The translations under genes were made by a program, and so were the position numbers. From NCBI GenBank assembly GCA_963765495.1, contig CAVXWP010000009.1:640001-704000 (forward strand): a stretch of DNA of 64,000 nucleotides, given 5' to 3'. Each line of letters starts with the position of its first letter. Within the stretch, counting starts at the first letter, position 1. The stretch is from Blastocatellia bacterium. GTDB lineage: Bacteria > Acidobacteriota > Blastocatellia > UBA7656. This document shows, one piece after another, positions 1-64,000 of the stretch. The notes beneath the pieces are model-generated. The model made no database searches. It was not told the DNA's origin and was given only the letters and a program-made list of their open reading frames with translations.

Positions 1-1133
1 GACAGGGGTCGGTTGACGCGGCTATCCGCTCGGTCAAAGAAGAAGGCGCTTTCTATTATTTCGAAAAGCCTATAGACATGCGCCGTCTTCAGCTCGTTTT
101 GCGAAAGGCCATCGAATACAGCAGCGCGAGGCGCGAAAACGAATCGCTTCGCCGCCAGCTTCGCCAGTACGGCGCGTTTGGAGAGATGGTAGGCAACAGC
201 GATGCGATGCGCGAGGTATACACCTTGATCGAACAGGTCGCGCCAAGCGCCGTTTCGGTCCTCGTCACGGGCGAATCGGGAACCGGCAAAGAGATGGTCG
301 CGCGTTCGATTCATCAATTGAGCCCCCGCGCAAACAATTCGTTTATAGCAATCAACTGCGCGGCGATGCCTGAAACCCTGATGGAATCCGAATTATTCGG
401 CCACGAAAAAGGCGCGTTTACGGGCGCATCCGACCGTCGCATAGGGTGTTTCGAACTGGCCAATAACGGCACTCTGCTCTTGGACGAAATAGCCGAGATG
501 CCGGTCCTATTGCAGGCAAAACTCCTGCGCGTGCTCGAAGACAAAAAGGTGCGCCGGCTCGGATCGAGCCGAGAGATGGCCGTCGATGTGCGGGTAATCG
601 CGGCGACCAATAAAGACCCCTATAAAGCTGTCCACGATGGATTGATGAGAGAGGACTTGCTGTACCGTCTGAACGTAATTACAATAAAACTGCCCCCGCT
701 GCGCGAACACCGAGAAGATGTCCCGCTGCTCGCCCAGCATATGATTGAAGAATTGAGCCATCGCCACAACCGTTTGGCGCGAGTGATATCGATTGAGGCG
801 ATGGAGGCGCTACTGAATCATCACTGGCCGGGCAATATCCGCGAGCTTCGCAACGTCATAGAGCGCGCGGTGGTCATCTGCGACGGAGAGCAGATTGAAA
901 AGCGTCACCTTTCTCCGCATATAACAGGTCAGACACCCTCACCTAGCACAGACGCCGTGATGATACCCATAGGTATGCCGCTTGAAGAAGTCGAGCGGCG
1001 GATTATATTGAGCACGCTCGCGCGTACAGATAACAACAAAACGCGCACAGCCGAGACGCTGAACATAAGCCTGAAGACGCTACACAACAAACTGAAGGCT
1101 TATCGCAAGGCAGGCGAAGAGCAGCTTGATTGA
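1..1133 (+). CDS. Sigma-54-dependent response regulator (NtrC/AtoC family), 5'-truncated by window edge
   Basis: GESGTGKE Walker [22 protein letters not shown] and C-terminal Fis-type HTH; the receiver-domain end (AFYYFEKP) is upstream of the ORF-track start at 78. Confidence 0.93.
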
Positions 1134-1212
1134 GCAGACAGGTTTTACGAGATAAGGGTCGAACCGTATCTTTCTAAAACTTGCAGATTCTGTTGGGATT
1201 TGTTTGGTATTT

Positions 1213-3153
1213 ATGGCGACCACCGTGAGGGCAGGCGAGCAGATCGCCGAGGAAGAGATACCGCGAGTGAGCAGAAATCGCTCGGGCAAATTGTCCTGGC
1301 CTAGGCCCGGTGTCCGCGCGCGGCAAATCGCGCTCATAACGCTGTTTGTCACGCTGGTGGTGGTGCTCACCACGATAGCCAACACCGCCTACCTGACCGG
1401 TGTGATAATCAACCGCATCAAGGAACAGGCGAGCCAGCTATCGTCTCAGGTCTCCTACGCCGTTCAGCAGGAGCTGGCTCACAACCTCACGCTCGATCAA
1501 CTGGATAATCCCTATCAGGCGCTTGCAAGCGAGCACTCAAGCGTGCGCGGATTGATGGAATCGACTATCGTCACATCGCGCGCCATCACTTATCTTTACC
1601 TGACCGATGTGAGCGGTCATATAATCACCGATGCCGAGGGCAAAAACGAGCTGGCGGCCAACCGCCATATGATCGGAGATGTGCCGTCGGATATGCCCGA
1701 CCTTGGCAAACTGGCAAAAGAGAGCGCCTATGTCCAGCTCTTTCGAGTCTTTCTGGGCGCGCCTATTTACGAGTTCCGCGACCGACTGACGGTCGATGGA
1801 GCCATTGAGAGCAATATTCATATAGGCGTATCGGCTACGGCGATACGAAGCGAATTGTTGTCGCCCATCACAACCAATCTATTCATAGGTGTGCTTGCCA
1901 TACTCGGAGCGGCCATAGTCGCGATCAGTTCAGCCAATCTGTTGCTAAAACCGCTCGAAGCAATCTCGACAAGCATAGATCGTCTGGGGCTTGCCGGTGA
2001 GGCAGATGCGATCAACAAAACGCACATGCCAAACGACGATATGATTACCGGCGTGACCACACGCATCAAACAATTGGGCGAGAGGCTTGCGGGCGAACGC
2101 ACGGAGCTTGAGTTGATGCGCGGCAGACTCAGACAGGTCGTAAGCCACCTCGAAGAACGTCTGCTTTTGATCAACCGTGAGGGACGCGTGATGCTGGCAA
2201 GCCCGGATGCGGGACAGATACTCGGCGTAGACGATCTTGAGATTACGGGTCTGCCCGTTGATGAGAGCCTCGGATTCGATCACCCGCTCGTCGTGCTCGT
2301 AGAGCGCGCATTTGCCGAGCGGAGTTCCATAGCGAGGACTACTCTAAACCTGTCGAGCGGTTCGCGCACGCGCCAGTTGCTCGCCTCAGTGCAATACATC
2401 GAGGACGCGGGCGAGCCTGTAGGGGCGCTTGTCAGTCTGCGCGATTACGAGTCGTTTCAGAAATTCGAATCGCAGTGGGATTTATCAAAGAAGCTGGCCG
2501 ATCTCGGACGCATCACAAGCGGCATAGCCCACGAAGTCAAGAACCCGTTAAACGCGATGGTAATCCATCTTGAGATACTGCGATCAAAACTGGAATCCGG
2601 CAGCGGCGACCCTTCGCCTCAAATCGAGATACTCGACTCCGAGATCAAGCGTCTCGACCGCGTCGTGCAGACGTTCCTCAATTTCACGCGGCCAATCGAG
2701 GTGCATCTGCAACCGCTCGACCTCAACGCCATAGTGAGCCAGGTGCTGGCGCTCGCATCAACAATAGCCGAAGAGCAGGGCGTCACGATAAAACGGGAAC
2801 TCACCTACGGCCAGTTGATCGTTAAAGGCGATGCTGACATGCTCAAACAGGGATTGCTGAATGTGATAATCAACGGCTGTCAGGCAATGCCCGAAGGCGG
2901 GCCGCTTTCGGTCAGCACGTCGCGAGTCTCGGACGGGTCGGCGCGCATAGTCGTAAGCGACCGTGGAATAGGAATCCCCCCCGAAGCCCGCGACCGTCTC
3001 TTCAACCTCTATTACACCACAAAGAAAGGCGGCTCAGGAATAGGGCTTGCCCAGGCATTCCGCGCGATCCAACTGCACAACGGATTGATAAAATTCGAAA
3101 GCAAGGTCGGTGTCGGCACTACATTCGAAATCATCCTGCCCGCCTCCAACTAA
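1213..3153 (+). CDS. Membrane sensor histidine kinase with PAS-like domain
   Basis: Two TM segments, H-box AHEVKNPL, N-box, DRGIG and GSGIGL boxes. Confidence 0.92.
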   Translation: MATTVRAGEQIAEEEIPRVSRNRSGKLSWPRPGVRARQIALITLFVTLVVVLTTIANTAYLTGVIINRIKEQASQLSSQVSYAVQQELAHNLTLDQLDNPYQALASEHSSVRGLMESTIVTSRAITYLYLTDVSGHIITDAEGKNELAANRHMIGDVPSDMPDLGKLAKESAYVQLFRVFLGAPIYEFRDRLTVDGAIESNIHIGVSATAIRSELLSPITTNLFIGVLAILGAAIVAISSANLLLKPLEAISTSIDRLGLAGEADAINKTHMPNDDMITGVTTRIKQLGERLAGERTELELMRGRLRQVVSHLEERLLLINREGRVMLASPDAGQILGVDDLEITGLPVDESLGFDHPLVVLVERAFAERSSIARTTLNLSSGSRTRQLLASVQYIEDAGEPVGALVSLRDYESFQKFESQWDLSKKLADLGRITSGIAHEVKNPLNAMVIHLEILRSKLESGSGDPSPQIEILDSEIKRLDRVVQTFLNFTRPIEVHLQPLDLNAIVSQVLALASTIAEEQGVTIKRELTYGQLIVKGDADMLKQGLLNVIINGCQAMPEGGPLSVSTSRVSDGSARIVVSDRGIGIPPEARDRLFNLYYTTKKGGSGIGLAQAFRAIQLHNGLIKFESKVGVGTTFEIILPASN

Positions 3154-3155
3154 CC

Positions 3156-3183
3156 AGATTTGAGATTTGAGACTTGAGATTTC
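3156..3183. repeat. Short tandem heptamer repeat (AGATTTG)n
   Basis: AGATTTG AGATTTG AGACTTG AGATTTC; the reverse form recurs at 50072-50107 and 53846-53860. Confidence 0.7.
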
Positions 3184-3306
3184 AACTCTTCGGATGTGCA
3201 GAGGTGAAAAGAGTCAAAAAAATTTCAAACGCGGCACACCATTCAGCCGTCTCGATACATCACACATCCGGGTGTGGGGTGAAACAGATGCAATTGCTGG
3301 AGAAAA

Positions 3307-4599
3307 ATGATGTATTCGCAATCCTTCAAACGGGCGGCTGCCGCCACCCTCACCGCGCTTCTTCTGACGGCCAGCCTGGTCGGCGCTCAGGGCACCGGCT
3401 CTCTTCTTAAAATTACCCGGCCTGACACAGTTACTGAACCTGCCAGGAAGCAAAGACAAACATCCACCGCGCAGATGGACCGCGCTGCCGCGTTTCAAAG
3501 AATCAACCCCAACGATGAACAGGCCTTCACGCTCGCGCTCAAACGAGCCGGGCGGCGAACATTGAAAATCAGTCGGACAGACGCGCTCAAACGCGCAAGA
3601 CAGGCCGCATCTGCCGCAACGGTTATAGACGCTGGCACGGGCGGCGGGGACATAAACGAAATCGAGCCAAATGACCAGATTGCTCAAGGTGTGTCGCTGC
3701 CGGTCAACATATTTGGAGAGATAAGCTTTAACGGCGATGTTGACTTTTTCGCCTTTGACGCGCTTGCCGGGCAGCAGATAACCATCGAGCCGTTTGCCGC
3801 GCGTCTGGCAGGCTCTTTACTTGTTCCCGACATCGCGCTCTTTGACACATCGGGCCAGCTTCTGGCCCGAGCAGTGGGCGATGAACTCAACGACCCTCTG
3901 ATTCGATATGTTTCATCGACAAATCAGGTGCTCGTAGTCGGGGTAGCCGACATCGAAGACCTTGGCGGAAGAGCATTCGATTATCTGCTCAATATAACGC
4001 GCGGTCTCGATGTTGACGAGGTCGAATCGAATGACACCCGGGCGCAAAGCCTGCCCGATCTGCCGGTTACGGTCTTTGGCGAAATCGAGAGCGAAGAGGA
4101 TGTTGATTTCTTTAGCTTTATTGCAGCCGCCGGACAAACACTCATTATGGATATCGATTCCGAAGTTTTCGGTTCGCACCTTGATCCCGAAATCAACCTC
4201 ATTGACCCCGAAACAGGCGTCGAGTATTTCTATAACGACCAGTATGACGGCGACGATTCTCGTTTCAATATAGTGTTGCCCTACACGGGCCGCTATGTCA
4301 TAGGCGTGGGGGCATATCGGAGCCGTTCAAACGGCTTTTACCGCCTGAATGCCTCGCTGGTCTCGGGCGAAGATGCGCCCGTCATAACCGGGCTGGAGCG
4401 ATTGTCGTTTAAGAAACTCCTCGTCACTGGCACCGGCTTTACAAATGGAGCCGTGGTCGAGATCAACGGCGTAGTGCGTAAGACAAAGCGCATAAACTCC
4501 GGCACGCTACGTGCAAAGATCAAGATGAAGGTCGGGGATGTCGTAACGGTGATAAACCCGCCTGATGAAAGGCGATCAAATCCTTTAATAGTACAATAG
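3307..4599 (+). CDS. Secreted protein with two PPC-like (pre-peptidase C-terminal) domains and a basic C-terminal IPT-like domain
   Basis: Signal peptide; repeated E-x-E-[PS]-N-D...D-V-D-F-F modules. Confidence 0.8.
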   Translation: MMYSQSFKRAAAATLTALLLTASLVGAQGTGSLLKITRPDTVTEPARKQRQTSTAQMDRAAAFQRINPNDEQAFTLALKRAGRRTLKISRTDALKRARQAASAATVIDAGTGGGDINEIEPNDQIAQGVSLPVNIFGEISFNGDVDFFAFDALAGQQITIEPFAARLAGSLLVPDIALFDTSGQLLARAVGDELNDPLIRYVSSTNQVLVVGVADIEDLGGRAFDYLLNITRGLDVDEVESNDTRAQSLPDLPVTVFGEIESEEDVDFFSFIAAAGQTLIMDIDSEVFGSHLDPEINLIDPETGVEYFYNDQYDGDDSRFNIVLPYTGRYVIGVGAYRSRSNGFYRLNASLVSGEDAPVITGLERLSFKKLLVTGTGFTNGAVVEINGVVRKTKRINSGTLRAKIKMKVGDVVTVINPPDERRSNPLIVQ

Positions 4600-4818
4600 C
4601 AGGAGATTGCCACGGTTTCGAACATAGCTGTTTGAGTAATAACTACATCAGGGCAAGGTAAAAATTCCTGCTCTATTTGGGAGGGTGACTACCCGATATG
4701 GTTTGGACTTTCGCTCCGGCGGCGCCTTCCAAGATCGCAAATGCAGTTTGTGGCTGGTTTTCAAAACAGCGTTATGTATAAAAACAAGTCATAATGAAGC
4801 AAAGAGAGGAGAGGGGAG

Positions 4819-5661
4819 ATGTCAAGAAAGTTTTTAGCAGTGATGCTGGCCTCCGTATTGGGGGCGGCGGGTGTTCTGGCCATGACCGAACATCGGTCCG
4901 CAACCACAACGGCCACTCAGGCAAACGCGCCGGTTCCCATAACCGACACGGCTTATGCAGCAGAATCCGGGGGCTATTCGGAAGCATATCTGGGTGATTT
5001 CAAATCAGGATATGCGGATGGTTTCAATGCAGGTGTAAGCGGCTATAGTTTCCCCGATGATTCTTCAATGACGAGCAATGCGCGCGGATATCTGGACGGA
5101 TACTCGCAAGGATTTACCGACGGGCAGAGCCAGCAGGCGACTCTTCGCAACAGACTGTGCGATCAGGCCAGCGCAGCCGTAATATCGTCTGCGCCTGCCG
5201 TTTACGGCCAGCCGAGCAGATACGCGCGTTCTACGAGAACGGCCACGACCCGAACCCTCGGCGACCGCGCCTACAACAACAATTACAATTACAACCCTGC
5301 GCCGAGAGAAAATCTCGGGATCGGATCAACGGCTCGCAAGGCTCTGCTGATTGCAGGCGGCGCGGGCGCGGGCGCAGGGTTAGGCGGCGCCATCGGCGGT
5401 GGAAAAGGCGCGCTCATCGGGGCGCTCGTAGGCGGCGGAACGGGTACGGTTCTGGCAGTGAAGAAAAAACCGAGCCGCGCTTTTAATCGTCGCGTATCCA
5501 AGAAAAGCCTGCTGACCAAGACGGCGATAGGCGCGGGCGCAGGTGTGCTTGTTGGCGCACTCGCAGGTGGCAAACGAGGCGCGCTTGCCGGAGCGGCGCT
5601 TGGCGGCGGCGGCGGCGCGTTGTGGTCGCTTATGTCCGGCAAGAGATCGTCTCGACGTTAA
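4819..5661 (+). CDS. Secreted/membrane protein with two glycine-zipper segments
   Basis: N-terminal hydrophobic signal; GAGAGAGLGGAIGGGKGALIGA and GAGAGVLVGALAGGKRGALAGA. Confidence 0.8.
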   Translation: MSRKFLAVMLASVLGAAGVLAMTEHRSATTTATQANAPVPITDTAYAAESGGYSEAYLGDFKSGYADGFNAGVSGYSFPDDSSMTSNARGYLDGYSQGFTDGQSQQATLRNRLCDQASAAVISSAPAVYGQPSRYARSTRTATTRTLGDRAYNNNYNYNPAPRENLGIGSTARKALLIAGGAGAGAGLGGAIGGGKGALIGALVGGGTGTVLAVKKKPSRAFNRRVSKKSLLTKTAIGAGAGVLVGALAGGKRGALAGAALGGGGGALWSLMSGKRSSRR

Positions 5662-5692
5662 TAACAGACATCAACCCTGAGAATCATAACGC

Positions 5693-5729
5693 TTAATAGG
5701 GGCAGATCACCCGGGTCTGCTCCTATTAA
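5693..5729. terminator. Hairpin terminator
   Basis: TTAATAGGGGCAGA...TCTGCTCCTATTAA inverted repeat just after the stop codon. Confidence 0.6.
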
Positions 5730-6102
5730 ATAGACTGTTTTAGCCCTGAATCCTCATGCCTGAGTTTGAACAAGCAATATATTAAAGAAAATTTCAGAAA
5801 GGCCCGCAGGCAAATTCTTGACTTGGTCATTCGTCTGTGATTGAATGCCCGGGAAGCTTTGCTGCAATAAACCATATACCAGAAGCCCCTTTGTTGACAG
5901 GTTCATTGTATCCAGACTCGCGACATGGGGACTTGAGCGAAGCATTAAAGCTGCTCTCAGACTGGTTTTGAATCTTCTGAAATCAATCCATCTGGCTTTT
6001 GTAAGATAAAGCGATTGGCCGTTATTTGATCTCTTACGACAGCCGGATTGGGGATAAAATTCAGATCCCCGGCGATCAAGGAAAAGGTAAGAGGAAAATC
6101 CA

Positions 6103-7953
6103 ATGAAACGACTTTGCAGGAAAGTCATCCAGCTGCTTCTACCGATTTTTGCACTCTCTTTGCTGGCACTACCCTCTAAAGCGACATCCGTAGTCATGCT
6201 GTCTGACGACGAGATGGTAGTGACATCGAGGTTCATCCTCACAGGCGAGGTACGCACTGTAACGAGCGCCTGGAACGATGAGCATACGATGATATGGACC
6301 TATGTCGAAATAAAACGCGACCGCCTGCTGAAAGGAAAATTGGGCGCGAAAACCATAGTGCTCAAGCAGCCCGGCGGAACAGTGGGTCAATCGGGGATTC
6401 GCGTCCTGGGCCAGCCCGAGTTTTCACCCGGCCAGCAGGTCTTGCTTTACCTGAATACTTCTCCCGAAGGCTATATCCATGTTGCTCACACCTTCATGGG
6501 CATGTTTTCCATAGTGGAAGACAAAGCGACAGGTAAAAAGATCGTCACTCGCCCGACCGGCAGCAGCGAAGTACAGATTCTATCTCGCAATGATGAACAG
6601 CCTGTGACGGATCGCGCTCCACTAAAAGAGTATCTCAACAAGATCGAAAAGACGCTCAAAGACAAAGCCGCGCGCATCCGAGAAGTCGAAGCCCAGCAGA
6701 GCCTTTATCCTCTAATCACAGAGCCCGATGAGTATTATGTCACCAAAAGAGGTCCGGCTGAGATATTCCCCAATTTCGCATTCATGGGCGACGGGGTGAG
6801 ATGGATGGAGCCGGACTCCGGTCAGCCGGTGGTCTATTATCTAAATCCTGACAGAGCGCCTGTCAGCGGAGGAGGCGCAGCAGAGATCGCTCGCGCTATG
6901 GCTGCATGGGCCGATCAAAGCGGGGCCAACATCCGCCTCGTGGTGAACGGACAGACTTCTAATTGCGGAAACGTGTCCGACGGCGTAAACACCATCTCTT
7001 TCGGAGATTGCCTGAATCAGCTTGACCCGCCGTCAGGCTGCGCCGGAGTAGTCGCCCAGACACAGGTTGCCTGGACTTTTGAATCAAAAACCGTGGGTGG
7101 CCGAACCTTCCAGCGTCTGGTCGAAACCGATCTGGTCTTTAACAAAGGCATGGATTGCTTCCTCGGCATCTCGTCTAATCTGGCCGAAGTGGCCTGTCAC
7201 GAACTCGGGCATTCAATAGGTCTGGCTCATTCGTCCGACAATGCAGCAATCATGAGAGCTTATGCCCATGGTGGAGGACGTGATGCGACACTTGGGGCTG
7301 ACGACATAGCCGGTGTGCTGGCCATATATCCTGCATCTTCGGGTAGCGGAGGAGGGGGCACAGGCGGCGGCGGCACTGGAGGAGGGGGCACTGGAGGAGG
7401 GGGCACTGGCGGCGGCGGAGGTGGTGGCGGCACTGTTACGATTACGAGCAACACCTTGCCCGACGGCGTTGTAGGCCAGTTTTATAACGCACAGTTGACG
7501 GCAAGCGGCGGGACGCCTCCATACAGATGGAGGGTAATCGGCGGCATTCTGCCGCCCGGCTTGCATGTTTCTTCAAACGGAGTGGTTGACGGGTACCCTA
7601 CCACAACCGGGCAGTATTCTGTCTCAGTTGATGTTTACGACAGCACAGGACAGAGCGCCAATTCGGCAGCAAAACGGCTGACCTTAAATGTAGTGAGCGG
7701 TGGCAGCAACTCGCAACCCACCCCCTTTATCACGCGGGTTAAGATAAAGAACTCCAAGAAATTATTCGTATTCGGCGAACATTTCAATGACACCTCTTTG
7801 ATTTTGCTAAACGGAGTTACATTGATCCCGAAATCTTTCAACAGTGAAATAGGCCGCCTTAAATACAAAGGCAGTCTCACTCTCAGGGCCGACGGAGCCA
7901 ATTCCGTGATAGTCATAAACAACGGCAAACAATCGGCTCCTTTCTTTTTCTGA
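6103..7953 (+). CDS. Secreted matrixin/M10-like zinc metalloprotease with Gly-rich linker, Ig-like domain and basic C-terminal domain
   Basis: HELGHSIGLAHS zinc motif plus Met-turn (AIMRA); (GGGGT)n linker; TASGGTPPY Ig-like motif. Confidence 0.88.
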   Translation: MKRLCRKVIQLLLPIFALSLLALPSKATSVVMLSDDEMVVTSRFILTGEVRTVTSAWNDEHTMIWTYVEIKRDRLLKGKLGAKTIVLKQPGGTVGQSGIRVLGQPEFSPGQQVLLYLNTSPEGYIHVAHTFMGMFSIVEDKATGKKIVTRPTGSSEVQILSRNDEQPVTDRAPLKEYLNKIEKTLKDKAARIREVEAQQSLYPLITEPDEYYVTKRGPAEIFPNFAFMGDGVRWMEPDSGQPVVYYLNPDRAPVSGGGAAEIARAMAAWADQSGANIRLVVNGQTSNCGNVSDGVNTISFGDCLNQLDPPSGCAGVVAQTQVAWTFESKTVGGRTFQRLVETDLVFNKGMDCFLGISSNLAEVACHELGHSIGLAHSSDNAAIMRAYAHGGGRDATLGADDIAGVLAIYPASSGSGGGGTGGGGTGGGGTGGGGTGGGGGGGGTVTITSNTLPDGVVGQFYNAQLTASGGTPPYRWRVIGGILPPGLHVSSNGVVDGYPTTTGQYSVSVDVYDSTGQSANSAAKRLTLNVVSGGSNSQPTPFITRVKIKNSKKLFVFGEHFNDTSLILLNGVTLIPKSFNSEIGRLKYKGSLTLRADGANSVIVINNGKQSAPFFF

Positions 7954-8075
7954 GCCGGTCTGAGAGGGGCCAAAACAGCCGTTGCAATCTCAGAACGGGA
8001 CCACAAAATCGCAGGTGGCCCCGTAAAACAAGGTGGAAATTCTTTCCCTTATCTGATAATGTTTCTGGTCTTGAA

Positions 8076-8148
8076 GGGCGCTTAGCTCAGTCGGTAGAGC
8101 ACTGTCTTCACACGGCAGGGGTCACTGGTTCGAGTCCAGTAGCGCCCA
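8076..8148 (+). tRNA. tRNA-Val(CAC), no encoded CCA
   Basis: GGGCGCTTAGCTCAGTCGGTAGAGCA; anticodon arm CTGTC-TTCACAC-GGCAG; T-loop GGTTCGAGTCC; acceptor end AGCGCCCA. Confidence 0.97.
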
Positions 8149-8155
8149 CTTTTAG
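8107..8155 (+). repeat. attL core
   Basis: TTCACACGGCAGGGGTCACTGGTTCGAGTCCAGTAGCGCCCACTTTTAG, identical to 31925-31973. Confidence 0.95.
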
Positions 8156-8169
8156 AATCAATTAATTAC

Positions 8170-8194
8170 AGCCACCTGCGAGGTGGCTTTTCTT
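8170..8194 (+). terminator. Intrinsic terminator after tRNA
   Basis: AGCCACCT-GCG-AGGTGGCT followed by a T-rich tract. Confidence 0.75.
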
Positions 8195-8357
8195 ATTTAG
8201 TCAACCATATAGTCAACCATTGGCCTTCATGTCTTAATTTGGATGGTCTAAGAGAAATACCTGCATTGTTGTGAGATTTCAATTTGTTGGAATTGATCGA
8301 GGGAATTCATCAATTCAACTATGAAGGCAGGTATTAGGCAAGCCAAACCCTTCTAAT

Positions 8358-8621
8358 TTACTGAACCATTGCTGATTCTACAACCTCAAACGATGAATCA
8401 AATATCAGTAGTTGCCCACAGTCGCCGCAATAGGCAAAGTGATGCATGCAAGCATTCACAAACGTAGCGCGCAATTCCCGCGCTCGTTCTTTTGCCTTAG
8501 CTTCGGCCGCACCGATCACCGGGCCGGATGGGTTGAAGACAACGAAGCGACAGCCGCATAAGCAACGCATGCTCCATTCGACAGGCACGCGGCCATCGTA
8601 TGCTGGAATACCTGTAAGCAT
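8358..8621 (-). CDS. Small Cys-rich hypothetical protein (possible Zn ribbon); start uncertain
   Basis: CLCGC and CGDCG motifs; downstream of the HTH gene on the same strand. Confidence 0.45.
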   Translation of the reverse strand: MLTGIPAYDGRVPVEWSMRCLCGCRFVVFNPSGPVIGAAEAKAKERARELRATFVNACMHHFAYCGDCGQLLIFDSSFEVVESAMVQ

Positions 8622-8769
8622 GTTCTAACCTGCCCGCCATCTGCCTCGCGTCGCGCTCGACCCATTGAGGGTTCGGCACGGTCGCAATCTCGGCTCCCTT
8701 TCGAGCCATTGGATGTGTGATGAGTTGAAGGCAGCCGACATCAAGCCTCGATCAAATAGACCAGACATA

Positions 8770-8997
8770 TCAAGTCTTTCTGCTCGTCGCACTTGCATCA
8801 ATCCACATCAAGAGCATGCCCGGTTGTACCTGTAGGGTCTGACATAACCGCTCAAGCGTATCTAATGCGGCCATCTTTGCTGTGCCGTTCCAGATGCGGT
8901 ATATGCTCGCGTAGGGTATGCCTGATCTGTCAGCCAAGTCTTTAGCGTTCCTGATGCCCTTCGCCTCTGCCACTTCCTGAACATTCCATTTCATCAT
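8770..8997 (-). CDS. Xre/Cro-like HTH transcriptional regulator
   Basis: LADRSGIPYASIYRIWNG...LDTLERLCQTLQVQPGML; RBS GGAGG upstream. Confidence 0.88.
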   Translation of the reverse strand: MMKWNVQEVAEAKGIRNAKDLADRSGIPYASIYRIWNGTAKMAALDTLERLCQTLQVQPGMLLMWIDASATSRKT

Positions 8998-9010
8998 AGC
9001 CTCCGCAGTC

Positions 9011-9191
9011 TATCACAACTTGCTTTCAGAGTATCACGAAGTTGAAATAATTACAAGAGAGTGATAAACAGAAGTTATAGCGAATTATCACGATAGAATA
9101 TATTTTATAGGTTTTGACCTTAAAAAAAGAAGGTAAATTTTCATCTTTGTGATATTTTTATCTTGATTGAATTTCACTTTCGTGATAATAT
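9011..9191. promoter_or_regulatory. Divergent control region with palindromic operators and a rightward sigma70-like promoter
   Basis: TWTCAY-N4-KTGAWA at 9032-9047, 9139-9154 and 9172-9187; -35 TTGATT 9163-9168, 17-bp spacer, extended -10 TGaTAATAT ending 9191. Confidence 0.6.
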
Positions 9192-9207
9192 CTCCCTTGT
9201 CAGTTGA

Positions 9208-9220
9208 TGCTCTTTGACAA
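9208..9220 (+). promoter_or_regulatory. boxA-like antitermination element
   Basis: TGCTCTTTGACAA, close to rrn boxA TGCTCTTTAACAA, just downstream of the predicted promoter. Confidence 0.6.
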
Positions 9221-9369
9221 TCTAGCGCGAAGCTCTCAGGCCGGAGTTAAAGGAAGAACCCGGAAGAACGCGACGAGCGCAAAGGCAGGTCAAATATAGT
9301 AACCTGTCTGACAACACCGCAAACACTCACCTTAAACAATTCACCAATTCAAATCAGGAGGCTTTCACA

Positions 9370-9492
9370 ATGAAAGAGCAGCGCACACTTGAGCAAGTCA
9401 AGGCAGGTGACATACCGCAGGTTGAGTTTGAAATGACCGCCGAAGACTTTGACGAATGGTTGCACGAGGATGACCAAGATTATCCGTTCTAA
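9370..9492 (+). CDS. 40-aa acidic peptide ending EDDQDYPF (not in ORF track)
   Basis: RBS CAGGAGG, ATG 9370, TAA 9490-9492; MKEQRTLEQVKAGDIPQVEFEMTAEDFDEWLHEDDQDYPF. Confidence 0.65.
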   Translation: MKEQRTLEQVKAGDIPQVEFEMTAEDFDEWLHEDDQDYPF

Positions 9493-9573
9493 CAGCGAAG
9501 AGGCTAGATGGCTGGAACCCATCTAGCCTCTCGAAACTTCCACCGATTAAACGATGAAAGGATTTACATTCAA

Positions 9574-9867
9574 ATGAAGACTAACACGGCACCGACCGAC
9601 ATTCAATCACTCACGAACGACTTTTACCCGACCGCTTACAGCCTTCAACTACAGGCCGAAGAATTAGCCGCAGCCGATGACTTTGAAGGCTACAGCGAAT
9701 GGAGCGAAGACATTGAAGCCATCCGATTGGCAGAAGAGGAAGCCAAAGCATGGGAAGGCGCGAAGCCGGTTGTTTTGGATGATGGCGCGCAAGTGCTTAT
9801 CAAGCGCGAATGCGATCATACAGAGTGCTGGGTCCAAGTGCAAGAGATCGGAGAATTGGAGGCATAG
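9574..9867 (+). CDS. Small acidic hypothetical protein (97 aa)
   Basis: GAAAGGA RBS-like sequence upstream; about 23 D/E versus 6 K/R; follows a 13-bp perfect hairpin at 9499-9531. Confidence 0.65.
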   Translation: MKTNTAPTDIQSLTNDFYPTAYSLQLQAEELAAADDFEGYSEWSEDIEAIRLAEEEAKAWEGAKPVVLDDGAQVLIKRECDHTECWVQVQEIGELEA

Positions 9868-9871
9868 AGAT

Positions 9872-10154
9872 ATGAATCTGATTTGTTTTTCTGCAATCAA
9901 GGCAATCGGGCCGGGTGATGTATCAATTTGCATCACCCGGTTTACCGCGCCAAGGAGGCAAGGAAATTGCGCCCGCTCACAAAGATTGCCATGTTGCTTA
10001 TCATTCTAACTCATGGCGACTTCCGCGCATTCGGCCGCATTGGCGGTCAGATCACGCGACAACAAAGCGATGGGCTTTCAATCTTCGCAATGTCCGAACC
10101 CATCCCGCTCACGAAATAAACCGGGCATTCTACACAGCCCATTATTCACACTGA
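9872..10154 (+). pseudogene. Small HNH-like protein broken by several frameshifts
   Basis: Stitched frames read M-N-L-I-C-x-x-C...LHHPVYRAKGGKEIAPAHKDCHVAYH..GDFRAFGRIGGQ...KRWAFNLRNV. Confidence 0.5.
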
Positions 10155-10201
10155 CCAAGCCGGGGCAGGCAATGAGCTTGCCCCACATTGGAGGAAAGAC
10201 C

Positions 10202-10561
10202 ATGAATATTCATCAGATACCAGCAGCAATTGAGAGCAAACAACAGGAGTTGATAACCGACAGTGAAGACCTCGCAATTGTGCGAGAGCAGATCAAAGAT
10301 GCAGAGCTTGAGGCAATCTGCGAAGCGTCCGACGCTCGCAACGAAGACGGAAAGCAAATGTACACAAACGATAAACAACGCGAGCGCGCCGCCCGGCAGA
10401 GCATGAGAGCAGTCGCGCAGTACCAGAGGGACCGTGAGACAGCCCGAATACTTGAGCGCCGGGTTGCCTTGCTCACAGCAGAGATCGAGCGAATGCGCCG
10501 AGATTATCGCATCGCATTGATTGACTACGAACGCGTGCAATTAGGCCAGCGCGCAGCATGA
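10202..10561 (+). CDS. Coiled-coil hypothetical protein
   Basis: RBS GGAGG then ATG 10202; helical charged sequence with YTNDKQR. Confidence 0.7.
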   Translation: MNIHQIPAAIESKQQELITDSEDLAIVREQIKDAELEAICEASDARNEDGKQMYTNDKQRERAARQSMRAVAQYQRDRETARILERRVALLTAEIERMRRDYRIALIDYERVQLGQRAA

Positions 10562-10568
10562 GGTATAA

Positions 10569-10605
10569 CGGGCCGGTTTCAACAAGTAGACCGGCCCGCC
10601 CTTTT
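10569..10605 (+). terminator. Hairpin terminator of early operon
   Basis: CGGGCCGGT...ACCGGCCCG followed by CCCTTTT. Confidence 0.55.
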
Positions 10606-10727
10606 GGGTCAAAGATTACACCTACAACCCCATTCTTATGGTGACATAGACCGCCAAAAGTAGTATGCTCACCAAGCCATCCCCAGGTGGTTTCACTTGC
10701 ATTCGGTTTGCGAGTGAAAGTCTCAAG

Positions 10728-10973
10728 CTACAGATGGAGTCTGATGATTTCCGATAGTGTGCCGATCACAATCCAGACACTTCTCAAGGATGAAACTCCA
10801 CTATCTTCATCCTTATTGATTGGCTGACGACTTGGAGATGTCCCTGGCAGATTATGACCATCATCAGCTACGGCCACAGATTGAAAACTTACGCCTTGAT
10901 TGCTCATAGGCGTAGAAAGGAGGGGAACCGACAACGTGCAGCACAGAGCCGCTATCAAGAATTTTGCTTTCAT
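10728..10973 (-). CDS. 81-aa secreted/membrane peptide: signal peptide, short polar core, C-terminal hydrophobic helix
   Basis: RBS AGAGGT, ATG 10973; MKAKFLIAALCCTLSVPLL...AVA/DDGHNLPGT...VWIVIGTLSEIIRLHL. Confidence 0.65.
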   Translation of the reverse strand: MKAKFLIAALCCTLSVPLLSTPMSNQGVSFQSVAVADDGHNLPGTSPSRQPINKDEDSGVSSLRSVWIVIGTLSEIIRLHL

Positions 10974-11844
10974 ACTTACCTCTGTTAGTAGATTTTCGAG
11001 CTTATCTCTGCAAGACAGAGAGAAGCTGTTGCGTGGGTTGGTTTCTCTCGGAGACACAGCCTATGCACTCCGGCAATGGGACAGGCTGGAAGATGTTGGG
11101 AAAGCACTTGTCAGCCTGCCCCTGCCGGATTCAAAAAAGGCAATTGGATATTACTTCCAAGGACTCGCGGCCAATCCTAAAGCCAAAGGAGATAACCGCA
11201 AAGCCTGCTCGCTATTTGCTCGTGTTATAGACCAAGCCCCGCTTTACTTCCGAGCTAAAGCATTGGTTTCTATCGGCTGCCAAAATATTGCTGCGGGCAA
11301 CTGGCAGCAAGGCTATAACTACAATATCCAAGCTGCGTCATTAGCCACTCAATCGGAAGACTGGCTGACAGTAATCAATGCTCATAGCGCCATAGCAATC
11401 TTGCATTCGTTTGAAGGCGATCATCGCCGCGCCCTTGATAAATTGGAATCGCTATGGCCAATGGTGCGAGCGATCCACCGCGCCAATCCTGTTGCATACC
11501 TGGACTATCTCAACTCATTAGCCATTGAACTCAGCGAAGTAGGCCACACCGATCAGGCCCGCAACGCCATAAACATCGCTCTCAGTTCGTCTTTAGCCGT
11601 TCTCTATCCAGAATGGCACGAAACCGCCCGCGAGATTGAGCAAATCGCATCAGCGCCGGTTATTGTCATAGTTCCTGATCTTCAGCCGGAAACTCAATCT
11701 AAGCCGGAAAAAGTTCTTATCATCCTGCCTGTAGATACTTCGTCTCAGGCATCACCAAAGCTACTGCCCATAGCCTTTGCGATAGTCAGCATATCTGTGC
11801 TGATCTGTAAGAGTCGCCCTGCTCGCGCTCCACCTCTATTTTGA
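10936..11844 (+). CDS. TPR-like helical-repeat protein with hydrophobic tail and terminal RAPP motif
   Basis: RBS AAAGGAGG then GTG 10936; TPR-like repeats (AKALVSIG, AILHSFEGDHRRAL, YLNSLAIELSEVGHTDQA); ends SRPARAPPLF. Confidence 0.75.
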   Translation: MQHRAAIKNFAFILTSVSRFSSLSLQDREKLLRGLVSLGDTAYALRQWDRLEDVGKALVSLPLPDSKKAIGYYFQGLAANPKAKGDNRKACSLFARVIDQAPLYFRAKALVSIGCQNIAAGNWQQGYNYNIQAASLATQSEDWLTVINAHSAIAILHSFEGDHRRALDKLESLWPMVRAIHRANPVAYLDYLNSLAIELSEVGHTDQARNAINIALSSSLAVLYPEWHETAREIEQIASAPVIVIVPDLQPETQSKPEKVLIILPVDTSSQASPKLLPIAFAIVSISVLICKSRPARAPPLF

Positions 11845-12008
11845 AACTTCCTCAAAAATCTAGCCGGTAATCCTGACCGGGCATACCTACACTTATCCCC
11901 GGATAAATATAGGTGTGCTTGATTGTAGAACCGGAGCGGGCCAGTTCCCTGGAAAGTTCTTGACCCGCTCCATCTGTCATAACCGCCAATTAAGGAGGAA
12001 ACGACTGT

Positions 12009-12467
12009 ATGAGTATAGTGGATAAACTTACTTTTGAAGAAACTGACTTGAGCAAATCTCTGTTGGAAACTAAATGTATAGCTGCGCTGGTTGCTCAAAT
12101 TATCGGGGATGAACCCGCAGCTAGTATTCTTACTGCGCCGGGTGATGAGCTTGCGGATTTGCTAATGACAATTCGCAGAGGTATCACTGGCTCACCCGAA
12201 GAAATCCAACGAGCAGTCACAACAATAGATGAGGCTATCGAGTTATGCTTTCTGCATTCTGAGGCATACACGGCCGCATTTGAGCTATTCAAGCTTGAGA
12301 AATCAGGCGAGTTAGTAAGCGACACAACGGCCAGAAGCATTATAAACGAGGCCATAGAACAAGTCGAAATCCACAGCGAAGTATCAGCGAGCAAGAGCGA
12401 ACAGAGCAAGATTGAATCTTTTGAACAGCACGAAGATCACAAAGAAAGGCAAAAAGGGCAAAATTGA
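12009..12467 (+). CDS. Acidic helical hypothetical protein
   Basis: Strong RBS AAGGAGG; 152-aa ORF followed by a long hairpin. Confidence 0.75.
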   Translation: MSIVDKLTFEETDLSKSLLETKCIAALVAQIIGDEPAASILTAPGDELADLLMTIRRGITGSPEEIQRAVTTIDEAIELCFLHSEAYTAAFELFKLEKSGELVSDTTARSIINEAIEQVEIHSEVSASKSEQSKIESFEQHEDHKERQKGQN

Positions 12468-12481
12468 ATCGAGCAGAAAGA

Positions 12482-12522
12482 AATGATCATGGGGCAAGAA
12501 TTGTTCTTGCCCCATTATCATT
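12482..12522. terminator. Long hairpin between convergent units
   Basis: ATGGGGCAAGAA-TTG-TTCTTGCCCCAT with outer AATGAT/ATCATT. Confidence 0.6.
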
Positions 12523-12766
12523 TAATGAAATTCTCACGAATTTTGCCAGCCATATCGGTGTTTGCTTATCTGAGCCATACACCCTTATCACCAGGAGACG
12601 ATGGCTCTATGTCAAGAGTCAAACAAACGTGTAATCTTCAAGTGCTTGCCTCTTTACAGTAATACCAGCAGCACACTGTAAGGAAACAGTAATTGAAATG
12701 AATGCAATCAACTAAAAAAATCCGGGTAATGGTAGCAGCATAAGCCGAAAAGGAATCTTTTCGGCG

Positions 12767-14119
12767 CTATTTTTTCTTACCACAACCACCATCAAGACTA
12801 TCTCGCCATTGTCTGTGCTGCCATGAGAGTTTGCCTTTGTTGAATCTGACTTGCCAAAGATGGAATTGATCCTCTTGATTCTCGTGCTCCAAATCCCAAA
12901 AAGAATGAAGTCCTCCATCCTTCCAAAATTCGTAAACTCCTGCCATGCCATTTACGAACTCTTTCTGCTTAGCTAAGTTTTCAAATTGCTTTCCTATAGC
13001 CTCACGAGAAATGTCCGGGGAGGCTTTGGATAAAACTTGCTTTGCAATCAAAATGGCATCGTGTCCATATGCATAAAAAGAAGGTATATCAGCGTAAGAA
13101 CTATTTTCACGGCTAATGTTATAATAGAAATCTCGCGGTGCACCGAATGGAAATACTCCCCATACACATTCTGCATCATTACCTGCGTCATTAATAAACT
13201 CTTGAGTAGTGCTACCATCACTAACTATTACGATAGGTTTTCCCACAGGAAGTCTCAAACGCTTACGTAGCCTAGTAATTGTGCGAACTAATTGAATAGC
13301 TTTATCCGTCATACCAAAAAGGAGAATGGCATCCAGAGGCGTTTTTTTGTTTAAGAGCATTTGTTCCATCATGTAATCCAAATTGGCTTCATCAAAATCT
13401 TTAATTCTAGGCATGCAGCGGGTTCTTTTAGCTCCTTTCAGGGCTTTGTCAAACTCCCAACAAAGATTTTCTGAATATGCAGCATTATCCTTGTCCTTTA
13501 GAATTAGCAGATTGCATTCTTTGGTGGCGAAAGTATCCCCAAGCCCATTTACTATTTGCGCAGCTTGTTGGTAATTAGAAGGGGGAAGTCGAAGGATAGG
13601 GTAGTTCCAGTTGTCCTTGTTAGGTTTAGTCAAGTCTGTGCTTGTCGCTGCAATTAAGATAACAGGCATTTTATACCGATTGTAAACTGTGAGGGCTTTG
13701 GTCGCAACTTCGCTTTCGACAAAGCCCATCACCATAATATAATTCTCGTCTCTGCAAATGGTTTCAGCAATCTGCTGAGACATCTCTGGTACGTCCTTAT
13801 CGTCGTGTTGGATAAACTGAATATTAATATTCTTGCCCTTCAGTTCATTCAATAAGCCCGAATCTATTGCTGCATCAATACCGGCCTTAATCCCTGCCCA
13901 TGTCTGTTCTTCTTTACCTTTTACAGGGCCGACAAGTGCAATTTTGTATTCACTTAATTTTGGCGTGGGTTTTATGATCTCCCAAACCTTCACTCCGAGT
14001 ACAATGATTGAAGCAGCCAATATGAGAAAACTGAGTAAAGCAATGATCAGTGCCCAAGGCCGACGCTCCTTATATGCTCGCCTTGATTGCTCAAAATAGT
14101 CTTTTAGTTTATCTATCAT
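12767..14119 (-). CDS. Membrane-anchored type I periplasmic-binding-fold protein (LivJ/K-like)
   Basis: N-terminal TM; KIALVGP, DDKDVPE..A, MGFVESEVA, ATSTDLT, LRLPPSNYQQA, AYGHDA motifs. Confidence 0.8.
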   Translation of the reverse strand: MIDKLKDYFEQSRRAYKERRPWALIIALLSFLILAASIIVLGVKVWEIIKPTPKLSEYKIALVGPVKGKEEQTWAGIKAGIDAAIDSGLLNELKGKNINIQFIQHDDKDVPEMSQQIAETICRDENYIMVMGFVESEVATKALTVYNRYKMPVILIAATSTDLTKPNKDNWNYPILRLPPSNYQQAAQIVNGLGDTFATKECNLLILKDKDNAAYSENLCWEFDKALKGAKRTRCMPRIKDFDEANLDYMMEQMLLNKKTPLDAILLFGMTDKAIQLVRTITRLRKRLRLPVGKPIVIVSDGSTTQEFINDAGNDAECVWGVFPFGAPRDFYYNISRENSSYADIPSFYAYGHDAILIAKQVLSKASPDISREAIGKQFENLAKQKEFVNGMAGVYEFWKDGGLHSFWDLEHENQEDQFHLWQVRFNKGKLSWQHRQWRDSLDGGCGKKK

Positions 14120-14233
14120 CTATGCAACCCGATTGGCACAACTATATGTAGTTTCTACCGCAATAGATGAGCTAAGACAAGAGCAGACTCTTCCGAAACT
14201 TCTGAGTAAGGGCGCTTTTGATACTAAAGACTG

Positions 14234-14404
14234 CTAATTTGCTTGACGAGGCTCTTTCCTATTTGGCAAAACAGCCACGTTCTCTTGTCCAACTGGCAAC
14301 CAGATAACCTTCTTTTCTTTTTCGACAGTTGACTTGCTATTCTCTATTTGGCTACCAGCTTGTTGGCTTTGCTTAATTTTGTCTTCATCTTCTCTTGACA
14401 TCAT
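14234..14404 (-). CDS. 56-aa peptide (not in ORF track)
   Basis: GAGG RBS, ATG 14404, TAG 14236-14234; MMSREDEDKIKQSQQAGSQIENSKSTVEKEKKVIWLPVGQENVAVLPNRKEPRQAN. Confidence 0.5.
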   Translation of the reverse strand: MMSREDEDKIKQSQQAGSQIENSKSTVEKEKKVIWLPVGQENVAVLPNRKEPRQAN

Positions 14405-14562
14405 GAAAACCTCAAAGAAATGTTACTACTTTGTTATAGGAGCCGTAAACTGTCAAACTACAGCGGGTTGCAATCGAATGAAGAGACAAGTATGGGAAAT
14501 GCCTGTATCCGTGCAATATGTTGTTGAATCAATCTACTCACTCGTCTGCAACCCGCTGTAAA

Positions 14563-16140
14563 TTAAGAAACTCCCAAAGCGAAAATTTCCGTTTCAAATT
14601 TCTGGATTAAATTAGTAGGCTTGGCTATATCTCCAAGTATTAGTGAAGCAGTCATCAATTCCTCCATCCTGCGATACCGTTTGTCAAGGGACAAAAGATC
14701 ATTAGTTCTTTCCAAAACTGAATAGGCAACATCAATTGGGCTTACATTTTGCTCCTCCCATAGGGATTCTAAAGTTTTCGGATAACAGTAGAAGAGTGTG
14801 AAGAGGCAATGTGCCATATACAGGAATTCTTTCCACTCAGGCTTTGGAACATACCGGGAGTGGAAGGGAAATAAGTCGGGACGTTGGTCCGCATAATCAT
14901 TCTTCTCGACAATATCAGGCACATCAAATAATAGTCTAGTTCGCAAATTATCGCTCTCTATTAGTGATTGATATGCAGCTTTAGCACCAGTGCGGTTGTA
15001 CAAAGTTAGTGTGTTTAGTCTAACTTCCGCCCCGCTGTTTCGAGCCTTCAATGCCATTCTTAGCGTCTCTACTATATCCCCCCCACAGGAATGAGATGGG
15101 GGACTTATCAGAAAAGCACAGGTCGGCAATATACCAGCTTCAGCACATTGGGTCAATTTATAATCAAGCTGTGTTGAATGTTGCAAAAAACTCTTTTGAA
15201 ACGCCTTTTGAGATGACTTGCCAACAGCATCAACACCTGTAAATACAGAGGAACAGCCAGCCCTGGCCATCCAATTTATGACTTTTGCTGTCAACTGAGG
15301 AAATGTTGCATAACAAGTCCAACTCATATCTAATCGAGCAGCTTCTAGTTCTCGGCAGAATTCAATGGCGGAAGAAGAATTATTCAAAAAATTATCTTCT
15401 ACAAAGAATAGGTGATTAATACCCAGTTTCTTAAGGCGATAAATCTCCTCAAGTTTTGTTTCCACATCGAAATCTCTAAAACCGCTATAGTGTGTGGGGC
15501 TATAACAAAAAGTACATTTATATCTACAACCTCGCCCCCCCTCAAAATTGAAAATTCTCAATGGATTTACTTGGAAATACGGCTTCAAATCAACCAAATC
15601 ATAGTCGATGAAAGGCAATTTGCGAAGTCCTATATTTTGCAATTGGCTAGTAAATAGGCTACCTCGACCTTGTAAACCAACTAGCTCTGATACTATATGC
15701 TTTTTGTTCTTAATATGGGCTTCAATTAATTCTTTGAAAGGGGTTTCTCCTTCTCCTTCAATGACGAAATCCACCCAAGGGTATGTGTCCAAGAGGTCGT
15801 TCGCAATGCTAGAGAAATGCGGTCCCCCAAAAACCGTGATGGTGTTTGCCTTCCCTTCTTTTACTAATCGAGCAAGTTCTAACCCTATATGAGAATCAAT
15901 CCCCATCGAAGTGAAGCCATATACATCTGCGTCATGCGCTAGTAATACCTCACTGGCCTTTTGATAAAACGATGAATCCTGAAACTCATCATCAAGGTGA
16001 TAAAGAAGGTTAAAATCCAGAATGCTAACTTCGACGCCCAGATTGCGTGCCACCGTTCCGAGTCTAAGCAACCCTAGTGGTGGACTCAATTCCGTCAAGT
16101 CATAAAGCGATCTGGGAGGATTTACTAAAACAACTTTCAT
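14563..16140 (-). CDS. Cobalamin-binding radical SAM enzyme (class B methyltransferase-like)
   Basis: PPLGL, GGPH and GEGE in the B12-binding domain; GRGCRYKCTFC CxxxCxxC; FVEDNF. Confidence 0.92.
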   Translation of the reverse strand: MKVVLVNPPRSLYDLTELSPPLGLLRLGTVARNLGVEVSILDFNLLYHLDDEFQDSSFYQKASEVLLAHDADVYGFTSMGIDSHIGLELARLVKEGKANTITVFGGPHFSSIANDLLDTYPWVDFVIEGEGETPFKELIEAHIKNKKHIVSELVGLQGRGSLFTSQLQNIGLRKLPFIDYDLVDLKPYFQVNPLRIFNFEGGRGCRYKCTFCYSPTHYSGFRDFDVETKLEEIYRLKKLGINHLFFVEDNFLNNSSSAIEFCRELEAARLDMSWTCYATFPQLTAKVINWMARAGCSSVFTGVDAVGKSSQKAFQKSFLQHSTQLDYKLTQCAEAGILPTCAFLISPPSHSCGGDIVETLRMALKARNSGAEVRLNTLTLYNRTGAKAAYQSLIESDNLRTRLLFDVPDIVEKNDYADQRPDLFPFHSRYVPKPEWKEFLYMAHCLFTLFYCYPKTLESLWEEQNVSPIDVAYSVLERTNDLLSLDKRYRRMEELMTASLILGDIAKPTNLIQKFETEIFALGVS

Positions 16141-16214
16141 AGTATTAGACAGTCTAAGTTTGTTGAAATCCTGGTGGATTGTATCCCACCGTAGTCAACA
16201 TAGCAATAATCCAT
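16137..16214 (-). CDS. 25-aa peptide translationally coupled to the radical SAM gene (not in ORF track)
   Basis: RBS GAAAGGGA, ATG 16214, MDYCYVDYGGIQSTRISTNLDCLIL; TGA overlaps the rSAM ATG (ATGA). Confidence 0.5.
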   Translation of the reverse strand: MDYCYVDYGGIQSTRISTNLDCLIL

Positions 16215-16243
16215 AATTGATCCCTTTCACATAGAATCTTTGT

Positions 16244-16780
16244 TCATTTACTTAATGAGCCGAAATCATCAAGCCTGGCTTCAAGATAACTACGTGTAAG
16301 ATTGCGGTAAGTTGTAGTACCCTTGGCTAACAACCTCAACGCCTCATCAGTAAGTTCCTTCTTTACTATTGCCGGTATACCTGCCGCTAGGAATCATCGC
16401 GGAATTCTTGTGCCCGGCCTGACTACGCTGCCTGCTGCAAGCATGGCTTGTTCTTCCACCACTGTGTTTTCCAGCACAATGGCGCCCATGCCAACAATTG
16501 CGCCTGATTCAATAGTGCAGCCTTCCAGGAGTGCGCCATGCCCAATTGTCACTTCGTCAGCTAATATGGTTGGGTACTCAGGAGAAGTATGGAGTACAGC
16601 ATTGTCTTGAATATTGCTATTGCGGCCTATAGTGATTTTGCCATCATCACCACGCAACACTGCGCCATGCCAAACACTTGAGCCATCGCCAATTACCACG
16701 TCCCCAATTATTACAGCAGTTGGGGCAATGAATACGCCTTTTCCTATTGATGGTCTTTTGCCTTCAAATTCGAAAATCAT
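16244..16780 (-). CDS. Gamma-carbonic anhydrase family (hexapeptide repeat) protein with in-frame TGA at 16394-16396
   Basis: AVLRGD, SNIQDNAVLH, TIGHGALLEGC; the frame continues past TGA as FLAAGIPAIVKKEL...YRNLTRSYL. Confidence 0.85.
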
Positions 16781-17297
16781 ACGCACTCCTTAGTCACTGT
16801 CATTCTTAGCCTAGTATGCTTTGTGAGCAACCTTCGATGCAAGGTGAGAGCAAATAGAACTTAAAATCAAAATCGAACTGCTACAAACGCTTCAAAAGGT
16901 GCTTGGACCCTCTTGTGGGTATAGTATACGGTCAGCAATTTCCGACATTCAAGAATTAAGGTAACTCACTCAACCAGCAAACAATGCGAAATGCCCCTGA
17001 AGAATCCTATAGTCACTATTGATAGACGCATCAGCACACAGATTTTTTGCAAGTATTATTGTCTGGCGGACTCTATAGAGGCTTCAAAAAAGTATGAGAT
17101 GGGAAGGGCCGTTAGAAGATGGAAGGTTGTATTTACCCTGCTCAGATTCTTTGGTATGATGCGGAAGTCCTCGGTGTGTATTATCTCAGGGTATTCACAA
17201 CCTTCCGGTAATCGAGGCTTATTCAGCCACCATATCGGTGTATTGTGCAGATTTTGAAGGAAGCAGCTTACGGCCTGCCAGAGGCAAAAGTAAAGAA

Positions 17298-17415
17298 CCC
17301 CGCCGCAAGCAGCGGGGCTTTGCAGCGGAGCCGGATTATTTATCTGTATCATCTTGGCGATGGCATCGAGCCTGCCGCCAAGATCGTTTATTCATCCCCG
17401 CCGCAAGCAGCGGGG
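17298..17415. repeat. Mini palindromic element: two identical imperfect hairpins flanking a third hairpin
   Basis: CCCCGCCGCAAGCAGCGGGG at 17298-17317 and 17396-17415; ATCTTGGCG/CGCCAAGAT at 17351-17384. Confidence 0.75.
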
Positions 17416-17448
17416 ATTTAAGCGTATTACTAAAACGGTGACTCAAGT

Positions 17449-19198
17449 ATGCCAAAGACTGATATTTCGGTTTCTGAGCTTGTGGAAATGATTTCCAGAG
17501 GGGAACTTCGTCTCCCCGAAATGCAACGGCGCTATGTCTGGACCTCGACTCGTGTGCGCGATCTGCTTGACTCGCTCTATCGCGCCTACCCTTCCGGCAG
17601 CATACTCGTTTGGGAGACGGATCAAGCACAGCCCAGTAGAAATCTGGCAGTGCAACAAGCTTTTAGCCCGTTCGCCGGTCACAAACTCTTGCTGGATGGT
17701 CAACAGCGCCTCACTTCCCTTTCCGCTGTATTAAGAGGCGAACCTGTTATTGTGAAGAATAGAAAGCGGCCTATTGATATAGCTTTCAATCTGGATCATC
17801 CCGATGGACCGCCCGCTGAAATCCTTGAGATTGAGGACGATTCTACTTCTATGAACGGTGATGACGAAACCATAATGGAAGGTGAAGACGATGAGTACAC
17901 GCCTTCGATTCAAGAACGCCTCAGACAGCGTACCTTTGTCGTAGCCAGCCGCGCACTGTTGTCCTCGCCATCCTGGGTTTGGTTTCGGATATTTTCAAGG
18001 GAGAGCGAGCGACTGGCAACTGGTAAAGGGTCTGGTCTCTTCGCCTGATGATCCTGGTTATGAAGTTTATACCCGCCGTCTTCAAGCAGTAAGAGCCATT
18101 CGCAATTATATGTATGTCATGCAAATCCTTCCGCGAGACTATTCCTATGAAGAGGTCACGGAAATATTTGTGCGCGTCAACTCTCTGGGCATCAAGCTTC
18201 GCGGTTCGGACTTGGCTCTGGCTCTCGTCACCGCAAAATGGCCTAATTCGTTAAAGCTATTCGAGGAGTTCATTGATGAGTGTGAGGAAAGCTGGTTTAC
18301 GCTCGACCTCGGCCTGATCGTTCGCACTCTGGTTGTTTTCGCAACTCAGCAGAGCCGCTTCCGCACCGTAAGCTCATTGTCAAAGGAAGTGCTGGAAACC
18401 GCATGGGAGAAAACAAAAGATGGATTGCGATTCTCGATCAATTACTTAAAGGCAAACGCGGGCATCGAAGATGAAACGCTTCTTTCTTCGCCGTTCCTGA
18501 TGATTCCTATCGCCGTCCTGAGCGTGTTACGCGATGAGCGGTTATCGAGTGAAGATGAGCGCAATCTGTTAAGGTGGCTATACATCGCTAATGCTCGCGC
18601 TCATTATTCCAGTTCGAGCGAAACAAAACTGGATGCGGATCTGAATCTTCTCTTTCGCGGAAACGGGCCTGAAAGCTTGATGGGGCCTTTGGAGAGCCAG
18701 TTTGCCCGATTGATTATCGAGCCATCCGATTTTACGGGCCGTGGAGCGCGTAGCGCCCTATTCTCATTAGCCTATCTGGCGCTCAAGCACGCGGGCGCAA
18801 AGGATTGGTTTTCGGGGCTTGGTCTATCGCTTACTCATCAGGGCAGATACCATTTCATTCAGTTCCATCATATCTTCCCAAAATCGCTGCTGCAAAAAGC
18901 CGGATATGAAAAGGCTGAGATTAACGAGATTGCCGACATGGCTTTCATCACCGGTCGAACGAATCGCCGTATATCCAACAAAGCCCCGATTGATTACTTC
19001 AAAGATATAATTGCTCAACGTGGCCAGAAAGCATTGATCCAACAGCAAATCCCTATGGATGAAAAGTTATGGAAAATAGAGAATTATCGGGAATTTCTTG
19101 AAGAACGCAGAAAGCTTCTGGCCTCAATAATCAATGAGTTTATAAACCGGGCCTATGAGACAGGGGCCGTAGCGATGATTCAAACTGACAAAGACTGA
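17449..19198 (+). CDS. GmrSD-type (DUF262 + HNH) restriction protein; apparent frameshifts near 17980-18010
   Basis: LPEMQRRYVW, LLDGQQRLTSL, IFVRVNSLG, HHIFPK; split into ORFs 17449-18048 and 18110-19198. Confidence 0.85.
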
Positions 19199-19245
19199 AC
19201 CTTCAGTAGCTCTCAATTAAACAACCGGACCAAGAAAGGGTAGAG

Positions 19246-22200
19246 ATGCCGAGAAAGAAATCATCGAAGACTTCGGAAACTTCCGTAATAGATTATCGCC
19301 ACGAGGCAAAACGAAAGACAACCCGCCCGCAGGAATAGCTGCACGAGGCATGGTGCGCGAATCTCCAAAGGTCGTCTATGAGTATAATCCTCATCTGCCG
19401 CCTGTCTTGCGCTCGGACCCTACAGCAAGCTCAGATGTATTGCCCGAACTATTGAACATAGCGCGCACTCGCGCACTGACGGCCGAAGAGGCCGAGACGC
19501 TGGCCAATGCCCTACGTAACCACGAGCCGTGGCTTGAATGGGCAGGCAAGCGCGAGAAGAAAAGTTTTGAAGTTGATCCGGTTGCGCTCCACATCCACGA
19601 GCGCATCTCGACACAGGCAATCCTCAAGGTGGCAAAGCGCGAGGATGTTCAGCGGTCGCTGTTTGCCGACCCAGAGCAGGATTACCGCGAGGCCGTTCAG
19701 TTCTATCAGCACGATGTAGACTGGACAAACCGGATGATACTCGGAGATTCGCTGCAAGTAATGGCGAGCCTTGCGCGAAGAGAAGACCTCGCGGGCAAGG
19801 TGCAGATGATCTACATCGACCCGCCGTATGGGATCAAGTTCGCGTCAAACTTTCAGCCCGAAATAGGGAAGCGCGATGTTAAGGACAAAGAGAGCGACCT
19901 GACGCGCGAGCCTGAAACGGTGAAGGCATATCGAGATACTTGGACGCTCGGCGTGCATTCATATCTGGCGTATTTGCGTGATCGGTTTATTTTTGGCGAA
20001 AGAATTGCTCGCGGATACAGGTAGCATCTTCGTGCAGATTGGAGATGAGAATCTTCATCACGTCAGAGAGTTGCTGGATGAGATATTCGAAGCGCAAAAT
20101 TTTTGCAGTGTAATAACACTTGTTAAAACCGCTGGACAAAGTGCCGAGCTTGTTCCTAATGTATGTGATTATCTGCTCTGGTATGCAAAATCAAAAGAGG
20201 ATATAACATTCAATCAAACCTTTCGAGAAAAGATAGCTACCCCAGAAGAAGCTGGTCATTACAGTTGGGTGTTGTCGCCAAATGGAGAAATGCGAGGGCT
20301 TCGAAAAGAGGAACGTGAGGGAAAATCAGTTTTGCCAGAAGGCGCGAAGCTATACGCCCCTACCTCGCTTACCTCACAGGGTGGCAGTTCCGAAGGTCCA
20401 TTTCCGTTTGATTATGCAGGGCAGACATATACAATTCCTGTACGTGATCACTGGAAGACAAACTTACAAGGCATGGCGAGGCTGGCTCAAGCAGACAGAA
20501 TTCATATCGCTGCAAACAGTGTCCGATTTGTTCGATTCCTGGATGATTTTCCTGCGATACCACATACAAATTTTTGGGATGATACCGCTACCGGCAATTT
20601 TACAGAAACAAAAGTTTATGTCGTTCAAACAGCTACGAAAATCATCGAACGCTGCCTTCTAATGTCAACAGACCCAGGCGACCTTGTGCTTGATCCGACC
20701 TGCGGAAGTGGCACGACAGCTTTTGTTGCAGAACACTGGGGTAGACGATGGATCACGATTGATACCAGCCGCGTAGCTCTCGCTCTGGCTCGTCAAAGAT
20801 TGATGACCGCAACTTTTCCCTTCTACACGGTTAAAGATAGTAATGAGCAAACAGATGATACAGCCAATCCCGCCAAAGGCTTTGTCTATAAAACTGTCCC
20901 GCATATCACGCTCAAAAGCATTGCCCAGAACGTCGCCCTTGATTCCATTTTCGCAAAACATCAACCTCTGCTCGATGCGAAGCTCAATCATCTCAACCAC
21001 GCGCTGAAATCTGTATCATCAGAATTGCGTCAAAAGTTGCTGACAAAACTTAAAGAGAAAGAGAAACGCGACGGCAAGCGGTCTGTCACCGACGCCGACC
21101 GCAGACGTTGGATTTTGCCTAAAGGCGAGTGGATGGAGTGGGAAGTTCCATTCGATACGGATGAGGATTAGCCCGATCAACTCAAGACGGCTCTCGAAGA
21201 GTATCGCGCTGTCTGGCGCTCAAAGATGGATGAAGTTAATGATTGCATCGCCGCAAGCGCCGATCAGGAAGAACTCGTTGACCAACCCGAAATCGAGCGC
21301 AAGGTTGTGCGCGTCTCCGGCCCGTTCACAATGGAAGCCGTTATGCCCGCCGAAGAATCGCTCGAATGGGAATCGCCCATTGGCGGTCAACCCGACGAGC
21401 TTGAAACCTTTAATCAACAGGCCGAGGCCGAAGATGATCCCATCAATGCCGAAGCCTACCTCGACAAGATGCTCAGATTGCTCCGCGCCGATGGGGTCCG
21501 TTTTCCTAATAACAAAGTCGCCGAGTTTACTCGACTGGAAGCGATCAGCGGCGGCGAGTATCTTCACGCCGAAGGCGAATGGGAATCCGAAGACGGGCAG
21601 GCGCGAGCCGTCGCCGTATCCTTTGGCCCGCAATTCGGACCCGTGACCGCCTTTCAGGTTGAGAACGCATTGCGTATGGCCTACCGTAGAGGATTCGATG
21701 AACTGGTCTTTGCGGGGTTTAGTTTCGACGCCTCGGCTCAGGCTATAATTCAAGATGATACAAATCCGAATGTGCGATCTCATCTGGCTCACATTCGCCC
21801 CGATGTGAACATGGGCGATCTGCTGAAAGAGACTCCAAATAGCCAGATATTTACGGTGTTCGGCAGCCCGCGCACAAGTATTGACCAGACGGATGAAGGG
21901 CTATTCGTAATCGAGATGGAAGGCGTGGACATCTATAACCCCGTAGACAATACCCTCCTCCCCACGAACGCCGATAAAGTAGCCGCATGGTTTTTGGACG
22001 CCGATTATGATGGGCGGACGTTCTGCATCACTCAGGCATTCTTTCCAGACAAGAGCGCGTGGAAGAAACTGGAACGAGCCTTAAAGGGTGTGATTGACGA
22101 AGATCATTTCGATGTTTTCAGCGGCACTACATCCCTGCCCTTTCCGGCAGGCAAGCATAAACGAGCGGCGGTAAAAGTGATTGACCCGCGAGGCAACGAG

Positions 22201-22257
22201 GTCATGCGCGTTCACAGGTTATTCGGCAAAGGGGAGGCGCGATATGGTGACTCCTAA
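19246..22257 (+). CDS. Type III-like R-M DNA methyltransferase (N4/N6, beta class); apparent frameshifts at ~19318 and ~19990, TAG at 21169-21171
   Basis: NRMILGDSL, IYIDPPYG, VLDPTCGSGTT, C-terminal KVIDPRGNE. Confidence 0.9.
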
Positions 22258-25200
22258 TCAGCTTGAAATACCCGTTCAACCTGTCAACAAGCCTATCCTC
22301 TGTAATCCTTATGATGAGCCGGACAAGCACTGGCTTTATGATACGGTCACAGGCGAAGCGAGGGAGGAACCGGGCAGGCGACCCGCGAGTTACTGGTTTA
22401 AAACACAGCGAACCGGCGCTGTGCAGGCGCAACTGTTTGCCGAAGAAGAACGCGACGATCTTCCTCTGGTCAATGCCTTGCGCGCCGACGTGGGCCGATG
22501 GCGAAGATCGAACTACGAAGGCGCGACACAGGTAACAAAGACTCTGCTCGCCTATTGGGCGCGCGAAGACCGCCCGCGCCGCTTCTTCTTTTGCCAGCGC
22601 GAGGCCGCAGAGACGATCATTTATTTGACGGAAATCTCTCGTCCGGTAAGCGATCCAGATGGAAACCCGATGTGAGTCTTGACGATTACCGGCGACTTCT
22701 CAAAGGCGAGCGACCTTCGTTTCTGGGGACGGGAGCACAGCTTAGAGTTTATCCCGCACTAATTGACCACCCGAACGAATCGGGGTTAGAGGCTCTAACT
22801 CGCTATGGCTCAAAGATGGCAACGGGCAGCGGAAAAACCGTTGTGATGGCAATGCTCGTTGCGTGGGCCTTCTGCAATCGTGGCCGTGTGCCGGGCGATG
22901 AGCGTTTCCATCGGCGGCGCTCGTAGTCTGCCCAAATCTGACAGTCAAGGAGCGGTTGCAGGTTTTGCGGCCTGATAACGAAGACAATTACTATTCGGCC
23001 TTTGATGTTGTGCCTTCGCAATTGATGCCTGAGCTAAAGAAGGGCAAAGTGCTTGTGACAAACTGGCATTTGTTCGCGCCCGAATCCGACATGTAGAAGG
23101 CGGCAAGAGTTATACGGTTGTCAACAAGGGGCCGGAAGGCCCCGATGCATTCGCCCGGCGAGTGCTCGGAGACCTTTACGACCGCGCGCCTGTGATGGTC
23201 TTAAACGACGAGGCGCGTCATGCCTACCGCCCCGCACCCGTAGAGGAAACCGAGCGACTAAACGCAGCCGAAAAGGCCGAACGCGAAGAGGCTACTGTCT
23301 GGGTGTCTGGATTGGACAAAATCAATCAGGCTTGCGGTGTGCGGTTCTGCGTAGACCTTTCGGCAACGCCATTTTACTTGCAGGGCAGCGGCTATATCGA
23401 AGGCTCGCCTTTACCCTGGCTGGTCAGCGATTTCGGGCTTGTTGATGCTATCGAGTCGGGCATAGTCAAAATTCCTCGCCTGCCTGTGAGCGACACAACG
23501 GGGCGACCTGAACCAAAATACTTTGCCCTCTGGAAACATATCACTGATCGTCTTCAACCGGGCGAGAAGCTCCCCGGTGGCAAACCTAAGCCTGAGATAG
23601 TATGGCGCGAAGCCGAAGACGCGCTCATCACTCTTGCCAGCCAGTGGAAGGAGCGATACGAGTACATCGAGCAAGCCTCATCTGAAAAGGAGAAGACGCC
23701 GCCCGTGATGATAATAGTCTGCGATAACACGGACATCGCGGAATTGTTTTACAAGAACATATCAGGCGAAGATGTTATAGAAGTTGTGCCGGAGGATGAC
23801 GACGAAGAGGATGAAGAAGACAGACCTCGACGCAGGCGAAAGAAGAAGGCCAAAACCAAAACCGTTTACGGGACAGGCAAGATATTCCCTGAACTCTTCT
23901 CGAATCGAGAGGGCTTTCGCGCTACGTTGCGAATAGATTCCAAGTTATTGGCCGAAGCTGAGAGCGAAGACCCGAAGGTCAGCCGTAGCGATGCCGCAGA
24001 AGAACTCCGCGAGATTGTCGCAACCGTGGGCAAACCGGGCAAGCCGGGCGAACAGGTGCGCTGTGTCGTGTCTGTGCAGATGTTGACCGAAGGCTGGGAT
24101 GCAAACAACGTAACTCACATTCTTGGGTTGCGAGCATTCGGCAGCCAGTTATTATGCGAGCAGGTTGTCGGGCGCGGATTGCGAAGGATGGATTACACGC
24201 CTGACCCTGAAACGGGAAGGCTCACCGAAGAGTATGTAGACGTTTACGGCATACCGTTTTCAGTCATTCCCTTCAAAGGAAGAAAGCCAAACAGCCTGCG
24301 CCCGAAGACAAACCAAAAAATCAGGTTCGAGCCATGCCTGAGCGAAGTCAATATGAAATGCGTTTTCCTGTCATCGAAAGATATGCCTTCGCCTTGCGCT
24401 CAAATCTTATTAAAGCGGACATCGGCAAAATGCAAATGCTTGTTTTGCAGCCATCGCACACGCCAACGGCCATATTCGTGAAACCACAGGTAGGCATTCA
24501 GATGGGAAGCCCGAATATTGGGGGCGGGTTTGAGTTTGACGAGCAAGACCGGGAAGCCTATTACACGAGTACGCATTTGCAGACCATCAAATTCGAGATA
24601 GCCCGGCAGGTAGTCTATGCTCTGACGGAGGGAGTCGGTGAGGCGCGGCCCCGGTTGCGGCTTCAATCGCGTCATCAGTTATTTCCACAGGTAATGCGAC
24701 TGGTCGAAGATTACGTTAGCCGAAAAGTTGATTTTCATGGATGTCATTCGTGCGAACTGGGATTGGAAACATACGTCAAGCGCACGGTCGAGCGATTGCT
24801 TGATGCCATCGAGCCGGATGATGAAAAAGGCGAGCCTCCGCTCCTGCCGATCCTCAATCGCTACAAACCAATCGGGTCAACGTCGTCGGTGGATTTCAAG
24901 ACCACACGGCCCTGTTACCACACAGCAAAGAGCCACATCAACTTGGTGGCTGCCGATACAGCGACGTGGGAACAATCTGCGGCATTTAGACTTGAGCAAT
25001 CGAAGAATGTCGCTTTCTATGCTCGCAATGACCATCTTGAATTTGTAATCCCGTATGAATACTTGGGAATCGGTCATGCCTACACTCCCGACTTCATAGT
25101 GCGGCTGGCTAACGGTGTGACTCTCGTGCTGGAAATTAAGGGCTACGAGGACGACCAGGACCGGGCCAAGCATCAATCCATGCAACGATGGATTTCAGCC

Positions 25201-25299
25201 GTCAATAATTGGGGCAAACTCGGTCGGTGGGCTTTTCATGTCTCGAAAGACCCAGATATGTTGGGGCGGGAATTGGAATGGATTGTCCGTGATACTTGA
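22244..25299 (+). CDS. Type III-like restriction helicase/endonuclease; apparent frameshifts at ~22637, ~22908, ~23090 and ~24285
   Basis: FFCQREA, KMATGSGKT, NDEA[R]HAY, LSATP, MLTEGWD, QVVGRGLRR, YTPDFIV...LEIKG. Confidence 0.9.
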
Positions 25300-25349
25300 T
25301 ACCATTACCTCCTTCCAAAATTCATCTGCTACGGATTCTTGGCCACTCC

Positions 25350-26273
25350 TCATTTCGCCACTCTAAACCGCCGCGAGCCAGTAACTACTGATCCATCCTG
25401 TCGCTGACCCTTTACAGGCTCTATTCTTATACTTTCTTCTGGTGATTTCGGTGCAAGTTGCTTTGGCTCTGGTTTCGTTGCCCTTTTGCTGTGCTTGCGC
25501 CTGTTGACACTGTTAGACTCTTTCCTTGCCGGTTTCTTTCTCTGTTTATTCTTCTGCACATTTACCTGCTGCCCGCCATCGGCTGCGATATTTACCTGCT
25601 GCGGGTTATTGATCGTCACCGGCAGATTGTAGCGCCGTAAATCACGCAATTGGCGAAGAGTCCGCAGGAATAACCGATTATATCTATCTGCCATCTCAGT
25701 AGCCTGTTGCGCATCTGCATCCCCAGTCACAGAAACCGCTCTCCACTTGCCTCCTCTTTCTTTTATCTGATACGTCTCTTCTTGACATTCTATCGCCACT
25801 CGCTGCACCGAAAGCTCCATCCAGTGCTCATACGTCGTGTAGAGGTGCGCCATCATCTCGATCAGCCTCATCTCTATACTTCCTGTCGGCCTCCAATCAG
25901 TAATGAATGATTCGCGTAGTGCCAGATAGCGAGCCTTTATCCAGGGGCGCATCATCGAACTTGCAACGACATCGGCCGCTCGTTCCCCGCTTTCCAGGTC
26001 TTCACGAGCAAGCTGTTTGATATGGTCGTAAACCTCAAATCCCGTTCCCGGCTCAACCTGCTCCGCATAGGAAAGCTCACGCCATTCAATACCGGCAGGG
26101 GCAGCATCAAGGAGTTGTTGTTTGTCGTAGCGAGCATAACCAAGGCCACCAATGCGTCCTTCGGCATCAGCTTTCAATGCCCTCCAATAAGCATCCGCCA
26201 TGCGGTGGGCGAGTGGTTCGATTTCCATCTCGATTAAGGCAGTAGGTGTTTCAGTTTTTTTTCTTGCGGACAT
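25350..26273 (-). CDS. Hypothetical protein of the satellite core operon
   Basis: Overlaps the upstream gene; LRTLRQLRDLRR...INNPQQVNIA; basic tail. Confidence 0.7.
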   Translation of the reverse strand: MSARKKTETPTALIEMEIEPLAHRMADAYWRALKADAEGRIGGLGYARYDKQQLLDAAPAGIEWRELSYAEQVEPGTGFEVYDHIKQLAREDLESGERAADVVASSMMRPWIKARYLALRESFITDWRPTGSIEMRLIEMMAHLYTTYEHWMELSVQRVAIECQEETYQIKERGGKWRAVSVTGDADAQQATEMADRYNRLFLRTLRQLRDLRRYNLPVTINNPQQVNIAADGGQQVNVQKNKQRKKPARKESNSVNRRKHSKRATKPEPKQLAPKSPEESIRIEPVKGQRQDGSVVTGSRRFRVAK

Positions 26274-26565
26274 AGGACTCAACCTCCCTGAGTTCGATTT
26301 GCAGATTTCTCCAAAGTTCAAAGTCAATATTTATCGTTTGCCTGATTCGGCGATTGGCTTGGCACAGATCACGAACGCGCTCAACATCACTCTTCCTGAC
26401 GTAAGCCTTGCGGAGTCTGCCGTCTTCGCGCCAGAAGCAATAGAAGTAGGGACCGTGAAGTTCGCCATTTGCACACTTGCATCCTGATTTGCCACATCGC
26501 ACGTATTGAGGGCAGAGGGCAGCAGGCAGATTCTTAGGTAACATTTCGGCTGTTTTTGTTTTCAA
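26251..26565 (-). CDS. DUF6788-like Zn-binding protein
   Basis: RCGKSGCKCANGELHGPY motif. Confidence 0.75.
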   Translation of the reverse strand: MKTKTAEMLPKNLPAALCPQYVRCGKSGCKCANGELHGPYFYCFWREDGRLRKAYVRKSDVERVRDLCQANRRIRQTINIDFELWRNLQIELREVESYVRKKKN

Positions 26566-26584
26566 TCCCGAACCTCATTTCTGG

Positions 26585-27004
26585 CTAACATCTTTTTTCA
26601 TCTCCCTCTTGATTCTTTGGATTGTCGTGTTGTCGTGACATTGCAAATTCAAGTGCTTGATTCGCGGCGCGGCTACAGGGAGTGCATTGGTAAGCGTCAC
26701 CGAAGTTCAATGGGTCGCCGCAACTCAGGCAGCATTCCTTCTGCGGCTCCACTGCTTCCCGCGCTACTAGAAATGGGATTGGTCCAACATCCGGTATCTG
26801 TGGCAGCATGGCTTTTACCCTCCAAGCTATATCAGTATCAGTAATAGCAATGAGCGCGATGACCTGAGACTTATGCTCTACCAGAGCTTCGCGTAATTCA
26901 GGTGTAACGGCTCCCCTTGGAGCATCAATCCGCAAGCGGTTGCCACTGGTTTCGATGAATATCCCCCGCTCGCGCAGTTCGGTTAACAACTCAACTGCGG
27001 TCAT
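26585..27004 (-). CDS. TubC-N-docking-like domain protein with C-terminal Zn finger
   Basis: ELLTELRERGI...LRIDAPRGAVTPELREALVEHK; CLSCG...CTPC; ATGA overlap with the primase gene. Confidence 0.75.
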   Translation of the reverse strand: MTAVELLTELRERGIFIETSGNRLRIDAPRGAVTPELREALVEHKSQVIALIAITDTDIAWRVKAMLPQIPDVGPIPFLVAREAVEPQKECCLSCGDPLNFGDAYQCTPCSRAANQALEFAMSRQHDNPKNQEGDEKRC

Positions 27005-29367
27005 ATTTCGAGCACCTCCCGCTCTACTTCCTCTTTTTGAGTCGCCACACTCGCCACAGACTTTGTTTTCAAAGAATTATCGCCATTTCCAGTCGCCACA
27101 GAATAGGCATCTTGTGGCGACTCAAATTCATTGTAAGTTGTTGATTTCAGGACTTGTGGCGAGTGTGGCGACTCGATCATCAGGTATCTGGCAAAGACAT
27201 CCTCAAAATCATTTCGCAAGTACCCTCGCTGTGTTTGGTCCCGCTCGCGCCATTTCGTAGGTTCGACTCCAAAAGGTTTAAGAAGGCGAGCTAATCCAAC
27301 TTTGCTTAAAGCCTTCCCGCTCTTATACTCTGCCCAAGGCCGTGATTCCATCTCGATGAGAGATTGAATTATTTCGTCTGATGTCAGCCGCTCCCGATCT
27401 TCAGCAAAGATTACTTTGAGGTCACCAAGCAACAATGTTCTGGCTGATTCCGAATCAGGCTTCTCACCGGCCATCGTTCGGGCGATAATGCGCGCTTCTC
27501 GCGGCCAGTCGCCACCAGCAGTATCGGCAATGGCAAACAATGGTCGCCAGTTGTCGCGTGCGCGGTCGTTAGTGATTTCAGAAGGGATATCAGGATCGGC
27601 CGCCCGAAGTTGTTTCTTCATTTCATCAACCCATCGAGCAGAGCGACGACGTAAGTGCTCAAACTCTCCCAGACGATCAAACCTTAGCCGCTCGATATTA
27701 TCGTTTGCGCGCTTGCGTTGTAAGCGAATGATAATGGCTCGATCTTCAAGTGTGCCGGGCAAGGCTCCTATTAAGGCTATCGCTTTCGGTGACCATGTAG
27801 TGAATCGCCGAGGTTCGTAATCTTCCCCTGTTGTACGAATGATGTAGCTGGTGGCTTTCCGATGTCCGCTATTGAGAATGCCTCTCAACTCCTCATTATC
27901 CGTTAAGAATGAATCCGCCTCATCAATCAGCAGGGTGGGTTGATATTTCTCTACGGTTCTAAATAGGGCGCTTGGAGTTATGTTTGCGACTGCGAGCGGA
28001 CGCGGGGCAAGCGCGTATAGCAGAGTCAAAAGCGTGGTCTTGCCGCATCTCTTCTCTGGACTGGTTATTGCGAGCAATGGAGAAATGTCGAATAGATCGA
28101 AAGCGTAGGTATAGACAATCCATAGAGCGATTGCCTTGAAAGTATGTTTGGAGGCCGAAAGGAAGCGGTTTACAACAGCAGTGATTTCGTCAAGCATGAT
28201 TGCGCCATCAACCGGCTCAGGCCACAGGGCAGGATCGCGCAAATCAAGCCCTTTTGATTCTTCCTCATCGCTCTCAAGTTTCGGCATTGCAACATCAATC
28301 AATCGAGCAGGACTTGAGAAGCCGCGCTCTTTGAGAATTTTTATAGCCTCCTCTCGCGCAATTCCTCGCGCAAGTTCATCAAGCGGTTTTACGGCATCAG
28401 CAAAGTCTCTGAATGCCTTCTCAATATCGGCAATCGTCGCGCCAACTTTGAGATTGCGAAGCGAAGCCAGGGCATCGTCGCTTAGATGTTTGCCGGGTTG
28501 AGAATGACCATGCTTGCCATTCGGTTGCTCAGGCAGTCCAAACGAATGAAGCAATGCTGCATGAAAGCACCCTTTCTGGCATCTGACTGCGCCTGTGGCC
28601 GGATTGAACATGATGCCCGCATCGCTTTTGGGAACATGGCAGCGCGCACGGCAGTGATAGAAGCCGTCACCATTTTGCTTCGCAGTCGGATCATACATGA
28701 TGCGCCGCCTGAGTTCAGCATTAAGCTCATCCCACGTCGAATAATTTGAATTGGTATCAGTATCTTTGCTCATCTGTTCAACCAATCGCGATGATTCTTG
28801 GGCAGTCTCGATAATTTTGCGCCAGTTCAGCGTCTTGCCGTCAAATAGGTGATACTCATAAGGCGCATCGGGTAAAGCCTTCGCTGGCATATAAAACATT
28901 CGAGATTCATCTTTTGCCTGCGGATCAATCTTGCCGCCTGAGACTTTGGCAGCCCATTGCCAAAGCCGCGAAAATAGCGAAGATGGGACAGGTTCAGATA
29001 AAGGGATGATGATGCGAAAACGCTCTTCCACTGTTGGATTTGAAATAACGACACGCCTATGCGAATGAGTCGTATAAACCCCGAAGCAAAAACCCAGATC
29101 AAGCCAGGGTTGTAGATCCTCATCAAGCGCGGCGTGATGGTCATAATCAAGCACCAGCATAGAAATCTCGGTGACATTTGCCTTTTTCCGCTCAGGTGGT
29201 TTGAAGGTCGCGGGTGAGAATAGCGGACCATCCTTTTCGGCGCGCACAACTGGACAAGCAAGATACCTGCATATAGCAGCCCAATCGTGATGAACGATCT
29301 GCGGGGATTTGTCATGCTTGCTCTTGAATAATGAAATTGCGTAGCTCAAGCGCCCTCCCATTCTCAA
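27001..29367 (-). CDS. Primase-like / DUF3631 replication protein
   Basis: N-terminal VLDYD, YTTHSH, RFRIIIPL and DESRMFYMP (AEP-like); SPEKRCGKTT P-loop; LLIDEAD; RARDNWRPL. Confidence 0.85.
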   Translation of the reverse strand: MRMGGRLSYAISLFKSKHDKSPQIVHHDWAAICRYLACPVVRAEKDGPLFSPATFKPPERKKANVTEISMLVLDYDHHAALDEDLQPWLDLGFCFGVYTTHSHRRVVISNPTVEERFRIIIPLSEPVPSSLFSRLWQWAAKVSGGKIDPQAKDESRMFYMPAKALPDAPYEYHLFDGKTLNWRKIIETAQESSRLVEQMSKDTDTNSNYSTWDELNAELRRRIMYDPTAKQNGDGFYHCRARCHVPKSDAGIMFNPATGAVRCQKGCFHAALLHSFGLPEQPNGKHGHSQPGKHLSDDALASLRNLKVGATIADIEKAFRDFADAVKPLDELARGIAREEAIKILKERGFSSPARLIDVAMPKLESDEEESKGLDLRDPALWPEPVDGAIMLDEITAVVNRFLSASKHTFKAIALWIVYTYAFDLFDISPLLAITSPEKRCGKTTLLTLLYALAPRPLAVANITPSALFRTVEKYQPTLLIDEADSFLTDNEELRGILNSGHRKATSYIIRTTGEDYEPRRFTTWSPKAIALIGALPGTLEDRAIIIRLQRKRANDNIERLRFDRLGEFEHLRRRSARWVDEMKKQLRAADPDIPSEITNDRARDNWRPLFAIADTAGGDWPREARIIARTMAGEKPDSESARTLLLGDLKVIFAEDRERLTSDEIIQSLIEMESRPWAEYKSGKALSKVGLARLLKPFGVEPTKWRERDQTQRGYLRNDFEDVFARYLMIESPHSPQVLKSTTYNEFESPQDAYSVATGNGDNSLKTKSVASVATQKEEVEREVLEI
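27039..27174. other. Putative replication origin: symmetric TCGCCACA iteron array with IHF-like site
   Basis: Three direct and three inverted copies; 20-bp outer inverted repeat; TAAGTTGTTGATT at 27134-27146. Confidence 0.65.
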
Positions 29368-29370
29368 TCA

Positions 29371-29595
29371 TCACGACCGTACCTTTGCCTCGACGCGCCG
29401 AGCGCAGTTTGTCTTGAAGTCTTCAAGTGATTGAGAGTCGTAAAGAACCCTACGTCCGACTTTGAAATATGTGATGAGTTTCTTGGATTTGTAAATATTT
29501 AGCTGCGCTCGACTGATCTTAATTCTTTGCAGAAACTCACGTTCACTCATCAATCTGTCCATATCATCATTAAGTGCTGTGACTGCGGTGCTCAT
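29371..29595 (-). CDS. Excisionase/AlpA-like HTH protein
   Basis: LMSEREFLQRIKISRAQL...ITYFKVGRRVLY...LEDF; RBS GGAGG. Confidence 0.8.
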   Translation of the reverse strand: MSTAVTALNDDMDRLMSEREFLQRIKISRAQLNIYKSKKLITYFKVGRRVLYDSQSLEDFKTNCARRVEAKVRS

Positions 29596-29611
29596 AGTTC
29601 CCTCCAATAGA

Positions 29612-29653
29612 TAAAAAATAGGCAGTGGCGTTATTGATGTTCACCACTGCCTA
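29612..29653 (-). terminator. Intrinsic terminator just upstream of the excisionase-like gene
   Basis: Minus strand TAGGCAGTGG...CCACTGCCTA followed by TTTTTT. Confidence 0.75.
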
Positions 29654-29717
29654 CACATTACTATGGCTGTCGAGGACTAAATTACGAATTTAGTCCGGTG
29701 AGAATTCAATTGGTTCT

Positions 29718-30506
29718 TTAACTTCTCAGCCTCAAAAACTTAAAGATGATTCTGGGCCATCTCTGGCTGTCACCTTGTAATTCAGGGTAATAGCGATCTA
29801 ACTCCTTCCTTAGCTGGCGTTCGGTAAAACTTCCGTTCCCATTCCTTATGAGTCTATCAATCTCGTGTGCTACTCGCTCCTCATGAAAGGCGTTATCCGC
29901 TTGAGCCAAACCAAAAGCCGTTTGCAAAGTTCGTTCAAAGGCTTCTTTGCTGGTGAATAGCGGTGGACGACCACGTCTGGCTGTCTTTCGGCTACTCCGT
30001 TCAGATCCCGCAGCAATGTCAAGTTTGTTGATTGTGACCTCTACACGCCACGAATCGTTCTCTGGAGGAAAGGGGGATAGCCCGGTTATAAGCATGTCGT
30101 TGTCAGGATTGGTAGATACAGACGGGGCATCAAGCTTATGTTGGGATTGTCTGGTTTTGCTGACCCCTAATTCGAGATTGCAATACTCACCGCGATGCTT
30201 TGTTGAGAGCAATTCGTCATCTTCATTGGAAGCACACTCATATACTGCATTCGGATCAACAATCACAGCATGATGTGTTTCGGTGTCGGGCGGACCATAA
30301 TTGAGCGAAACACCTGCGTAATAGCTCTTTCCTGGGGTTGCCACACTCCCTGACTCTATCTGCCCGCTAATATCTTCAACAACAGCATCCCCTGGGCAGA
30401 TAGGCAACTTGGACGAGGCAGCCTTCTTTACAAACCTTATAAGGGGCGGCCCACCATGAAGGGATGCCAATAAATTGAGTCCTCCAATCTTCTCCTCCTT
30501 GTCCAT
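29718..30506 (-). CDS. Two-domain protein: phage capsid cement/decoration-like N-domain plus RGRP/HTH-like C-domain
   Basis: RBS AGGAGG; GDAV...GVSLNYG...VIVDPNAVYE...S.H.LD...RVEVTIN; C-terminal RRGRPPLF...TERQLRKEL. Confidence 0.7.
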   Translation of the reverse strand: MDKEEKIGGLNLLASLHGGPPLIRFVKKAASSKLPICPGDAVVEDISGQIESGSVATPGKSYYAGVSLNYGPPDTETHHAVIVDPNAVYECASNEDDELLSTKHRGEYCNLELGVSKTRQSQHKLDAPSVSTNPDNDMLITGLSPFPPENDSWRVEVTINKLDIAAGSERSSRKTARRGRPPLFTSKEAFERTLQTAFGLAQADNAFHEERVAHEIDRLIRNGNGSFTERQLRKELDRYYPELQGDSQRWPRIIFKFLRLRS

Positions 30507-30524
30507 AATGAGCCTCCTGATTCT

Positions 30525-31720
30525 TCAGCGGATTATTTCCTTTGGTTTTTGTGTTTCCTCTTTTGAATTGAACTCATCGAGTACCGCAGCAGCCCTCTTT
30601 GCAGTCTCTACATTAGCATTCACATAACGATAGGTCGTATTAGCCTGAGTATGCCCGAGAACTCGCCCTACCTCAGACAGAGGGACATGGCCAGATACAA
30701 GCCTTGTGGCGTGCGTGTGGCGCAGGTCGTGAAATCTCAGATCGGGAAGCCCTGCAACTATTCTAGCCTTGCTGAATGCTTTTTTGACGTTTGCTACCCC
30801 AAACACAAAACCATCAGGATTGAGGGGGGAGCTTTCCCACAACGCCTGTAGCTCTTGGGCCAGTCGTGAGGTAATTGCAACTTGGCGCTGCCTCATGGTC
30901 TTGGTATTGAATGCCTGTATGTTGACAAGCCCGTTCTCAAAATCAATATCTGACCATTTGAGCTTGAAAATTTCGCCTCGGCGCATCCCAGTATCCAAAG
31001 CCATGATGACGATGGGCCTTAAATGTGCCTTCGCTCCTGTGCATACAGCCAGCAGTTTTTCTTCTTCATCACGAGTCAATATCCGCTCCCGATGCCTTTC
31101 ATCGCCCGGATTGATGAGAGAGTTACCCATCACAAACGGGTTCTTGAGAATCCAGCCGTTTTGCTACGGCAACATTGAAGACTCGGCGAAGCAGGCTCAA
31201 CTCTTTATGAACGGTTCCGATGGATCTTTGTCGTTCTGTTTGATTTCCTGGCTTATCCGTTCCGCGTGTATTTTTCCCAAATACAACAGGAGTTTTAAGC
31301 CTGATGGATTTGAAGCGTTCCAAATCGCCATGCGTGATGGATTTTATTTTCTCCTTCGCAAAATAGTCTGTGAGGATGTTCAGGCGCAGTTGAAGTTCAT
31401 AGCGACTCCTATAGCCCGCAACTTTCCTGCCGTCCACATATTCAGGTTCTACAAGGTAGGTTCGCTGGTAGTAGTCGGCAAGCTGGGCGAATGTCATATT
31501 GGATGCGTCAATCGCCTTCTCTCCCTGTCCTTCGATCTCCCCAAGCATTTTCTTGGCAAGCTCACGCGCCGCTGTCTTCGTATTATCTTCGGGCTTCTGT
31601 AGCCATTGGCGCCGCTTGCCTTGTTTGTCTATAGGTTATGCAAGCAAACCATCGCTTGATCTTTTTGCCGTTTCTGACTTTCCATTTGTAGATCGCCGCA
31701 CCTGTTTTGGGCCTTGCCAT
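30525..31720 (-). CDS. Tyrosine recombinase/integrase; apparent frameshifts near 31600 and 31130-31165
   Basis: TGMRRGEI, FHDLRHT, LGH...TYRY; RBS GGAGG before ATG 31720; adjacent to attR. Confidence 0.92.
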
Positions 31721-31924
31721 AGCATACCTCCTGCATAAAAGTGGGCTTGCGAACCATTGAAGTTTGACAGATTTGGTCAAACAAATGGTCAAACATTGAA
31801 GCCCGACATCAGCAGACAATGAATTGACATCACTAGACAATCATACTTGTAAACGCTCGCAAATAAAAGATTTTCTATACACGAGTAGGCGTTGCTAGAC
31901 ATCGAAACACAAGGTATTCCTGCA

Positions 31925-31973
31925 TTCACACGGCAGGGGTCACTGGTTCGAGTCCAGTAGCGCCCACTTTTAG
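31925..31973 (+). repeat. attR core (displaced tRNA-Val 3' half)
   Basis: Identical to 8107-8155. Confidence 0.95.
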
Positions 31974-32301
31974 GATCAACAAATTACAGCCGCCCTTAGA
32001 GGTGGCTTTTCTTATGTTGTCATTCATATAGTCAATCATTTTACATTTCACCTCTTAATCCGGGATTGGCTTAGAAAGATGGCTATCTTGTTGTGAGATA
32101 TGTGTTCGCCAATCCTTCTCTTCACTTGAAATTCAGCCTTTCTATGTCAACGCGCGTCGAGCGGGCGGTCAGGGGTCGGTGGCGACATTTACGAAGAAAC
32201 TCATTCTGTTTCTCACAATTTCCTCCTTTCACTGAATACCGGTCAGTGACAGTTGACTGGCTATGGGATTTGCTAGGATGACGGGCGATCAGATGTTGCG
32301 A

Positions 32302-32928
32302 TTATGGCACGTCCACCAGATAGCCGGACATCACGACAGCAGCACCGCTGTTGCTGTTGGCGACGCCACCAAGCACACTTGTGATGACAATCACCTGTGT
32401 AGCTGGATCGGCAAAGACCTTCATCGGTTGCGCGGCCACGAAAAAGTCTGAGTTGTCTGCCGAGAATGGCCCCTGTAATTCCGGCACAAGGGTGTGGGCA
32501 TTGGTCGAGCCGCTGGTTGTCGTTTGGATGCGCACCCACATCTTCGTTCCGGAAGTCGTGTTGATCGTCGCGGAAGCGAACTCAATGACAAGCCGCTTAC
32601 CCGCAGGCACAGTGAGGGAATCCGAAGCCGTGAACGATCCCGCAGGTATGAGCGGATCCAACTCTCTCTGAAAAGGCTGCCTCGCCGGGTTATCCACGTC
32701 GCGCACGGGCAGCGGCGAATTGAAGGCATTGCTGACTTGAACGGTCGGCGTATTCGTTATGCCTACGTTGCCGGCAACCGGCACAGGATTTGACTGCGTA
32801 TTCACCACCACAACATCTTTATCGGGTGGCGGCGCGGCGTGCGAGGCACGTGAGTCTGACAATACCAGCGAGCCGATGAGGATCGCGAAGACAATAGCCG
32901 CGAAAAGGTAATTTTTGAAGTTTTTCAT
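32302..32928 (-). CDS. Secreted beta-rich hypothetical protein
   Basis: RBS AAAGGAG; signal peptide; VNTQSNPVPV, TVPAGKRLVIE, SGYLVD. Confidence 0.8.
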   Translation of the reverse strand: MKNFKNYLFAAIVFAILIGSLVLSDSRASHAAPPPDKDVVVVNTQSNPVPVAGNVGITNTPTVQVSNAFNSPLPVRDVDNPARQPFQRELDPLIPAGSFTASDSLTVPAGKRLVIEFASATINTTSGTKMWVRIQTTTSGSTNAHTLVPELQGPFSADNSDFFVAAQPMKVFADPATQVIVITSVLGGVANSNSGAAVVMSGYLVDVP

Positions 32929-33036
32929 TTCGAGTTCTCCTTTTTTGATGTGAAGCCCACGACGGCGTATGCGATAAGCCATCCGTTGATCTTATTCATT
33001 GCGTGACCCCTATTGATCGAATCAACCGGCGACCAT

Positions 33037-34563
33037 CTACTGAACCTCGACGGTTACGGTTGCGGTTCCCACCCGACCTGAGTCATCCATTCCGGTAAAG
33101 GTAAGTGGGAAGTGTCCTACCTGCGCATCGCCTTTGATCTTCAATTTGAAAGTTATGGTCGCATCGCCCGTCTTTATGGGTGCCGGAGGTTTGACTTTTA
33201 TACCGACCGGCAGTGTGTCGGGTGGGGTGACGGTGACCTTGCCCGTGAACCCGCCTGTGCGGTTGATCATCACGTGGAGTTTCACCTTTGTGCCGCGCGC
33301 GCCGGTCACAGGGGATTCAGTGAAGGCGAGCGAGAACCCGGGTGCCGCGACATCGCCAACCGTATAGCGCGCAAGCGCCATCGAGGCTACACCGGTGGAG
33401 GGGCCGGTCGGTAGAAATGAATAACCGGCGAGAACTATTTTGCCGTCGGGTTGCGATACCAGGGCGCTCGCATTGTCGCCCAATCCCGAGAAATCCGTGG
33501 TAACTTTGCCGCCCGCGCCGAATGTTGTATCGAGGCTGCCGTCGGCGTTGTATCGAATAAGCACGAAATCGCTTTTGCTGAATGCGCCAGCGGCAAAGGT
33601 CAAACCAGCGAGTATGATCTTTCCATCCTTGCTCAGTGCGATTGCGTTCGCGCGGCTTTGCTGCCCGAAGAAGTCTGTAGTCACTATTCCGCCGCTGCCA
33701 AAACTCTGATCGAGGCCTCCGTTAGCGTTGTAGCGGACGACCACGGCCTCCTCCATTTCTTCGTTGGGTGCGAGATTGGCCGAGCCGGCGGCGAGTATCT
33801 TTCCGTCGCTTTGAATTGCGAGAGCATTAAGGCTATCTGGATGGCCAAAAAGGTCTGTAATGACTCTGCCGGGAACGCCGGAAGGGCCGAAACTTCCATC
33901 CTGAAAGCCGTTCGCATTGAGCCGCGCCAGTTCGAAGTCACCAGATTCGTCGCTGTTCTGGTCGTAACCGCTTCCCTTTATGAGCAGTCGCCCGTCCGGC
34001 AGTACCGCTACTGCCGTTGCAACATCTGCATGGCCTGAGTAGTCTCCCGACATCTTTCCGCCGTTGCCGAAGCTCAGGTCGAGGCTCCCGTCTGCGTTGT
34101 AGCGGGCGATGGCAAAGTCTGCGGACTCATTAGTGGAGCCACCTCTTCGAGCATAGCCCGCCACCACGATTCGCCCGTCAGGTTGAAGGGCTACGGCATC
34201 GGCGGAATCGCCGCTTCCGTAGAAATCGGTAATCACGGTCCCGCCAGTGCCAAAGCTCGAATCCAGCGTCCCGTCGGAGTTGAAACGCGCGACGGCGAAG
34301 TCACCGGCGGCGTTTGAGACATCCCCTACTACGATTAGCTTGCCGTCCGGCTGAACGGCCAAAGCCCTACCGAAAGCCTGTAACCCGGAAACATTTGTAG
34401 TTGCTTTGCCGCCGTTGCCGAAACTGGGATCGAGACCGCCGGGGGCGGCTTCCGCTTCCACCTCTTGCGCTTGCGCAGAAAGTCGGCTCGATAGATTCAG
34501 GGGTATAAACAAGGCGGCGATCAATAACGCGATCAGGGTTGTTCGATTCTTCTTGCTTCTCAT
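33037..34563 (-). CDS. Secreted delta-60 repeat protein with C-terminal Ig-like domain
   Basis: Repeated QPDGKIVVAG...ARYNADGSLDxSFGxGG units; signal peptide. Confidence 0.9.
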   Translation of the reverse strand: MRSKKNRTTLIALLIAALFIPLNLSSRLSAQAQEVEAEAAPGGLDPSFGNGGKATTNVSGLQAFGRALAVQPDGKLIVVGDVSNAAGDFAVARFNSDGTLDSSFGTGGTVITDFYGSGDSADAVALQPDGRIVVAGYARRGGSTNESADFAIARYNADGSLDLSFGNGGKMSGDYSGHADVATAVAVLPDGRLLIKGSGYDQNSDESGDFELARLNANGFQDGSFGPSGVPGRVITDLFGHPDSLNALAIQSDGKILAAGSANLAPNEEMEEAVVVRYNANGGLDQSFGSGGIVTTDFFGQQSRANAIALSKDGKIILAGLTFAAGAFSKSDFVLIRYNADGSLDTTFGAGGKVTTDFSGLGDNASALVSQPDGKIVLAGYSFLPTGPSTGVASMALARYTVGDVAAPGFSLAFTESPVTGARGTKVKLHVMINRTGGFTGKVTVTPPDTLPVGIKVKPPAPIKTGDATITFKLKIKGDAQVGHFPLTFTGMDDSGRVGTATVTVEVQ

Positions 34564-34676
34564 AACTTCCGTCCTTTCGTCTTGCAGACGATCAGTAAGT
34601 AAATAGAGCCACAATGTGTTTGTGGTTGCCGCTGAAAGGCGCGGCCGCGCAGTTTGCCGCGCCTGCCGATGGCCGG

Positions 34677-35216
34677 TTATTGCGCGCCGGGCGGGTCGGG
34701 CTGCGGGTTGAAGCCGCGAATGACTCCGGGGTTCAGCAGCGTTGTCCTTGCCGTCAGGTTGTCTATCACCTCAAGTGTCGGTATGCAGGGGTCAGGAGGA
34801 AGATTGGGATCGCCTGGCATCACGGTCACCACCGGGCGGAAAGTGAGCCGCGTCTGACCGCGCTCGATGTAGTTATCGCCGTTGATTTGCAGGAAGGCTG
34901 CGTGGCCCGGTTGCAGCGTCACCTCGCGCTGCACCGGCTGGCCTGCATTATTGATGAGCACGTTGCCGTCGGCGTCAACAAACGACATCGTCACACGGCA
35001 GGGATCGGGCGGGAACAGAGGATTATCTGGAGACGATACGTTGGCAACATTGATACGGGCCGTCTGGCCGCGCGCGATGCCGAGTATGCCGAACTGAACG
35101 GCAGACTGAGTCTGGATCTGGTTTTGGGCCCGCACGTGAATACCTGCGCACACAACGCCAATGATTAAACAGGCGATTGTGGCCAGCACCGTAAATTTCA
35201 TCTTTGAGTTTTTCAT
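34677..35216 (-). CDS. Secreted protein with PPDPC motifs and terminal GFNPQPDPPG
   Basis: Signal peptide; FGILGIARGQTARINVAN; two PPDPC motifs. Confidence 0.8.
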   Translation of the reverse strand: MKNSKMKFTVLATIACLIIGVVCAGIHVRAQNQIQTQSAVQFGILGIARGQTARINVANVSSPDNPLFPPDPCRVTMSFVDADGNVLINNAGQPVQREVTLQPGHAAFLQINGDNYIERGQTRLTFRPVVTVMPGDPNLPPDPCIPTLEVIDNLTARTTLLNPGVIRGFNPQPDPPGAQ

Positions 35217-35680
35217 GACTTTCTCGCTCTCCTTTCACTGATGGAAGCGTTAAATGTCTGCCCGCGCTGGCCGGGAGGAAACCTCCGCGCGGAATCGGTT
35301 GCTAAAATTCCCACAGGTCTGCACCGTCAGAAAACCGATTGCGACAACGATTTGAGTCATCTTTCCGTCGTTCCATTTTTGACCGCTTTTTCTTCTTCAC
35401 GGTTGATAAAGATGGGAAGGTCGCAGGCATATTACCTGCGGCTAATTTTTTTTTGCGAGAAGCAAGCGCTAAAAAGCCAGGGGCATGTCCAGCCGGATGC
35501 TTTTGACTTCCCTCGAAACTTGCGCCACAATTTGGTTGCCTTCCGAGAAGATATTTCGAATTCGATTTCATTGCGCGTCTCAAGGCGATGAAAACCTCAC
35601 CAGATGCGGCGCAATGTATAACGCGGCTCAACGCAAGCCGCTCGCGCAAGCCACAATTTCGCTTTGAAAATGGGGGTCTT

Positions 35681-38600
35681 ATGATTGATTCAAATAGGCT
35701 CCGGTCACGAATCCTGCTTGTGATCTTTTGTCTTTCATCAGTCGGTTTATCTCAAGATCAATCGCGCCCGCAGACCTCGACCACCGACGAAGCCGCGTTG
35801 CGCGCCGTCGCCCAACAATTCTTTGCCGCTTATGCGAAGAAGGATTTGGAGGGCTTCACAGGGTTGTGGAGCGCGAAATCCCCGGAGATCCAAGCGCGCC
35901 GCAAGGTGATGGAAGAACGCTTTGTGGGTATCGAAAAGATCGAGCTAAAAAGCCTGGCCTTCCGCGATCTGACGATAGAGGGCGACAAGGCTCGCGTGCG
36001 CGTCATGGTCGAGATGAACGCGCTCGATTCGAAAACGGGCAAGGCGGCTGCCGGTTTCGGCAAGATGAATCGCTCGCTCGAATTCATCAAGGAAAGCGAC
36101 GGATGGGAGGTCTGGCGCGAGTCATCATCGGAAGAGGAACTGGCCTCGGCACTCGTTGCGACGAAGACCGACGAGGAGCGAACAAAGCTGCTGGCAGTGG
36201 AAAAGGATCTTGTGGATGTCGAGTTGTGCAATGCGCTGAGCGAGCTTGGCACACAGCAGAGAGCGCAGAGTCAGTTTGGCGAAACGATCCGCACTTTTAC
36301 TCTGCTTGAGCGACTGGCCGAACAGATCGACTATAAGCTCGCGATTGCTTTCGCAGAGCGGGGGCTTGCCATTTCTCACGCCGAGCTTAGCGACTACGGC
36401 TCGGCATTGGAGAATTTCCAAAAGAGTCTGGCGATTGTCGAAGAACTCGGCAGCAAAATACAGATCGCCTCCAACTTAAACAACCTCGGCATCGTTTATC
36501 GTCGGCAAGGCAACTACAACAGGGCGTTGCAGTACTTTCAAAAATCCCTGGCGATAAGCGAGGCGATTGCTGACAAGGGAGGAATCGCCCTGACAATGAA
36601 TAACATTGGATCTGTTTATTACTTTCAGGGCAACAGCACTCTGGCGATGGAATACTATCAAAAGAGCCTCGCGATGAAGGAGGCCCTGATCGGTGCGGCC
36701 CCCCGTTCCAACGGCATGCTCATTAGCATTGGTAGCACGCTCACCAATATTGGCAATGTTTACGATTCGCAAGGTGATTACACGAAGGCGATTGAGTATT
36801 ATCAGAAGGCTCAGGCTCAGGATGAGCAGGTTGGTGACAAAGTAATGTTGGTTAATACTCTCAACGATCTTGCCACTGCAAACGTTATGCAAGGAGACTT
36901 CCAGAGTGCGACAGAGAATTACCAGAAGAGCCTTGCTCAGGCTGAATCCATCGGCTTCAAATTCGGGGTTGGCGAGGCGCTGGGCAACATCGGCTCTTTG
37001 AACATCAAACAGGGCGACTACAAAAAGGCATTGCAATTAGCCGAGCGCGCTGCCGCTATTGACAGGGAAGGAGGGTTACGCGAAAACCTGTGGCAGGCCC
37101 TCACCGTCGTCGGTAAGGCTCATCGCGCATTGAACCAGCCGGATCAGGCCCGTTCAGCTTTTGATGAAGCCATCGCCACGATTGAATCAATTCGCGCCGA
37201 TATCATCGGAGGAGAGCAGGCCGAGCAGGGTTACTTTGAAGACAAGCTCTCGCCTTATCAAGCGATGGTTGATCTGCTGGTCGCCGAAAGCAGGAACGAC
37301 GAGGCGCTCGCCTACGCCGAACGCTCCAAAGCGCGTGCGCTGCTGGATGTGCTCAACAGCGGCAGAATCAATGTTACCAAGGCGATGACCGTCGGCGAGC
37401 AAGATCAGGAACGCACGCTCACGGGCAGGTTGTTTTCACTCAACTCTCAGATCACGCGCGAGGGCGCAAGCCCTCAATCCGACCCTGCGCGACTGGCCGC
37501 GCTCAAAGCCGATCTGCAAAAGGCCCGCCTCGACCACGAAGCCTTTCAGGCCACGCTCTATGCCGCGCATCCCGAATTAAAGATCAGGCGCGGCCAGGCC
37601 CAACCTGTAACCATGCAAGAAGCCGCCGAGCTTTTGCCCGATGCGCATAGCGCGATGCTTGAGTATGTGGTCACCGATGACAAGACCTATCTGTTTGTGC
37701 TGACGCGCGAAACGGGGGCGGACGGAGGCGCGAAGAGCGTTGCCGTGACTTCTCCGACCCCTGCACTGAAGGTGTACACACTCGACATAAAGCGCAAGGA
37801 TTTGACGGACCGCGCAGAGGCCTTTCGCCAACAACTGGCCCTCCGCGATCTGCGATTCAGCCAGTCGGCCCGGGCTCTTTATGACCTCTTGTTGAAACCG
37901 GCGCGCGCGCAATTGCAAGGCAAAAACCAGTTGATCATCGTGCCTGATGCGGCGCTGTGGCAGCTTCCGTTTCAGGCCTTGCAGCCAGCATCGAATCGCT
38001 ACCTGCTCGAAGATGCCGCCATCGCTTACGCGCCCTCGTTTACGGTGTTGCACGAGATGACGAAGCTTCACAAAAGAGCAACGCCCGACGCCCCTGCCTC
38101 TTTGACACTGCTCGCCATCGGCAATCCGGCGCTCGGTCGTCAGACCCTCGAACGCCTCAGGGTAGCAAATCGAGATGAGAAGCTTGACCCGCTGCCCGAA
38201 GCCGAAAAGGAAGCGCGCACGCTCGGGCAGTTGTATGGCTCAGATCACAGTAAGGTTTATATCGGCAGCGAAGCGCGCGAAGACCGCGTAAAAGCGGAAG
38301 CCGGGAAGTTCACAATCCTCCATCTCGCCACGCATGGCATACTCGACGATGCCAGCCCGATGTACTCACATCTGGTCTTGTCGCAAGGCGAAGGTGACAC
38401 GAGTGAAGATGGCTTGCTCGAAACCTGGGAGATGATGAACCTGGATTTGCAAGCCGATCTCGTCGTGTTATCGGCCTGCGAGACGGCGCGCGGGCGAGTG
38501 GCCGATGGCGAAGGAGTCATCGGCATGTCGTGGGCTCTGTTTGTCGCCGGGTGTCCGACGGCGATGGTCAGCCAGTAGAAAGTCGATTCCGCTAGTACTA

Positions 38601-38773
38601 CCGCTTTGATGCTGGCGTTTCACAGGCGATTGCAGAGTGAGGCGCAAAAGGCGAAGGGACGGATGAAGGTGGCGCAGTGCCTTCGCGAAGCGGCCATCGG
38701 ATTGCTGCGCAAGGGCGAACACCGTCATCCATTTTACTGGGCCGGGTTTGTCGTAGTCGGCGCAGGGTTCTAA
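35681..38773 (+). CDS. Secreted TPR + CHAT (caspase-like) protease; in-frame TAG at 38576-38578
   Basis: Signal peptide, many TPRs, HLATHG and LSACET catalytic motifs; the frame continues VSQ*KVDSAST...HPFYWAGF to TAA 38773. Confidence 0.9.
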
Positions 38774-38781
38774 TCGGGTCT

Positions 38782-40040
38782 CTATCTCTGCCGCAGCGAC
38801 CTGACGCTGTGCAAGAGCCTCCGGGCAACGGCAGAATTGGGATTTGCGGCGAGAAGCTGTTTGAACTCGCGCTCGGCGCTATCCAACAAGCCCGCCTGTT
38901 TGTAGAGCGCGCCCAGAATCAAGTGTGAGTTGGTATAACTCTTTTTCGCTCGGTTCAACTCTTCCGCGCGCGTCTCGTCGAGCACCTTGAATCGCGCCTC
39001 AGGCGCAGGCGGCACAGGCGAGGTGATCTCTTTGCTGTCTTTGATGGCCGTCACCTGCCAGGAATAAATCTCGTTGCGTTTGAGGGGTCGTATGGCTGTC
39101 CATTCGGTCGCGGATCGCTTGTCGGAAGTGGCGACGTTGTTGAAATTTGAATCAAGAACATTGACGACATAACCGGCGGCACCCTTCAAGGCTTGCCAGC
39201 GAAAAGTAGGGCGGTCGGTTTCGATGAGGGTGCCCACCGGGCTGAGGAGCGCAAAGGAGATGCCTTCGCCGGAACCGCCCATCAACGTTCCGGCTTTGCC
39301 TATGAGACCGCGAAGCTCTGGTGAGAGGTCTCCCCGATCATTTATCAACGCTGCTCTAACCGCCTGCTGTATCGGCGGCGCAAGCCCCTCTATCCCGCTG
39401 AGATTCCCCTGCTTGTCCCAAACAACGATTCGGCCACCGTCATAAAGCTCCTGCGCCGTTGATGCGGGCAGGTCCGATTGCGCCTGTTGCAGTTCGGCCA
39501 ACTGCGCTCGTAATTCGTCTACCGTTGCGGCTTGCTGTTGCAACTCGTCATTTTTCTGTTGCGCCGCATCAAGCTTTGCTTGCAGATCGGCAACCCGGCG
39601 TCGTAGCGGCAGGATAGCTAACCAGACGAGCAATATTATTGCGAGCGTAGCACCTGCCAGTTGCAGCGGGATTCGATAACGCGGCTTTTGCCAGAAGGCT
39701 TTGAACTTCTCCCAGAAGGCGGATGGCGTGCGGGACGTAGCCGTTGTTTCGGCGGGACGTATCTCTTCCTGGAATGCCTGCAAGTCCTGCGCATCGGCTG
39801 CGCAGCTTGAGCAAATCTCCATATGACTTTCGACGATTTCGCGCTCAACCTCGTCGGCAGTTTGATCAACATAAGCCACAAGCTGCTCGTATCGTAGATG
39901 CGTTAACGGATCGCGGGCCTCGGCCTTCAGCGCGGTTCGCAAAGCTTTGAATGTGGCTTGCGTCTGTTGCGCTTCGCCGAGCATCTGGCGACACGACTGG
40001 CATACCTTCACGTGGTCAAAGACCAGTTGCAATTCCGCCG
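38782..40040 (-). CDS. zf-HC2 anti-sigma-like membrane protein; 5' end apparently lost
   Basis: HVKVCQSC and HMEICSSC; TM; coiled coil; LLSPVGT..RPTFRW; TPR-like tail. Confidence 0.75.
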
Positions 40041-40246
40041 CACACATCTTCGACTTCCTGCAATCGCTCGCCGCTCGCGCCGCCAAAAGCAGGTTGCAGC
40101 TTGCGCCTGGTAATGCTCCTGAGCACCGATTCAGCCGTATGGGCTAAGAGAAATTCCAGGTGCCGCTCCGATTCCTGTTTATCTGTGGCTTGTAAATAGG
40201 GCAGCAGCAGATTATCTATTCCGGGCGTTGCTCCTTGGCTATTCAT
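40030..40246 (-). pseudogene. 5' remnant of an ECF-like sigma factor gene
   Basis: DNLLLPYLQATDKQESERHLEFLLAHTAESVLRSITRRKL...EVEDVC, then an abrupt switch into anti-sigma sequence. Confidence 0.55.
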
Positions 40247-40454
40247 CGACAGATCAACAAGCCTTTCAACAGGATACATTCATTTGTAGCACCCTTATCC
40301 AGACTAGTCGATGCGAGACGGATATCTGCTTTGCTCGATGAAGGGAACCGAAGAGCGAGAAAGAATCAGGCGGGATTAACAAGACTTACAGGATTTGCGG
40401 GGGGGGGGTCAGCCATCTCTCGGAAAATTTGTCAATCCTGTAAAAGAGATTCAA

Positions 40455-42023
40455 CTACGCGGTCAACTGATTGTATGCGCGGTGTATCAGAGTGCGAACG
40501 CGGTTGCGGCCCGCGGCCTTTGCAAAATACATGGCTCGATCTGCCATTTCGATCAGTTCGATTTTTGTCGAGGCCGAAGATGGATAAGAGGCGACTCCTA
40601 TGCTTGCGGTCACCTGTCCGATCTTCTCTACCGGAACCGAGGCTATTGATTCACGTAATCGTTCGGCTACCTCGATTGCCGATTCACGCCCGCAATCAGG
40701 CAATACAATTACAAACTCTTCACCTCCATAGCGAACACAAATATCGACTTCACGCACGGTTTTTCGCATTACTGAGGCTACGTGCTGGAGCGCCGTATCG
40801 CCTGCGCGATGCCCGTGCGTGTCATTGATCCGTTTCAGGTGATCGAGATCGAGAAGTATGAGCGATAGTTTTCCGCCGTTTCGGTCGCAGAGACTGATCT
40901 CTCTATCGAGTCGCTCTTGAAAATATCTATGGTTGAAGAGCCCTGTCAAAGAATCGGTCATCGCCTGCATCTGGACCTGTTGAAACAGACGCGCATGAGA
41001 GATGGCCACAGCCAGTTGATCCGAAACCGTCTTGACCATAAGTATCTCTTCGTTTTCCCAGTCGCGTTCCGGCGTATTGTCTTCGACTCTGAGCGACCCG
41101 ATAACGGTATTGCGATAAGTTATCGGCACTTCGATTGGAACGAGGGTGGTCGAATGGTTCTCATCGACGCGGATGGATGCGAGGCGCAATTGATTGTCTG
41201 CCTTTGATTGGTCGTCCTCATATGATTCTTGCGGGCGCTCATAGACGCTTGCGCTTTCAGGGTTTCCGTCCTCTTCTCGCCACAGCGCGAGCACGGCGCG
41301 ACGCGCATTAAGCGCGCTTCCCACCTCTTCAACCGCCGATTGCAAAATAGATTCTAACTCCAGCGTGCTTGAAATTGCCGAACTGATGCGATTCGTGGCC
41401 ATCTCTATCTCATTTTGACGATGCATGAGAGTAGTGAGTTTCGTGGTAAACGATAGCGCGAGCCTGAGCGACTGGCTATGCGGAGTAGAAGCATTCAACA
41501 AAGTTCCAAACCTCTGGCGTTCATCGGGCCATTGCGCGCTGATGCGCGCCAGCAGGTATTCGATGCCTGTAAAGATGACGTTTGGATCAAATGTCCAGAT
41601 CATCTCATAAGTCCTGGAACCATTGCTTGCTTTTTGAGGCAGTTCGTTTGAGGCCAGCAATGCGCAGAAACGGTTGTCCATTATAAGAACGAAAGGCCCT
41701 GTTTCGATATTATGATAATCACGCTCCTCAAGCAGGCACTGGGTATCATTGGATTCGCAATGCCAGGTACGGGACTGGCACTGCTGATCGCAACTAAATA
41801 AATAGAGGAATCGAGCTACACCTTTGAGCTTTCCCAGCCGTTCCCGTTCTCTGCTTGCATGGCCGTCAAGACACCGGCCCTCGACAACGAGTGCCGACAG
41901 GTTGTTTTCCGTTACTACGTCCTCGAAGTAACGGAGCAGACGCATCACGGTCTGCTCGTTGCACCGCACGGGTGCAAACTCTCCGCTATGCTGGTTTATA
42001 AGCCCATGATATAAGGAGTACAT
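40455..42023 (-). CDS. Diguanylate cyclase with sensory (DICT-like) and GAF domains
   Basis: TDSLTGLFN, DLDHLKRINDTHGH, RYGGEEF. Confidence 0.92.
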   Translation of the reverse strand: MYSLYHGLINQHSGEFAPVRCNEQTVMRLLRYFEDVVTENNLSALVVEGRCLDGHASRERERLGKLKGVARFLYLFSCDQQCQSRTWHCESNDTQCLLEERDYHNIETGPFVLIMDNRFCALLASNELPQKASNGSRTYEMIWTFDPNVIFTGIEYLLARISAQWPDERQRFGTLLNASTPHSQSLRLALSFTTKLTTLMHRQNEIEMATNRISSAISSTLELESILQSAVEEVGSALNARRAVLALWREEDGNPESASVYERPQESYEDDQSKADNQLRLASIRVDENHSTTLVPIEVPITYRNTVIGSLRVEDNTPERDWENEEILMVKTVSDQLAVAISHARLFQQVQMQAMTDSLTGLFNHRYFQERLDREISLCDRNGGKLSLILLDLDHLKRINDTHGHRAGDTALQHVASVMRKTVREVDICVRYGGEEFVIVLPDCGRESAIEVAERLRESIASVPVEKIGQVTASIGVASYPSSASTKIELIEMADRAMYFAKAAGRNRVRTLIHRAYNQLTA

Positions 42024-42478
42024 TTATTAAGGCTTTTCTGGAATAAATTGGGTTGCTAATAGCGGGGACTATCATTAACGGGGACAGTTCGATTTTACAC
42101 CCGGAAGAATCTCTGTCAATTCTTTTATCAATTCTTTCTTGTGTGTGAATCCCTACGCTGCAAGCATTTCGCAGAATAAACTGCCCCCCAGATCAACCCG
42201 GTGAGGTCAATCTCCAGATCATGTGTCTGGAAAGATGTAGTGTGTAATTTTTTCCGACAGAGTAGGAATCCCGTACAACCGAAATGACCTGTTATTTTCG
42301 GGCGGGCGGCGAAGTTCTTTAATTGAAGAGTTTAGCATATCCCTCATCGCCTCGCGTCCTGGCACAGTGTTCGCTACATTTCTCAGTACAGTTTTAAGGT
42401 GAAGATGCAGAGGAGGTTCAGCAGCAATCTGTGGATTATCCTTCATCTCGCAGGAGAATTTCTTTTGAGGAGAGCTAT

Positions 42479-43234
42479 ATGAAAAATAAATTGATGGCCG
42501 TCCTTATGGTTCTGACACTCGCCGTATTGTTCGAAACCGGTTGCGCTACAAAGAAATATGTTCGCAATCGGGTATCCGAGAGAGTCGAGCCCCTGGAAAA
42601 CCGCACAACAGAGCTTGAAGAGACATCGCGCCGAAATACCCAGCAAATAGGCGATTTGCGAACCAGCATTAACGATGTAAACGCGCGCACGGACAAGGCA
42701 CAGCAGACCGCCGACCAGGCCGCATCTGCGGCTGAACAGGCAAATACCCGTGTGACCGGCGTCGAGACCAGTCTTGAGGATTTGCGTTCAAATCTGGACA
42801 AATATTCGCTTACCAACACAGCGATGGTCTTCTTCCGCCCGGGCAGTTCGCGCCTGACTCCCGAAGCAATGGCGCAACTCGACCAGTTGGCGTCGCAGAT
42901 AACCGACCGTAACGGGTTCATTCTGGAGATTGTGGGCTTTGGCGATACTTCCAGGGCTACAAACTACAATCAAAGGCTCGCGCAGTTGAGAGCCGATGCC
43001 GTACAGCGTTATCTTGCCGACAAGAATAACGTTCCTATCATGCGAATGTTTTCGCTCGGCTTTGGCGCGGCGAGACCAGTAACTGAGGCGGTCTCAGACG
43101 ACACGACTCCTACAAACAATCGCGCATTAAACCGCCGGGTAGAGATTCGGTTGCTTACAAATGAGGCCGTGCCGGGGACTCCTATGCGATCCAACTCGAC
43201 TACCGGAACCGGAACCGGCTCCACAAACGAATAA
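42479..43234 (+). CDS. OmpA-family lipoprotein
   Basis: Lipobox ETGC; coiled coil; YNQRLAQLRADAV, NRRVEI. Confidence 0.9.
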   Translation: MKNKLMAVLMVLTLAVLFETGCATKKYVRNRVSERVEPLENRTTELEETSRRNTQQIGDLRTSINDVNARTDKAQQTADQAASAAEQANTRVTGVETSLEDLRSNLDKYSLTNTAMVFFRPGSSRLTPEAMAQLDQLASQITDRNGFILEIVGFGDTSRATNYNQRLAQLRADAVQRYLADKNNVPIMRMFSLGFGAARPVTEAVSDDTTPTNNRALNRRVEIRLLTNEAVPGTPMRSNSTTGTGTGSTNE

Positions 43235-43277
43235 GACCGCATCACGTATAGCCACATTCCATCTCAAGCCCTCGCCG

Positions 43278-43315
43278 AAAGAAAGAGGCCATCATCATAG
43301 ATGGCCTCTTTCTTT
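43278..43315 (+). terminator. Intrinsic terminator
   Basis: AAAGAAAGAGGCCATC-ATCATA-GATGGCCTCTTTCTTT. Confidence 0.85.
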
Positions 43316-43477
43316 GTCTTTTCGCCCCTCGCCTGAGTCATTAAGAGCAGTAATTGCGTCTGTTCTCTCTGAAAGATGTTAAATATTCTGGCTATGAATC
43401 ATTCAATCTTTCACTGTGAAATGCTATACTCCTGGGGCAACCGGGGTTAGGGACCTCGCATCTCAGCACGTGAGGCC

Positions 43478-44077
43478 ATGGCTGATACGACAGGCGTACT
43501 GATTATGACCGTGATCGCTGAACCAGGCCAGCCCGCTTCCGACCTCGAACTGGCTCGGCTTGCGGCGGCTGGTGACGCGGAAGCGTTTGAAAAATTATAC
43601 GAGTATCATTACAGGCGAGTCTATTCACTCTGCCTCAGGATGCTCGGAAACGCCACGCAGGCCGAAGACCTTACGCAGGAAGTCTTTCTGCAGGTTTACC
43701 GGAAGATAGGAGGCTTTCGTGGTGACTCGGCATTCACCACATGGCTACACCGTCTGACAGTCAATCAAGTGCTGATGCATTTCCGCAAGCGCGGGACCAA
43801 GCTCGAACAGACGAGCGAAGAGGGCGACTTCACAAATGTTATTGAAACGCCCATTCAGAGCACGCGGCGCATATCTATGGTTGATCGCCTGGCGCTGGAA
43901 AAGGCCATAGAGGAATTGCCTCCGGGATATAGAACGGTCTTCGTACTTCACGATATCGAAGGCTATGAACACCAGGAAATAGGCGCTATGCTCGACGTAA
44001 GCATAGGGACCTCGAAATCGCAACTGCACAAAGCACGAATGCGCTTGCGCGAGTTGCTTTCGAAAAAAAATGAATAG
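43478..44077 (+). CDS. ECF RNA polymerase sigma factor
   Basis: [28 protein letters not shown]. Confidence 0.93.
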
Positions 44078-44780
44078 AGATTGGTTGGAACCGATGCTTT
44101 GTAATCACTGTCAAGAACTCATATCCGATTATGTTGATGGCGCGCTGGAACTCGGCGAGCAGGTGCAGATCGAACGCCACCTGGCCGATTGCGAGCCTTG
44201 CCGCGCTGTGCGCGACGACTTTCTCCAGATTATTCACTTCAGCCGTCAACTGCCTCTGCACACGCCGTCAAGCGAGGTCTGGACTCGCATTCGCTCAGAA
44301 TTAGAGATTGAGCGACCGGCGAACCTTCTTTCTCGCGCAAGGCTGTGGACGACAAAAATCAGAGGGCTGCATTTTAACCTGTCCATACCTCAAATGGCCG
44401 CAGGAGCGATGGTGCTTGCGATACTCGTGACAGTCGCCGTCATCACTTCGCGCAACGATCTCTCCTCAATGTCAAAGACGACAACCGCCGGATTGCCATC
44501 TGCATCTACGGGGATTGAAGCCAATCTTCTGTCGAACCCTGATGTTGAAGAGATGGAACATCGTATCGACCAGCTCAAGCAGGAGGTCGAGCAGCAGAAG
44601 GTCGTATGGACCCCGGAGATTCGCGGGACATTCGAGCGCAATTTGATCTACGTAGATCAGTCGCTTATTGAATGCCGCCAGGAATTGAGCAATAATCCTA
44701 CCGACCCTGTTCGCCAGGAGATGATGCTCAACGCGTATCGCGAAAAGGTGCGCCTGCTTGAAGGGTTTACCAGATTCTGA
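44070..44780 (+). CDS. zf-HC2 anti-sigma factor
   Basis: HLADCEPC, single TM, overlaps the sigma gene. Confidence 0.88.
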
Positions 44781-44818
44781 TCAAGCTGGATAAAAGCTTC
44801 TTTGATTAATTTGAATCG

Positions 44819-45580
44819 GTGCTCGAAATGCCAGGTCTCAAAAATAGAGGCGCAAGCCAGAAAACGCTAAGAATTCCCCTGATGCCGGCCCTTGTTGCCG
44901 GCCTCTTTGTGTTGTTTACGACCGGCGCGGCAATGGTCGCGGGGAGGTTTGAGCGAACCTACACCCCACAGGGAGCGGCCCACCTGACGATTTCAAATAT
45001 GAACGGCGACATCACTGTTACGGCCTGGGATAAAAAGACGCTCTCCGTAAGGGCGAAATCTGCTCCTGGCGTGACTATCGAAGACCAGGTGGCAGGTGAT
45101 GAAATAACGGTATCGGTAAAAAAGAATCTGCAGATCGGTCACGCCGATTTTGAAGTCTACGCGCCCCAAAACACTTCTCTTTCGCTCAAGAATGTACTTG
45201 GAAAGATCGAGGTGGAGGGAATAAACGGACACGTGAGCGTAAATTCGATTGACAGCGATATTCGCCTTATAGACATGCGCGCGGCTTCGATAGAAGTAAA
45301 AGTGACAAGCGGTGATATTCTCTTTGAGGGCGATCTGTACGAAAGCGGCTCCTACAGTCTGCAATCGGTCAAAGGCGATATAGATGTGACCTTGCCCGCC
45401 TCAACATCCTTCAATCTGGTGACCCGCGCGATGAGCGAAAATATAAACCTCGGCGGATTTCTCTCCAGCCTGCGCAGCATCAGCAAAGGCGAAAAAGGGC
45501 TGTCGGGCACTTATCTCAAAGGGGGCGCGCGTCTCAGCCTCATCACCTACGATGGCCGCATCCTGCTCCACCAAAAATAG
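44819..45580 (+). CDS. DUF4097-like beta-strand repeat protein
   Basis: Repeated NGDI/SGDI/KGDI motifs; signal/TM segment. Confidence 0.8.
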   Translation: MLEMPGLKNRGASQKTLRIPLMPALVAGLFVLFTTGAAMVAGRFERTYTPQGAAHLTISNMNGDITVTAWDKKTLSVRAKSAPGVTIEDQVAGDEITVSVKKNLQIGHADFEVYAPQNTSLSLKNVLGKIEVEGINGHVSVNSIDSDIRLIDMRAASIEVKVTSGDILFEGDLYESGSYSLQSVKGDIDVTLPASTSFNLVTRAMSENINLGGFLSSLRSISKGEKGLSGTYLKGGARLSLITYDGRILLHQK

Positions 45581-45832
45581 GCAGTGGCCGGTGGTCAGTA
45601 ATATTGCCAGTCCTCATTTTACAAGTTCCGCTCTAACCAGAATCTTTGCAAAACCCGTTACCGATCACCGTTTTCGGAACATTTGCTGTCCGAGCGCGTA
45701 TCTTTCGGTGGCGCTGCCAGTTGTAGAAATATTTTACAGTACATGTTATAAAAGATTTGGACGGGCTCTCATAATCGGGAAACCAGAGAAGATTTGAGGG
45801 GCGACTTGCACGAATGGAAGTAATTTAAGGGG

Positions 45833-46441
45833 ATGCACAGAAGCGAATTGAATTCCAGTCAACCGAACAACAAACCTATTAACCCTGTGAAACAGGATAA
45901 CCGCATCAATGATAAACCTCTACAGTTTGAGGCGATAGTTTCCAATCGACCTGAACGTCTCGACCTGGAAAGTATTCTGCCTTTCCTCGAAGAACGGGTC
46001 GCTTTCAAGATGCCAAGCGATCTTCAATACCTCGATGGAGTGCTCGATTATCTCAACGAACGCATGCTCAAACTTGGCATTGTCGGCCCTGACGATTCGG
46101 AAGTCGTCATAGCGTTAGACGAAGCCATAGTCAATGCCGTCAAACACGGAAACAAGGGCAACCCGCGAAAGGCCGTCCACATTGTGGCCGAATTCAACTC
46201 TCAGGGAGCGCGGTTTACAATCAAAGATGAAGGGACGGGATTTTGTAAAGACTCGGTTCCTGACCCGACCGATCCATCCCGGATACTCGAAACCAGCGGG
46301 CGCGGTCTTTTGTTGATAAATCACATAATGGATGAAGTCTGCCACAATCATTGCGGCAACGAGATTCAGATGTTCAAACGCATTACTCAATCAGCCCGAG
46401 AAGACTCGCCCGAATCCAAAAACACCGGCCAGGAAGAATAG
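45833..46441 (+). CDS. RsbW-like anti-sigma / ATP-binding protein
   Basis: EAIVNAVKHGN, DEGTGF, SGRGLLLI. Confidence 0.88.
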   Translation: MHRSELNSSQPNNKPINPVKQDNRINDKPLQFEAIVSNRPERLDLESILPFLEERVAFKMPSDLQYLDGVLDYLNERMLKLGIVGPDDSEVVIALDEAIVNAVKHGNKGNPRKAVHIVAEFNSQGARFTIKDEGTGFCKDSVPDPTDPSRILETSGRGLLLINHIMDEVCHNHCGNEIQMFKRITQSAREDSPESKNTGQEE

Positions 46442-46447
46442 AGGTCA

Positions 46448-46993
46448 TCATTTTTCAAATCCCTGCTCTCCTTCGTCGCAGCCCTGGACCAGGGGAACCA
46501 ACCGTCCACTTGCGGTCTCTTTGAAGCGCCTGACTTCAATCGGCATTATCTGAGATTGTTCATGCAATAAGTTCAGCAGAGTCGAAGCGCGAACGTTGTC
46601 GGAAATATTTCCTTTCATCGCGCGGCGGGCGCATTGCTCGCCGTATCCGTGCCTTATCAGCGTGGCGCGCAAACGGAGTTGATCTTCATCCGGCCATTTT
46701 GTAAGCGCGTCGATGAGCGCAACTTCAAAGACTACCCTATCTGCGGAACTCATACTCCTGAGCAATTTCTCATTAAGCTCTCCCCCGGCGCGCAATCGCT
46801 CTATCTCATCAAATATGCGTTGTTGCCCTGATGGCCTCAGCGCTATTAAGTATTTAAGGCTGATGCCGCGCCTCCGGCTTTTCAGTCTGGAATTATGTAA
46901 TCTATAGAAAAAGGCCAGAGCAATAAACTCTATCAGCACAGTGATGCCGATCAGGTACCAGAAGAAAGGCGCGGCGCGTAAAAAATTCATCAT
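46448..46993 (-). CDS. Membrane-anchored hypothetical protein
   Basis: N-terminal TM; 181-aa ORF. Confidence 0.6.
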   Translation of the reverse strand: MMNFLRAAPFFWYLIGITVLIEFIALAFFYRLHNSRLKSRRRGISLKYLIALRPSGQQRIFDEIERLRAGGELNEKLLRSMSSADRVVFEVALIDALTKWPDEDQLRLRATLIRHGYGEQCARRAMKGNISDNVRASTLLNLLHEQSQIMPIEVRRFKETASGRLVPLVQGCDEGEQGFEK

Positions 46994-47221
46994 TCACATT
47001 ACTACTCAATCCAGATTCCTACTAAATGGTTAAGGGCCCTCTCAAACCTGGGGCCTTTTTCCGCAATCGCTGTTCCTCAAATAGCATTCCCGGTAAAATC
47101 GTGGCTCTGCTTGACATAGCCCGCCTGAAGGGGAAAGAGAGGTAAAACACATATTTGAAAAGGGTTAAAGAAGTGTTACGTAACACGCCAACAAAGGCAT
47201 ATTTGCTCCACAGTCGCGGGC

Positions 47222-47251
47222 AAAAAAAATCCGGGGCCTTTCGCCCCGGAA
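47222..47251 (-). terminator. Intrinsic terminator of the amidohydrolase operon
   Basis: TCCGGGGC-GAAAG-GCCCCGGA followed by a T run on the minus strand. Confidence 0.8.
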
Positions 47252-47274
47252 TGGATTTTCACTTTGCGACCAGG

Positions 47275-48612
47275 TCAGCGTCGCGGTCTGGCCCTGTACT
47301 TTTCATATAGCTCGGTATGCCGACTCGTGAGCGGAACCTCCCGCCCGTCTATAAACAGATGTTTTACGTGTGTGAGAATTTCGAGCGGGTCGCCATCGGT
47401 CACTATGAGGTTTGCGATCTTGCCCTGCTCGATTGAGCCTATCTGATCGGCTACGCCAAATATCTGAGCCGGGTTGATGGTCAGCGCCCTGAGCGCCTCG
47501 TCTTTCGGCAGGCCGAAGGCCGAGGCCATACCGGCGTGATAAGGCAGGTCGCGGGCTTCGGCGGAATCGAGGGTCTGAAAGGCTATCTTCACTCCGGCTT
47601 TCGCAAGCAGACCGGCATTGGCAAAGGGCGCGTCATAAGGATCATCTTCATTGCCGGGCATGCGCAGCACAGGCCCAAGGATTACGGGTATATTTTTCGC
47701 CTTCAACTGATCGGCCACCCTGTAAGCCTCAAGCCCGCCCGACAAAATCATCTTGAGCTTCATCTCATCGGCAAAGGCGATGGCGTTTTTGATGTCTCGC
47801 TCTTCGTTTGCGAGGATGACCACCGGCATCTCGCCCCGCACGACCGGCACGAGCGCTTCAAGCTTCAGGTCAACATCCTGTTTGGGAAGGCTCGGGTCTT
47901 TTTTATATGCATCCATCGCGTCGCCGTAGGCTTTAGCGTCACGCAATATATCCTTCAGACTCTTGACCTGCTTATCCTGTTCGCGCCGGGCCTCGGCAAC
48001 CGATCTGCGCTGTCTGGTAAAGGAGGCGAAATCAAAGCCAAAGGCCGCTGCGCCGGGCCAGTTGATGTGCATCGCCACGGGCGATTTTACAACCATGTCT
48101 TTCACGACCCAGCCGTCTAGATTTATCAGGGCGCTGCGACCCGCGATAACTCCCCCACGCGGTTCTGAGAGCGCAGTCGTGATACCGTTCACGCGCGTAA
48201 CGGCTATGTGTGAACTGTCCGGGTGAATCGCCACATCTACGTGTATGTTGGCGTTGTTGTCGCCGATCTCGCTTGTGTCTATAGAGCCCGCGACCGATTC
48301 TATCTCCATCAGCCCGATCACCGATCCCGAATCAATCAACCCGGGATAGACCGACAGCCCCGACGCGTCAATGATCTTTGCTCCCGAAGGGACTGAAACA
48401 TTTGCCCCGACCGCCGCTATCTTTCCGTCGGCTACGACTATGGTTCCATTCTCAATGACGGGGCCTGTAACCGTCACGATCCGAGCGTTTCTTATGGCAT
48501 AAGTCTCAGCAGGCGCTTGCGCCAAAACAGACTGCTGATCAAACCCGATAAGGCTGCCCGCGCAGGCAATGATCAGCGCCAGGACGACAAAACATATTCG
48601 ATTCCTTTTCAT
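47275..48612 (-). CDS. Secreted amidohydrolase-family protein (no HxH)
   Basis: [26 protein letters not shown]. Confidence 0.88.
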
Positions 48613-48635
48613 CTTCTGTACCTCGATATTTGATG

Positions 48636-50057
48636 CTACTGGTTTTGCGATTCAGCCGGTCGAAGCGCCGGCTCATCCTTTTCGTCCTTGGACGGAGACT
48701 TGTCGTTGCCCTTTCGCTCTGCCTTCTCGCGTTTGATCAGGTCTTCCTTTTCGCGTTTGAGCGCCTCGCGATCTTTGAGGTCCTGCTGCCGGTCGAAATA
48801 GACTTCGCCCTCGATGATTGTCATCTCAGGCACCGTGTAGATCGAAAAAGGATGCTGGCTGAAGATTGCAAGGTCGCCATCCTTGCCTACATCGATTGAG
48901 CCTACATGCTTGTCGATGCCGAGTTGTATGGCCGGGTTGAGCGTTATCATTCGGAGCGCCTCTTCTTCGCTTGCGCCGCCGTATTTGATCGCCTTCGCCG
49001 CGTCGAGGTAGAGACGGCGCGCGCGCTCATCCGAGTCCGAGTTTATCGAAACGACAACGCCGCGCTCGGCCATCAGAGCGGCGTTGTAGGGAATGGCATC
49101 ATACGCCTCCATCTTGTATCCCCAGAAATCGGCAAAGGTCGAGCCGCCGGTCTTGTGCGCGGCTATCTCGTCGGCAATCTTATAGCCTTCGAGTACGTGC
49201 TGGAGCGTCTGCACGTGAAAGCCCAGTTCGTCGCCTAAATTGAGCAGCATCATGATTTCATCCGCGCGATAGCAGTGCGAATGAATAAACCGTTTGCCCT
49301 GAAGAACCTCGACCAGCGCATCCAGCTGAAGATCGCGTCTGGGTGGAATCGCGTTTTTGTCTTTGCCCTTTTTCGCTTCGTATTCCTGCCATTCGCGCAT
49401 GTAATCTTTTGCGCGCACGAAGGCATCGCGAATCGTCTCTTCCACGCCCATACGAGTCGCGGGATAACGGGGAGGACGCCCGGGCGTTTGAAAATTAGAG
49501 CGCTTCGGGTTTTCGCCGAGAGCGAACTTGATGCCCTGCGGCGCATCGGGTATGAACCACTCATCAACCGGCTTGTTTAGTTTGAGTTTTACAACGGCAT
49601 TCTGGCCGCCGATTGCATTGGCCGAGCCGTGAAGAACGTTGACCGTCGTGAGCCCGCCCGCAAGCTGACGATAGATGTCCGGATCGTAAGGATTGATCAC
49701 GTCGCGTATTCGCACCATCGAAGTGACCGAAAGCGACCCTTCATTTACGCTCCCATCGACGGCCGTGTGCGAGTGACAGTCTACGATGCCCGGTATGACG
49801 TATTTGCCCGTAGCGTCAATCACACGAGCATTGGGATCGCTCGCCTTTACATCAGTACCGACGGCGGCTATCAGACCGTCGCGGATCAGTATCGAGCCGT
49901 TTTTGATCGTGCCGTGCGAGGCTGTCATGATCGTCGCGTTGCGGATCAGCATCTCGCGCGAAGTGGAAGCGGGGGCGCGCCCGCTGCCCTGTCCAAAGAC
50001 GGATGCGGCCATCGAGAGGGCCAGGACTATCGAAATGATTGCGTTAGCCTTTTTCAT
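48636..50057 (-). CDS. Secreted amidohydrolase-family protein
   Basis: [30 protein letters not shown]. Confidence 0.9.
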
Positions 50058-50108
50058 CTTGCTCCCCCTAGGATTTGAGACCTCAAGTCTCAAATCTCAA
50101 ATCTCAGA

Positions 50109-51842
50109 TCATCTGGGTCTGTTTCCAGTGAAATTAAATGTGCCGAGCGAGGTCAGCGCAAACGAGCCTCGCATGCTGTTGCCTTCGATTGTGCCGCTGA
50201 CGACCGCCTCCATTGTGTCTGCGCCCATCGTGACGTGCGTGGTGAATCGAAGCTGATCGCCTTCGAGCGTAGCGTTTTCAATAGTGCTCTCACCCGCCGG
50301 CCCGTTCAGCCTTCCGGTTATGTCATCGCCCTGCCGACTGAGGCTGAGTTGCATTCGGAGATCACCACGCGGAGAGGCTACGATCAACTCCCAGTTGCCC
50401 GAGGGGTTCACAGTCGCAGGGCTCGCGCCCGGCTTTTCTCCTGCTCTTTCTCCAGGTCTTGCCCCCGGTGACTTCGCTTCCGGCTTTTTCAATTCGACTT
50501 CGTTGCCGTCGATAAAGACGTGCTCGATCTTTGTGTCCTTAGCCAGCAAATCACCTTTCGTGATCACAAGGTTGGCTATCTTTCCAACCTCTACGGTTCC
50601 CAGTTGATCACCCGCGCCCAGTATCTCTGCCGCGTTTATCGTGAGCGCCTGCAAGGCAGCCTCTTTTGAAAGCCCGCTGTCGACCGCCTTTTGAATATTT
50701 ATCAGAAAATCACGCGGCTTGAGCGCGCCCGATGCAAAGGCGAATTTCACCTTCGCCTGAGCGAGCTTTGCCGCTCCCTTCGGAGTCTCGGCCCGCTCGC
50801 GAAGGACGCGCAGAGGCTCGTCTTCATCCTCGGGCAGATCGGCCGCCCGCTTCGGGAAATCTACTGAGAGAATCACAGGCACATTCTGAGCTTTCAGCAT
50901 ATCGGCCACGCGATAACCGAAAAGCGCGCCCTCGATAATAGGTTTGAGTTTGAACTCGTTTGCGATCATCAAGGCGCGGCGGATGTCACCATCGCTGTTT
51001 GCGATAAACAAGACGGGCAGATCGCCTTTGAGCGCAGGCTGGAGAGCTTCCAGCTTTTTGTCGTATTCAGGGCGAGGCACGCCGCGCTTTGCGCGATTGT
51101 AACGCTCTACCTCGTCGCGATAATGCAGGGCGTCATAAAACGACTGGCGAATGAAGGCGACCGTTCCCATAAGGGAATTCGGGTAACCGCTCAGAAAGCC
51201 TCCGCCGGTTGAAAACTGCACAGTGAGTGCCACGGGGGCGCGCACGACAAGCTTTGAAGTATCGTCGCCTGCCAGATTTATCAGCGCGCTTTGACCCGCG
51301 AATATTCCCTGCCGCGAATTGGTAAGCGCAGTCGTTATTCCAGCCGAGCGCGCGTCTTCAATGGCCGTACCACCCGCCTTTATCATATCGGCCGCCGCTT
51401 CCGAAGGATCGCCCTGCTTCTGGTCCTGTCTCTCTTCGGCACTTGCCTGCGAAGCCTGCGATGCCTGCGCGCCTCTTCCCTGCCCTGCGGCTGGCGCAGC
51501 CGGGGGCATTCCCAGATCGGTGTAGGCGTCAATCAAACCGGGATAGACCGTAAGCCCCGCTCCTTCGATCACTCTTGCATCGGCCGGTATCTTTACCTTA
51601 TCGCCCACTTCCGTGATCAGACCGTCGCGGATGACTACCGTGCCTTTTGCTATGGTCTTGCCGTTGCCCGCTACTATTTGCGCGTCCTTGATCGCGTAAA
51701 CGTCGGGGGCGTCGAGGCGCGCGGTCGGAGCCTTTATCAGCAGAGCAAGGCTTGCCGACATCATAAAGGCAAGCGCGATGACTCTCGGTTTGAGCCGGGC
51801 GCGTGACGCAATGCGGGCGCTACAGCGTTTCAGTTCTGCCAT
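50109..51842 (-). CDS. Secreted amidohydrolase-family protein (no HxH) with extra C-terminal beta domain
   Basis: PGLIDAYT, ALTINAA, GKIANL. Confidence 0.88.
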   Translation of the reverse strand: MAELKRCSARIASRARLKPRVIALAFMMSASLALLIKAPTARLDAPDVYAIKDAQIVAGNGKTIAKGTVVIRDGLITEVGDKVKIPADARVIEGAGLTVYPGLIDAYTDLGMPPAAPAAGQGRGAQASQASQASAEERQDQKQGDPSEAAADMIKAGGTAIEDARSAGITTALTNSRQGIFAGQSALINLAGDDTSKLVVRAPVALTVQFSTGGGFLSGYPNSLMGTVAFIRQSFYDALHYRDEVERYNRAKRGVPRPEYDKKLEALQPALKGDLPVLFIANSDGDIRRALMIANEFKLKPIIEGALFGYRVADMLKAQNVPVILSVDFPKRAADLPEDEDEPLRVLRERAETPKGAAKLAQAKVKFAFASGALKPRDFLINIQKAVDSGLSKEAALQALTINAAEILGAGDQLGTVEVGKIANLVITKGDLLAKDTKIEHVFIDGNEVELKKPEAKSPGARPGERAGEKPGASPATVNPSGNWELIVASPRGDLRMQLSLSRQGDDITGRLNGPAGESTIENATLEGDQLRFTTHVTMGADTMEAVVSGTIEGNSMRGSFALTSLGTFNFTGNRPR

Positions 51843-52083
51843 GCTTTGATCTCCTGCATCAGCTTTTGCATCGAATTGAAGAGTTTAATAACTATATTTG
51901 CGCCGGTGGATTTGATTGGATACCGGCGTCCACTGTGGCGACCGTTAATCTATAGCAAAGAACCTCTCTGTGCAAGCTGACACGCATCTCAGAAGGCGCA
52001 CCCATTGCAGCGGCTGAGGTGTACAACCCCGAGAGTCAGATGGTAATCTGATTGTCTGTTTAATAAATTTGGGAGCAATCTCG

Positions 52084-52398
52084 ATGGCAGGCGATCAATT
52101 CGAAAAGGATTTCGGATATTTAATGCCCTTTCTCGATAAGGTGGCCGAGGCTGCAAACTCGATTCAGGATCAGGCCGCTCGTGAGGAATTCATCAGGCTC
52201 GTCGGCGGCGAAAAGGCACGATGGACGCGCATCAGACAACTCTTATCCGGCGCGCCCGCAAGCCCAAAGGCTTTACCCTCGCAGCCGTTATCCGAAAGTA
52301 AAAACGAACCGGCAGCCCCGTCCCGCTCAAATGATGAGGCAAAACCCAGACCCGTTTTGCGCTTCACCGTAGGCAGTCTGAAGCCACGCAGTCGTTGA
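52084..52398 (+). CDS. Hypothetical protein
   Basis: RBS GGAG; FEKDFGYLMPFLDKV...FTVGSLK. Confidence 0.65.
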   Translation: MAGDQFEKDFGYLMPFLDKVAEAANSIQDQAAREEFIRLVGGEKARWTRIRQLLSGAPASPKALPSQPLSESKNEPAAPSRSNDEAKPRPVLRFTVGSLKPRSR

Positions 52399-52431
52399 TG
52401 ATCGCTCCCGGGAAGAGTCAGGAACCCGAAC

Positions 52432-53832
52432 ATGTCAGAGGCCGTTCAGTTGCCAGCCATAAAAGGCAAGCCGGTTATCGGAAATCTGCTTGAGTTCCGC
52501 CGCGACCCGCTAAGTTTTCAACTCCGTGTCGCTCAGAGCCACGGCGATGTGGTCCATTTCAAACTTGGCCCGCGAGATATTTATCTCGTCAATAACCCCG
52601 AATATATAAAAGATATTCTCGTCACAAACCACCGCAATTTTATAAAGAGCCGGGGGCTTCAGATGGCCAAGCGCTTCCTCGGCGAAGGCTTGCTTACAAG
52701 CGAAAGAGAGTTTCATCGACGCCAGCGCAGACTCGCCCAGCCTGCTTTTCACCGCCAGCGCATTCAGTCCTACGGCGATGCGATGGTCCATTACGCCGTA
52801 GAGATGCGAGAGAGATGGCAGGACGGCGCAACGCTCGATATATGGAAAGAGATGATGCGCGTTACGCTCGCCATAGTCGGTAAGACCCTCTTTGACGCCG
52901 ATGTGGAGCGCGAAGCAAAAGACGTGGGAGAGGCGCTCGCCGATATAATGAAGCTCTTTGATCGCGTTACCATGCCGTTTCCTGAATTGATCGAAAAGCT
53001 GCCGCTCCCAAGCAATCGCCGGTTCCGCAATGCCAGAGAGAGACTCGACCGCATAATCTACGGCATCATAAACGAGCGCCGAAAAAGCGGCGAAGATCGC
53101 GGCGATCTGCTTTCGATGCTCCTGCAAGCCCAGGATATGGAAGGCGACGGCACCGGCATGACCGATCTGCAATTGCGCGATGAGGCGATGACCCTCTTTC
53201 TGGCCGGGCACGAAACCACGGCAAACGCGCTCACCTGGACATGGTATCTGTTGTCCGAGCACCCCGACATACAGGCCCGGCTCGAAGCAGAGATTGATTC
53301 GGCGCTCGAAGGCCGCAACCCCACCTCGGATGATGTGCCGCGGCTGCGATACGTAGAAAGGGTCTTTGCCGAAGCCATGCGGCTCTATCCGCCTGCCTGG
53401 TCCATTGGCCGGGCGGTGCTGGCCGATTACAGGGTAGGCGAATATCTTGTCCCCGCAGATTCGATCATAATCATGAGCCAGTGGTTAATGCATCACGACC
53501 CGCGCTATTATCCTGATCCGTTCAGATTCGATCCCGAACGATGGCTAACAGAAGCGCAGGAAGCTCGTCCGAAGTTCTCTTACTTCCCCTTCGGCGGCGG
53601 CCCGCGCGTCTGCATAGGCGAATCTTTCGCCTGGATGGAAGGCGTCTTGCTCACAGCCGCTTTTGCTCAGAAGTGGCGCATGCGATTAGCCCCCGGCCAT
53701 CCGGTAGAGACCAAACCTATGATTACTCTCCGCCCAAAATTCGGAATGAGAATGACGCTCGAACGAAGACAGGAAGCGCTTCCACACATCAAAAACCGGC
53801 AAGAGGAAAAGATACTGTCGGCGTCCACATAG
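52432..53832 (+). CDS. Cytochrome P450
   Basis: [28 protein letters not shown]. Confidence 0.96.
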
Positions 53833-53929
53833 CTCAAACGGCATCGAAATCTCAAATCTCGTATGAGCGTTGCAGAGCCTCGCCTTTTGCGCGGGAAGCC
53901 CTGCATTCGGTCTCTGTTTTAGATTGAAA

Positions 53930-54994
53930 TCAGGCGAACAGCCCGTTTATATAGGCTTCGGGCGAAAACTCTACAAGATCATTTATCTTCTCGCCTATGC
54001 CTACGTAGCGGATGGGGATGCCAAGCTCTTTGGCTATCGCAATGACGATTCCGCCCTTTGCGGTTCCGTCGAGTTTGGTCAGGACGAGACCCGTAACAGG
54101 CACAGTGCGGGTAAACTGCCGGGCCTGTTCGAGCCCGTTCTGCCCGGTCACCGCATCGATTATCAAGAGCACTTCATGAGGCGCTCCCTCGACATCTCGA
54201 CCGGCCACGCGGCGCATCTTTTCGAGTTCCTGCATCAGATTGGTCTTGGTGTGCAATCGGCCCGCCGTGTCAACGATCAGGACATCGGCGTTTCGCGCGC
54301 GCGCCGCGCTTATCGAATCAAAGAGCACGGCCGAAGGATCAGTGCCGGGCCTTTGTTGTATGAGCGGAACCTTGGAGCGGTCGGCCCAGATGGCGAGTTG
54401 ATCGTTTGCGGCTGCGCGAAAAGTGTCCGCCGCGCAGATCATCACTTCGTTGCCCTCGCTCTTTATGCGATGCGCGAGTTTGCCTATGGTCGTGGTCTTG
54501 CCGACCCCGTTCACGCCGACGATCATCAGCACATAAGGTTTGATGTCGAGTGGGACTTCGGTTTCAGAGGCCACGGTGCCGCGCTTGCGATTGCGTTCGG
54601 CCGATTCGAGTATTGCTCGCAGTTCGTCTTTGATCAATCGCTTCAGTTCGTCAACATCGTTAAGCTGATTGCGGCGCACCTGTTGCCGCGCCTTTTCAAT
54701 TATTTCGAGCGAAGTCGGCACACCTATGTCTGCGCCTATCAGGGCCTCTTCAAGCTGATCGAGCACATCGTCGTCTATCTTGCGCTTGCCCGAGACGACC
54801 GTCTCGATTTTTTCGGTAAGGGTTTCGCGCGTAGCCGTGACTGCCTGCTTGAACCTGTCATAAAAACCGGCCTCGTCTTCGGCCTGAGCCTCTTCCAGGG
54901 GTTCGCGGGCTATACGCTCCTCTTCGGGTGTGGGTGCGCGGTTCAGACCGAGCGATATGAATTGATCTTCCGTCTTTCGTTTCCAGAATGCCAT
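53930..54994 (-). CDS. ftsY: SRP receptor FtsY
   Basis: [32 protein letters not shown]. Confidence 0.97.
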
Positions 54995-55165
54995 AATGAC
55001 CTTATTATTTGCTCCGATGAAAATATTAAAAGCGCAGCGCCAGAGACGCTACGCGCGGTCGTCAGTAAGAATAGAGATTAGCACCGGGCTCAAAACAGCG
55101 TCAACAAATTCGCCATGCGGGAAAAGACCTGGACAGGATTTGTATCTGTTCAGAAAGAAAAATTT

Positions 55166-55231
55166 GCCACAGAGACACAAAGACACAGAGTTTTTATGAT
55201 ATTTTCTCTGTGCCTGCGGTGCCTCCGTGGC
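55166..55231. repeat. REP-like imperfect palindrome
   Basis: GCCACAGAGACACAAAGACACAGAG...CTCTGTGCCTGCGGTGCCTCCGTGGC. Confidence 0.65.
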
Positions 55232-55388
55232 TATTCTGAATTCTTATCAGGATTTGATCCACAGACCATAATGCCGTTATGATTGTTAATGTCTGGCTGG
55301 CCTGTGGATGGAATGCCAATCCGATAAACAGAGGGCCGCCGTAAGTTTCAAGGGAGCCTCTATCAAAGAAATCTGGCGGGATCACATT

Positions 55389-56810
55389 ATGTCACGATCA
55401 ATATCAACAGCTATTCTCTTGATGCTTCTGGCGTTCTTAATTCCTTCGCCTCGCGCTCGGGCGCAACGCAAGTTTGAAGAGGTGGGAAAGCCTGAGCCTA
55501 CCAGAACGGTGAGACCTCGGAGGCAACCGAGTGGCCCTACGCGCGCGCGCGTTCGGGCAAACGGGGTGTTATTCGTGCTGGGCGACCCGCCTGCCGCCGA
55601 AGTGGTAGTCAAAAACAGCAAGGGAATAGTCACTCGTGGAGAGATAGCAGAAAATGGGGAGTTCAGGGCCGAGCTTCCACCGGGCACCTACAGCGTCGAG
55701 GTATCGGCTGAAAACTTTGCGCCCGAAACGCTGAAGAATCTTCTGGTCAGACCGCCCCAGCCAAAGATCGTGCGCGCAGACCTTCTGCCAAAGACGGGTT
55801 CGATACTTGTGGCTATGGGGTCGGTAGAATCAGACGCAACCATTTTGCTCGACGGCAAACGGCCTGACGACATAGTGAAAAAAGAGAATCTGATCGAGAT
55901 AGACAATATCCCGGCAGGAAGTTACAGCCTGCGAATCACACACCCGACCATCGCCGCCTGGGAGAAAGAAGTCGTAGTTGAAAACGGTGCGCGCACGCCT
56001 GTCTCTCCGAAATTCAAACTGGCTGTCGTCAATCTGACGGTCAAGAGCGAGCCGGGAGCCGAGGTCTATGCCGATGGAGAGTATCAGGGCACGGTGGCTG
56101 AAAACGGCGAGTTGTTGATTTCAAACAAAATCCGCCCGGGCAACCATACGATCAAGGCCGTCAAAGATAAATTCGAGACTGCTACGCGCACAAAAAGCTT
56201 TGCCGCCGGAGATGAAAAGATCGAGATGCAATTGAAGCGCATCGGTTTCTCTTCGGAGTTTTCAGACTCATTTATGGGTGGGGCATCTGCGTGGCTGGCC
56301 CCGTCAACATGGAAAATAAAAGAAGGCAAAATGACGGTCAAAGGCCCGGATGTGGGGCTGGTCCGCGACGTGATTTATGACGATTTCAGGATGGAGTTCG
56401 ATGTGAACTTCATAAACGGCAAGGGCGCTGCCTGGGTAGTGCGCGCCCAGGACAAGAAAAATTATTACCTGTTTCAACTGACCGGCCCAAAGGGGTCGCC
56501 CCCGACTACTTTTAGCAGTTACATCTGCCAGAACGGCCAGCTCAAACGCTTAAAGCCCCCCGATTATGTGGCCGTGAACCTCACCCGGCCCGATGATATG
56601 TATCACATCACGGTCGAGGCGAAAGGCAATACTATAAAGCATTTCATCGAGGTGACGAGCGACCCGAAAGCGACGGGCCCCGAGCCCATGAGCGAGTTTC
56701 GTGACGCGAGCGTCTTCTCATTCGGCACGGTCGGGTTCGCCACAAAAGATGATGAGGAATTCGTCATCAGATTTATAGTGGTCAACCCGCTCGACAAGCC
56801 CGGCAATTGA
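55389..56810 (+). CDS. Secreted PEGA-domain protein with lectin-like C-terminal domain
   Basis: Signal peptide; SEPGAEVYADG repeats. Confidence 0.8.
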   Translation: MSRSISTAILLMLLAFLIPSPRARAQRKFEEVGKPEPTRTVRPRRQPSGPTRARVRANGVLFVLGDPPAAEVVVKNSKGIVTRGEIAENGEFRAELPPGTYSVEVSAENFAPETLKNLLVRPPQPKIVRADLLPKTGSILVAMGSVESDATILLDGKRPDDIVKKENLIEIDNIPAGSYSLRITHPTIAAWEKEVVVENGARTPVSPKFKLAVVNLTVKSEPGAEVYADGEYQGTVAENGELLISNKIRPGNHTIKAVKDKFETATRTKSFAAGDEKIEMQLKRIGFSSEFSDSFMGGASAWLAPSTWKIKEGKMTVKGPDVGLVRDVIYDDFRMEFDVNFINGKGAAWVVRAQDKKNYYLFQLTGPKGSPPTTFSSYICQNGQLKRLKPPDYVAVNLTRPDDMYHITVEAKGNTIKHFIEVTSDPKATGPEPMSEFRDASVFSFGTVGFATKDDEEFVIRFIVVNPLDKPGN

Positions 56811-57121
56811 TACGCTGCGAAGTTTGACACTCATGCCCCCCTGTAGTATTCTGCAAGTGTTCGAAACAACAGGCTAAATTGCTCCGCTAGTCATGGATTG
56901 AATTGCCGTGAGGGTGCGGTTTGACGGCAAATCTGTTCATCATTCTGGCTTCGAAGGCCTTTCATATATGCCGCGTACTGGTTGAATGGTTTCGCCCCGG
57001 CATCCAGCTAATTTCTCACGAGTGGGATTCTAATGAAATCTGGCTTATTAATCTGATCGCATTCAGCTTGGTTTTCCCCTTCGAATGCCATAAACGCAAT
57101 CAAACACCAGGAGAGGAAATT

Positions 57122-60100
57122 ATGAAGAGAATCAGTCCAAAATTCCTAGCGTTGCTCATAGTCTGCTGTGTGGTTTTAAGTTATACGCCGGTCGCTTCAT
57201 TACAGACAACCACAACCGGGGCTATTCAGGGTCGAGTTCAGGAAGAGACGACCGCGCTGCCCATCCCAGGCGCTACGGTCAGTGTGCTGAATCAAGAGAC
57301 CGGCCTGAAACGCACTACCCTGACCGGGCAGGACGGCACTTACTGGATAGCCACATTGCCTCCCGGCTGGTACACAATCTCTGCGACAAAAACCGGATAC
57401 GTGCAGGGAGCGGAAGGTACTGAAGCCAACTTCGGCATAAAGCTCTCAAAGACCAATACCGTACAGCCTCCCCCGATCTCTCTCAGAAATCTCGGGACCG
57501 CTCCGGTAACTTCCGGCAATCCGCCGCCTGTTACGACACAACCGCCCGTGACCACGCAACCACCCGTCGCTGCGCAGACCCAGACTACTTCGGGGATTCC
57601 GGCGACCGAATCTTCTTACGAGCAACTCGTGAACCTGAGCAACGCGACCCGAGGCGGAAACTTTGATCGCCGCATCGTGATCGCCCTTCCACTTTCCGGC
57701 ATCCGTACATTCGATGAGCTTGCGTTCCTCGTCCCCGGGGTCGCGCCTCCGCCAAAAGCCATCGGCTCAACAGTCGGGCCGGGGATCGGACCGGGCGTCG
57801 GCACTTCGGGGCAGTTCTCAGTAAATGGATTGCGGAGCCGCTCGAACAACTTCACCATCGACGGCTCGGACAACAACGATGAAGACGTGGGCGTGCGCCG
57901 CCAGGGATTCACATCCCTCGTGCCGCAATCGATAGAAAGCGTTCAGGAATTTCAGATCGCTACCCTGCTCCCCGAGCCGCAATTCGGGCGCAACATGGCC
58001 GCGCAGGTCAACGCCGTCTCCCGCTCCGGGGGCGCGGACTTTCACGGAACGCTTTACGGATTTCTTACCGACAAGCGGCTCAAGGCGCGCGATGCATTCG
58101 ACTTCACCGGAGGCCCGTCAAATTTCCCGCTCACTCGCGCATCTGACGGCGCTCCGGTGCTGCTAAACGGCAGCCAGCTTGCGCCCGCCAATCCCGTAAA
58201 CGGAGAAGACCCTTTCACACGCGCTCAATACGGATTCGTTCTGGGCGGACCCATAGTAAAGCAGAAGACAAGCTTCTTTGTCTCTTACGAGCATCAGGAT
58301 ATAAACGCGAGCCGTGAATCGCATTTCGCGGTACCCACGGTGGGCGAGCGAGGTCTGTTCGGCAAGGGCGACACCGGGCTATTTGATCAGGCCGGCACTC
58401 CCGTATCCCCTACATCGGTAAACGGCGACGCGTTTTTCAGTCTCTTCCCGTTTCCGAATAATCCGGGCGGGCCTTACGGACCAAACACCTACACGGAAAA
58501 TTTACCCGCAGGGGCCGACGGCAATATCTTCTCAGCGCGTCTCGATCAGATGGGCTTGAAGGTCTTTGGCGCAGAGAGCACTCTGACGGGCAGATACAAT
58601 TTCACCGACGACGACACGGTTTTGCCGGTAACGGGCGAGGCGCTTTTTTCGACCATGCGCGCTCTTGTCCGCACTCAAAACCTTTCAGTGATACTAAACA
58701 GCAGCGGTTCTCATCTGGCCAATCAGGCGCGGTTCTCATACGGAAGAACGCACCTTGCTTTTGAAGAAGTCCGCGACCCGTTCCTGATTCCATCAAAACT
58801 CTTCCCAAATACGCCGTTTTTGTTGAACGCGCCACTGACGTTGAATTTCACACTGCCGGGCGGGCCGCCGAGGTTTATCGCTCCGGGCGGGCTCGACACA
58901 GAGACGCTCGGCACGGGCATATTCGATCCCTCGAACGGAACTGGCCCGATTGGGCAGGTGAAAATATCGGGCTACAGCCCCATCGGGGTAGACGTATTCA
59001 ACTTCCCGCAGGGGAGGACTTCCAACGCGTTTCAGTTTGCCGACACGCTCTTTTATGACAGGGGCGCGCACAGAATCTCGGCCGGGTTTGACATAAGGCG
59101 GAACCATCTTGACAGTTTCCTCGACAGAAACTTTCGCCCTCTGGCCATCTTCAGCGCCGCGAAAGATATTTCGCCTCAAACGATCAGCCAGGTTTTAGGT
59201 AGCGATGTCGGAGGATTTTTCCTCGGCAGAGACTACGCCGCCGCTGGCACGCCTACGGGCTTCTATCAGACGCAATCGTTTCTTGTCGATAACTCGAAGA
59301 TAAGATTGCGATACTGGCAGAACAACTTCTTTCTCGTAGACCAGATTCGCGTCCGGCCACACTTTACCTTGACCCTTGGCGCGCGTTATGAACTAAACAC
59401 CGTTCCTACGGAAAAGGACCGGCTGATAGAATCGAGCTTCAATCAGGATCAGGTTCAGACCTTTATAAATCTGGAGCGCCAGCGATTTGGCGTTTCGGGT
59501 CTTGAGCAATTTCTGGCCGGGCGCACGAAAATTTATCAGCGAGACAACAACAACATCGCGCCTCACATAGCTTTTGCGTGGGACCCGACCGGCGACGGGA
59601 GGATGAGCATACGCGGAGGCTACGGCATATACTATGATCAGATTCTCGGCGCGGTGGTCAGCCAGTCGCGCAATGTCTTCCCCAATTTCTTCACGCTCAA
59701 CACGGCGGGGATTGTGGGCGGACTGCCCGGAGCGGGTTACACAAACCCGGCTGCCTTCGCCGTGCCCGGGACGCTGAATCAGACGGCCATCAGCAATCCG
59801 GCTCAATTCCTGGCAAACCTCGCGCAGACGACAAACAACGCCGCAGGCCCCGGATTTGTGCTGCCGGTAGCTGATCTCGTGACTCCTTATGCCGAACACT
59901 GGAGCCTTACCCTTGAGCGAGAAATCAAGAAAGACTTTCTGGTTTCGGCTGCCTATGTGGGAACTCGCGGAGTTCATCTGCTCAGGTTTGCGACTCCAAA
60001 TCTGGGTCCGAACGCGATACCGGGAATAAATGCGATAGTCTCGACGCAAGGCTCAAGACTCAAGCCGGTTCCGACGCCCAACGCCGACAGAGACCGGAGA

Positions 60101-60826
60101 AACCAGAACGTCGCGCCGGGGTTCCTGACCGGCGGGCGACCCTTCCCCCTGCTCGGCTCGTTCACTTCGATAGAGTCTGATGCCAACTCGATTTATCACT
60201 CGTTGCAGTTGCAGATGAACAAACGTTTCTCGCACGGGCTGCAATTCACAACCGCCTACACGTGGTCGCACGCGATTGACGAGGTATCGGACGTATTCGA
60301 TCTGGCGGGCGCTGAGGCGCTGCCGCAGGACAGCTTTAATTACAGGGCCGAGCGCGCGAGCGCGAATTTCGATGTGCGGCATCGTTTCGTTTACAGCCTT
60401 GTGTGGGACTTGCCCGTATTCGAAGACAACGCGGTGCTCGGCGGCTGGCAGGTGTCAAGCATAGGGACTTTCCAGACCGGGCAGCCCTACACGGTTCTGT
60501 TTTGCTGTGATGTGAATCTGGATGGAAATCTCACAGATCGACCGGGCATAGCGATACCGGGAACGGACGCGGGCCGCAACGCCTTCCGCGCACCGGGCAT
60601 AGCCACGGTTGATGCAGCAGCATCGAAGGGGTTCAAGTTTGGTGAGAGACAGCGGCTCGATTTCAGGGCCGAGGCTTTTAACCTGTTCAACCGGACGCAT
60701 TTTGGCATACCCGTAAATCAACTCTTCTTTGCAAGGTTCGCGGCAAGACCGCTGTCTGAGAAGATTTTTGTTGATACGACCGTGCCTGCGCGCACGTTGC
60801 AGTTCGCGCTCAAGTACACTTTCTAA
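57122..60826 (+). CDS. TonB-dependent (Oar-like) outer-membrane transporter with carboxypeptidase-regulatory-like N-domain
   Basis: [37 protein letters not shown], terminal LKYTF. Confidence 0.92.
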
Positions 60827-60839
60827 AAAGGAAAACAGG

Positions 60840-60867
60840 AATAGGCCGCGTTTATCCGCGGCCTATT
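60840..60867. terminator. Hairpin terminator between convergent genes
   Basis: AATAGGCCGCG-TTTATC-CGCGGCCTATT. Confidence 0.75.
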
Positions 60868-60971
60868 TCAATTCGCCTTCCCTTCAAATCAGCTATTAAT
60901 ATCGCTGACGCATATCGCATGCATATCAAAAACTGAATGACCTTTGATCTTCGCCCTTTGCCTTTTGTAAT

Positions 60972-62981
60972 TCACTTCCTGGCAAGAACGACGGGCGCTT
61001 GCTCGGCTGCGCGTATCGCCACAAAGAAATCACGCACTTCCGCGTAATGGTCTACAGTTATTGTCTCGCCGCGCACTATAAGGCTCCGTTTAAAGTGCAG
61101 GTATCCGTCCTTGACCTCATAGCTGGTCGTGTAACTGCCAAAAGGCGCATTGAGTTTCACGGCGTCCGGCATCTCATCAACCTCGAACCCTTCGGGAAGC
61201 TTTATACGCGCGGTCTCGGTATAAGCCTTCGACTCAAGCACTACGGGGTGTTTTCGCGAGCTTTCCGTAAGCGAAAGCGATTCACGACGCGAGACTATGG
61301 CAGGCTTGAATACAAGAAGCCTCTCCTGCATCAGTTGTCCATAGCGAGCGGCAAATTCGACATTCAGCGTGAAGCTCCCTTCGGCGCGATTGTCGGCGGG
61401 GTCCACCTTTGAAAGGCTGGCTCCGTTTGCGCCCCGCGTGATCCATTTCTCGATCATCTTCTGATATTCGGGCCGGGAGAGATGACGGAATGCGCCCCTC
61501 TCGGCTACGGCGGCCTGACCCGTGGACATCTCGCGCACCTTTGCCGTTATAGAGCCGTCGGAGGCAAGCACTACTTCGGTCTGGCGCTCAAGCATATTGG
61601 ATTCGGGCGGCGTGGTCGGCATGCGCAGGAGCGCGCCCTGCTCGCCCGCTATTACGAGCGCGAGGCTGCCCTGTTCGTGATCGGGCAGATCGCCTAAGGG
61701 GGTGTCATCATCCGTAGGATCGAATATCAGCAAACGGCCGAGGGCGGGATGCTCGACTATGGTCGGAGCCTGCGTCTCGTCGCTCACCTTTATGGCTATG
61801 ATTACGTGATTGAACTGCTGCGGCGAAGCCCATTCCTGTCTGACATAGGTAGGATCACCCGCGAAGATCGAAACCAGGTAAGCAGGTATGTTTATGGCCT
61901 TGAGCATCGCGCGCATGAGATTGGCTTTGTCTTTGCAATCGCCGTAGGACTTTGCGAACACATCGGCAGATGAGTGCGGGCGGTATCCGCCGCCGCGCCC
62001 CACGCCTATCTGTATCGAGCAGTAATTGACGCTCTGGGCGAATCGGCCTATGGCCCTTATGCGCTCAAACTCGGTCCTGGCGTTCTCGGTCAATTGCCGC
62101 GCCTTTGCTGTCATCTCGTCATTGACGATCATCTGGGGGTCGCTCAATTCGCTGAGCCACCTCGACACGTCCTTCCAGCTTTGAAAGCTCCGCCCCAGCT
62201 TCGCCTCTTTGCCTTCGGCCGCATAGAAGCTTATGGCCAGCCTCGGCGCGATATTGGTTACGGGAGGCGCGGATGGTTCTTCTTCAATGAAAGGCAGATT
62301 GCCGAGTGACCAGGAATAAGTCGAGCCGGTGACGGTCGGCTCTATTTTCGCGTGATTAAAGGTCACGCTTTCGGCGCGCCACCCTTCCGGCAGAGCAACT
62401 GTTAAGCGCGAGAGGATGACTGGCAGGCGATTTTGAAAGCTCCAGTCGTCCTGCGTGAAGATTGAACGGTCCTCTTCCGTGTACTCATACCCAAAGACAG
62501 CCCCCGGCTCGACATCGTCTCGCGCCGAGATCACCTTTGCGCGCGCCTCGTTGTAGACATCGTTGTCTACTCTGGCCACATCCAGAATATCGTCTTTGCC
62601 ATACTTTTTGATCTCTCCAGAAGGGCGAATCATCCAGGCCCTTATGTCGCGCACCTTGCCGCTGTCGGTCCTGTAAGGCATGAAGGCATGGGCTGCTTCC
62701 CGCCCGTCACGCGTCAATATCCGCACGGCGTAGTAGTTGACCTTTGTAGTGCGTCCATCTTCGCCGATGGTCATCCTCGATTCATCAAGAAGCACGACCG
62801 CCGGAACTTTCTTATCATAAGTGGGCACGCTCGCCAAAGCGGCCTGCCTGAACCACGGGGGGACATCATCACCAGCAAAACCGGAACCAGTAGAACCGGG
62901 ACCAGCAAAACCGAGACCGGCAAAAGCGGGCGCGCTTACGAGCGTAAGCACAAACAAGAGCCCGATAAGTTTATTCAACAT
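60972..62981 (-). CDS. DUF3857 / transglutaminase-like protein
   Basis: YGDCKDKA, FNHVI, FDPT catalytic triad; signal peptide. Confidence 0.9.
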   Translation of the reverse strand: MLNKLIGLLFVLTLVSAPAFAGLGFAGPGSTGSGFAGDDVPPWFRQAALASVPTYDKKVPAVVLLDESRMTIGEDGRTTKVNYYAVRILTRDGREAAHAFMPYRTDSGKVRDIRAWMIRPSGEIKKYGKDDILDVARVDNDVYNEARAKVISARDDVEPGAVFGYEYTEEDRSIFTQDDWSFQNRLPVILSRLTVALPEGWRAESVTFNHAKIEPTVTGSTYSWSLGNLPFIEEEPSAPPVTNIAPRLAISFYAAEGKEAKLGRSFQSWKDVSRWLSELSDPQMIVNDEMTAKARQLTENARTEFERIRAIGRFAQSVNYCSIQIGVGRGGGYRPHSSADVFAKSYGDCKDKANLMRAMLKAINIPAYLVSIFAGDPTYVRQEWASPQQFNHVIIAIKVSDETQAPTIVEHPALGRLLIFDPTDDDTPLGDLPDHEQGSLALVIAGEQGALLRMPTTPPESNMLERQTEVVLASDGSITAKVREMSTGQAAVAERGAFRHLSRPEYQKMIEKWITRGANGASLSKVDPADNRAEGSFTLNVEFAARYGQLMQERLLVFKPAIVSRRESLSLTESSRKHPVVLESKAYTETARIKLPEGFEVDEMPDAVKLNAPFGSYTTSYEVKDGYLHFKRSLIVRGETITVDHYAEVRDFFVAIRAAEQAPVVLARK

Positions 62982-63019
62982 AGCTTTCCTCCTCAAACCT
63001 CGGCCACCGCCGACCCGAC

Positions 63020-64000
63020 TCAGTTTCCATCAAACGCGCCCTGTTTGAACGTGATCGTATGATTGTCATTTTCGTGAATGACATCGAATATCTGCTTCAA
63101 CTGAGGGTAAATATCGGGCTGATACAACATGCCGGAAAAGTCGGCCTTGCGGCTATAAACCATAACGCGCTTATCCTTGGAGAGACCAATAGTCACTTCG
63201 TATTTGCCGAGATTTTCCACATTGAGCGAACCGGGTGCCTCAGGATTGTCCGGTAAAAACCCTTCGGGCAACTCTATTTCCACGCTGTCCTCCTCAGACC
63301 ACGGATGATGAAAATAGATCGGGTACTTGCGCACGCTCGTCTGAAACAACGCCCCCACTCCCTTCTGGAAAAAGGCCGGTTGTATAAACAGCCGTTTGCC
63401 CGTGCGCTGTGCGTATCCGGGCACGCGCACATGATAAGAATAAACAAAAGGCTTGACCGGGTCTGTGATATTCTCGATGTGAATATCGGTCAGCTCTGCC
63501 GTAGACATTCGCTCCTTGACCATATCGAGCAGGGTCTGCTCGCGCTGCTCGGGCGAATCATCGTCGTTATACTCTTTCTTTGCCGCGCCGAGATGGCCCG
63601 TATACTCTATGCGCACATCGCCTTCAAGCGTGCCGTCTGCGTCGAGACGCAATTTGGCGGTCCGTTTTTCGAGAGATTTATCGGCGGGCGAAAGCGGTGT
63701 CTCTATGAATACGGGGTTCTTTGAATCCGTTACCAGCGCCTGCATCCCCTCCTCGGCCCACCTCAACATGCCAAAAGGGACATAGGTGCTTGCCGGGTCG
63801 AAGAATCTCCACTTCTCCCCGACCTTTACCGCTATATTGTACCCTCCCAGAAAATAGCTGTCTGCCATGGTAGGAGTGAAAAAGAGATCGCTGCGGTCAC
63901 CAATCAATGCCATGCGCGAATCGAACCCGGCGGCAGAGGCAAGCGCGGCAAACAACATGTCTATGTCACTCCCGGTTCCCATCCCTCGCTTGATAGTATC
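63020..64000 (-). CDS. DUF3857/DUF3858 transglutaminase-like protein (probably non-catalytic), 5'-truncated
   Basis: GTGSDIDMLF at the catalytic position, FFDPA; paralog of the neighbouring gene. Confidence 0.85.
   Translation of the reverse strand, partial: DTIKRGMGTGSDIDMLFAALASAAGFDSRMALIGDRSDLFFTPTMADSYFLGGYNIAVKVGEKWRFFDPASTYVPFGMLRWAEEGMQALVTDSKNPVFIETPLSPADKSLEKRTAKLRLDADGTLEGDVRIEYTGHLGAAKKEYNDDDSPEQREQTLLDMVKERMSTAELTDIHIENITDPVKPFVYSYHVRVPGYAQRTGKRLFIQPAFFQKGVGALFQTSVRKYPIYFHHPWSEEDSVEIELPEGFLPDNPEAPGSLNVENLGKYEVTIGLSKDKRVMVYSRKADFSGMLYQPDIYPQLKQIFDVIHENDNHTITFKQGAFDGN

Follow-up and report, generated by a model that had tools for sequence, protein, structure and literature searches.

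A probable diverged copy of a lineage-specific acidobacterial TPR regulatory cassette, with an antisense-overlapping small gene, on a tRNA-integrated element

A head-to-head gene pair in a 64,000-nucleotide stretch of DNA from a Blastocatellia bacterium (the window) is best explained as a diverged, element-borne copy of a regulatory cassette specific to one acidobacterial (Blastocatellia-type) family, a reading to which we assign a probability of about 0.55. The regulatory nature of this cassette is well supported, and a gene-control switch is its most likely function. A typical copy would consist of a gene for a small, putatively Sec-exported protein, a divergent gene for a cytoplasmic TPR protein whose first 5 to 17 codons are antisense to the beginning of the small gene's reading frame, and an output, which may take the form of a RAPP-type tail with a downstream gene, a fused AraC HTH or a convergent XRE gene. 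The TPR protein would act as the sensing or regulatory subunit of a switch controlling transcription and translation. The small exported protein would be its cognate partner, most likely as the divergently controlled product, and may feed back on the switch. The parts of the copy in the window are as follows.

10936..11844, plus strand: TPR-like gene, GTG start, stop at 11842-11844, 302 aa
10728..10973, minus strand: small ORF, ATG at 10973-10971, stop at 10730-10728, 81 aa
10936..10973, 38 nt: head-to-head overlap of both coding starts, from reading of the sequence
About 11008-11655, plus strand: predicted TPR solenoid, residues ~25-240 (AlphaFold2, Foldseek, family profile)
11824..11835, plus strand: R-A-P-P codons, candidate ribosome-arrest motif two codons before the TPR stop
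11845..12008, plus strand: structured spacer of 164 nt (RNA fold)
12009..12467, plus strand: third gene, 152 aa, acidic, all-helical, no known family (ORF list, Pfam, PHROG)
12489-12515: bidirectional hairpin terminator after the third gene (terminator scan)

The 38-nt antisense overlap at the 5' ends of the two genes (10936-10973), described in a first-pass annotation of this DNA, is confirmed by the sequence. The TPR gene is preceded by the SD AAAGGAGG at 10916-10923, with a 12-nt spacing to GTG 10936, and the small ORF by AGAGGT (plus-strand ACCTCT, 10977-10982) at the spacing of 4 to 5 nt found elsewhere in the family. Start codon and SD of each gene lie inside the coding sequence of the other. 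Because each mRNA is thus complementary to the SD and start codon of its partner, the two genes may hold one another in check through antisense pairing or transcriptional interference. The GTG start at 10936 is backed by the relatives P0002, P0003 and P0005, which begin MQHRA like the window protein, and a start at TTG 10900 was dropped on these grounds; a 109-aa form of the small protein starting at GTG 11057 was likewise dropped, since the family alignment begins at the ATG. A consensus promoter scan of the window performed at chance level and gave no minus-strand promoter there. A search for a shared -10-like element upstream of TPR genes found none, and a look-up of sequencing runs returned no run, and no RNA run, carrying the locus.

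The cassette has a narrow taxonomic distribution. Within the taxonomic family of the host, 23 of 24 other genomes matched, with as many as 24 hits in one genome; none of 16 genomes from other families of the order or class did so, nor did any of a further 150 drawn from across the phylum (E<=1e-20). It is mainly chromosomal and multi-copy, which speaks against the initial view of a control device of mobile elements. Among 55 TPR ORFs found, two duplicates were dropped, leaving 53 non-identical paralogs. A single automatic rule paired a divergent signal-peptide ORF with 43 of them; when the ten that it missed were inspected, six proved to have a full-length small ORF, and the final tally is 46 full-length, 5 truncated or degenerate and 2 without a small gene. 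The identical rule applied to other long ORFs of those loci flagged 4 of 80. Conservation of the antisense ORF in TPR homologs had been set beforehand as the test that could refute the finding, and it holds for 46 of the 53 paralogs. In the automatically paired set, the overlap measures 14-50 nt in 41 of 43 cases and is always 2 mod 3. Purifying selection on the small genes is indicated by dN/dS of 0.14-0.37 in all 16 pairs with finite dS, from a set of 22 pairs (55-99% identity) in which only codons beyond the overlap were used.

The window ORF can be aligned with this family over its whole length, signal peptide and C-terminus included, and all gaps are in frame. When the 45 other small proteins were made into a profile, this ORF came first among the 835 stop-to-stop ORFs of the window (E 6.8e-4; next 0.066) and fifth among 68,852 genome-wide, after three training members and one paralog-side relic; in the window's genome, the top five matches of the small-protein profile all stand beside TPR paralogs, followed by noise. 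These comparisons support the view that the antisense-overlapping small ORF belongs to a genuine, conserved family of genes that pair with the TPR gene. They also make it highly improbable that the ORF is a chance open frame with the look of a signal peptide, and the whole finding an artefact. ORFs of 81 aa are common (7 kb hold 53 ORFs that reach 40 aa or more), the codon score of this one is negative, and single-sequence searches yielded no relative, as a chance frame would have it. Against this stand homologous ORFs that occupy the same place and phase next to 46 of the 53 paralogs and evolve under purifying selection, a profile match of E 6.8e-4 at the exact expected site, and a control rate of 4/80. 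In our view, the family alignment, the dN/dS values and the profile match already refute it.

The small and TPR genes also appear to have travelled together. Their pairwise identities correlate (r 0.57, a value reached in none of 2000 permutations) and the two proteins share the nearest neighbour in 19 of 37 cases, a correlation that is no proof of more, since co-duplication alone predicts it. The association is not obligatory: 7 of the 53 TPR genes are missing an intact small partner and one broken TPR gene (p4) retains an intact small gene, so that each can persist apart. BLAST clustering of the loci found no conserved neighbours besides the cassette genes.

Members of the small-protein family (79-117 aa) combine a signal peptide, an A-x-A/G-H-T site, a four-Cys core (C-x-C-G-x2-G-C-x-C-D-P-G-E, with varying residues between the fixed Cys), a variable stalk rich in Ser, Thr, Pro and Asn, and a hydrophobic C-terminal anchor ending in basic residues. 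Signal peptides were judged by charge and hydrophobicity alone. Among the 46 full-length proteins, at least three Cys occur in the mature part of 44, G-[HR]-x follows the signal in 44, the C-terminus is hydrophobic in 41, and the last six residues include at least two basic ones in 40. The extreme C-terminus consists of an (F/L)-D-(F/L)-G-S-G motif, a hydrophobic helix and a basic tail. The succession of signal peptide, short motif, helix and basic tail recalls PEP-CTERM, GlyGly-CTERM and LPXTG proteins; unlike these, the small proteins match no curated model and have no linked sortase-like gene. Nine small proteins searched against NCBIfam and four against Pfam, sorting-signal models included, had no match at thresholds as loose as E<=10 or E<=1. 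The nearest ESM Atlas clusters (LPXTG-named, 0.84; PEP-CTERM, 35% at 0.78) all fall below 0.9 and offer a weak lead. A lipoprotein signal was considered and dropped, as no lipobox precedes the Cys.

Expression signals of the small genes are partly written into the TPR reading frame. An SD lies upstream of 34 of the 46 small genes. The extended -10 TGnTAnAAT precedes 18 of the 46 at set distances, against none of 46 in a control stretch; in these copies, about 40% of the total, it falls within the TPR reading frame. A recognisable -10 element is present in only 18-21 of 46. This element is the antisense of the TPR motif G-F-Y-Q, read from TGGTAGAAT. Excludon-type and AraC/LysR-type divergent units are likewise arranged head-to-head, with complementary 5' regions and a regulator beside its divergent target. 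The cassette departs from both in that the coding sequences overlap in a fixed phase across the whole paralog family and that the -10 of one gene is read as a conserved peptide motif of its partner.

The copy in the window is atypical. Its small protein begins with MKAK and a 15-residue hydrophobic run, followed by SVAVA/DDGHN. Of the layout initially proposed for it, the signal-peptide appearance stands, with AVA aligned to the conserved A-x-A/G-H-T site, and the C-terminal hydrophobic helix is weak: the best 13-residue Kyte-Doolittle mean is 1.8, with a Glu inside. Its mature part has no Cys, the sole such case among 46 members. The idea of a simple propeptide does not fit either, given the conserved core of four Cys and the membrane anchor at the C-terminus of the family protein, the core being absent from the window copy. 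Neither TAnAAT nor TGnTAnAAT is present at the family positions upstream of the ORF, and its codon-usage score of -0.07 per codon lies in the range of spurious ORFs. A word-indexed single-sequence search of a 5.8-billion-protein collection gave no candidate for the 81-aa ORF, and phmmer against 1.84 billion representatives brought up just two proteins, both long and unrelated; such negatives carry little weight, given that not even the host's own genome has the ORF called.

The lack of a Cys core, of a recognisable promoter and of a strong anchor means that the window copy may be decaying. A tentative alternative, for which we would give somewhat less than even odds, is therefore that its small ORF is a decaying remnant, that only the TPR-RAPP arm and the third gene still work, and that the 330-nt upstream region now serves as promoter and leader. 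Such a remnant would account for the single Cys-less mature part in 46 proteins, an anchor of the weakest class, the missing -10 elements at family positions with no minus-strand promoter in the scan, the negative codon score, the absence from the protein collection and the phmmer search without relatives. The window-type TPR subfamily (P0001-P0006) also lacks the N-terminal stretch of about 25 residues that carries the -10 of the small gene in other members; the element itself may be decaying, as its integrase frame is interrupted; and decayed small-gene copies occur at p3, L030b, L035 and L043. Yet the frame is open from end to end, its 68 non-overlapping codons remaining open in just 529 of 20,000 shuffles (2.6%), and it is family-aligned with in-frame gaps only. 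It has also kept the start codon, a GAGG SD at family spacing, the n- and h-regions and the A-x-A/G-H site. On balance, we lean towards a small gene that is still functional, its frame kept and its Cys core and canonical promoter lost.

By its modelled fold, the 302-aa protein is a member of the TPR superfamily. As a single sequence it reaches 27.2 bits against Pfam TPR_12, below the threshold of 30.1, and the family profile matches consensus TPR proteins at E 1.5e-23. AlphaFold2 renders residues 25-240 as an all-alpha solenoid with pLDDT >95, followed by a disordered tail with a hydrophobic stretch. The protein has no N-terminal signal and is predicted to be a folded cytoplasmic TPR domain, and a Pfam search agrees with the original observation that it carries no HTH. 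It is present in the 5.8-billion-protein collection, where its closest relatives are P0002-P0006 (41-56% identity), and a profile search gave at least 11 proteins among the matches listed, a figure that is not a census. The best match of a family-wide genome search was at most 39% identical, a genome scan for TPR relatives returned three distant loci only, and scans of metagenomes and viruses for DNA encoding close relatives found no match. PHROGs and PADLOC assigned no family to the TPR, small or third protein.

The pair had first been interpreted as a communication system of the RRNPP type. What survives of that interpretation is a conserved, paired regulatory cassette; specific RRNPP homology was found neither in sequence nor in fold. 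Under such a system, the small protein would be exported and cleaved, and a peptide (e.g., the G-H-T...four-Cys core) would build up outside the cell, re-enter it, bind the TPR groove and switch the output. On the element, the peptide would switch a lysis/lysogeny- or excision-type decision, with the output exerted through arrest release or a transcription factor. We regard both the general scheme and its element version as unlikely.

Some features do argue for peptide communication. The available part of Bernard et al. (2023, PMC10075063) describes the RRNPP signature as a propeptide of 10-100 aa with Sec or PptAB secretion and maturation, next to a receptor of 250-500 aa with TPRs at a gene spacing of -60 to 400 bp. 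The window pair agrees in size, TPRs and adjacency (81 aa; 302 aa with TPRs; 38-nt overlap), and secretion by Sec is predicted from a basic N-terminus, a 15-residue hydrophobic run and small-residue sites, but the conserved anchor and Cys core of the family are unlike a simple propeptide and some family members exceed 100 aa. As in RRNPP(A) systems (Rap-Phr, NprR-NprX, PlcR-PapR, Rgg-SHP, AimR-AimP), an intracellular TPR protein of 250-500 aa is encoded beside a small Sec-signal gene, and there are many paralogous cognate pairs per genome, here with variable residues between fixed Cys; some of these pairs are carried by mobile elements next to a cI-like repressor. Divergent pairs are known from Rgg-SHP as well. 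The window protein resembles Rap in having no DNA-binding domain, and other TPR genes of the family are linked to AraC, Crp-like and XRE DNA-binding proteins. The modelled fold is of a peptide-binding TPR type: Foldseek placed LGN best, and Rap structures came after LGN and kinesin light chain, with Rap-Phr 6t46 at rank 40 (TM 0.48) and a further Rap match at rank 48.

The same comparisons reveal larger differences. In profile comparisons, NprR (E 0.045) and RapJ (E 0.068) did no better than generic TPR proteins. RRNPP receptors carry an N-terminal HTH or effector and C-terminal TPRs, an architecture not seen here: the domain order of the cassette protein is reversed, with the TPRs near the N-terminus and interchangeable outputs at or beyond the C-terminus. 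Its small partner, at 79-117 aa, keeps a membrane anchor and a Cys-rich core, whereas the same source, in the part available, gives 21-50 aa for known RRNPP propeptides and short, linear mature peptides (PMC10075063). The window copy lacks even the Cys core. Overlapping start codons and a promoter embedded in the partner's frame are further departures from RRNPP(A). The host is an acidobacterium, not a Firmicute, and, as initially assumed, a diderm (the phylum Acidobacteriota is diderm), so that two barriers would stand in the way of a peptide leaving the cell and again on its return; the cassette has neither a linked importer nor any other conserved neighbour. A co-fold of the TPR protein of L005 with its small protein (an alignment for each) scored 0.00, which is no answer and was weighed neither way. 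A literature search found no paper joining Acidobacteria with RRNPP.

The regulatory reading of the cassette is strengthened by its outputs, because relatives of the TPR protein carry a fused AraC HTH or adjoin AraC, Crp-like or XRE genes. Three output types occur. In the first, a RAPP-like tail is followed by a downstream gene, which encodes an AraC-type protein in L039 (HTH_18, 4.3e-29), Crp-like proteins in L026 and L036 (HTH_Crp_2, 1e-14 and 2e-13) and a helical protein of no known family in copies such as that of the window. In the second, the TPR domain is fused to an AraC HTH (L046; HTH_18, 1.4e-24). In the third, the TPR protein has a C-terminal helical extension and faces a convergent XRE gene (HTH_3 in L006 and L009, part of a nine-locus BLAST cluster, with a 4-nt 3' overlap in eight).

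The window copy is likely to belong to the first type, its output being the RAPP motif and downstream gene that the first-pass annotation lacked. RAPP occurs in 20 of 53 paralogs and HAPP, HGPP, RSPP, RPPP or RAPT in about 10 more (a hand count from the listing); the motif lies 2-16 residues from the stop and the co-directional gene 30-370 nt further on, a layout shared by about 30 of 53 paralogs (hand count). RAPP-like tails are confined to TPR genes with a co-directional ORF after them, except in L038 and L043. A hydrophobic stretch directly precedes RAPP in the window protein and would still sit within the exit tunnel at the arrest point. The RNA of 11815-12030 folds at -62.6 kcal/mol (z -2.67), and in the predicted fold the SD of the third gene is paired with the RAPP-coding stretch; the folds of 15 of 19 RAPP-type paralogs likewise place the SD against the stalled-ribosome zone, a predicted count made without a shuffle control. 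RAPP-coding RNA may thus mask the SD of the downstream gene. The third gene is related to the third genes of L004 and L015, its product aligns distantly with the common third-gene family of ~150 aa (hhalign probability 77%, E 2e-5, 50 columns), and its AlphaFold2 model is poor (pLDDT 60).

RAPP arrest peptides offer the closest parallel for this arm. In the available text of Fujiwara et al. (2025, PMC12992588), ApdA, ApdP, ApcA, CruR and RAPP/RGPP uORFs are small secretory or membrane monitors of localisation or copper. The cassette shares with them R-A-P-P or an arrest-prone variant (RSPP, HGPP) near the stop, a co-directional gene downstream, and a downstream SD predicted to pair with RNA under the stalled ribosome. 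Unlike them, it places the motif at the end of a cytoplasmic TPR protein of ~300-350 aa rather than on a small secretory monitor, and its downstream genes encode transcription factors or helical proteins of no known family. The papers listed by a literature search combining RAPP, translation arrest and tetratricopeptide were unrelated, judging by their titles and the opening of their abstracts; the supplements of PMC12992588 may list RAPP ORFs of ~300 aa.

This parallel also raises the prospect of an envelope, metal or redox monitor, in which the exported G-H-T/four-Cys protein would report periplasmic copper, thiol-redox state or export/sorting capacity, and arrest at RAPP on the TPR mRNA would tune a downstream regulator, by analogy with secretion- or copper-responsive RAPP peptides. 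The conserved N-terminal Gly-His and four Cys would face the periplasm, the motif-helix-basic tail bears some resemblance to sorting signals (the ESM Atlas lead above), and the available text of the same source (PMC12992588) reports RAPP/RGPP peptides enriched upstream of copper-related, TonB, DsbA and thioredoxin genes, with CruR responsive to copper. We nevertheless consider such a monitor, in either respect, decidedly improbable. It is the cytoplasmic TPR protein, rather than its exported partner, that bears the arrest motif; the conserved neighbours include no metal, Dsb or Sec gene; no NCBIfam or Pfam sorting signal matches; putative metal binding is suggested by residues alone; and the window copy has no Cys.

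The surroundings of the window copy are those of a tRNA-integrated tyrosine-recombinase element.

8076..8149, plus strand: tRNA-Val (CAC), integration site (ARAGORN)
About 8107-8156: attL repeat of ~50 nt
8770..8997, minus strand: repressor-like cI/Cro-type HTH gene, 75 aa (Pfam HTH_26, 1.3e-13; PHROG transcriptional regulator/repressor families)
9370..10561, plus strand: early operon of three ORFs (40, 119, 182 aa; codon scores 0.08-0.44)
10570-10605: GC-rich hairpin with TTTT after the early operon, from reading of the sequence and absent from the terminator scan
30525..31840, minus strand: tyrosine integrase region, two or three consecutive ORFs (202, 141, 85 aa; Pfam)
31926..31975, plus strand: attR, repeat of the 3' part of tRNA-Val (repeat search)

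The placement of the pair on a mobile element, after an early operon, was correctly recognised at the outset; the element is marked by the tRNA-Val, the att repeats of ~50 nt and the integrase, and the pair also follows the repressor gene. The 23-nt 3' end of the tRNA-Val recurs exactly at 31945-31967 (0 expected by chance), the element spans about 8150-31975, and GC content is 0.41-0.51 inside it and 0.51-0.57 in the flank. Its mobility is doubtful, because the integrase frame (Phage_integrase, 3.1e-30 on 30525-31133) is interrupted near 31130. The repressor-like gene diverges from the early operon, the ORFs of which have no Pfam or PHROG family. Homologs of this repressor adjoin TPR cassettes in L012 and L015, and the location of copies beside cI-like repressors on related elements is a further point in favour of a peptide-controlled decision. 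Under the preferred reading of a diverged regulatory cassette, the copy would form its own transcription unit after the early operon, with the TPR-RAPP arm leading to the third gene as the probable active part.

A bolder extension, improbable on present evidence, is a new signalling device in a diderm phylum, in which a cue would bind the folded TPR domain while its ribosome pauses at RAPP. The divergent Cys-rich protein might supply the cue, either as a processed fragment or as a precursor that has not been exported. Binding of the cue would set the time for which the downstream SD is open and hence the amount of transcription factor, and the antisense overlap would make signal production and reception mutually exclusive in each cell. 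Copies captured by elements would let the element listen in on the circuit or escape it.

To conclude, if the cassette reading is true, a compact switch has multiplied within one acidobacterial family, reaching up to two dozen copies in a genome. It would join a TPR sensor with interchangeable outputs, an exported Cys-rich partner and a dual-coding head-to-head overlap with a promoter inside an ORF, three features whose combination was not reported in the literature searched. Gene callers miss the small gene of the window and possibly others like it. As G-F-Y-Q shows, residues conserved in one gene can owe their form to the promoter of its partner, which calls for caution in motif-based inference. 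RAPP-type arrest control would extend from small secretion monitors to a full-size cytoplasmic sensor, and the cassette would offer a case in which protein- or peptide-based signalling could be tested in Acidobacteria, whose regulation is poorly known.

Our findings give good support to a regulatory cassette whose core is a head-to-head gene pair, real and conserved. Both the sequence and the ORF list bear out the first-pass description of its two genes in the window, whose starts overlap by 38 nt as read from the sequence:

GTG start at 10936, plus strand: TPR-like ORF of 302 aa, with AAAGGAGG upstream at 10916-10923
10728-10973 (ATG start at 10973), minus strand: small ORF of 81 aa, with AGAGGT upstream

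The GTG start was fixed because three proteins of the window-type TPR subfamily (P0002, P0003, and P0005) open with MQHRA... like the window protein. As a single sequence, the latter reached the Pfam model TPR_12 only below threshold; consensus TPR proteins were matched by the TPR family profile at E 1.5e-23. AlphaFold2, run on a 51-row alignment, modeled residues 25-240 as a confident all-alpha solenoid and the tail 241-302 as disordered, with a mean pLDDT of 85.7.

The TPR gene is a member of a lineage-specific multicopy family. Matches to its protein turned up in 23 of the 24 other genomes examined from its taxonomic family, at up to 24 per genome, and in none of 16 that represent different families within the order or class; the window's own genome has four more copies. 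The matches listed number about 150 places. At E<=1e-20, the family profile recovered nothing in 150 further genomes sampled from the whole phylum, and public records holding relatives are named Blastocatellia or Acidobacteria bacterium. A close ortholog is wanting among the family genomes searched, since at E<=1e-42 only G001 matched among 52 other genomes of the family. Many paralogs in draft genomes sit 300-900 nt from the end of their contig, and two places in genome G015 scored identically; assemblies may be breaking at high-identity repeats of the cassette or of the sequence around it.

Conservation of the antisense-overlapping ORF in homologs, which the first-pass annotation had itself named as one test of its proposal, was evident in most members of this family. 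All four TPR paralogs of the window genome have a divergent upstream ORF overlapping the TPR start (three full-length, one degenerate). Retrieval of 40 more loci gave 55 TPR ORFs, or 53 after two exact duplicates were dropped. An automatic rule (divergent ORF of at least 55 aa, hydrophobic N-terminus, start between -80 and +160 nt relative to that of the TPR gene) paired 43 of these, three with truncated or degenerate partners, and flagged 4 of 80 other long ORFs of the same loci, three TPR paralogs having been removed from this control. Inspected by eye, the ten unpaired paralogs comprised six with full-length small ORFs, which had escaped because the TPR start was mis-set or the TPR gene broken, two with truncated relics, and two with none. 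Altogether, then, the small gene is full-length beside 46 paralogs, truncated or degenerate beside 5, and absent from 2. Hits of the small-protein profile in the window's genome fell solely on ORFs adjoining TPR paralogs. Of 22 pairs at 55-99% identity, six were saturated at synonymous sites; the 16 with finite dS all gave a dN/dS of 0.14-0.37 for the small gene over codons past the overlap. Pairwise identities of small and TPR proteins correlate (r 0.57, 37 pairs), for which co-duplication alone accounts. Either partner can decay: in genome G000, locus L054 (C9:145.6-146.7 kb) has an intact TPR gene beside a 71-aa relic of the small gene, and at L055 (C8:215.6-216.7 kb) a TAA breaks the TPR gene next to an intact 117-aa small gene.

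The small proteins share a common build (alignment A2) and match no Pfam or NCBIfam model. A basic N-terminus is followed by a hydrophobic run and, in the long proteins, by about 17 residues leading to a conserved (P-F-A-T)-V-A-x-A | G-H-T. In a short subfamily (79-87 aa) the A-F-A of the signal joins G-H-T directly, so G-H-T is likely the mature N-terminus. The core, C-x-C-G-x2-G-C-x-C-D-P-G-E, gives way to a variable Ser/Thr/Pro/Asn-rich stretch, then (F/L)-D-(F/L)-G-S-G, about 14 hydrophobic residues, and a terminal W-x-R-x-R. At least three Cys in the mature part occur in 44 of 46 proteins, a hydrophobic C-terminus in 41, and at least two basic residues within the last six in 40.

It seems unlikely to us that the signal is the small protein itself or a piece of it, as in RRNPP systems. 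Of the five points of the formal RRNPP signature (Bernard et al. 2023, PMC10075063), the window pair shares the sizes of small protein and receptor, the TPRs, and the adjacency of the genes, and its small protein has a putative Sec signal; however, the pair departs from that model in homology, in domain order, in host, and in what kind of protein the small one is. In Foldseek searches with the window TPR model, generic peptide-binding TPR proteins ranked first (LGN, E 5e-4, TM 0.43-0.54), with Rap-Phr of pLS20 at rank 40 and RapH at 48. The small exported protein is likely the cognate partner of the TPR protein.

The two genes are tightly interlocked. In 41 of the 43 automatically paired paralogs they overlap by 14-50 nt, always 2 mod 3, the conserved TPR start M-Q-T-A-A-x-T-S-R-F-L being the antisense of M-R-K-R-L-V-x-A-A-V-C in the small protein. 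A GGAG or GAGG SD precedes 34 of 46 small genes. Upstream, TAnAAT recurs at fixed distances (-63/-60, -48, -36/-33) in 21 of 46 (control stretch, 2/46), and the extended TGnTAnAAT at the same distances in 18 (control, 0/46). The latter sits in the TPR reading frame, antisense to a conserved G-F-Y-Q of the TPR N-terminal region. Neither a consensus scan in the window nor a search for a shared upstream element in paralogs revealed a promoter of the TPR gene's own. The SD and start codon of each gene fall inside the partner's coding sequence, and full transcripts are therefore complementary over both initiation regions; antisense mRNAs across the two translation starts, as anticipated in the first-pass annotation, follow directly from the sequence for any two full transcripts. 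Such complementarity would cause mutual repression.

The window's copy is atypical. Its small protein aligns with the family from signal peptide through C-terminus, a profile built without it ranks this ORF at the top of 835 (E 6.8e-4), and the frame stays open in only 2.6% of shuffles. Set against this, its mature part, alone among the 46, contains no Cys; the anchor is weak, the codon score negative, and the protein collection has no entry for it; no -10 element occurs at the family's positions, and proteins of the window-type TPR subfamily (P0001-P0006) are missing the N-terminal stretch in which the promoter of the small gene lies in other members. Weighing both sides, we put the odds that this small gene still works at somewhat better than even.

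The TPR protein has several candidate outputs. R-A-P-P lies within 2-16 residues of the stop in 20 of 53 TPR proteins, and about 10 more, counted by eye, end in HAPP, HGPP, RSPP, RPPP, or RAPT. All RAPP-like genes have a co-directional ORF 30-370 nt downstream, except those at L038 and L043, where none was found by a rule of 100 aa and 450 nt. According to a recent study (PMC12992588), ribosomes are robustly arrested by RAPP and RGPP, with RSPP and HGPP arrest-prone as well; motifs of this kind occur close to the C-termini of small secretory proteins that are encoded ahead of a variety of genes. Compared with these leaders, the candidate arrest motif here ends a full-size cytoplasmic TPR protein. 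The window protein terminates in ...R-P-A-R-A-P-P-L-F, 11824-12008 running from the RAPP codons to the next gene, whose AAGGAGG is predicted to pair with the RAPP-coding CUCCACCUCU (z -2.67). Predicted folds of 15 of 19 RAPP-type paralogs (a raw count, without shuffle control) likewise pair the SD with the zone a stalled ribosome would cover. The window's TPR tail would then act as an arrest leader of the RAPP type, carried by a cytoplasmic protein of full size.

The downstream genes are diverse: an AraC-type HTH at L039 (4.3e-29), Crp-like regulators at L026 and L036 (part of a four-locus cluster), a helical family of about 150 aa in 11 loci, and, on element-type copies, a 216-aa family. For the 152-aa protein of the window there is a weak link both to the 150-aa family (hhalign 77%, E 2e-5) and to the L004/L015 proteins. 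At L026, L031, L036, and L047 the Crp/FNR-like third gene starts 49-200 nt past the TPR stop; the small proteins of these cassettes contain 4-7 Cys, and their C-terminus is of another kind, with at most one basic residue. The TPR protein of L046 (2560-3717, minus strand) is fused to an AraC HTH (1.4e-24). After the RAPP-ending TPR gene of L039, the ORF at 3907-4425 (plus strand) is closely related to that HTH domain (phmmer 2e-41), and by this similarity the two loci form a fused/split pair tying the TPR protein to the downstream gene. The remaining TPR proteins have a C-terminal helical extension, often with a convergent XRE-type gene; nine such loci form one BLAST cluster, eight with a 4-nt 3' overlap, and HTH_3 was confirmed in both genes tested. 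A 494-aa fusion of XRE-HTH and ImmA/IrrE-type metallopeptidase follows a cassette without small gene at L028 (988-2469, minus strand), which adds a further type of regulator adjoining a TPR paralog. No neighbors of the cassette loci are conserved beyond these output genes. This repeated, interchangeable link to DNA-binding proteins is our main reason for calling the TPR protein a regulatory or sensor subunit.

In the window, the cassette lies within a mobile element, as had been claimed on first pass; the claim is upheld by the tRNA-Val, the repeat of its 3' part, and an internal integrase:

8076-8149: tRNA-Val
8770-8997: cI-like HTH gene, divergent from three small early ORFs
12489-12515: bidirectional hairpin closing the cassette unit, after the 152-aa gene
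30525-31840, minus strand: tyrosine integrase (Phage_integrase on 30525-31133; frame interrupted near 31130)
31945-31967: repeat of the tRNA-Val 3' part (0 matches expected by chance)

Read at both ends, the repeat reaches about 50 nt. GC falls within the element, which also carries DUF3631, DNA methylase, and GmrSD-type genes. The integrase region is read as two or three ORFs in succession (85, 141, and 202 aa), either a frameshifted pseudogene or an assembly error, and mobility may have been lost with the interrupted frame. The proposed placement after the early operon also stood: the pair is a separate unit behind the early ORFs and runs into the 152-aa gene. A 40-aa ORF heading that operon (9370-9492) is probably a real gene, with a strong SD and the top codon-usage score of the ORFs scored (0.44 per codon). 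A low-GC block (0.41; 12767-16786) encodes, all on the minus strand, a hexapeptide-repeat protein, a radical SAM enzyme of the B12-binding type, and a periplasmic-binding-like protein with a membrane anchor, and looks like cargo unrelated to the cassette. The cassettes of L012 and L015 adjoin homologs of the window's repressor; at L012 the small gene and the repressor gene run in one direction, with the TPR gene divergent from them. A cassette sublineage therefore travels with related elements.

We call this combination undescribed solely because searches of the literature, paper supplements lying outside their reach, found nothing joining Acidobacteria with RRNPP and, by title or abstract start, nothing relevant on RAPP, translation arrest, and tetratricopeptide, and because the small and third proteins have no Pfam, NCBIfam, PHROG, or PADLOC model. 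To conclude, the TPR protein likely senses something and would control a transcription factor, through arrest-gated translation or directly, with the small exported protein as its probable cognate partner and the head-to-head overlap likely coupling the two genes negatively.

Follow-up and report, generated by a model that had tools for sequence, protein, structure and literature searches.

A conserved C-terminal RAPP motif in Blastocatellia TPR proteins encoded upstream of a structured RNA and a small regulator gene: a putative translational arrest module

Arrest peptides of the RQH family, which includes ApdA and ApdP, carry a C-terminal RAPP motif a few residues from the stop codon (Sakiyama 2021; Fujiwara 2024; Morici 2024). 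As these accounts describe them, known members are 80 to 200 aa long (<300 aa), have an N-terminal signal or transmembrane (TM) segment, and are encoded upstream of secA, secDF, or yidC, and it is export that pulls on the chain. RAPP is also reported outside protein export, in CruR of Bordetella (Roy 2022, cited in Fujiwara 2025) and in RAPP/RGPP upstream ORFs (uORFs) of Streptomyces lividans. These encode small secreted or membrane peptides, the genes downstream include regulators, with sigma factors named (PMC12992588), and the proposed release step is the action of a ligand on the chain during its synthesis. RAPP-like arrest peptides described so far are small exported proteins that report secretion or metal status. 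The survey of Fujiwara 2025 was confined to ORFs shorter than 300 residues. Its main text contains 0 occurrences each of TPR, tetratricopeptide, AraC, and "transcriptional regulator," and its supplements may list such ORFs.

Here we describe a locus in a soil acidobacterium of the Blastocatellia that resembles these systems at the C terminus and differs from them in its carrier. The window, the whole 64,000-nucleotide stretch of DNA that we analyzed, contains a gene for a tetratricopeptide repeat (TPR)-like protein that likewise ends in RAPP a few residues from the stop. The family to which it belongs is also like ApdA/ApdP in its motif variants (RGPP, RSPP, HAPP, and HGPP), in having its own conserved segment upstream of the motif, and in having a downstream gene on the same strand, the regulation of which is putative here. 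In contrast to the RQH members, the carrier is a cytoplasmic TPR solenoid of 300 to 400 aa without an N-terminal hydrophobic segment, in which stalling is putative, and the downstream genes encode AraC-type or helical regulators. As with CruR and the S. lividans uORFs, RAPP here stands outside protein export and ahead of regulators; those carriers differ in being small secreted or membrane peptides. RAPP arrest as such is already known, and what is probably new is its putative occurrence in a large cytoplasmic TPR protein.

The locus also shares features with systems that lack RAPP. In SecM-secA and MifM-yidC2, too, the upstream ORF has an arrest motif close to its end (RAGP in SecM) and is separated from the next cistron by a structured intergenic region, but the downstream genes of SecM, MifM, and VemP differ from those found here, which are not Sec or YidC components. 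SicA-InvF and IpgC-MxiE are TPR chaperone/AraC-activator pairs of type III secretion. Like them, our family places a TPR gene beside that of an AraC-family regulator, and in both cases a small exported protein is the third player. Those chaperones differ in being small (three repeats) and in having no RAPP, no leader RNA, and a secretion-apparatus context.

The TPR-like protein has 302 aa and is encoded at positions 10936 to 11844 of the forward strand, with a GTG start as called (P0001); a TTG at 10900 is also open. Searches of the TPR proteins against Pfam and NCBIfam gave sub-threshold generic TPR matches only, and the window protein scored 27.6 bits against Pfam TPR_12, under the cutoff of 30.1. 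Its AlphaFold model (pLDDT, 86.8) has 14 helices, with a solenoid that begins at residue 2. The helical solenoid spans residues 1 to 240 and is followed by a low-confidence tail (residues 241 to 302; pLDDT, 36 to 70) ending in RAPP-L-F. TPR superhelices stood on top of the Foldseek matches (LGN, LapB, and designed CTPR), and the Rap-Phr structure 6t46_C ranked 41 (E = 1.9e-3). The RRNPP systems (Rap, NprR, PlcR, and PrgX) likewise combine a TPR sensor-like protein with an adjacent small gene for a signal-peptide-bearing product. In contrast to the window TPR protein, which has no fused helix-turn-helix (HTH), the RRNPP receptors come from Firmicutes and carry an HTH or phosphatase domain in the same chain, and the Rap fold match was no better than those to generic TPRs. 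The small protein described below also differs from a short pro-peptide in its length of about 80 to 115 aa and its C-terminal anchor-like tail.

Within the tail of the window protein, a Pro/Val-rich linker is followed by LLPIAFAIVSISVLI and then by CKSRPARAPPLF. In a stall, the exit tunnel would be occupied by the segment encoded at 11749 to 11823 (forward strand), of which LLPIAFAIVSISVLI, the hydrophobic stretch, and CKSRPA are parts. The RAPP codons, CGC GCT CCA CCT, lie at 11824 to 11835 and form the putative arrest site; the codons CTA TTT (Leu, Phe) come next, and the stop codon TGA (11842 to 11844) ends the gene. The first-pass annotation placed RAPP two codons ahead of the stop, and the sequence confirms this. 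The tail is 77 to 82% identical to those of the two closest orthologues, compared with 49 to 50% for the folded domain, and the last 30 residues of the tail are 83 to 87% identical within the window clade. Hydropathy over 19 aa of the window tail reaches 1.96 (1.96 to 2.29 in the clade), which is TM grade. We found an N-terminal signal or TM segment in 0 of 64 family members (19-aa hydropathy of ≥1.6 in the first 70 residues).

Across homologues, the terminal RAPP shows just the pattern that an arrest motif like that of ApdA/ApdP should have, in its position, in the substitutions that it permits, in synonymous codon drift, and in a conserved segment upstream of it. In the genome of the window, four of five paralogues have RAPP 2 to 11 residues from the stop; the remaining one continues into a long C-terminal extension and lacks a downstream ORF. 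Of 150 complete homologues, drawn from genomes of Blastocatellia and from soil metagenomes, 72 have a RAPP-like motif near the C terminus (last 25 residues), in each case 1 to 9 residues ahead of the stop. The variants are RAPP (58), HAPP (4), HGPP (4), RAPT (3), RAPS (1), RGPP (1), and RSPP (1). The distance to the stop is exactly 3 residues in 45 of the 72, and the putative stall falls 1 to 3 codons ahead of the stop in 59. An independent sample, the best 149 representatives at 50% clustering, gave the motif in 42, of which 31 have it 3 residues ahead of the stop (26 RAPP, 8 RGPP, 5 RSPP, 1 HGPP, 1 HAPP, and 1 RAPT). These substitutions (RGPP, RSPP, HGPP, HAPP, and RAPS/T) fall within the set that published work reports as variants in arrest-peptide homologues or as arrest permissive (PMC10987492 and PMC12992588).

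Among 139 distinct complete members, RAPP lies within the last 25 residues in 52 and elsewhere in 1, and 10 of the 11 other orderings of R/A/P/P occur 0 to 3 times in those tails. The eleventh, PRAP, occurs 32 times, merely overlapping PRAPP. Over 50 distinct RAPP ends, six Arg codons, four Ala codons, and four codons for each Pro are used. Since every synonymous codon occurs at the motif and the upstream residues are conserved, selection acts on the peptide and not on the nucleotides. The conserved segment at positions -11 to -1 ahead of the motif reads I-L-D/E-R-[LVM]..C-I-x-P, and positions -11 to -7 are I in 44, L in 43, D/E in 41, R in 48, and L/V/M in 59 of 64 members. Published work holds that RAPP by itself is insufficient for arrest. 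Species specificity of arrest is documented, and E. coli or B. subtilis ribosomes may fail to stall at these sequences. In a quick tree of the TPR core, the RAPP state is retained in at least three well-separated groups, including the isolated branch of the window.

That RAPP arose by chance in the Arg/Ala/Pro-rich tail of a protein from a GC-rich genome has a negligible likelihood. Such events do occur: when 9,615 segments of this genome running from stop to stop (150 aa or longer) were examined, 13 had RAPP in the last 20 residues, most in non-coding-looking frames; against chance, however, 4 of those 13 are from the TPR family, and the motif is kept across paralogues and homologues that are about 30% identical. 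RAPP is also rare elsewhere in this genome. In 3,678 ORFs of at least 250 aa, we observed 5 RAPP against 28.9 expected, two of them in the TPR family. The ratio of observed to expected was 0/23.6 for RGPP, 2/19.4 for RSPP, and 39/39.1 for AAPP. This avoidance agrees with the published proteome-wide exclusion of RAPP (PMC12992588). Because the genome purges RAPP, RGPP, and RSPP elsewhere, keeping the motif probably carries a translational cost.

The family itself is extensive, with at least 754 clusters at 50% identity. Of 53 genomes from one Blastocatellia family, 52 contain it, and a single genome can have as many as 24 matches. RAPP-type members have a median stop-to-stop length of 356 aa. 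The family was probably missed because published surveys took in only ORFs of up to 300 residues, a limit that would exclude most members. The best identity to the window TPR protein among the 53 genomes was 39%, and relatives from family-wide scans were at most 41% identical. A metagenome scan with the window-clade alignment found no relatives. The family is large, deeply diverged, and specific to Blastocatellia, and it appears to be undescribed.

Downstream of the window TPR gene, at 12009 to 12467 on the forward strand, is a gene for a 152-aa all-helical protein starting with MSI. It is real and conserved, a divergent member of what we call type-1 effectors, and it matched a hidden Markov model (HMM) of downstream ORFs of the family (E = 1.3e-13). 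We found no family for it in Pfam, NCBIfam, or PADLOC. Its AlphaFold model (pLDDT, 61) has five helices and gave no Foldseek fold match at an E value of ≤0.001, and the ESM Atlas gave no usable match. In the window clade, the TPR and 152-aa proteins recur together, as judged from contigs of equal size (21283 and 11354). A terminator-like 12-bp hairpin at 12489 to 12515, with T-runs on both strands, closes the two-gene unit.

Across the family, the downstream ORFs start with MSI and encode either an AraC-type stand-alone HTH protein (HTH_18; E, 1e-20 to 1e-30) or a helical protein. Of 63 distinct RAPP-type loci with enough sequence to show one, 44 have an AraC-type or type-1 ORF as the next gene, compared with 2 of 57 non-RAPP loci, both of which are fragments; the other 19 of the 63 have no recognized downstream effector. 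The downstream gene encodes an AraC-type DNA-binding protein in 18 of 66 distinct RAPP-type loci. The annotation had contrasted translational attenuation with DNA binding, and this wording needs amending because the downstream gene is itself AraC-type in those 18 loci. An AraC-type and a type-1 ORF, which have unrelated folds, have in common the N-terminal leader MSIKEGSKRASAKS, of the form MSI-K/P-E/K-x-x-KRAS-x-KS. The window effector, which starts MSIVDKLTFEE..., does not have this basic leader.

Between the two genes is a 164-nt spacer (11845 to 12008, forward strand) with a G-poor start followed by hairpins H1 (11864 to 11880), H2 (11881 to 11918), and H3 (11933 to 11971). All three had been noted before, and they were predicted here with ensemble pair probabilities of about 0.7, 1.0, and 1.0. 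The fold of a 215-nt stretch has an energy of -62.6 kcal/mol (z = -2.45), and 2 of 200 shuffles were equally good. A promoter scan of 11845 to 12008 found none, and inspection of other loci by eye found -10-like words without a proper -35.

We found a conserved structured RNA with strong covariation 3' of the RAPP-type genes and almost exclusively of these. The RNA model R1 matched 52 of 66 RAPP-type loci and 3 of 63 others, and it matched 19 of the 33 RAPP-type loci kept out of its building. The family spacer has a median length of 138 nt and contains two hairpins, P1 and P2. A third, P3, is a local ribosome-binding site (RBS) hairpin that overlaps the 3' strand of P2; it was paired in 63.9%, its covariation score was reached by 1 of 500 shuffles, and local folds place at least three closing pairs between the Shine-Dalgarno (SD) sequence and the AUG in 41 of 50 loci, which gives modest support to P3 as a family feature. 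Rfam gave no family at an E value of ≤1 for positions 9000 to 15000 of the window or for five canonical loci. Structure in the spacer is conserved in the family, as the first-pass annotation had suggested checking, but the window's own spacer matches it weakly. At default filters R1 did not match the window spacer. With the filters off, it matched 11920 to 12017 with 12.2 bits (E = 0.0085 for 401 nt); H3 aligned weakly with P1, and P2 is absent from the window. Another R1 match, at 19287 to 19386 (E = 0.87), lies inside an unrelated ORF and was treated as chance.

Six loci (L035, L129, L105, L149, L057, and L043) have a second copy of the RNA. These copies sit downstream of the first ORF without a RAPP-like ORF in front, so the RNA element can act without a stall. 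In the second-copy loci that we translated, a type-1 ORF follows the RNA.

These second copies bear on an alternative in which the RAPP tail works at the protein level, as a docking or autoinhibitory peptide of the TPR groove or as a signal for degradation or anchoring. Any pausing would then be a by-product, and the leader RNA alone would control the downstream gene. We consider this unlikely. The second copies do show the leader RNA without a RAPP gene, TPR domains bind extended peptides, the best structural matches are LGN-type TPRs, which presumably bind such peptides, and the TM-grade tail segment of the window clade is compatible with a tail anchor. However, variation is seen in the residues that follow the motif but not in the motif or in its spacing from the stop, and the tolerated substitutions match the arrest-permissive set and not a generic binding motif. 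The purge of RAPP, RGPP, and RSPP from the rest of the genome also argues against this alternative, and the presence of RAPP predicts the downstream RNA and ORF, which would be unexpected for a purely protein-level motif.

We next consider how a stall might reach the downstream gene. The proposal of the first-pass annotation amounts to a switch of the SecM/MifM type, in which TTCCTC (11848 to 11853) masks the SD sequence of the gene at 12009 by pairing with GAGGAA (11995 to 12000), a stalled ribosome frees pairings of the CGCTCC/GGAGCG type, and membrane engagement or TPR folding pulls on the chain and resets the system. We regard this switch as improbable. The complementarity of TTCCTC and GAGGAA is confirmed; its proposed role as the SD switch is not supported. 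The SD region AGGAGGAA lies at 11993 to 12000 (forward strand), and its GGAGG core is predicted to be about 99% paired, with three competing partners: 11983 to 11987 (0.39), 11848 to 11853 (0.31), and 11833 to 11837 (0.27). TTCCTC is thus one of three, pairing in about 31% of the ensemble, and it has no counterpart in other loci. In favor of the switch, the 27% of SD pairing with 11833 to 11837 falls inside the stall footprint. Against it, the local partner at 11983 to 11987 keeps the SD paired, and TTCCTC would lie at or past the leading edge of a RAPP-stalled ribosome. Likewise, CGCTCC (11826 to 11831) is complementary to GGAGCG (11933 to 11938), but the proposed competition with the third hairpin is not borne out, the predicted probability being 0.0 because H3 is too stable.

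Pairing of the RAPP codons directly with the RBS was also considered. The RAPP region pairs with the RBS in some minimum free energy (MFE) folds, and for RBS binding the RAPP window ranks 2 of 45 against control windows of the same gene. The MFE structure of the window, however, has an ensemble frequency of 0.0065, and the centroid has the RBS free. This helix showed no covariation (58 of 500 and 109 of 500 shuffles scored as high), and duplex energies for matched and mismatched RAPP:RBS pairs were the same (-17.48 and -17.47; P = 0.49). In a thermodynamic model, a stalled ribosome left the window RBS unopened (unpaired value falling from 0.41 to 0.36), and over 40 loci the unpaired values were 0.346 and 0.368 (P = 0.33), with kinetic effects lying outside this model. 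A modeled gain in accessibility was seen in a few loci (L006, L050, L057, L092, and L149). We rejected the direct helix as a general feature, as covariation, duplex energies, and accessibility are all against it. Nor are SD-sequestering hairpins predicted for ApcA, ApdA, and ApdP in the published account (PMC7897499). Direct SD unmasking as the coupling step is thus not favored in silico.

The membrane part of the earlier proposal did not hold either. The hydrophobic stretch lies 11 to 27 residues from the stall site, and, given the established length of the exit tunnel, it would be inside the tunnel in a stall and so unable to sense a membrane or to end the stall by engaging one. The family also lacks N-terminal signal or TM segments.

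P1 begins about 35 nt past the stop, and the modeled stall footprint is short of the conserved hairpins; in contrast to SecM and MifM, neither modeling nor covariation gave a signal of SD unmasking. The first 35 nt after the stop in 41 loci have a mean composition of A 0.38, C 0.24, G 0.14, and T 0.24. At TnaC-tnaA, a ribosome stalled at the end of the leader ORF blocks the loading of Rho. Our loci are like TnaC in having a putative stall 1 to 3 codons from the stop followed by an unstructured G-poor stretch. They differ in that the TnaC leader has only 24 residues and detects free tryptophan within the tunnel; in addition, the G-poor stretch of our loci is short and contains more A than C, and a link to Rho is putative. 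Shielding of the G-poor spacer start from Rho, as at tnaC, and an effect on the folding kinetics of the leader RNA are equally possible as the coupling step.

Comparison across loci shows that the RAPP motif with its placement close to the stop codon, the upstream segment of about 12 residues, the predicted structured RNA, and the downstream ORF travel together through the family, and the proposal that RAPP arrest controls the downstream gene is well supported by this comparison. With modest confidence, we favor a model in which a RAPP-type arrest module at the 3' end of the TPR gene is one control layer over the small regulator gene. According to this model, with the arrest register of Sakiyama 2021, the ribosome would stall with Arg-Ala-Pro in the P site and, in the A site, the Pro-tRNA that reads the second Pro codon. 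By then the TPR solenoid (residues 1 to 240) would be fully outside the ribosome and folded. A tether of about 20 exposed tail residues would connect it to the last 30 to 40 residues, including the hydrophobic stretch, in the tunnel. The parked ribosome would cover the stop codon and the first spacer bases and would alter how the downstream gene is expressed. The duration of the stall would most likely be set by an event on the exposed TPR domain, the binding of a partner or ligand.

A stall could also be real and serve another end, holding the TPR domain on its own mRNA for localization or for cotranslational assembly with the product of the next cistron, with no control of expression. We think this rather unlikely, slightly more so than a protein-level motif. 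The folded domain is predicted to be fully exposed on a flexible tail of 60 residues, the spacer has a fixed length of about 138 nt and contains two rigid hairpins, the unrelated effector folds have the leader MSIKEGSKRASAKS in common, and a TPR/AraC partnership is described elsewhere for SicA-InvF. On the other hand, binding between TPR and effector is purely putative, and the window effector does not have the basic leader.

A more specific form of the favored arrest model may involve a third gene. Divergent from the TPR gene, at 10728 to 10973 on the reverse strand, is a gene for an 81-aa protein. The protein begins with a signal-like segment and has a hydrophobic C-terminal tail, and the 5' end of the gene shares 38 nt with the start of the TPR gene. 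The protein matched an HMM of a Cys-rich secreted or anchored family that accompanies the TPR genes, the adjacent members of which have 81 to 117 aa. The Cys motif is present in most copies and absent in the window's. Among loci with room for it, a divergent upstream ORF of this family was present in 55 of 62 of the RAPP type and in 49 of 62 without RAPP, and its members matched no Pfam, NCBIfam, or PADLOC family. The locus might then encode a cytoplasmic partner-sensing arrest peptide: a folded TPR receptor would stay attached to the mRNA that encodes it, with about 140 nt between it and the start of the regulator gene, and capture of the effector leader, or of a signal from the divergent Cys-rich secreted protein, would pull on the chain and release the arrest. 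This specific form is speculative, and we consider its probability to be low. If true, the TPR/AraC pair would be a split one-component regulator with its sensing step on the ribosome, and the TPR protein would be the first arrest peptide in which force comes from binding of a ligand or partner by a folded soluble domain. It would also answer a question that Fujiwara 2025 leaves open in its text, namely, the source of the pulling force outside protein export.

The family is linked to a new covarying leader RNA, after which come AraC-type or novel helical regulators. If the putative stalling is true, arrest modules can be attached to ordinary soluble sensor domains, and these loci would provide a system for asking what releases arrest without a translocon. 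The TPR family would then be a major unannotated signaling family in a dominant soil phylum.

The unit on the forward strand of the window opens with a TPR ORF that runs from 10900 (TTG) or 10936 (GTG) to 11844; the recorded protein is the 302-aa form that starts at the GTG. Its product ends in CKSRPARAPPLF, and the RAPP codons (11824-11835, +) are followed by Leu, Phe and TGA. A 164-nt spacer (+) separates the TPR stop from a 152-aa ORF (12009-12467, +), which has a strong SD and a terminator-like hairpin on its 3' side (12489-12515). We found that spacer hairpins 1, 2 and 3 (11864-11880, 11881-11918 and 11933-11971) have predicted pair probabilities of ~0.7, ~1.0 and ~1.0. The RAPP tail, spacer, three hairpins and downstream ORF are all as the first-pass annotation described them. 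Pfam returned TPR_12 alone for the TPR protein, sub-threshold (27.6 bits versus a cut-off of 30.1). An AlphaFold model with 64 relatives as input (pLDDT 86.8) has a 14-helix solenoid at residues 1-240 and a low-confidence tail at 241-302, and its best structural matches were TPR superhelices (LGN, LapB and designed CTPRs). Convergent to the unit lie a periplasmic-binding-protein-like gene whose product has an N-terminal hydrophobic segment (12767-14119, -; Peripla_BP_6, E = 1.7e-10) and a B12-binding radical SAM gene (14563-16140, -; B12-binding E = 8e-14, Radical_SAM E = 3e-9). Judged by eye, an ORF run at 17449-21171 (+) resembles a restriction/defence island, and in it a frameshift may have split one methyltransferase-like gene into two overlapping ORFs (19350-20024 and 19978-21171).

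The terminal RAPP, read at first pass as an arrest motif, was found to be conserved across homologues. The window's own genome (7.3 Mb, 53.7% G+C) encodes four paralogues of the TPR protein (33-37% identity). Three end in RPRAPPS..., with the motif 3-11 residues ahead of the stop, and in the fourth, a long C-terminal extension replaces the RAPP end. A further 55 and 80 loci came from genome and metagenome scans, almost all of them in Blastocatellia MAGs or soil metagenomes. All loci together hold 161 TPR segments, 150 with a complete 3' end. A RAPP-like motif lies within the last 25 residues of 72 of these 150 (78 are without), as RAPP in 58, HAPP in 4, HGPP in 4, RAPT in 3, and RAPS, RGPP and RSPP in 1 each. 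It ends exactly 3 residues ahead of the stop in 45/72 and 1-9 residues ahead in 71/72. For an independent sample, we searched 1.84 billion cluster representatives with a profile and obtained 754 proteins at E <= 1e-30; among the best 149 of the 754, we found the motif in 42 (26 RAPP, 8 RGPP, 5 RSPP, 1 HGPP, 1 HAPP and 1 RAPT), ending 3 residues ahead of the stop in 31 of the 42. As a control, the other 11 orderings of R, A, P and P occurred 0-3 times each in the last 25 residues, except PRAP, which occurred 32 times because it overlaps PRAPP. RAPP outside the tail was found in 1 of 139 distinct proteins.

At the motif, Arg is encoded by CGC (35), CGA (5), AGA (3), CGG (3), CGT (3) and AGG (1), Ala by four codons, and each Pro by four. 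Since every synonymous codon is used, the constraint acts on the peptide. The 11 residues ahead of the motif are conserved too (I-L-D/E-R-[LVM]-x-x-C-I-x-P). In a quick tree built from just the TPR core, RAPP-type genes, those with a RAPP-like motif near the stop, fell in at least three separated groups, with the window copy on its own long branch. Two RAPP-type loci (L045 and L049, contigs CAYXVU01...) belong to a MAG named 'uncultured Clostridia bacterium' but nest within the Blastocatellia clade of this tree; faulty binning or labelling probably explains the Clostridia name. One own-genome paralogue (L005, G000:C8) is split into two ORFs (1303-1938 and 2015-2434, -) by a frameshift or stop inside the TPR domain; despite the split, it keeps RAPP, an intact downstream ORF and the genome's best-scoring leader RNA (E = 3e-19).

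In passages of two papers (PMC10987492; PMC12992588), RAPP, RGPP, RSPP, HGPP, HAPP, RAPS and RAPT appear as motifs of arrest peptides or their homologues, or as arrest-permissive variants. A passage of PMC7897499 places the second Pro in the A site of the stalled ribosome, and by the same arrest-peptide papers, as far as those passages go, RAPP by itself is insufficient for arrest. RAPP and RGPP are described in part of PMC12992588 as among the most avoided tetrapeptides of bacterial proteomes, Acidobacteriota included. In the 3,678 ORFs of >=250 aa of the window's own genome, we counted 5 RAPP versus 28.9 expected, 0 RGPP versus 23.6 and 2 RSPP versus 19.4; the controls AAPP (39 versus 39.1) and AGPP (31 versus 31.9) occurred as expected. 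Two of the five RAPP are in paralogues of the window TPR family. The lineage purges this motif elsewhere, yet retains it in a single family, at one set position.

The window locus is part of a small clade. Two database relatives of the TPR protein, P0002 and P0003, are 56% identical to it and have the identical end; a third, P0005, ends GPRAPPVG.... Identity within the clade is 77-82% in the predicted-disordered tail and 49-50% in the folded domain. The 152-aa protein has three relatives (80, 71 and 53% identity), and its pairing with the TPR protein is probably conserved, two of the three lying on contigs equal in length to those of P0002 and P0003.

Among distinct proteins with room downstream, an adjacent AraC-type or type-1 ORF follows 44/63 RAPP-type genes (18 AraC-type, 26 type-1) versus 2/57 non-RAPP family members, both of these being fragments. 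The AraC-type proteins are stand-alone HTH domains of ~140 aa (HTH_18, E 1e-20 to 1e-30), and type-1 proteins are helical, ~146 aa, and of no known family; the window 152-aa protein is a divergent type-1 member. In canonical RAPP-type loci, the downstream ORF starts 135-152 nt past the stop (median, 138 nt) and almost always opens with ATG AGT ATA (Met-Ser-Ile). At least two unrelated kinds of protein are encoded by these ORFs, with a basic N-terminal leader in common, for example MSIKEGSKRASAKS, near-identical in AraC-type and type-1 ORFs (L034 4012-4422 versus L112 3494-3934). Because unrelated effector folds have near-identical leaders, either the leader itself or the A-rich sequence encoding it seems to belong to a portable regulatory cassette. 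The non-RAPP genes, about half of the family (L003 1138-2283 in the own genome, L009, L013-L015, L018-L024, L027, L048 and others), carry an acidic helical C-terminal extension of 60-130 aa instead, and their loci have neither the conserved downstream gene nor the leader RNA. In L027 and L048, a piece resembling this extension is encoded on its own, by an ORF of 66-67 aa that lies 10 nt downstream.

Spacer structure is likewise conserved across RAPP-type loci, as two hairpins (P1 and P2) plus an RBS. With 36 loci aligned in MAFFT, pairing reached 88.7% in P1, with compensatory change in 7/8 pairs, and 82.1% in P2, with compensatory change in 8/12. The covariation score was 0.314 versus 0.196 for shuffles (0/500 as high) and <=0.121 for slid partners, over 56 distinct matches in a model-fitted alignment, which is biased in favor of that model. 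The covariance model matched 52/66 RAPP-type loci with room (19/33 among those outside its building set) and 3/63 other loci, where one match is a neighbouring RAPP gene's and two are in frameshifted copies. Rfam held nothing resembling this RNA. The window spacer cannot be clearly assigned to this RNA family: with default filters it gave no match, and with filters off it scored 12.2 bits (E = 0.0085 for 401 nt), hairpin 3 aligning with P1 and P2 missing. Its own hairpins are predicted from thermodynamics alone. Second P1-P2 copies lie further downstream in six loci (L035 4826-4952, L129 4326-4452, L105 4519-4647, L149 1052-1179, L057 1489-1610 and L043 4157-4265); the L035 copy follows an AraC-type gene and precedes a type-1 ORF again starting MS(L/M/I)KE. 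No RAPP-like ORF was found in the 330 nt before any of the six; thus, the leader RNA is an element in its own right, over which a stall would be an added layer.

At the other end of the TPR gene, in the window (10728-10973, -) and at many other loci (L002 2300-2644, L003 2234-2563 and L005 2265-2618 among them), a divergent, head-to-head small protein of 81-117 aa overlaps the TPR 5' end. It lies beside 55/62 RAPP-type and 49/62 non-RAPP genes and has no family in Pfam, NCBIfam or PADLOC. Most copies have a signal-peptide-like start, a VALAGHT..G-W-C-x-C-G-x-x-G-C-I-C-D-P-G-E motif, and a C-terminal hydrophobic segment that ends in W-x-R-x-R; the window copy is without the Cys motif. Within the system, this protein could act outside the cytoplasm as a partner or signal.

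With a stall at RAP/P, ribosome dimensions suggest that the last 30-40 residues, hydrophobic stretch included, would sit inside the tunnel, with the TPR solenoid wholly outside and folded and the mRNA covered up to about the stop codon. Sensing of the membrane by that stretch, proposed at first pass, would thus be precluded during the stall. None of 64 family members has an N-terminal signal or TM segment; therefore, export cannot be the releasing force, and any force would have to come from whatever the TPR domain binds. In silico tests gave no support for a SecM-type switch between the RAPP codons and RBS. Such a helix, present in some MFE folds, had no covariation; matched and mismatched duplexes had equal energies (-17.48 versus -17.47 kcal/mol, p = 0.49); and forcing open a 31-nt footprint at the stall site did not raise RBS accessibility (0.346 versus 0.368, n = 40, p = 0.33; controls, 0.354 and 0.358). 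In the window, accessibility went from 0.41 to 0.36 with the modelled footprint. The window SD core is ~99% paired among three rival partners: a local CCGCC (0.39), TTCCTC (0.31) and the second Pro and Leu codons (0.27). The proposed TTCCTC pairing does form, but only as one of these three, and the proposed CGCTCC:GGAGCG pairing never forms in the window ensemble. The conserved motif and the linked RNA and ORF make an arrest module at the 3' end of the TPR gene likely, whereas membrane sensing and the RNA switch in its proposed form are unlikely. On balance, we slightly favor the reading in which ribosomes stall at the motif and the downstream gene is affected as a result.

Two other couplings would fit this anatomy. 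In a tnaC-like one, the stalled ribosome would shield the stretch right after the stop from Rho, and this stretch is G-poor (G 0.14 over 35 nt, 41 loci). In the other, the TPR domain would be tethered in cis, so as to capture the shared effector leader co-translationally.

No paper connecting RAPP to TPR, AraC or Acidobacteria/Blastocatellia came up in our full-text literature search. The words TPR, tetratricopeptide, AraC and 'transcriptional regulator' do not occur in the main text of the 2025 RAPP survey (PMC12992588), and by the survey's account, only ORFs of <300 residues were surveyed; RAPP-type members have a median stop-to-stop length of 356 aa, so the survey would miss most of the family. 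The nearest functional parallels are RAPP/RQH arrest peptides and a recently reported set of RAPP/RGPP uORFs that precede non-Sec genes. The TPR family shares the motif-level features of RAPP/RQH arrest peptides but, unlike these and the Sec/YidC arrest peptides, is without small size, an N-terminal localisation signal and a Sec/YidC target. On its sequence features, we file the TPR family outside every named family, as one that would work like a RAPP arrest peptide.

What the first reader, a model, noticed from the sequence alone, without database searches (positions are those of the whole stretch)
29718..30506. Phage capsid cement-like domain fused to a DNA-binding-like domain in the satellite regulator slot
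Seen: the gene lies between int and xis. Residues ~1-165 read GL..L....GG.P.IR..KKAASS..I..GDAV...GVSLNYG......H.VIVDP.A.YE...G..CNLE.G...S.H.LD..S......D..I.GL...P.N....RVEV.IN. From recall, not a database search, this resembles tailed-phage head cement/decoration proteins encoded beside major capsid genes. The C-terminal ~90 aa carry RRGRPP and a helix-turn-helix-like TERQLRKEL. Established: SaPI Stl repressors are switched by binding helper-phage proteins. Inference: a captured virion domain used as bait, so the regulator co-assembles with helper capsid or cement protein to time induction. Alternatively it could tether element DNA to helper heads or poison capsid assembly.
Basis: partly seen in the sequence, partly recalled or inferred. 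Interest (0 to 1): 0.78.

Follow-up and report, generated by a model that had tools for sequence, protein, structure and literature searches.

The report
Phage head-decoration domain captured by island
A bacterial genomic island carries an intact gene that joins a copy of a phage head "cement" protein to a small basic helical domain, in a highly variable gene position next to the island's integrase, so it may let the island detect or tamper with phage capsids, although what it does is untested.

Summary
The gene is real: 29718-30506 (-), 262 aa, strong RBS, between a tyrosine integrase and an HTH_17 xis-like gene.

Residues 1-~168 are homologous (E 1e-21) to about 170-aa phage proteins, of which 61 of 90 match phrog_37556. 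In 4 of 4 contexts inspected these lie directly upstream of Mu-gpT-like major capsid genes. A pLDDT-91 model matches solved beta-tulip capsid decoration/cement proteins.

The C-terminal ~85 aa are basic (pI ~10) and form four predicted helices after a conserved GRP arm. They match no HTH or any other family, so DNA binding is unproven.

New here: the gene sits in a hypervariable single-gene slot. 20 of 28 related integrase loci have an unrelated 190-490-aa gene there. Two sister islands share the C-domain clearly, with other N-terminal parts. The closest backbone sister has an unrelated slot protein.

The host genome has no cognate capsid gene. The island's integrase and defence cargo look broken.

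Best reading (0.35): a modular island protein whose decoration-derived domain recognises phage capsids. Whether it is a regulator or an interference protein is open. This is a new variant of a known kind; interest 0.55. An earlier scan note (e1-187361) describes a similar int-AlpA slot on other DNA.

The parts
29718..30506 (-). ORF262, the whole chimeric gene (262 aa plus stop)
   Evidence: conserved relatives
30513..30518 (-). AGGAGG ribosome-binding site, 6 nt before the ATG; the integrase stop codon lies 18 nt before the ATG
   Evidence: read
30003..30506 (-). N-domain, residues 1-168: diverged beta-tulip head-decoration/cement-like domain (relatives mostly match phrog_37556)
29949..30002 (-). 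Linker, residues 169-186: low-confidence basic stretch with the conserved GRP arm (RRGRPP at 177-182)
   Evidence: pLDDT dip at 171-177; G, R and P nearly invariant (>=90%) in the 10-sequence alignment
29721..29948 (-). C-domain, residues 187-262: four predicted helices, pI about 10, no family match
29674..29696 (.). Perfect 10-bp inverted repeat with a 3-nt spacer, 22 nt after the stop codon
29610..29653 (-). Hairpin (10-bp stem, 15-nt loop) followed by a T-run: terminator-like, just before the xis-like gene
   Evidence: not flagged by the scan because the loop exceeds its limit
29371..29607 (-). 78-aa xis/AlpA-like small HTH gene
   Evidence: PHROG 66 E 3e-4; 70% identical to the L052 counterpart; 28% identical to the HTH_17 protein of G040
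27001..29367 (-). 788-aa primase-like protein with DUF3631
25350..27004 (-). Three further backbone genes: TubC_N-like (26585-27004), DUF6788 (26251-26565), 325-aa unknown (25350-26327)
   Evidence: the first two are conserved in sister island L052
30525..31720 (-). Tyrosine integrase read in three frames (31583-31720, 31123-31548, 30525-31133): apparently two frameshifts
   Evidence: the intact 388-aa relative in G040 is 71% identical over the catalytic part
31920..31994 (+). attR: direct repeat of the 3' half of tRNA-Val and the bases after it (92% to 8102-8176)
8076..8149 (+). tRNA-Val (cac), attL side of an island of about 23.8 kb

Best explanation
ORF262 is an intact chimeric gene of an island of about 23.8 kb integrated at tRNA-Val.

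Shown:
- Residues 1-~168 are a diverged member of a family of about 170-aa phage proteins. Stand-alone members are encoded immediately upstream of Mu-gpT-like major capsid genes.
- The predicted fold of this part is that of beta-tulip capsid decoration/cement proteins.
- Residues ~178-262 are a basic four-helix domain behind a conserved GRP arm.
- The gene fills a hypervariable single-gene slot between int and the xis-like gene. This slot belongs to a family of primase-bearing islands in related (Blastocatellia-type) genomes. Two or three sister islands join the same C-domain to unrelated N-terminal parts.

Inferred:
- The C-domain is the island-side anchor, binding island DNA or an island protein.
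- The decoration-derived domain is a recognition module for the capsid lattice or major capsid protein of an infecting phage, of the type found as a prophage in a same-family genome.
- Binding to capsids late in infection would change what the C-domain does at the island (induction or excision control). The logic resembles Stl repressors, with a captured virion part as sensor.

My confidence by step: chimeric identity about 0.9; modular slot about 0.8; capsid binding retained about 0.4; regulator role about 0.3.
For: Gene and conservation.

N-domain homology:
- A same-family genome (G015) holds a 171-aa stand-alone relative (profile E 1.1e-21; BLASTP 36% identity, E 9e-21).
- That relative lies directly before a PF25209/PF10124 major capsid gene, in a prophage with terminase and portal.
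- 90 proteins reach E<=1e-3 among 1.84 billion representatives, and 85 of them match only query positions 1-178.
- 61 of 90 aligned members hit phrog_37556.
- In 3 of 3 phage records inspected, of 4 found, the member lies directly upstream of the Mu-gpT-like capsid gene.

Fold:
- AF2 with 90 sequences gave mean pLDDT 90.9.
- The top 10 of 336 PDB matches are all phage or virus head chains, E 5e-4 to 6e-3, TM on the target 0.42-0.57 for nine of them and 0.28 for one. Two are the phi29 head-fibre gp8.5 base and one a 280-aa chain of the phi29 prohead; the rest are chains of 129-166 aa in capsid reconstructions (HFTV1, Sf11, T1, Pam3).
- Lambda gpD, SHP and a YSD1 capsid chain follow lower in the list.
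- Sf11 gp40 and Pam3 gp6 are described as beta-tulip decoration/cement proteins (passages read).
- 21 BFVD matches at E<=1e-3, all phage or uncultured-virus proteins where an organism is named; later rows include DUF2190 and head-fibre proteins.

Retention of the family core: 28 of 48 family-consensus positions are kept, including all near-invariant Gly/Asp/Ser.

Single capture: the 7 fused proteins form one side of a branch (SH-aLRT 95).

Orphan status: the genome has no second family member and no PF25209/PF10124 capsid gene.

Modular slot:
- A C-domain profile finds a 244-aa protein in G040 (E 6e-9) with an unrelated N-terminal part, between a 71%-identical integrase and an HTH_17 gene.
- A second such protein is in G026.
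- 20 of 28 related integrase loci have a co-oriented ORF of at least 190 aa right after int.
- The closest backbone sister (int 65%, xis 70%, primase 67%) has an unrelated 327-aa slot protein.
- Slot proteins share almost no similarity with one another.

C-domain character: pI 9.5-10.8 in 7 of 7 sequences, against 4.7-5.7 for six of the seven N-domains and 9.65 for P0091. G, R and P of the arm are nearly invariant in 10 aligned sequences.
Against: - No DNA-binding family matches the C-domain: Pfam at E<=10 for 7 sequences, NCBIfam, PDB sequence profiles, hhalign against HTH_7 probability 0.4%, atlas score 0.77, below its chance level.
- The best PDB sequence matches of the widened profile are calmodulin EF-hand lobes (E 0.02-0.1, not significant). 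That would point to protein binding rather than DNA binding.
- Loops of 6-9 residues between the predicted helices are longer than a classical HTH turn.
- Several positions strongly conserved in stand-alone members are uniformly replaced in the fused clade: N3, Q92, N108, N149 and a Gly in the last third. The clade also sits on a long stem. The original capsid contacts may therefore be lost.
- Decoration proteins usually bind only expanded, packaged heads (passage in PMC10945586). That is late for a satellite-induction signal.
- The gene is co-oriented with xis and primase and is followed by a terminator-like hairpin, unlike divergent Stl-type repressors.
- No helper phage, capsid, terminase or packaging gene was seen in the island ORFs scanned or, for the capsid families, in the genome.
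- The integrase and the defence cargo look broken, so the island may be inactive.
- Only 1 of 10 sister slot proteins gave even a weak HTH hit.
- The genomic context of the five closest fused relatives could not be fetched.
Confidence: 0.35

Rival explanations
1. Capsid-directed effector rather than regulator. The decoration-like domain docks on the three-fold sites of an invading or helper phage's capsids. It then either sabotages them (a decoy that displaces the phage's own cement protein and displays a basic domain) or stabilises hijacked capsids, as P4 Psu does.
For: - The fold and family evidence for the N-domain is the same.
- The island carries defence cargo: a GmrSD/HEC-05-like gene and type III restriction-modification.
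- Hypervariable single genes beside integrases are typical of defence hotspots (my own knowledge).
- Satellite-encoded capsid-surface proteins exist: P4 Psu and PLE TcaP (passages read in PMC7602432 and PMC10945586).
- No DNA-binding family matches the C-domain.
Against: - No PADLOC model matches.
- The C-domain recurs in the same slot with unrelated N-terminal parts. That fits an island-side anchor better than a capsid-surface display.
- Capsid-contact-type conserved positions are altered.
- There is no sign that the island is packaged.
Confidence: 0.25
2. Fold reuse for a target that is not a capsid. The beta-tulip domain serves as a general protein-binding module. The whole protein is an island accessory factor, for example for recombination or replication control, with no link to phage heads. 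The C-domain could be an EF-hand-like protein-binding module.
For: - The fused clade has a long stem branch and has lost several family-conserved positions.
- The beta-tulip is described as a general protein-protein interaction module (Pam3 paper passage) and is said to occur in an anti-CRISPR protein (title only, 10.1101/216911).
- There is a weak calmodulin-like signal for the C-domain.
- Other alleles of the slot show no phage similarity.
Against: - The calmodulin matches are not significant, and the domain is strongly basic, unlike EF-hands.
- The N-terminal arm motif (G9, G18) and all near-invariant core positions are kept.
- Sequence-level homology to the phage family remains strong (E 1e-21).
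Confidence: 0.2
3. Functionless relic: a captured phage gene fragment fused by accident, sitting in a decaying island.
For: - The integrase reads in three frames.
- The GmrSD/HEC-05-like gene, the type III methylase and the restriction gene are each in pieces, whereas ORFs outside the island are long.
- A 99%-identical variant from another assembly (P0001) is truncated in the C-domain.
- The family is very rare: 1 of 401 genomes across the phylum sample, and 2 of 101 relatives, one of them with the stand-alone form only.
Against: - The full-length fused forms P0002-P0004 keep 65-69% identity and both domains; the more distant P0006 (42% identical in the alignment) and P0091 keep both domains too.
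- The start and RBS are intact.
- The 5.1-kb block from ORF262 to the 325-aa gene is unbroken, while the neighbouring roughly 9 kb carry at least 7 breaks. This is my rough estimate, not a test.
Confidence: 0.1

Closest known systems
Beta-tulip capsid decoration/cement proteins (lambda gpD, phage 21 SHP, Sf11 gp40, Pam3 gp6, YSD1_16, TW1 gp56)
   Same: The predicted fold of residues 1-~168 matches them best. Stand-alone sequence relatives are encoded right before the major capsid gene, as gpD is before gpE (the lambda gene order is my own knowledge).
   Different: ORF262 is not in a phage and has no capsid gene in its genome. It carries an extra basic helical domain and has replaced several family-conserved positions. 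Neither trimer formation nor capsid binding was shown.
phi29 head fibre gp8.5
   Same: [quoted passage not shown] The gp8.5 base is among the top fold matches.
   Different: The gp8.5 C-terminal part is a long trimeric helical supercoil spike on a virion. Here it is an approximately 85-aa globular-looking basic four-helix domain, shared with non-decoration proteins of sister islands.
P4 Psu (satellite-encoded decoration protein that also inhibits Rho)
   Same: An element other than the phage encodes a capsid-surface-type protein with a second, regulatory activity.
   Different: Psu is a knotted alpha-helical dimer, not a beta-tulip. P4 has a known helper and is packaged. Nothing of this is shown here.
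SaPI Stl master repressors
   Same: The logic of the proposed model is similar: a conserved DNA- or element-binding part joined to a highly variable part that recognises a phage protein, located next to the integrase (Stl facts are my own knowledge).
   Different: Stl has a recognisable N-terminal HTH and is transcribed divergently from xis/rep. Here no HTH is recognisable, the conserved part is C-terminal, and the gene is co-oriented with xis and primase.
CapRelSJ46 and other immunity proteins that sense the major capsid protein
   Same: Host or island proteins that detect a phage capsid protein directly (abstract of PMC9712102).
   Different: CapRel uses its own antitoxin-like domain, not a captured virion protein, and has a toxin effector. 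ORF262 has no recognisable effector.

Membership tests
Beta-tulip capsid decoration/cement proteins | Beta-tulip fold (five-stranded antiparallel barrel with a helix between strands 3 and 4, joined to a mixed subdomain; review PMC7602432) | tested here: met
   AF2 pLDDT 90.9. The top 10 PDB matches are all phage or virus head chains, Foldseek probability 0.96-1.00 for nine and 0.85 for the phi29 prohead chain, TM on the target 0.42-0.57 for nine and 0.28 for that chain. The strand-by-strand topology was not inspected, because no coordinates were at hand.
Beta-tulip capsid decoration/cement proteins | Encoded in a head morphogenesis module next to the major capsid gene | tested here: not met
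   Met for stand-alone relatives in 4 of 4 contexts. Not met for ORF262 itself: it lies between int and xis, and the genome has no PF25209/PF10124 capsid gene.
Beta-tulip capsid decoration/cement proteins | Binds the capsid surface, usually as a trimer at three-fold sites | not testable with these tools
   Needs capsids and protein.
phrog_37556 (phage protein family of unknown function) | Significant match to the family profile | tested here: not met
   ORF262 alone gives no PHROG hit at E<=0.1. It is linked through relatives: 61 of 90 aligned members match (best E 1.4e-17), and the G015 member (E 5.4e-6) is 36% identical to ORF262. It is a diverged offshoot, not a typical member.
Helix-turn-helix DNA-binding domains (HTH_7/Hin-like and others) | Match to an HTH family profile | tested here: not met
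   No Pfam family at E<=10 for the C-domain or for 6 relatives, except two unrelated weak hits. NCBIfam gave none. hhalign against an HTH_7 alignment gave probability 0.4%.
Helix-turn-helix DNA-binding domains (HTH_7/Hin-like and others) | Tri-helical fold with a tight turn and a recognition helix | tested here: inconclusive
   Four helices are predicted, with loops of 6-9 residues. The C-domain could not be fold-searched on its own. A sister allele (L048) has weak HTH_Mga/HTH_30/HTH_24 hits at the equivalent place (E 0.003-0.11, below cut-offs).
AT-hook-like minor-groove arm | GRP core flanked by basic residues | tested here: met
   RRGRPP in the window. G, R and P are nearly invariant in the 10-sequence alignment. 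The preceding R is not conserved (PGRP and SGRP in relatives). The motif definition is recalled, not taken from a tool.
Stl-type master repressors of phage-inducible islands | Recognisable DNA-binding domain; divergent transcription from the xis/rep operon with operators between them; de-repression by a helper protein | tested here: not met
   No DNA-binding family matches. The gene is co-oriented with xis and primase. De-repression cannot be tested here. The features are from my own knowledge.
Phage satellites (PICI, P4-like, PLE) | Integrase, replication module, and genes that hijack a helper's capsid or packaging; a helper phage | tested here: inconclusive
   The int, xis-like and primase module is present. 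No terminase, capsid, scaffold or size-redirection gene was found among the ORFs scanned. No helper was identified. Not every small ORF of the island was scanned.

The most novel reading that the evidence does not exclude
A family of islands in Acidobacteria (int, slot, xis, primase) would use a single hypervariable 'sensor plus anchor' gene as its master switch. In this allele the sensor is a captured capsid cement protein. The island would then read out the appearance of assembled phage heads, an assembly-sensing regulator built from a virion part. Other alleles of the slot would sense other phage products.
Probability: 0.15. Interest if true: 0.85.

Novelty: new variant of a known kind. Interest (0 to 1): 0.55.

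Why it matters
Decoration/cement proteins are known as virion parts. I found no paper that holds 'decoration protein', 'exapted' and 'capsid' together (0 papers). Among the 12 listed of 22 papers on phage satellites and decoration proteins (listing and abstract starts only), none describes a beta-tulip decoration domain fused to another domain inside a non-viral island.

If the domain still binds capsids, this would be a natural example of an element detecting or manipulating phage heads with a stolen head part. It would also give a concrete, testable handle on phage-island conflict in Acidobacteria, where phage genetics is almost absent.

Independently of function, the work defines a recurrent hypervariable gene slot between the integrase and the xis-like gene in these islands. 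That slot can be mined for further modular proteins.

Tried and rejected
- **Hin/resolvase-like HTH for the C-domain.** This was my own recalled likeness (a GRP arm and '...L.RYYP'). It is rejected as unsupported: hhalign against an HTH_7 alignment built from 5 loci gave probability 0.4%, with only the GRP arm aligned.
- **EF-hand reading.** The widened C-domain profile's best PDB sequence matches are calmodulin lobes at E 0.02-0.1. This is not significant, calmodulin is over-represented in the PDB, and the domain is basic. I keep it as a lead only.
- **Atlas look-up of residues 172-262.** Best score 0.77, below the tool's chance level.
- **First structure prediction with 5 sequences.** pLDDT 34, unusable.
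- **Homotrimer prediction of the whole protein (3 copies).** The tool returned no verdict. This is no evidence either way.
- **Context of the fused relatives P0002-P0006, P0077 and P0091.**
  - The search for related loci found none in genome contigs, viral contigs or metagenome contigs.
  - So it is unknown whether they also lie between int and xis.
- **Word-indexed search with the C-domain alignment among longer proteins.** It returned 5 proteins: four that, or whose gene, had gone into the alignment, and P0001, the truncated near-identical variant of ORF262.
- **Phage-record tblastn.** ORF262 and 5 sister slot proteins gave no match. The test is insensitive.
- **Sequencing runs.** None was listed and no RNA holder was listed. 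Read laying was not used, so the frameshifts in int and the cargo genes are not checked against reads.
- **Earlier scan notes by sequence.** Nothing was found.
- **Supplementary files of papers.** These were not consulted.
Full report
**1. The observation**

The ORF at 29718-30506 (minus strand) encodes 262 aa from an ATG. AGGAGG lies 6 nt upstream, and the integrase stop codon is 18 nt before the ATG.

Upstream lies a tyrosine recombinase (PF00589, E 3e-30). Downstream come a perfect 10-bp palindrome (29674-29696), a hairpin followed by a T-run (29619-29653), and then a 78-aa gene. That small gene hits PHROG 66 'excisionase and transcriptional regulator' at E 3e-4. It is 70% identical to its counterpart in a sister island and 28% identical to a G040 protein that hits Pfam HTH_17 at E 2.3e-6. 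A 788-aa primase-like protein with DUF3631 follows.

**2. The gene is real but rare**

A word-indexed search of 5.8 billion proteins gave five close relatives: P0001-P0005, at 61-99% identity. P0001 is a 99%-identical variant that is truncated in the C-domain. A full HMMER search of 1.84 billion representatives, using a 5-sequence profile, gave 90 proteins at E<=1e-3.
- Five carry the C-terminal part: P0004, P0001, P0006 (249 aa), P0091 (274 aa) and the 92-aa P0077.
- The other 85 are 92-232 aa long and match only query positions 1-178.

Pfam, PHROGs, NCBIfam and PADLOC give nothing for ORF262 itself. The gene was found in 2 of 101 related genomes, one of which holds only the stand-alone form, and in 1 of 401 genomes sampled across the phylum.

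**3. The N-domain is a phage head protein**

In a same-family genome (G015) the profile hits a 171-aa ORF at E 1.1e-21. It is 36% identical to ORF262 residues 9-161 (E 9e-21). This ORF lies 38 nt upstream of a 309-aa gene that matches Phage_capsid_4 (E 1.3e-15), Mu-like gpT (E 4.6e-14) and PHROG 371 'major head protein'. Further upstream in that region are a Glu/Gln/Lys-rich 263-aa ORF, a portal and a large terminase.

Of 90 aligned family members, 61 match phrog_37556, which has no known function (best E 1.4e-17). The alignment A2 holds the window protein, P0002-P0006, P0091, P0077, the G015 ORF and 81 further hits. I left out P0001 and the four fragments P0029, P0039, P0043 and P0065.

A stand-alone member (P0009) finds four phage records. 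In the three I inspected, the matched gene is the one directly before the gene annotated as major head, major capsid or Mu GpT:
- Roseobacter phage CRP-902
- Alcaligenes phage vB_Af_QDWS535
- an uncultured podovirus

I did not inspect the fourth record, CRP-901.

**4. Fold**

With only five sequences the AF2 model was useless (pLDDT 34). With the 90-sequence alignment the mean pLDDT was 90.9. The model shows:
- a beta-rich domain to about residue 165;
- a low-confidence linker at 171-177;
- four helices at 187-202, 209-221, 229-239 and 249-259.

The confidence of the C-domain rests on only about 8 sequences.

Against the PDB, the top ten matches are all phage or virus head chains, with E 5e-4 to 6e-3. 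They are chains of 129-166 aa in capsid reconstructions of HFTV1, Sf11, T1 and Pam3, the phi29 head-fibre gp8.5 base (two chains), and a 280-aa chain of the phi29 prohead. TM normalised on the target is 0.42-0.57 for nine of them and 0.28 for the prohead chain. A YSD1 capsid chain, lambda gpD, SHP and a Borrelia BB1 procapsid chain follow lower in the list.

The entry titles do not name the chains. The capsid-reconstruction chains are far too short to be HK97-type coat proteins. Sf11 gp40 (155 aa) and Pam3 gp6 are described in their papers as beta-tulip decoration/cement trimers at three-fold sites (passages read).

Against BFVD there are 21 matches at E<=1e-3, and all that carry an organism name are phage or uncultured-virus proteins. 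The best reach TM on the target of 0.6-0.77. Later rows include DUF2190, 'head fiber' and 'decorator protein D'.

**5. What the fused copies kept and lost**

The seven fused proteins form one side of a branch in a tree of 89 N-domains (SH-aLRT 95). The stem is long, and the tree is unrooted. P0077, which has only the C-domain, was dropped from this tree.

Of 48 columns with at least 60% consensus among 82 stand-alone members, the window protein keeps 28. The kept positions include every near-invariant one: G9, G18, D40, G59, G65, N110, S121, D137 and N160.

The fused clade uniformly replaces N3, Q92, N108 and N149, and a Gly that is 93% conserved. It has gained conserved cysteines at positions 37, 91 and 109. 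The fold is therefore kept, but part of the surface has changed.

The host genome has no second family member (E<=1). It also has no match to the G015 capsid protein, PF25209 or PF10124 (the assembly is 97.9% complete). ORF262 is thus an orphan copy outside any head module.

**6. The C-domain**

It is consistently basic. Its pI is 9.5-10.8 in 7 of 7 sequences, against 4.7-5.7 for six of the seven N-domains and 9.65 for P0091. It follows a GRP arm whose three residues are nearly invariant in a 10-sequence alignment.

No family claims it:
- Pfam at E<=10 on 7 sequences
- NCBIfam
- PDB sequence profile
- atlas, score 0.77
- hhalign against HTH_7, probability 0.4%

The widened profile's best PDB matches are calmodulin EF-hand lobes at E 0.02-0.1, which is not significant.

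**7. The slot**

A C-domain profile searched in 101 related genomes found one clear extra hit, at E 6e-9. It is a 244-aa ORF in G040. Its last ~80 residues align with the C-domain, while its first ~150 residues are unrelated to the decoration domain: no hit with the full-length profile, and BLASTP aligns only the C-terminal part. This ORF lies between an intact 388-aa integrase, 71% identical to the window's catalytic fragment, and an HTH_17 gene. The 244-aa protein has no other relatives.

Anchoring on that integrase, 57 of 101 genomes have a homologue at E<=1e-30. Thirty loci were returned, and 28 of them have downstream sequence.
- 20 of the 28 have a co-oriented ORF of 190-490 aa that starts within 400 nt of the integrase match.
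- In 9 of those 20, an xis-like ORF follows within the 1.5-kb flank.
- In 3 loci without a slot ORF, the xis-like ORF follows int directly.

An iterated HMM detects the C-domain in the G040 protein and in a 283-aa slot protein of G026 (E 2.5e-4 against the 134 downstream ORFs searched, then about 4e-13 once it was included). Three others stay at E 0.02-0.07, which is not significant.

Anchoring on the primase, 15 of 101 genomes have a match at E<=1e-20. The closest backbone sister is G040:C54:

| Gene | Identity to the window's gene |
|---|---|
| int | 65% |
| xis-like | 70% |
| primase | 67% |
| TubC_N-like | 36% |
| DUF6788 | 40% |
| slot protein (327 aa) | unrelated |

Thirty-one slot proteins share only 11 pairwise similarities at E<=1e-3. 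Ten of them have no Pfam family, apart from weak sub-threshold HTH hits in one. Four sister slot proteins, and the G040 protein, find nothing among phage records. ORF262 itself finds nothing there either, so that test is weak.

In three of the four spacers examined (window, L023, L052), the slot-xis spacer starts with its own palindrome, different in each; the 49-nt G040:C61 spacer has none.

**8. The island**

The 3' half of tRNA-Val (8076-8149) and the bases after it are repeated at 31920-31994 (92% identity). Weaker homology continues to 32099. This delimits an island of about 23.8 kb. Its cargo includes a GmrSD/HEC-05-like gene, a type III methylase and restriction enzyme, a B12-radical SAM gene and TPR genes.

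Several island genes look broken:
- The integrase reads in three frames.
- The HEC-05-like gene is in two pieces.
- The methylase is in three pieces.
- The restriction gene is in at least two pieces.

ORFs outside the island are long, up to 1301 aa. This argues against general assembly error, but no reads could be laid to check. The block from ORF262 to the 325-aa gene (25350-30506) is unbroken.

**9. Reading**

Shown:
- a captured and diverged phage cement-protein domain;
- a basic helical domain that recurs with other N-terminal parts in the same slot of sister islands;
- a hypervariable slot between int and xis;
- no cognate capsid gene in the genome.

Inferred: the C-domain ties the protein to the island (its DNA or one of its proteins), and the N-domain recognises capsids of infecting phages of the G015-prophage type.

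I put 0.35 on a sensor-regulator of this kind, 0.25 on a capsid-directed interference or Psu-like role, 0.2 on fold reuse for another target, and 0.1 on a relic. Against the regulator reading stand the lack of any DNA-binding match, the co-orientation with xis and primase, the late timing of decoration-site exposure (passage in PMC10945586), and the altered conserved positions.

**10. Comparison and novelty**

The nearest known things are:
- beta-tulip decoration/cement proteins, for fold and ancestry;
- the phi29 head fibre, for the order of a base followed by a helical part;
- P4 Psu, an element-encoded capsid-surface protein with a regulatory second job;
- Stl repressors and CapRel, for the logic of sensing a phage protein.

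The gene fails the context criterion for a bona fide decoration protein, and it fails every sequence criterion for an HTH regulator.

I found no paper combining 'decoration protein', 'exapted' and 'capsid'. The searches list decoration-protein and satellite papers, which I saw as listings and abstract starts, with passages read for PMC7602432, PMC10945586, PMC9942802 and PMC12724387. None describes such a fusion. Supplements were not consulted.

The slot found here is analogous, but it rests on my own calls.

Noticed in passing
window 30525-31720 (-): The island's tyrosine integrase reads in three different frames (31583-31720, 31123-31548, 30525-31133), which means two apparent frameshifts, near 31630 and 31140. 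A 71%-identical relative in G040 is intact at 388 aa.
   Followed up: partly
window 17449-25299 (+): The defence cargo looks broken. The GmrSD/HEC-05-like gene is split into 199 and 362 aa. The type III methylase is in three ORFs (19350-20024, 19978-21171, 21226-22257). The type III restriction enzyme is in at least two (23162-24481, 24334-25299). ORFs outside the island are long.
   Followed up: partly
window 31994-32099 vs 8175-8277: Homology between the two island ends continues about 105-125 bp past the tRNA-derived repeat, at 85% and then 73% identity. An earlier first-reader note says the same.
   Followed up: partly
window 29674-29696; L023 3604-3623; L052 (reverse strand) 3440-3471: In three of the four islands examined, the spacer between slot gene and xis-like gene starts with a palindrome, and its sequence differs between islands. 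This holds even between the window and G026, which share the C-domain. The fourth spacer (G040:C61, 49 nt) has none.
   Followed up: partly
P0001 (protein from another assembly): This 99%-identical variant of ORF262 ends at 211 aa with a different tail after residue ~207, as if frameshifted within the C-domain.
   Followed up: no
window 30396-30398, 30234-30236, 30180-30182 (Cys37, Cys91, Cys109): The fused clade has gained conserved cysteines. At positions 91 and 109 the stand-alone members mostly have Ala. Whether the three lie close together in the fold could not be checked.
   Followed up: no
L007 7612-8676 (-), G015 prophage: An oppositely oriented 354-aa ORF with a weak transposase hit (PHROG 720, E 2.5e-4) lies between the portal region and the scaffold-like gene of the prophage head module.
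   Followed up: no
phage records OQ401624.1, OK172329.1, MW202785.1 (L003-L005): All three phages share the gene order portal (or a large gene), GroES-like co-chaperonin, a gene of about 260-310 aa, a gene of about 140-165 aa, the family member, then the Mu-gpT-like capsid gene. This is a conserved head module whose small proteins are all annotated as hypothetical.
   Followed up: no
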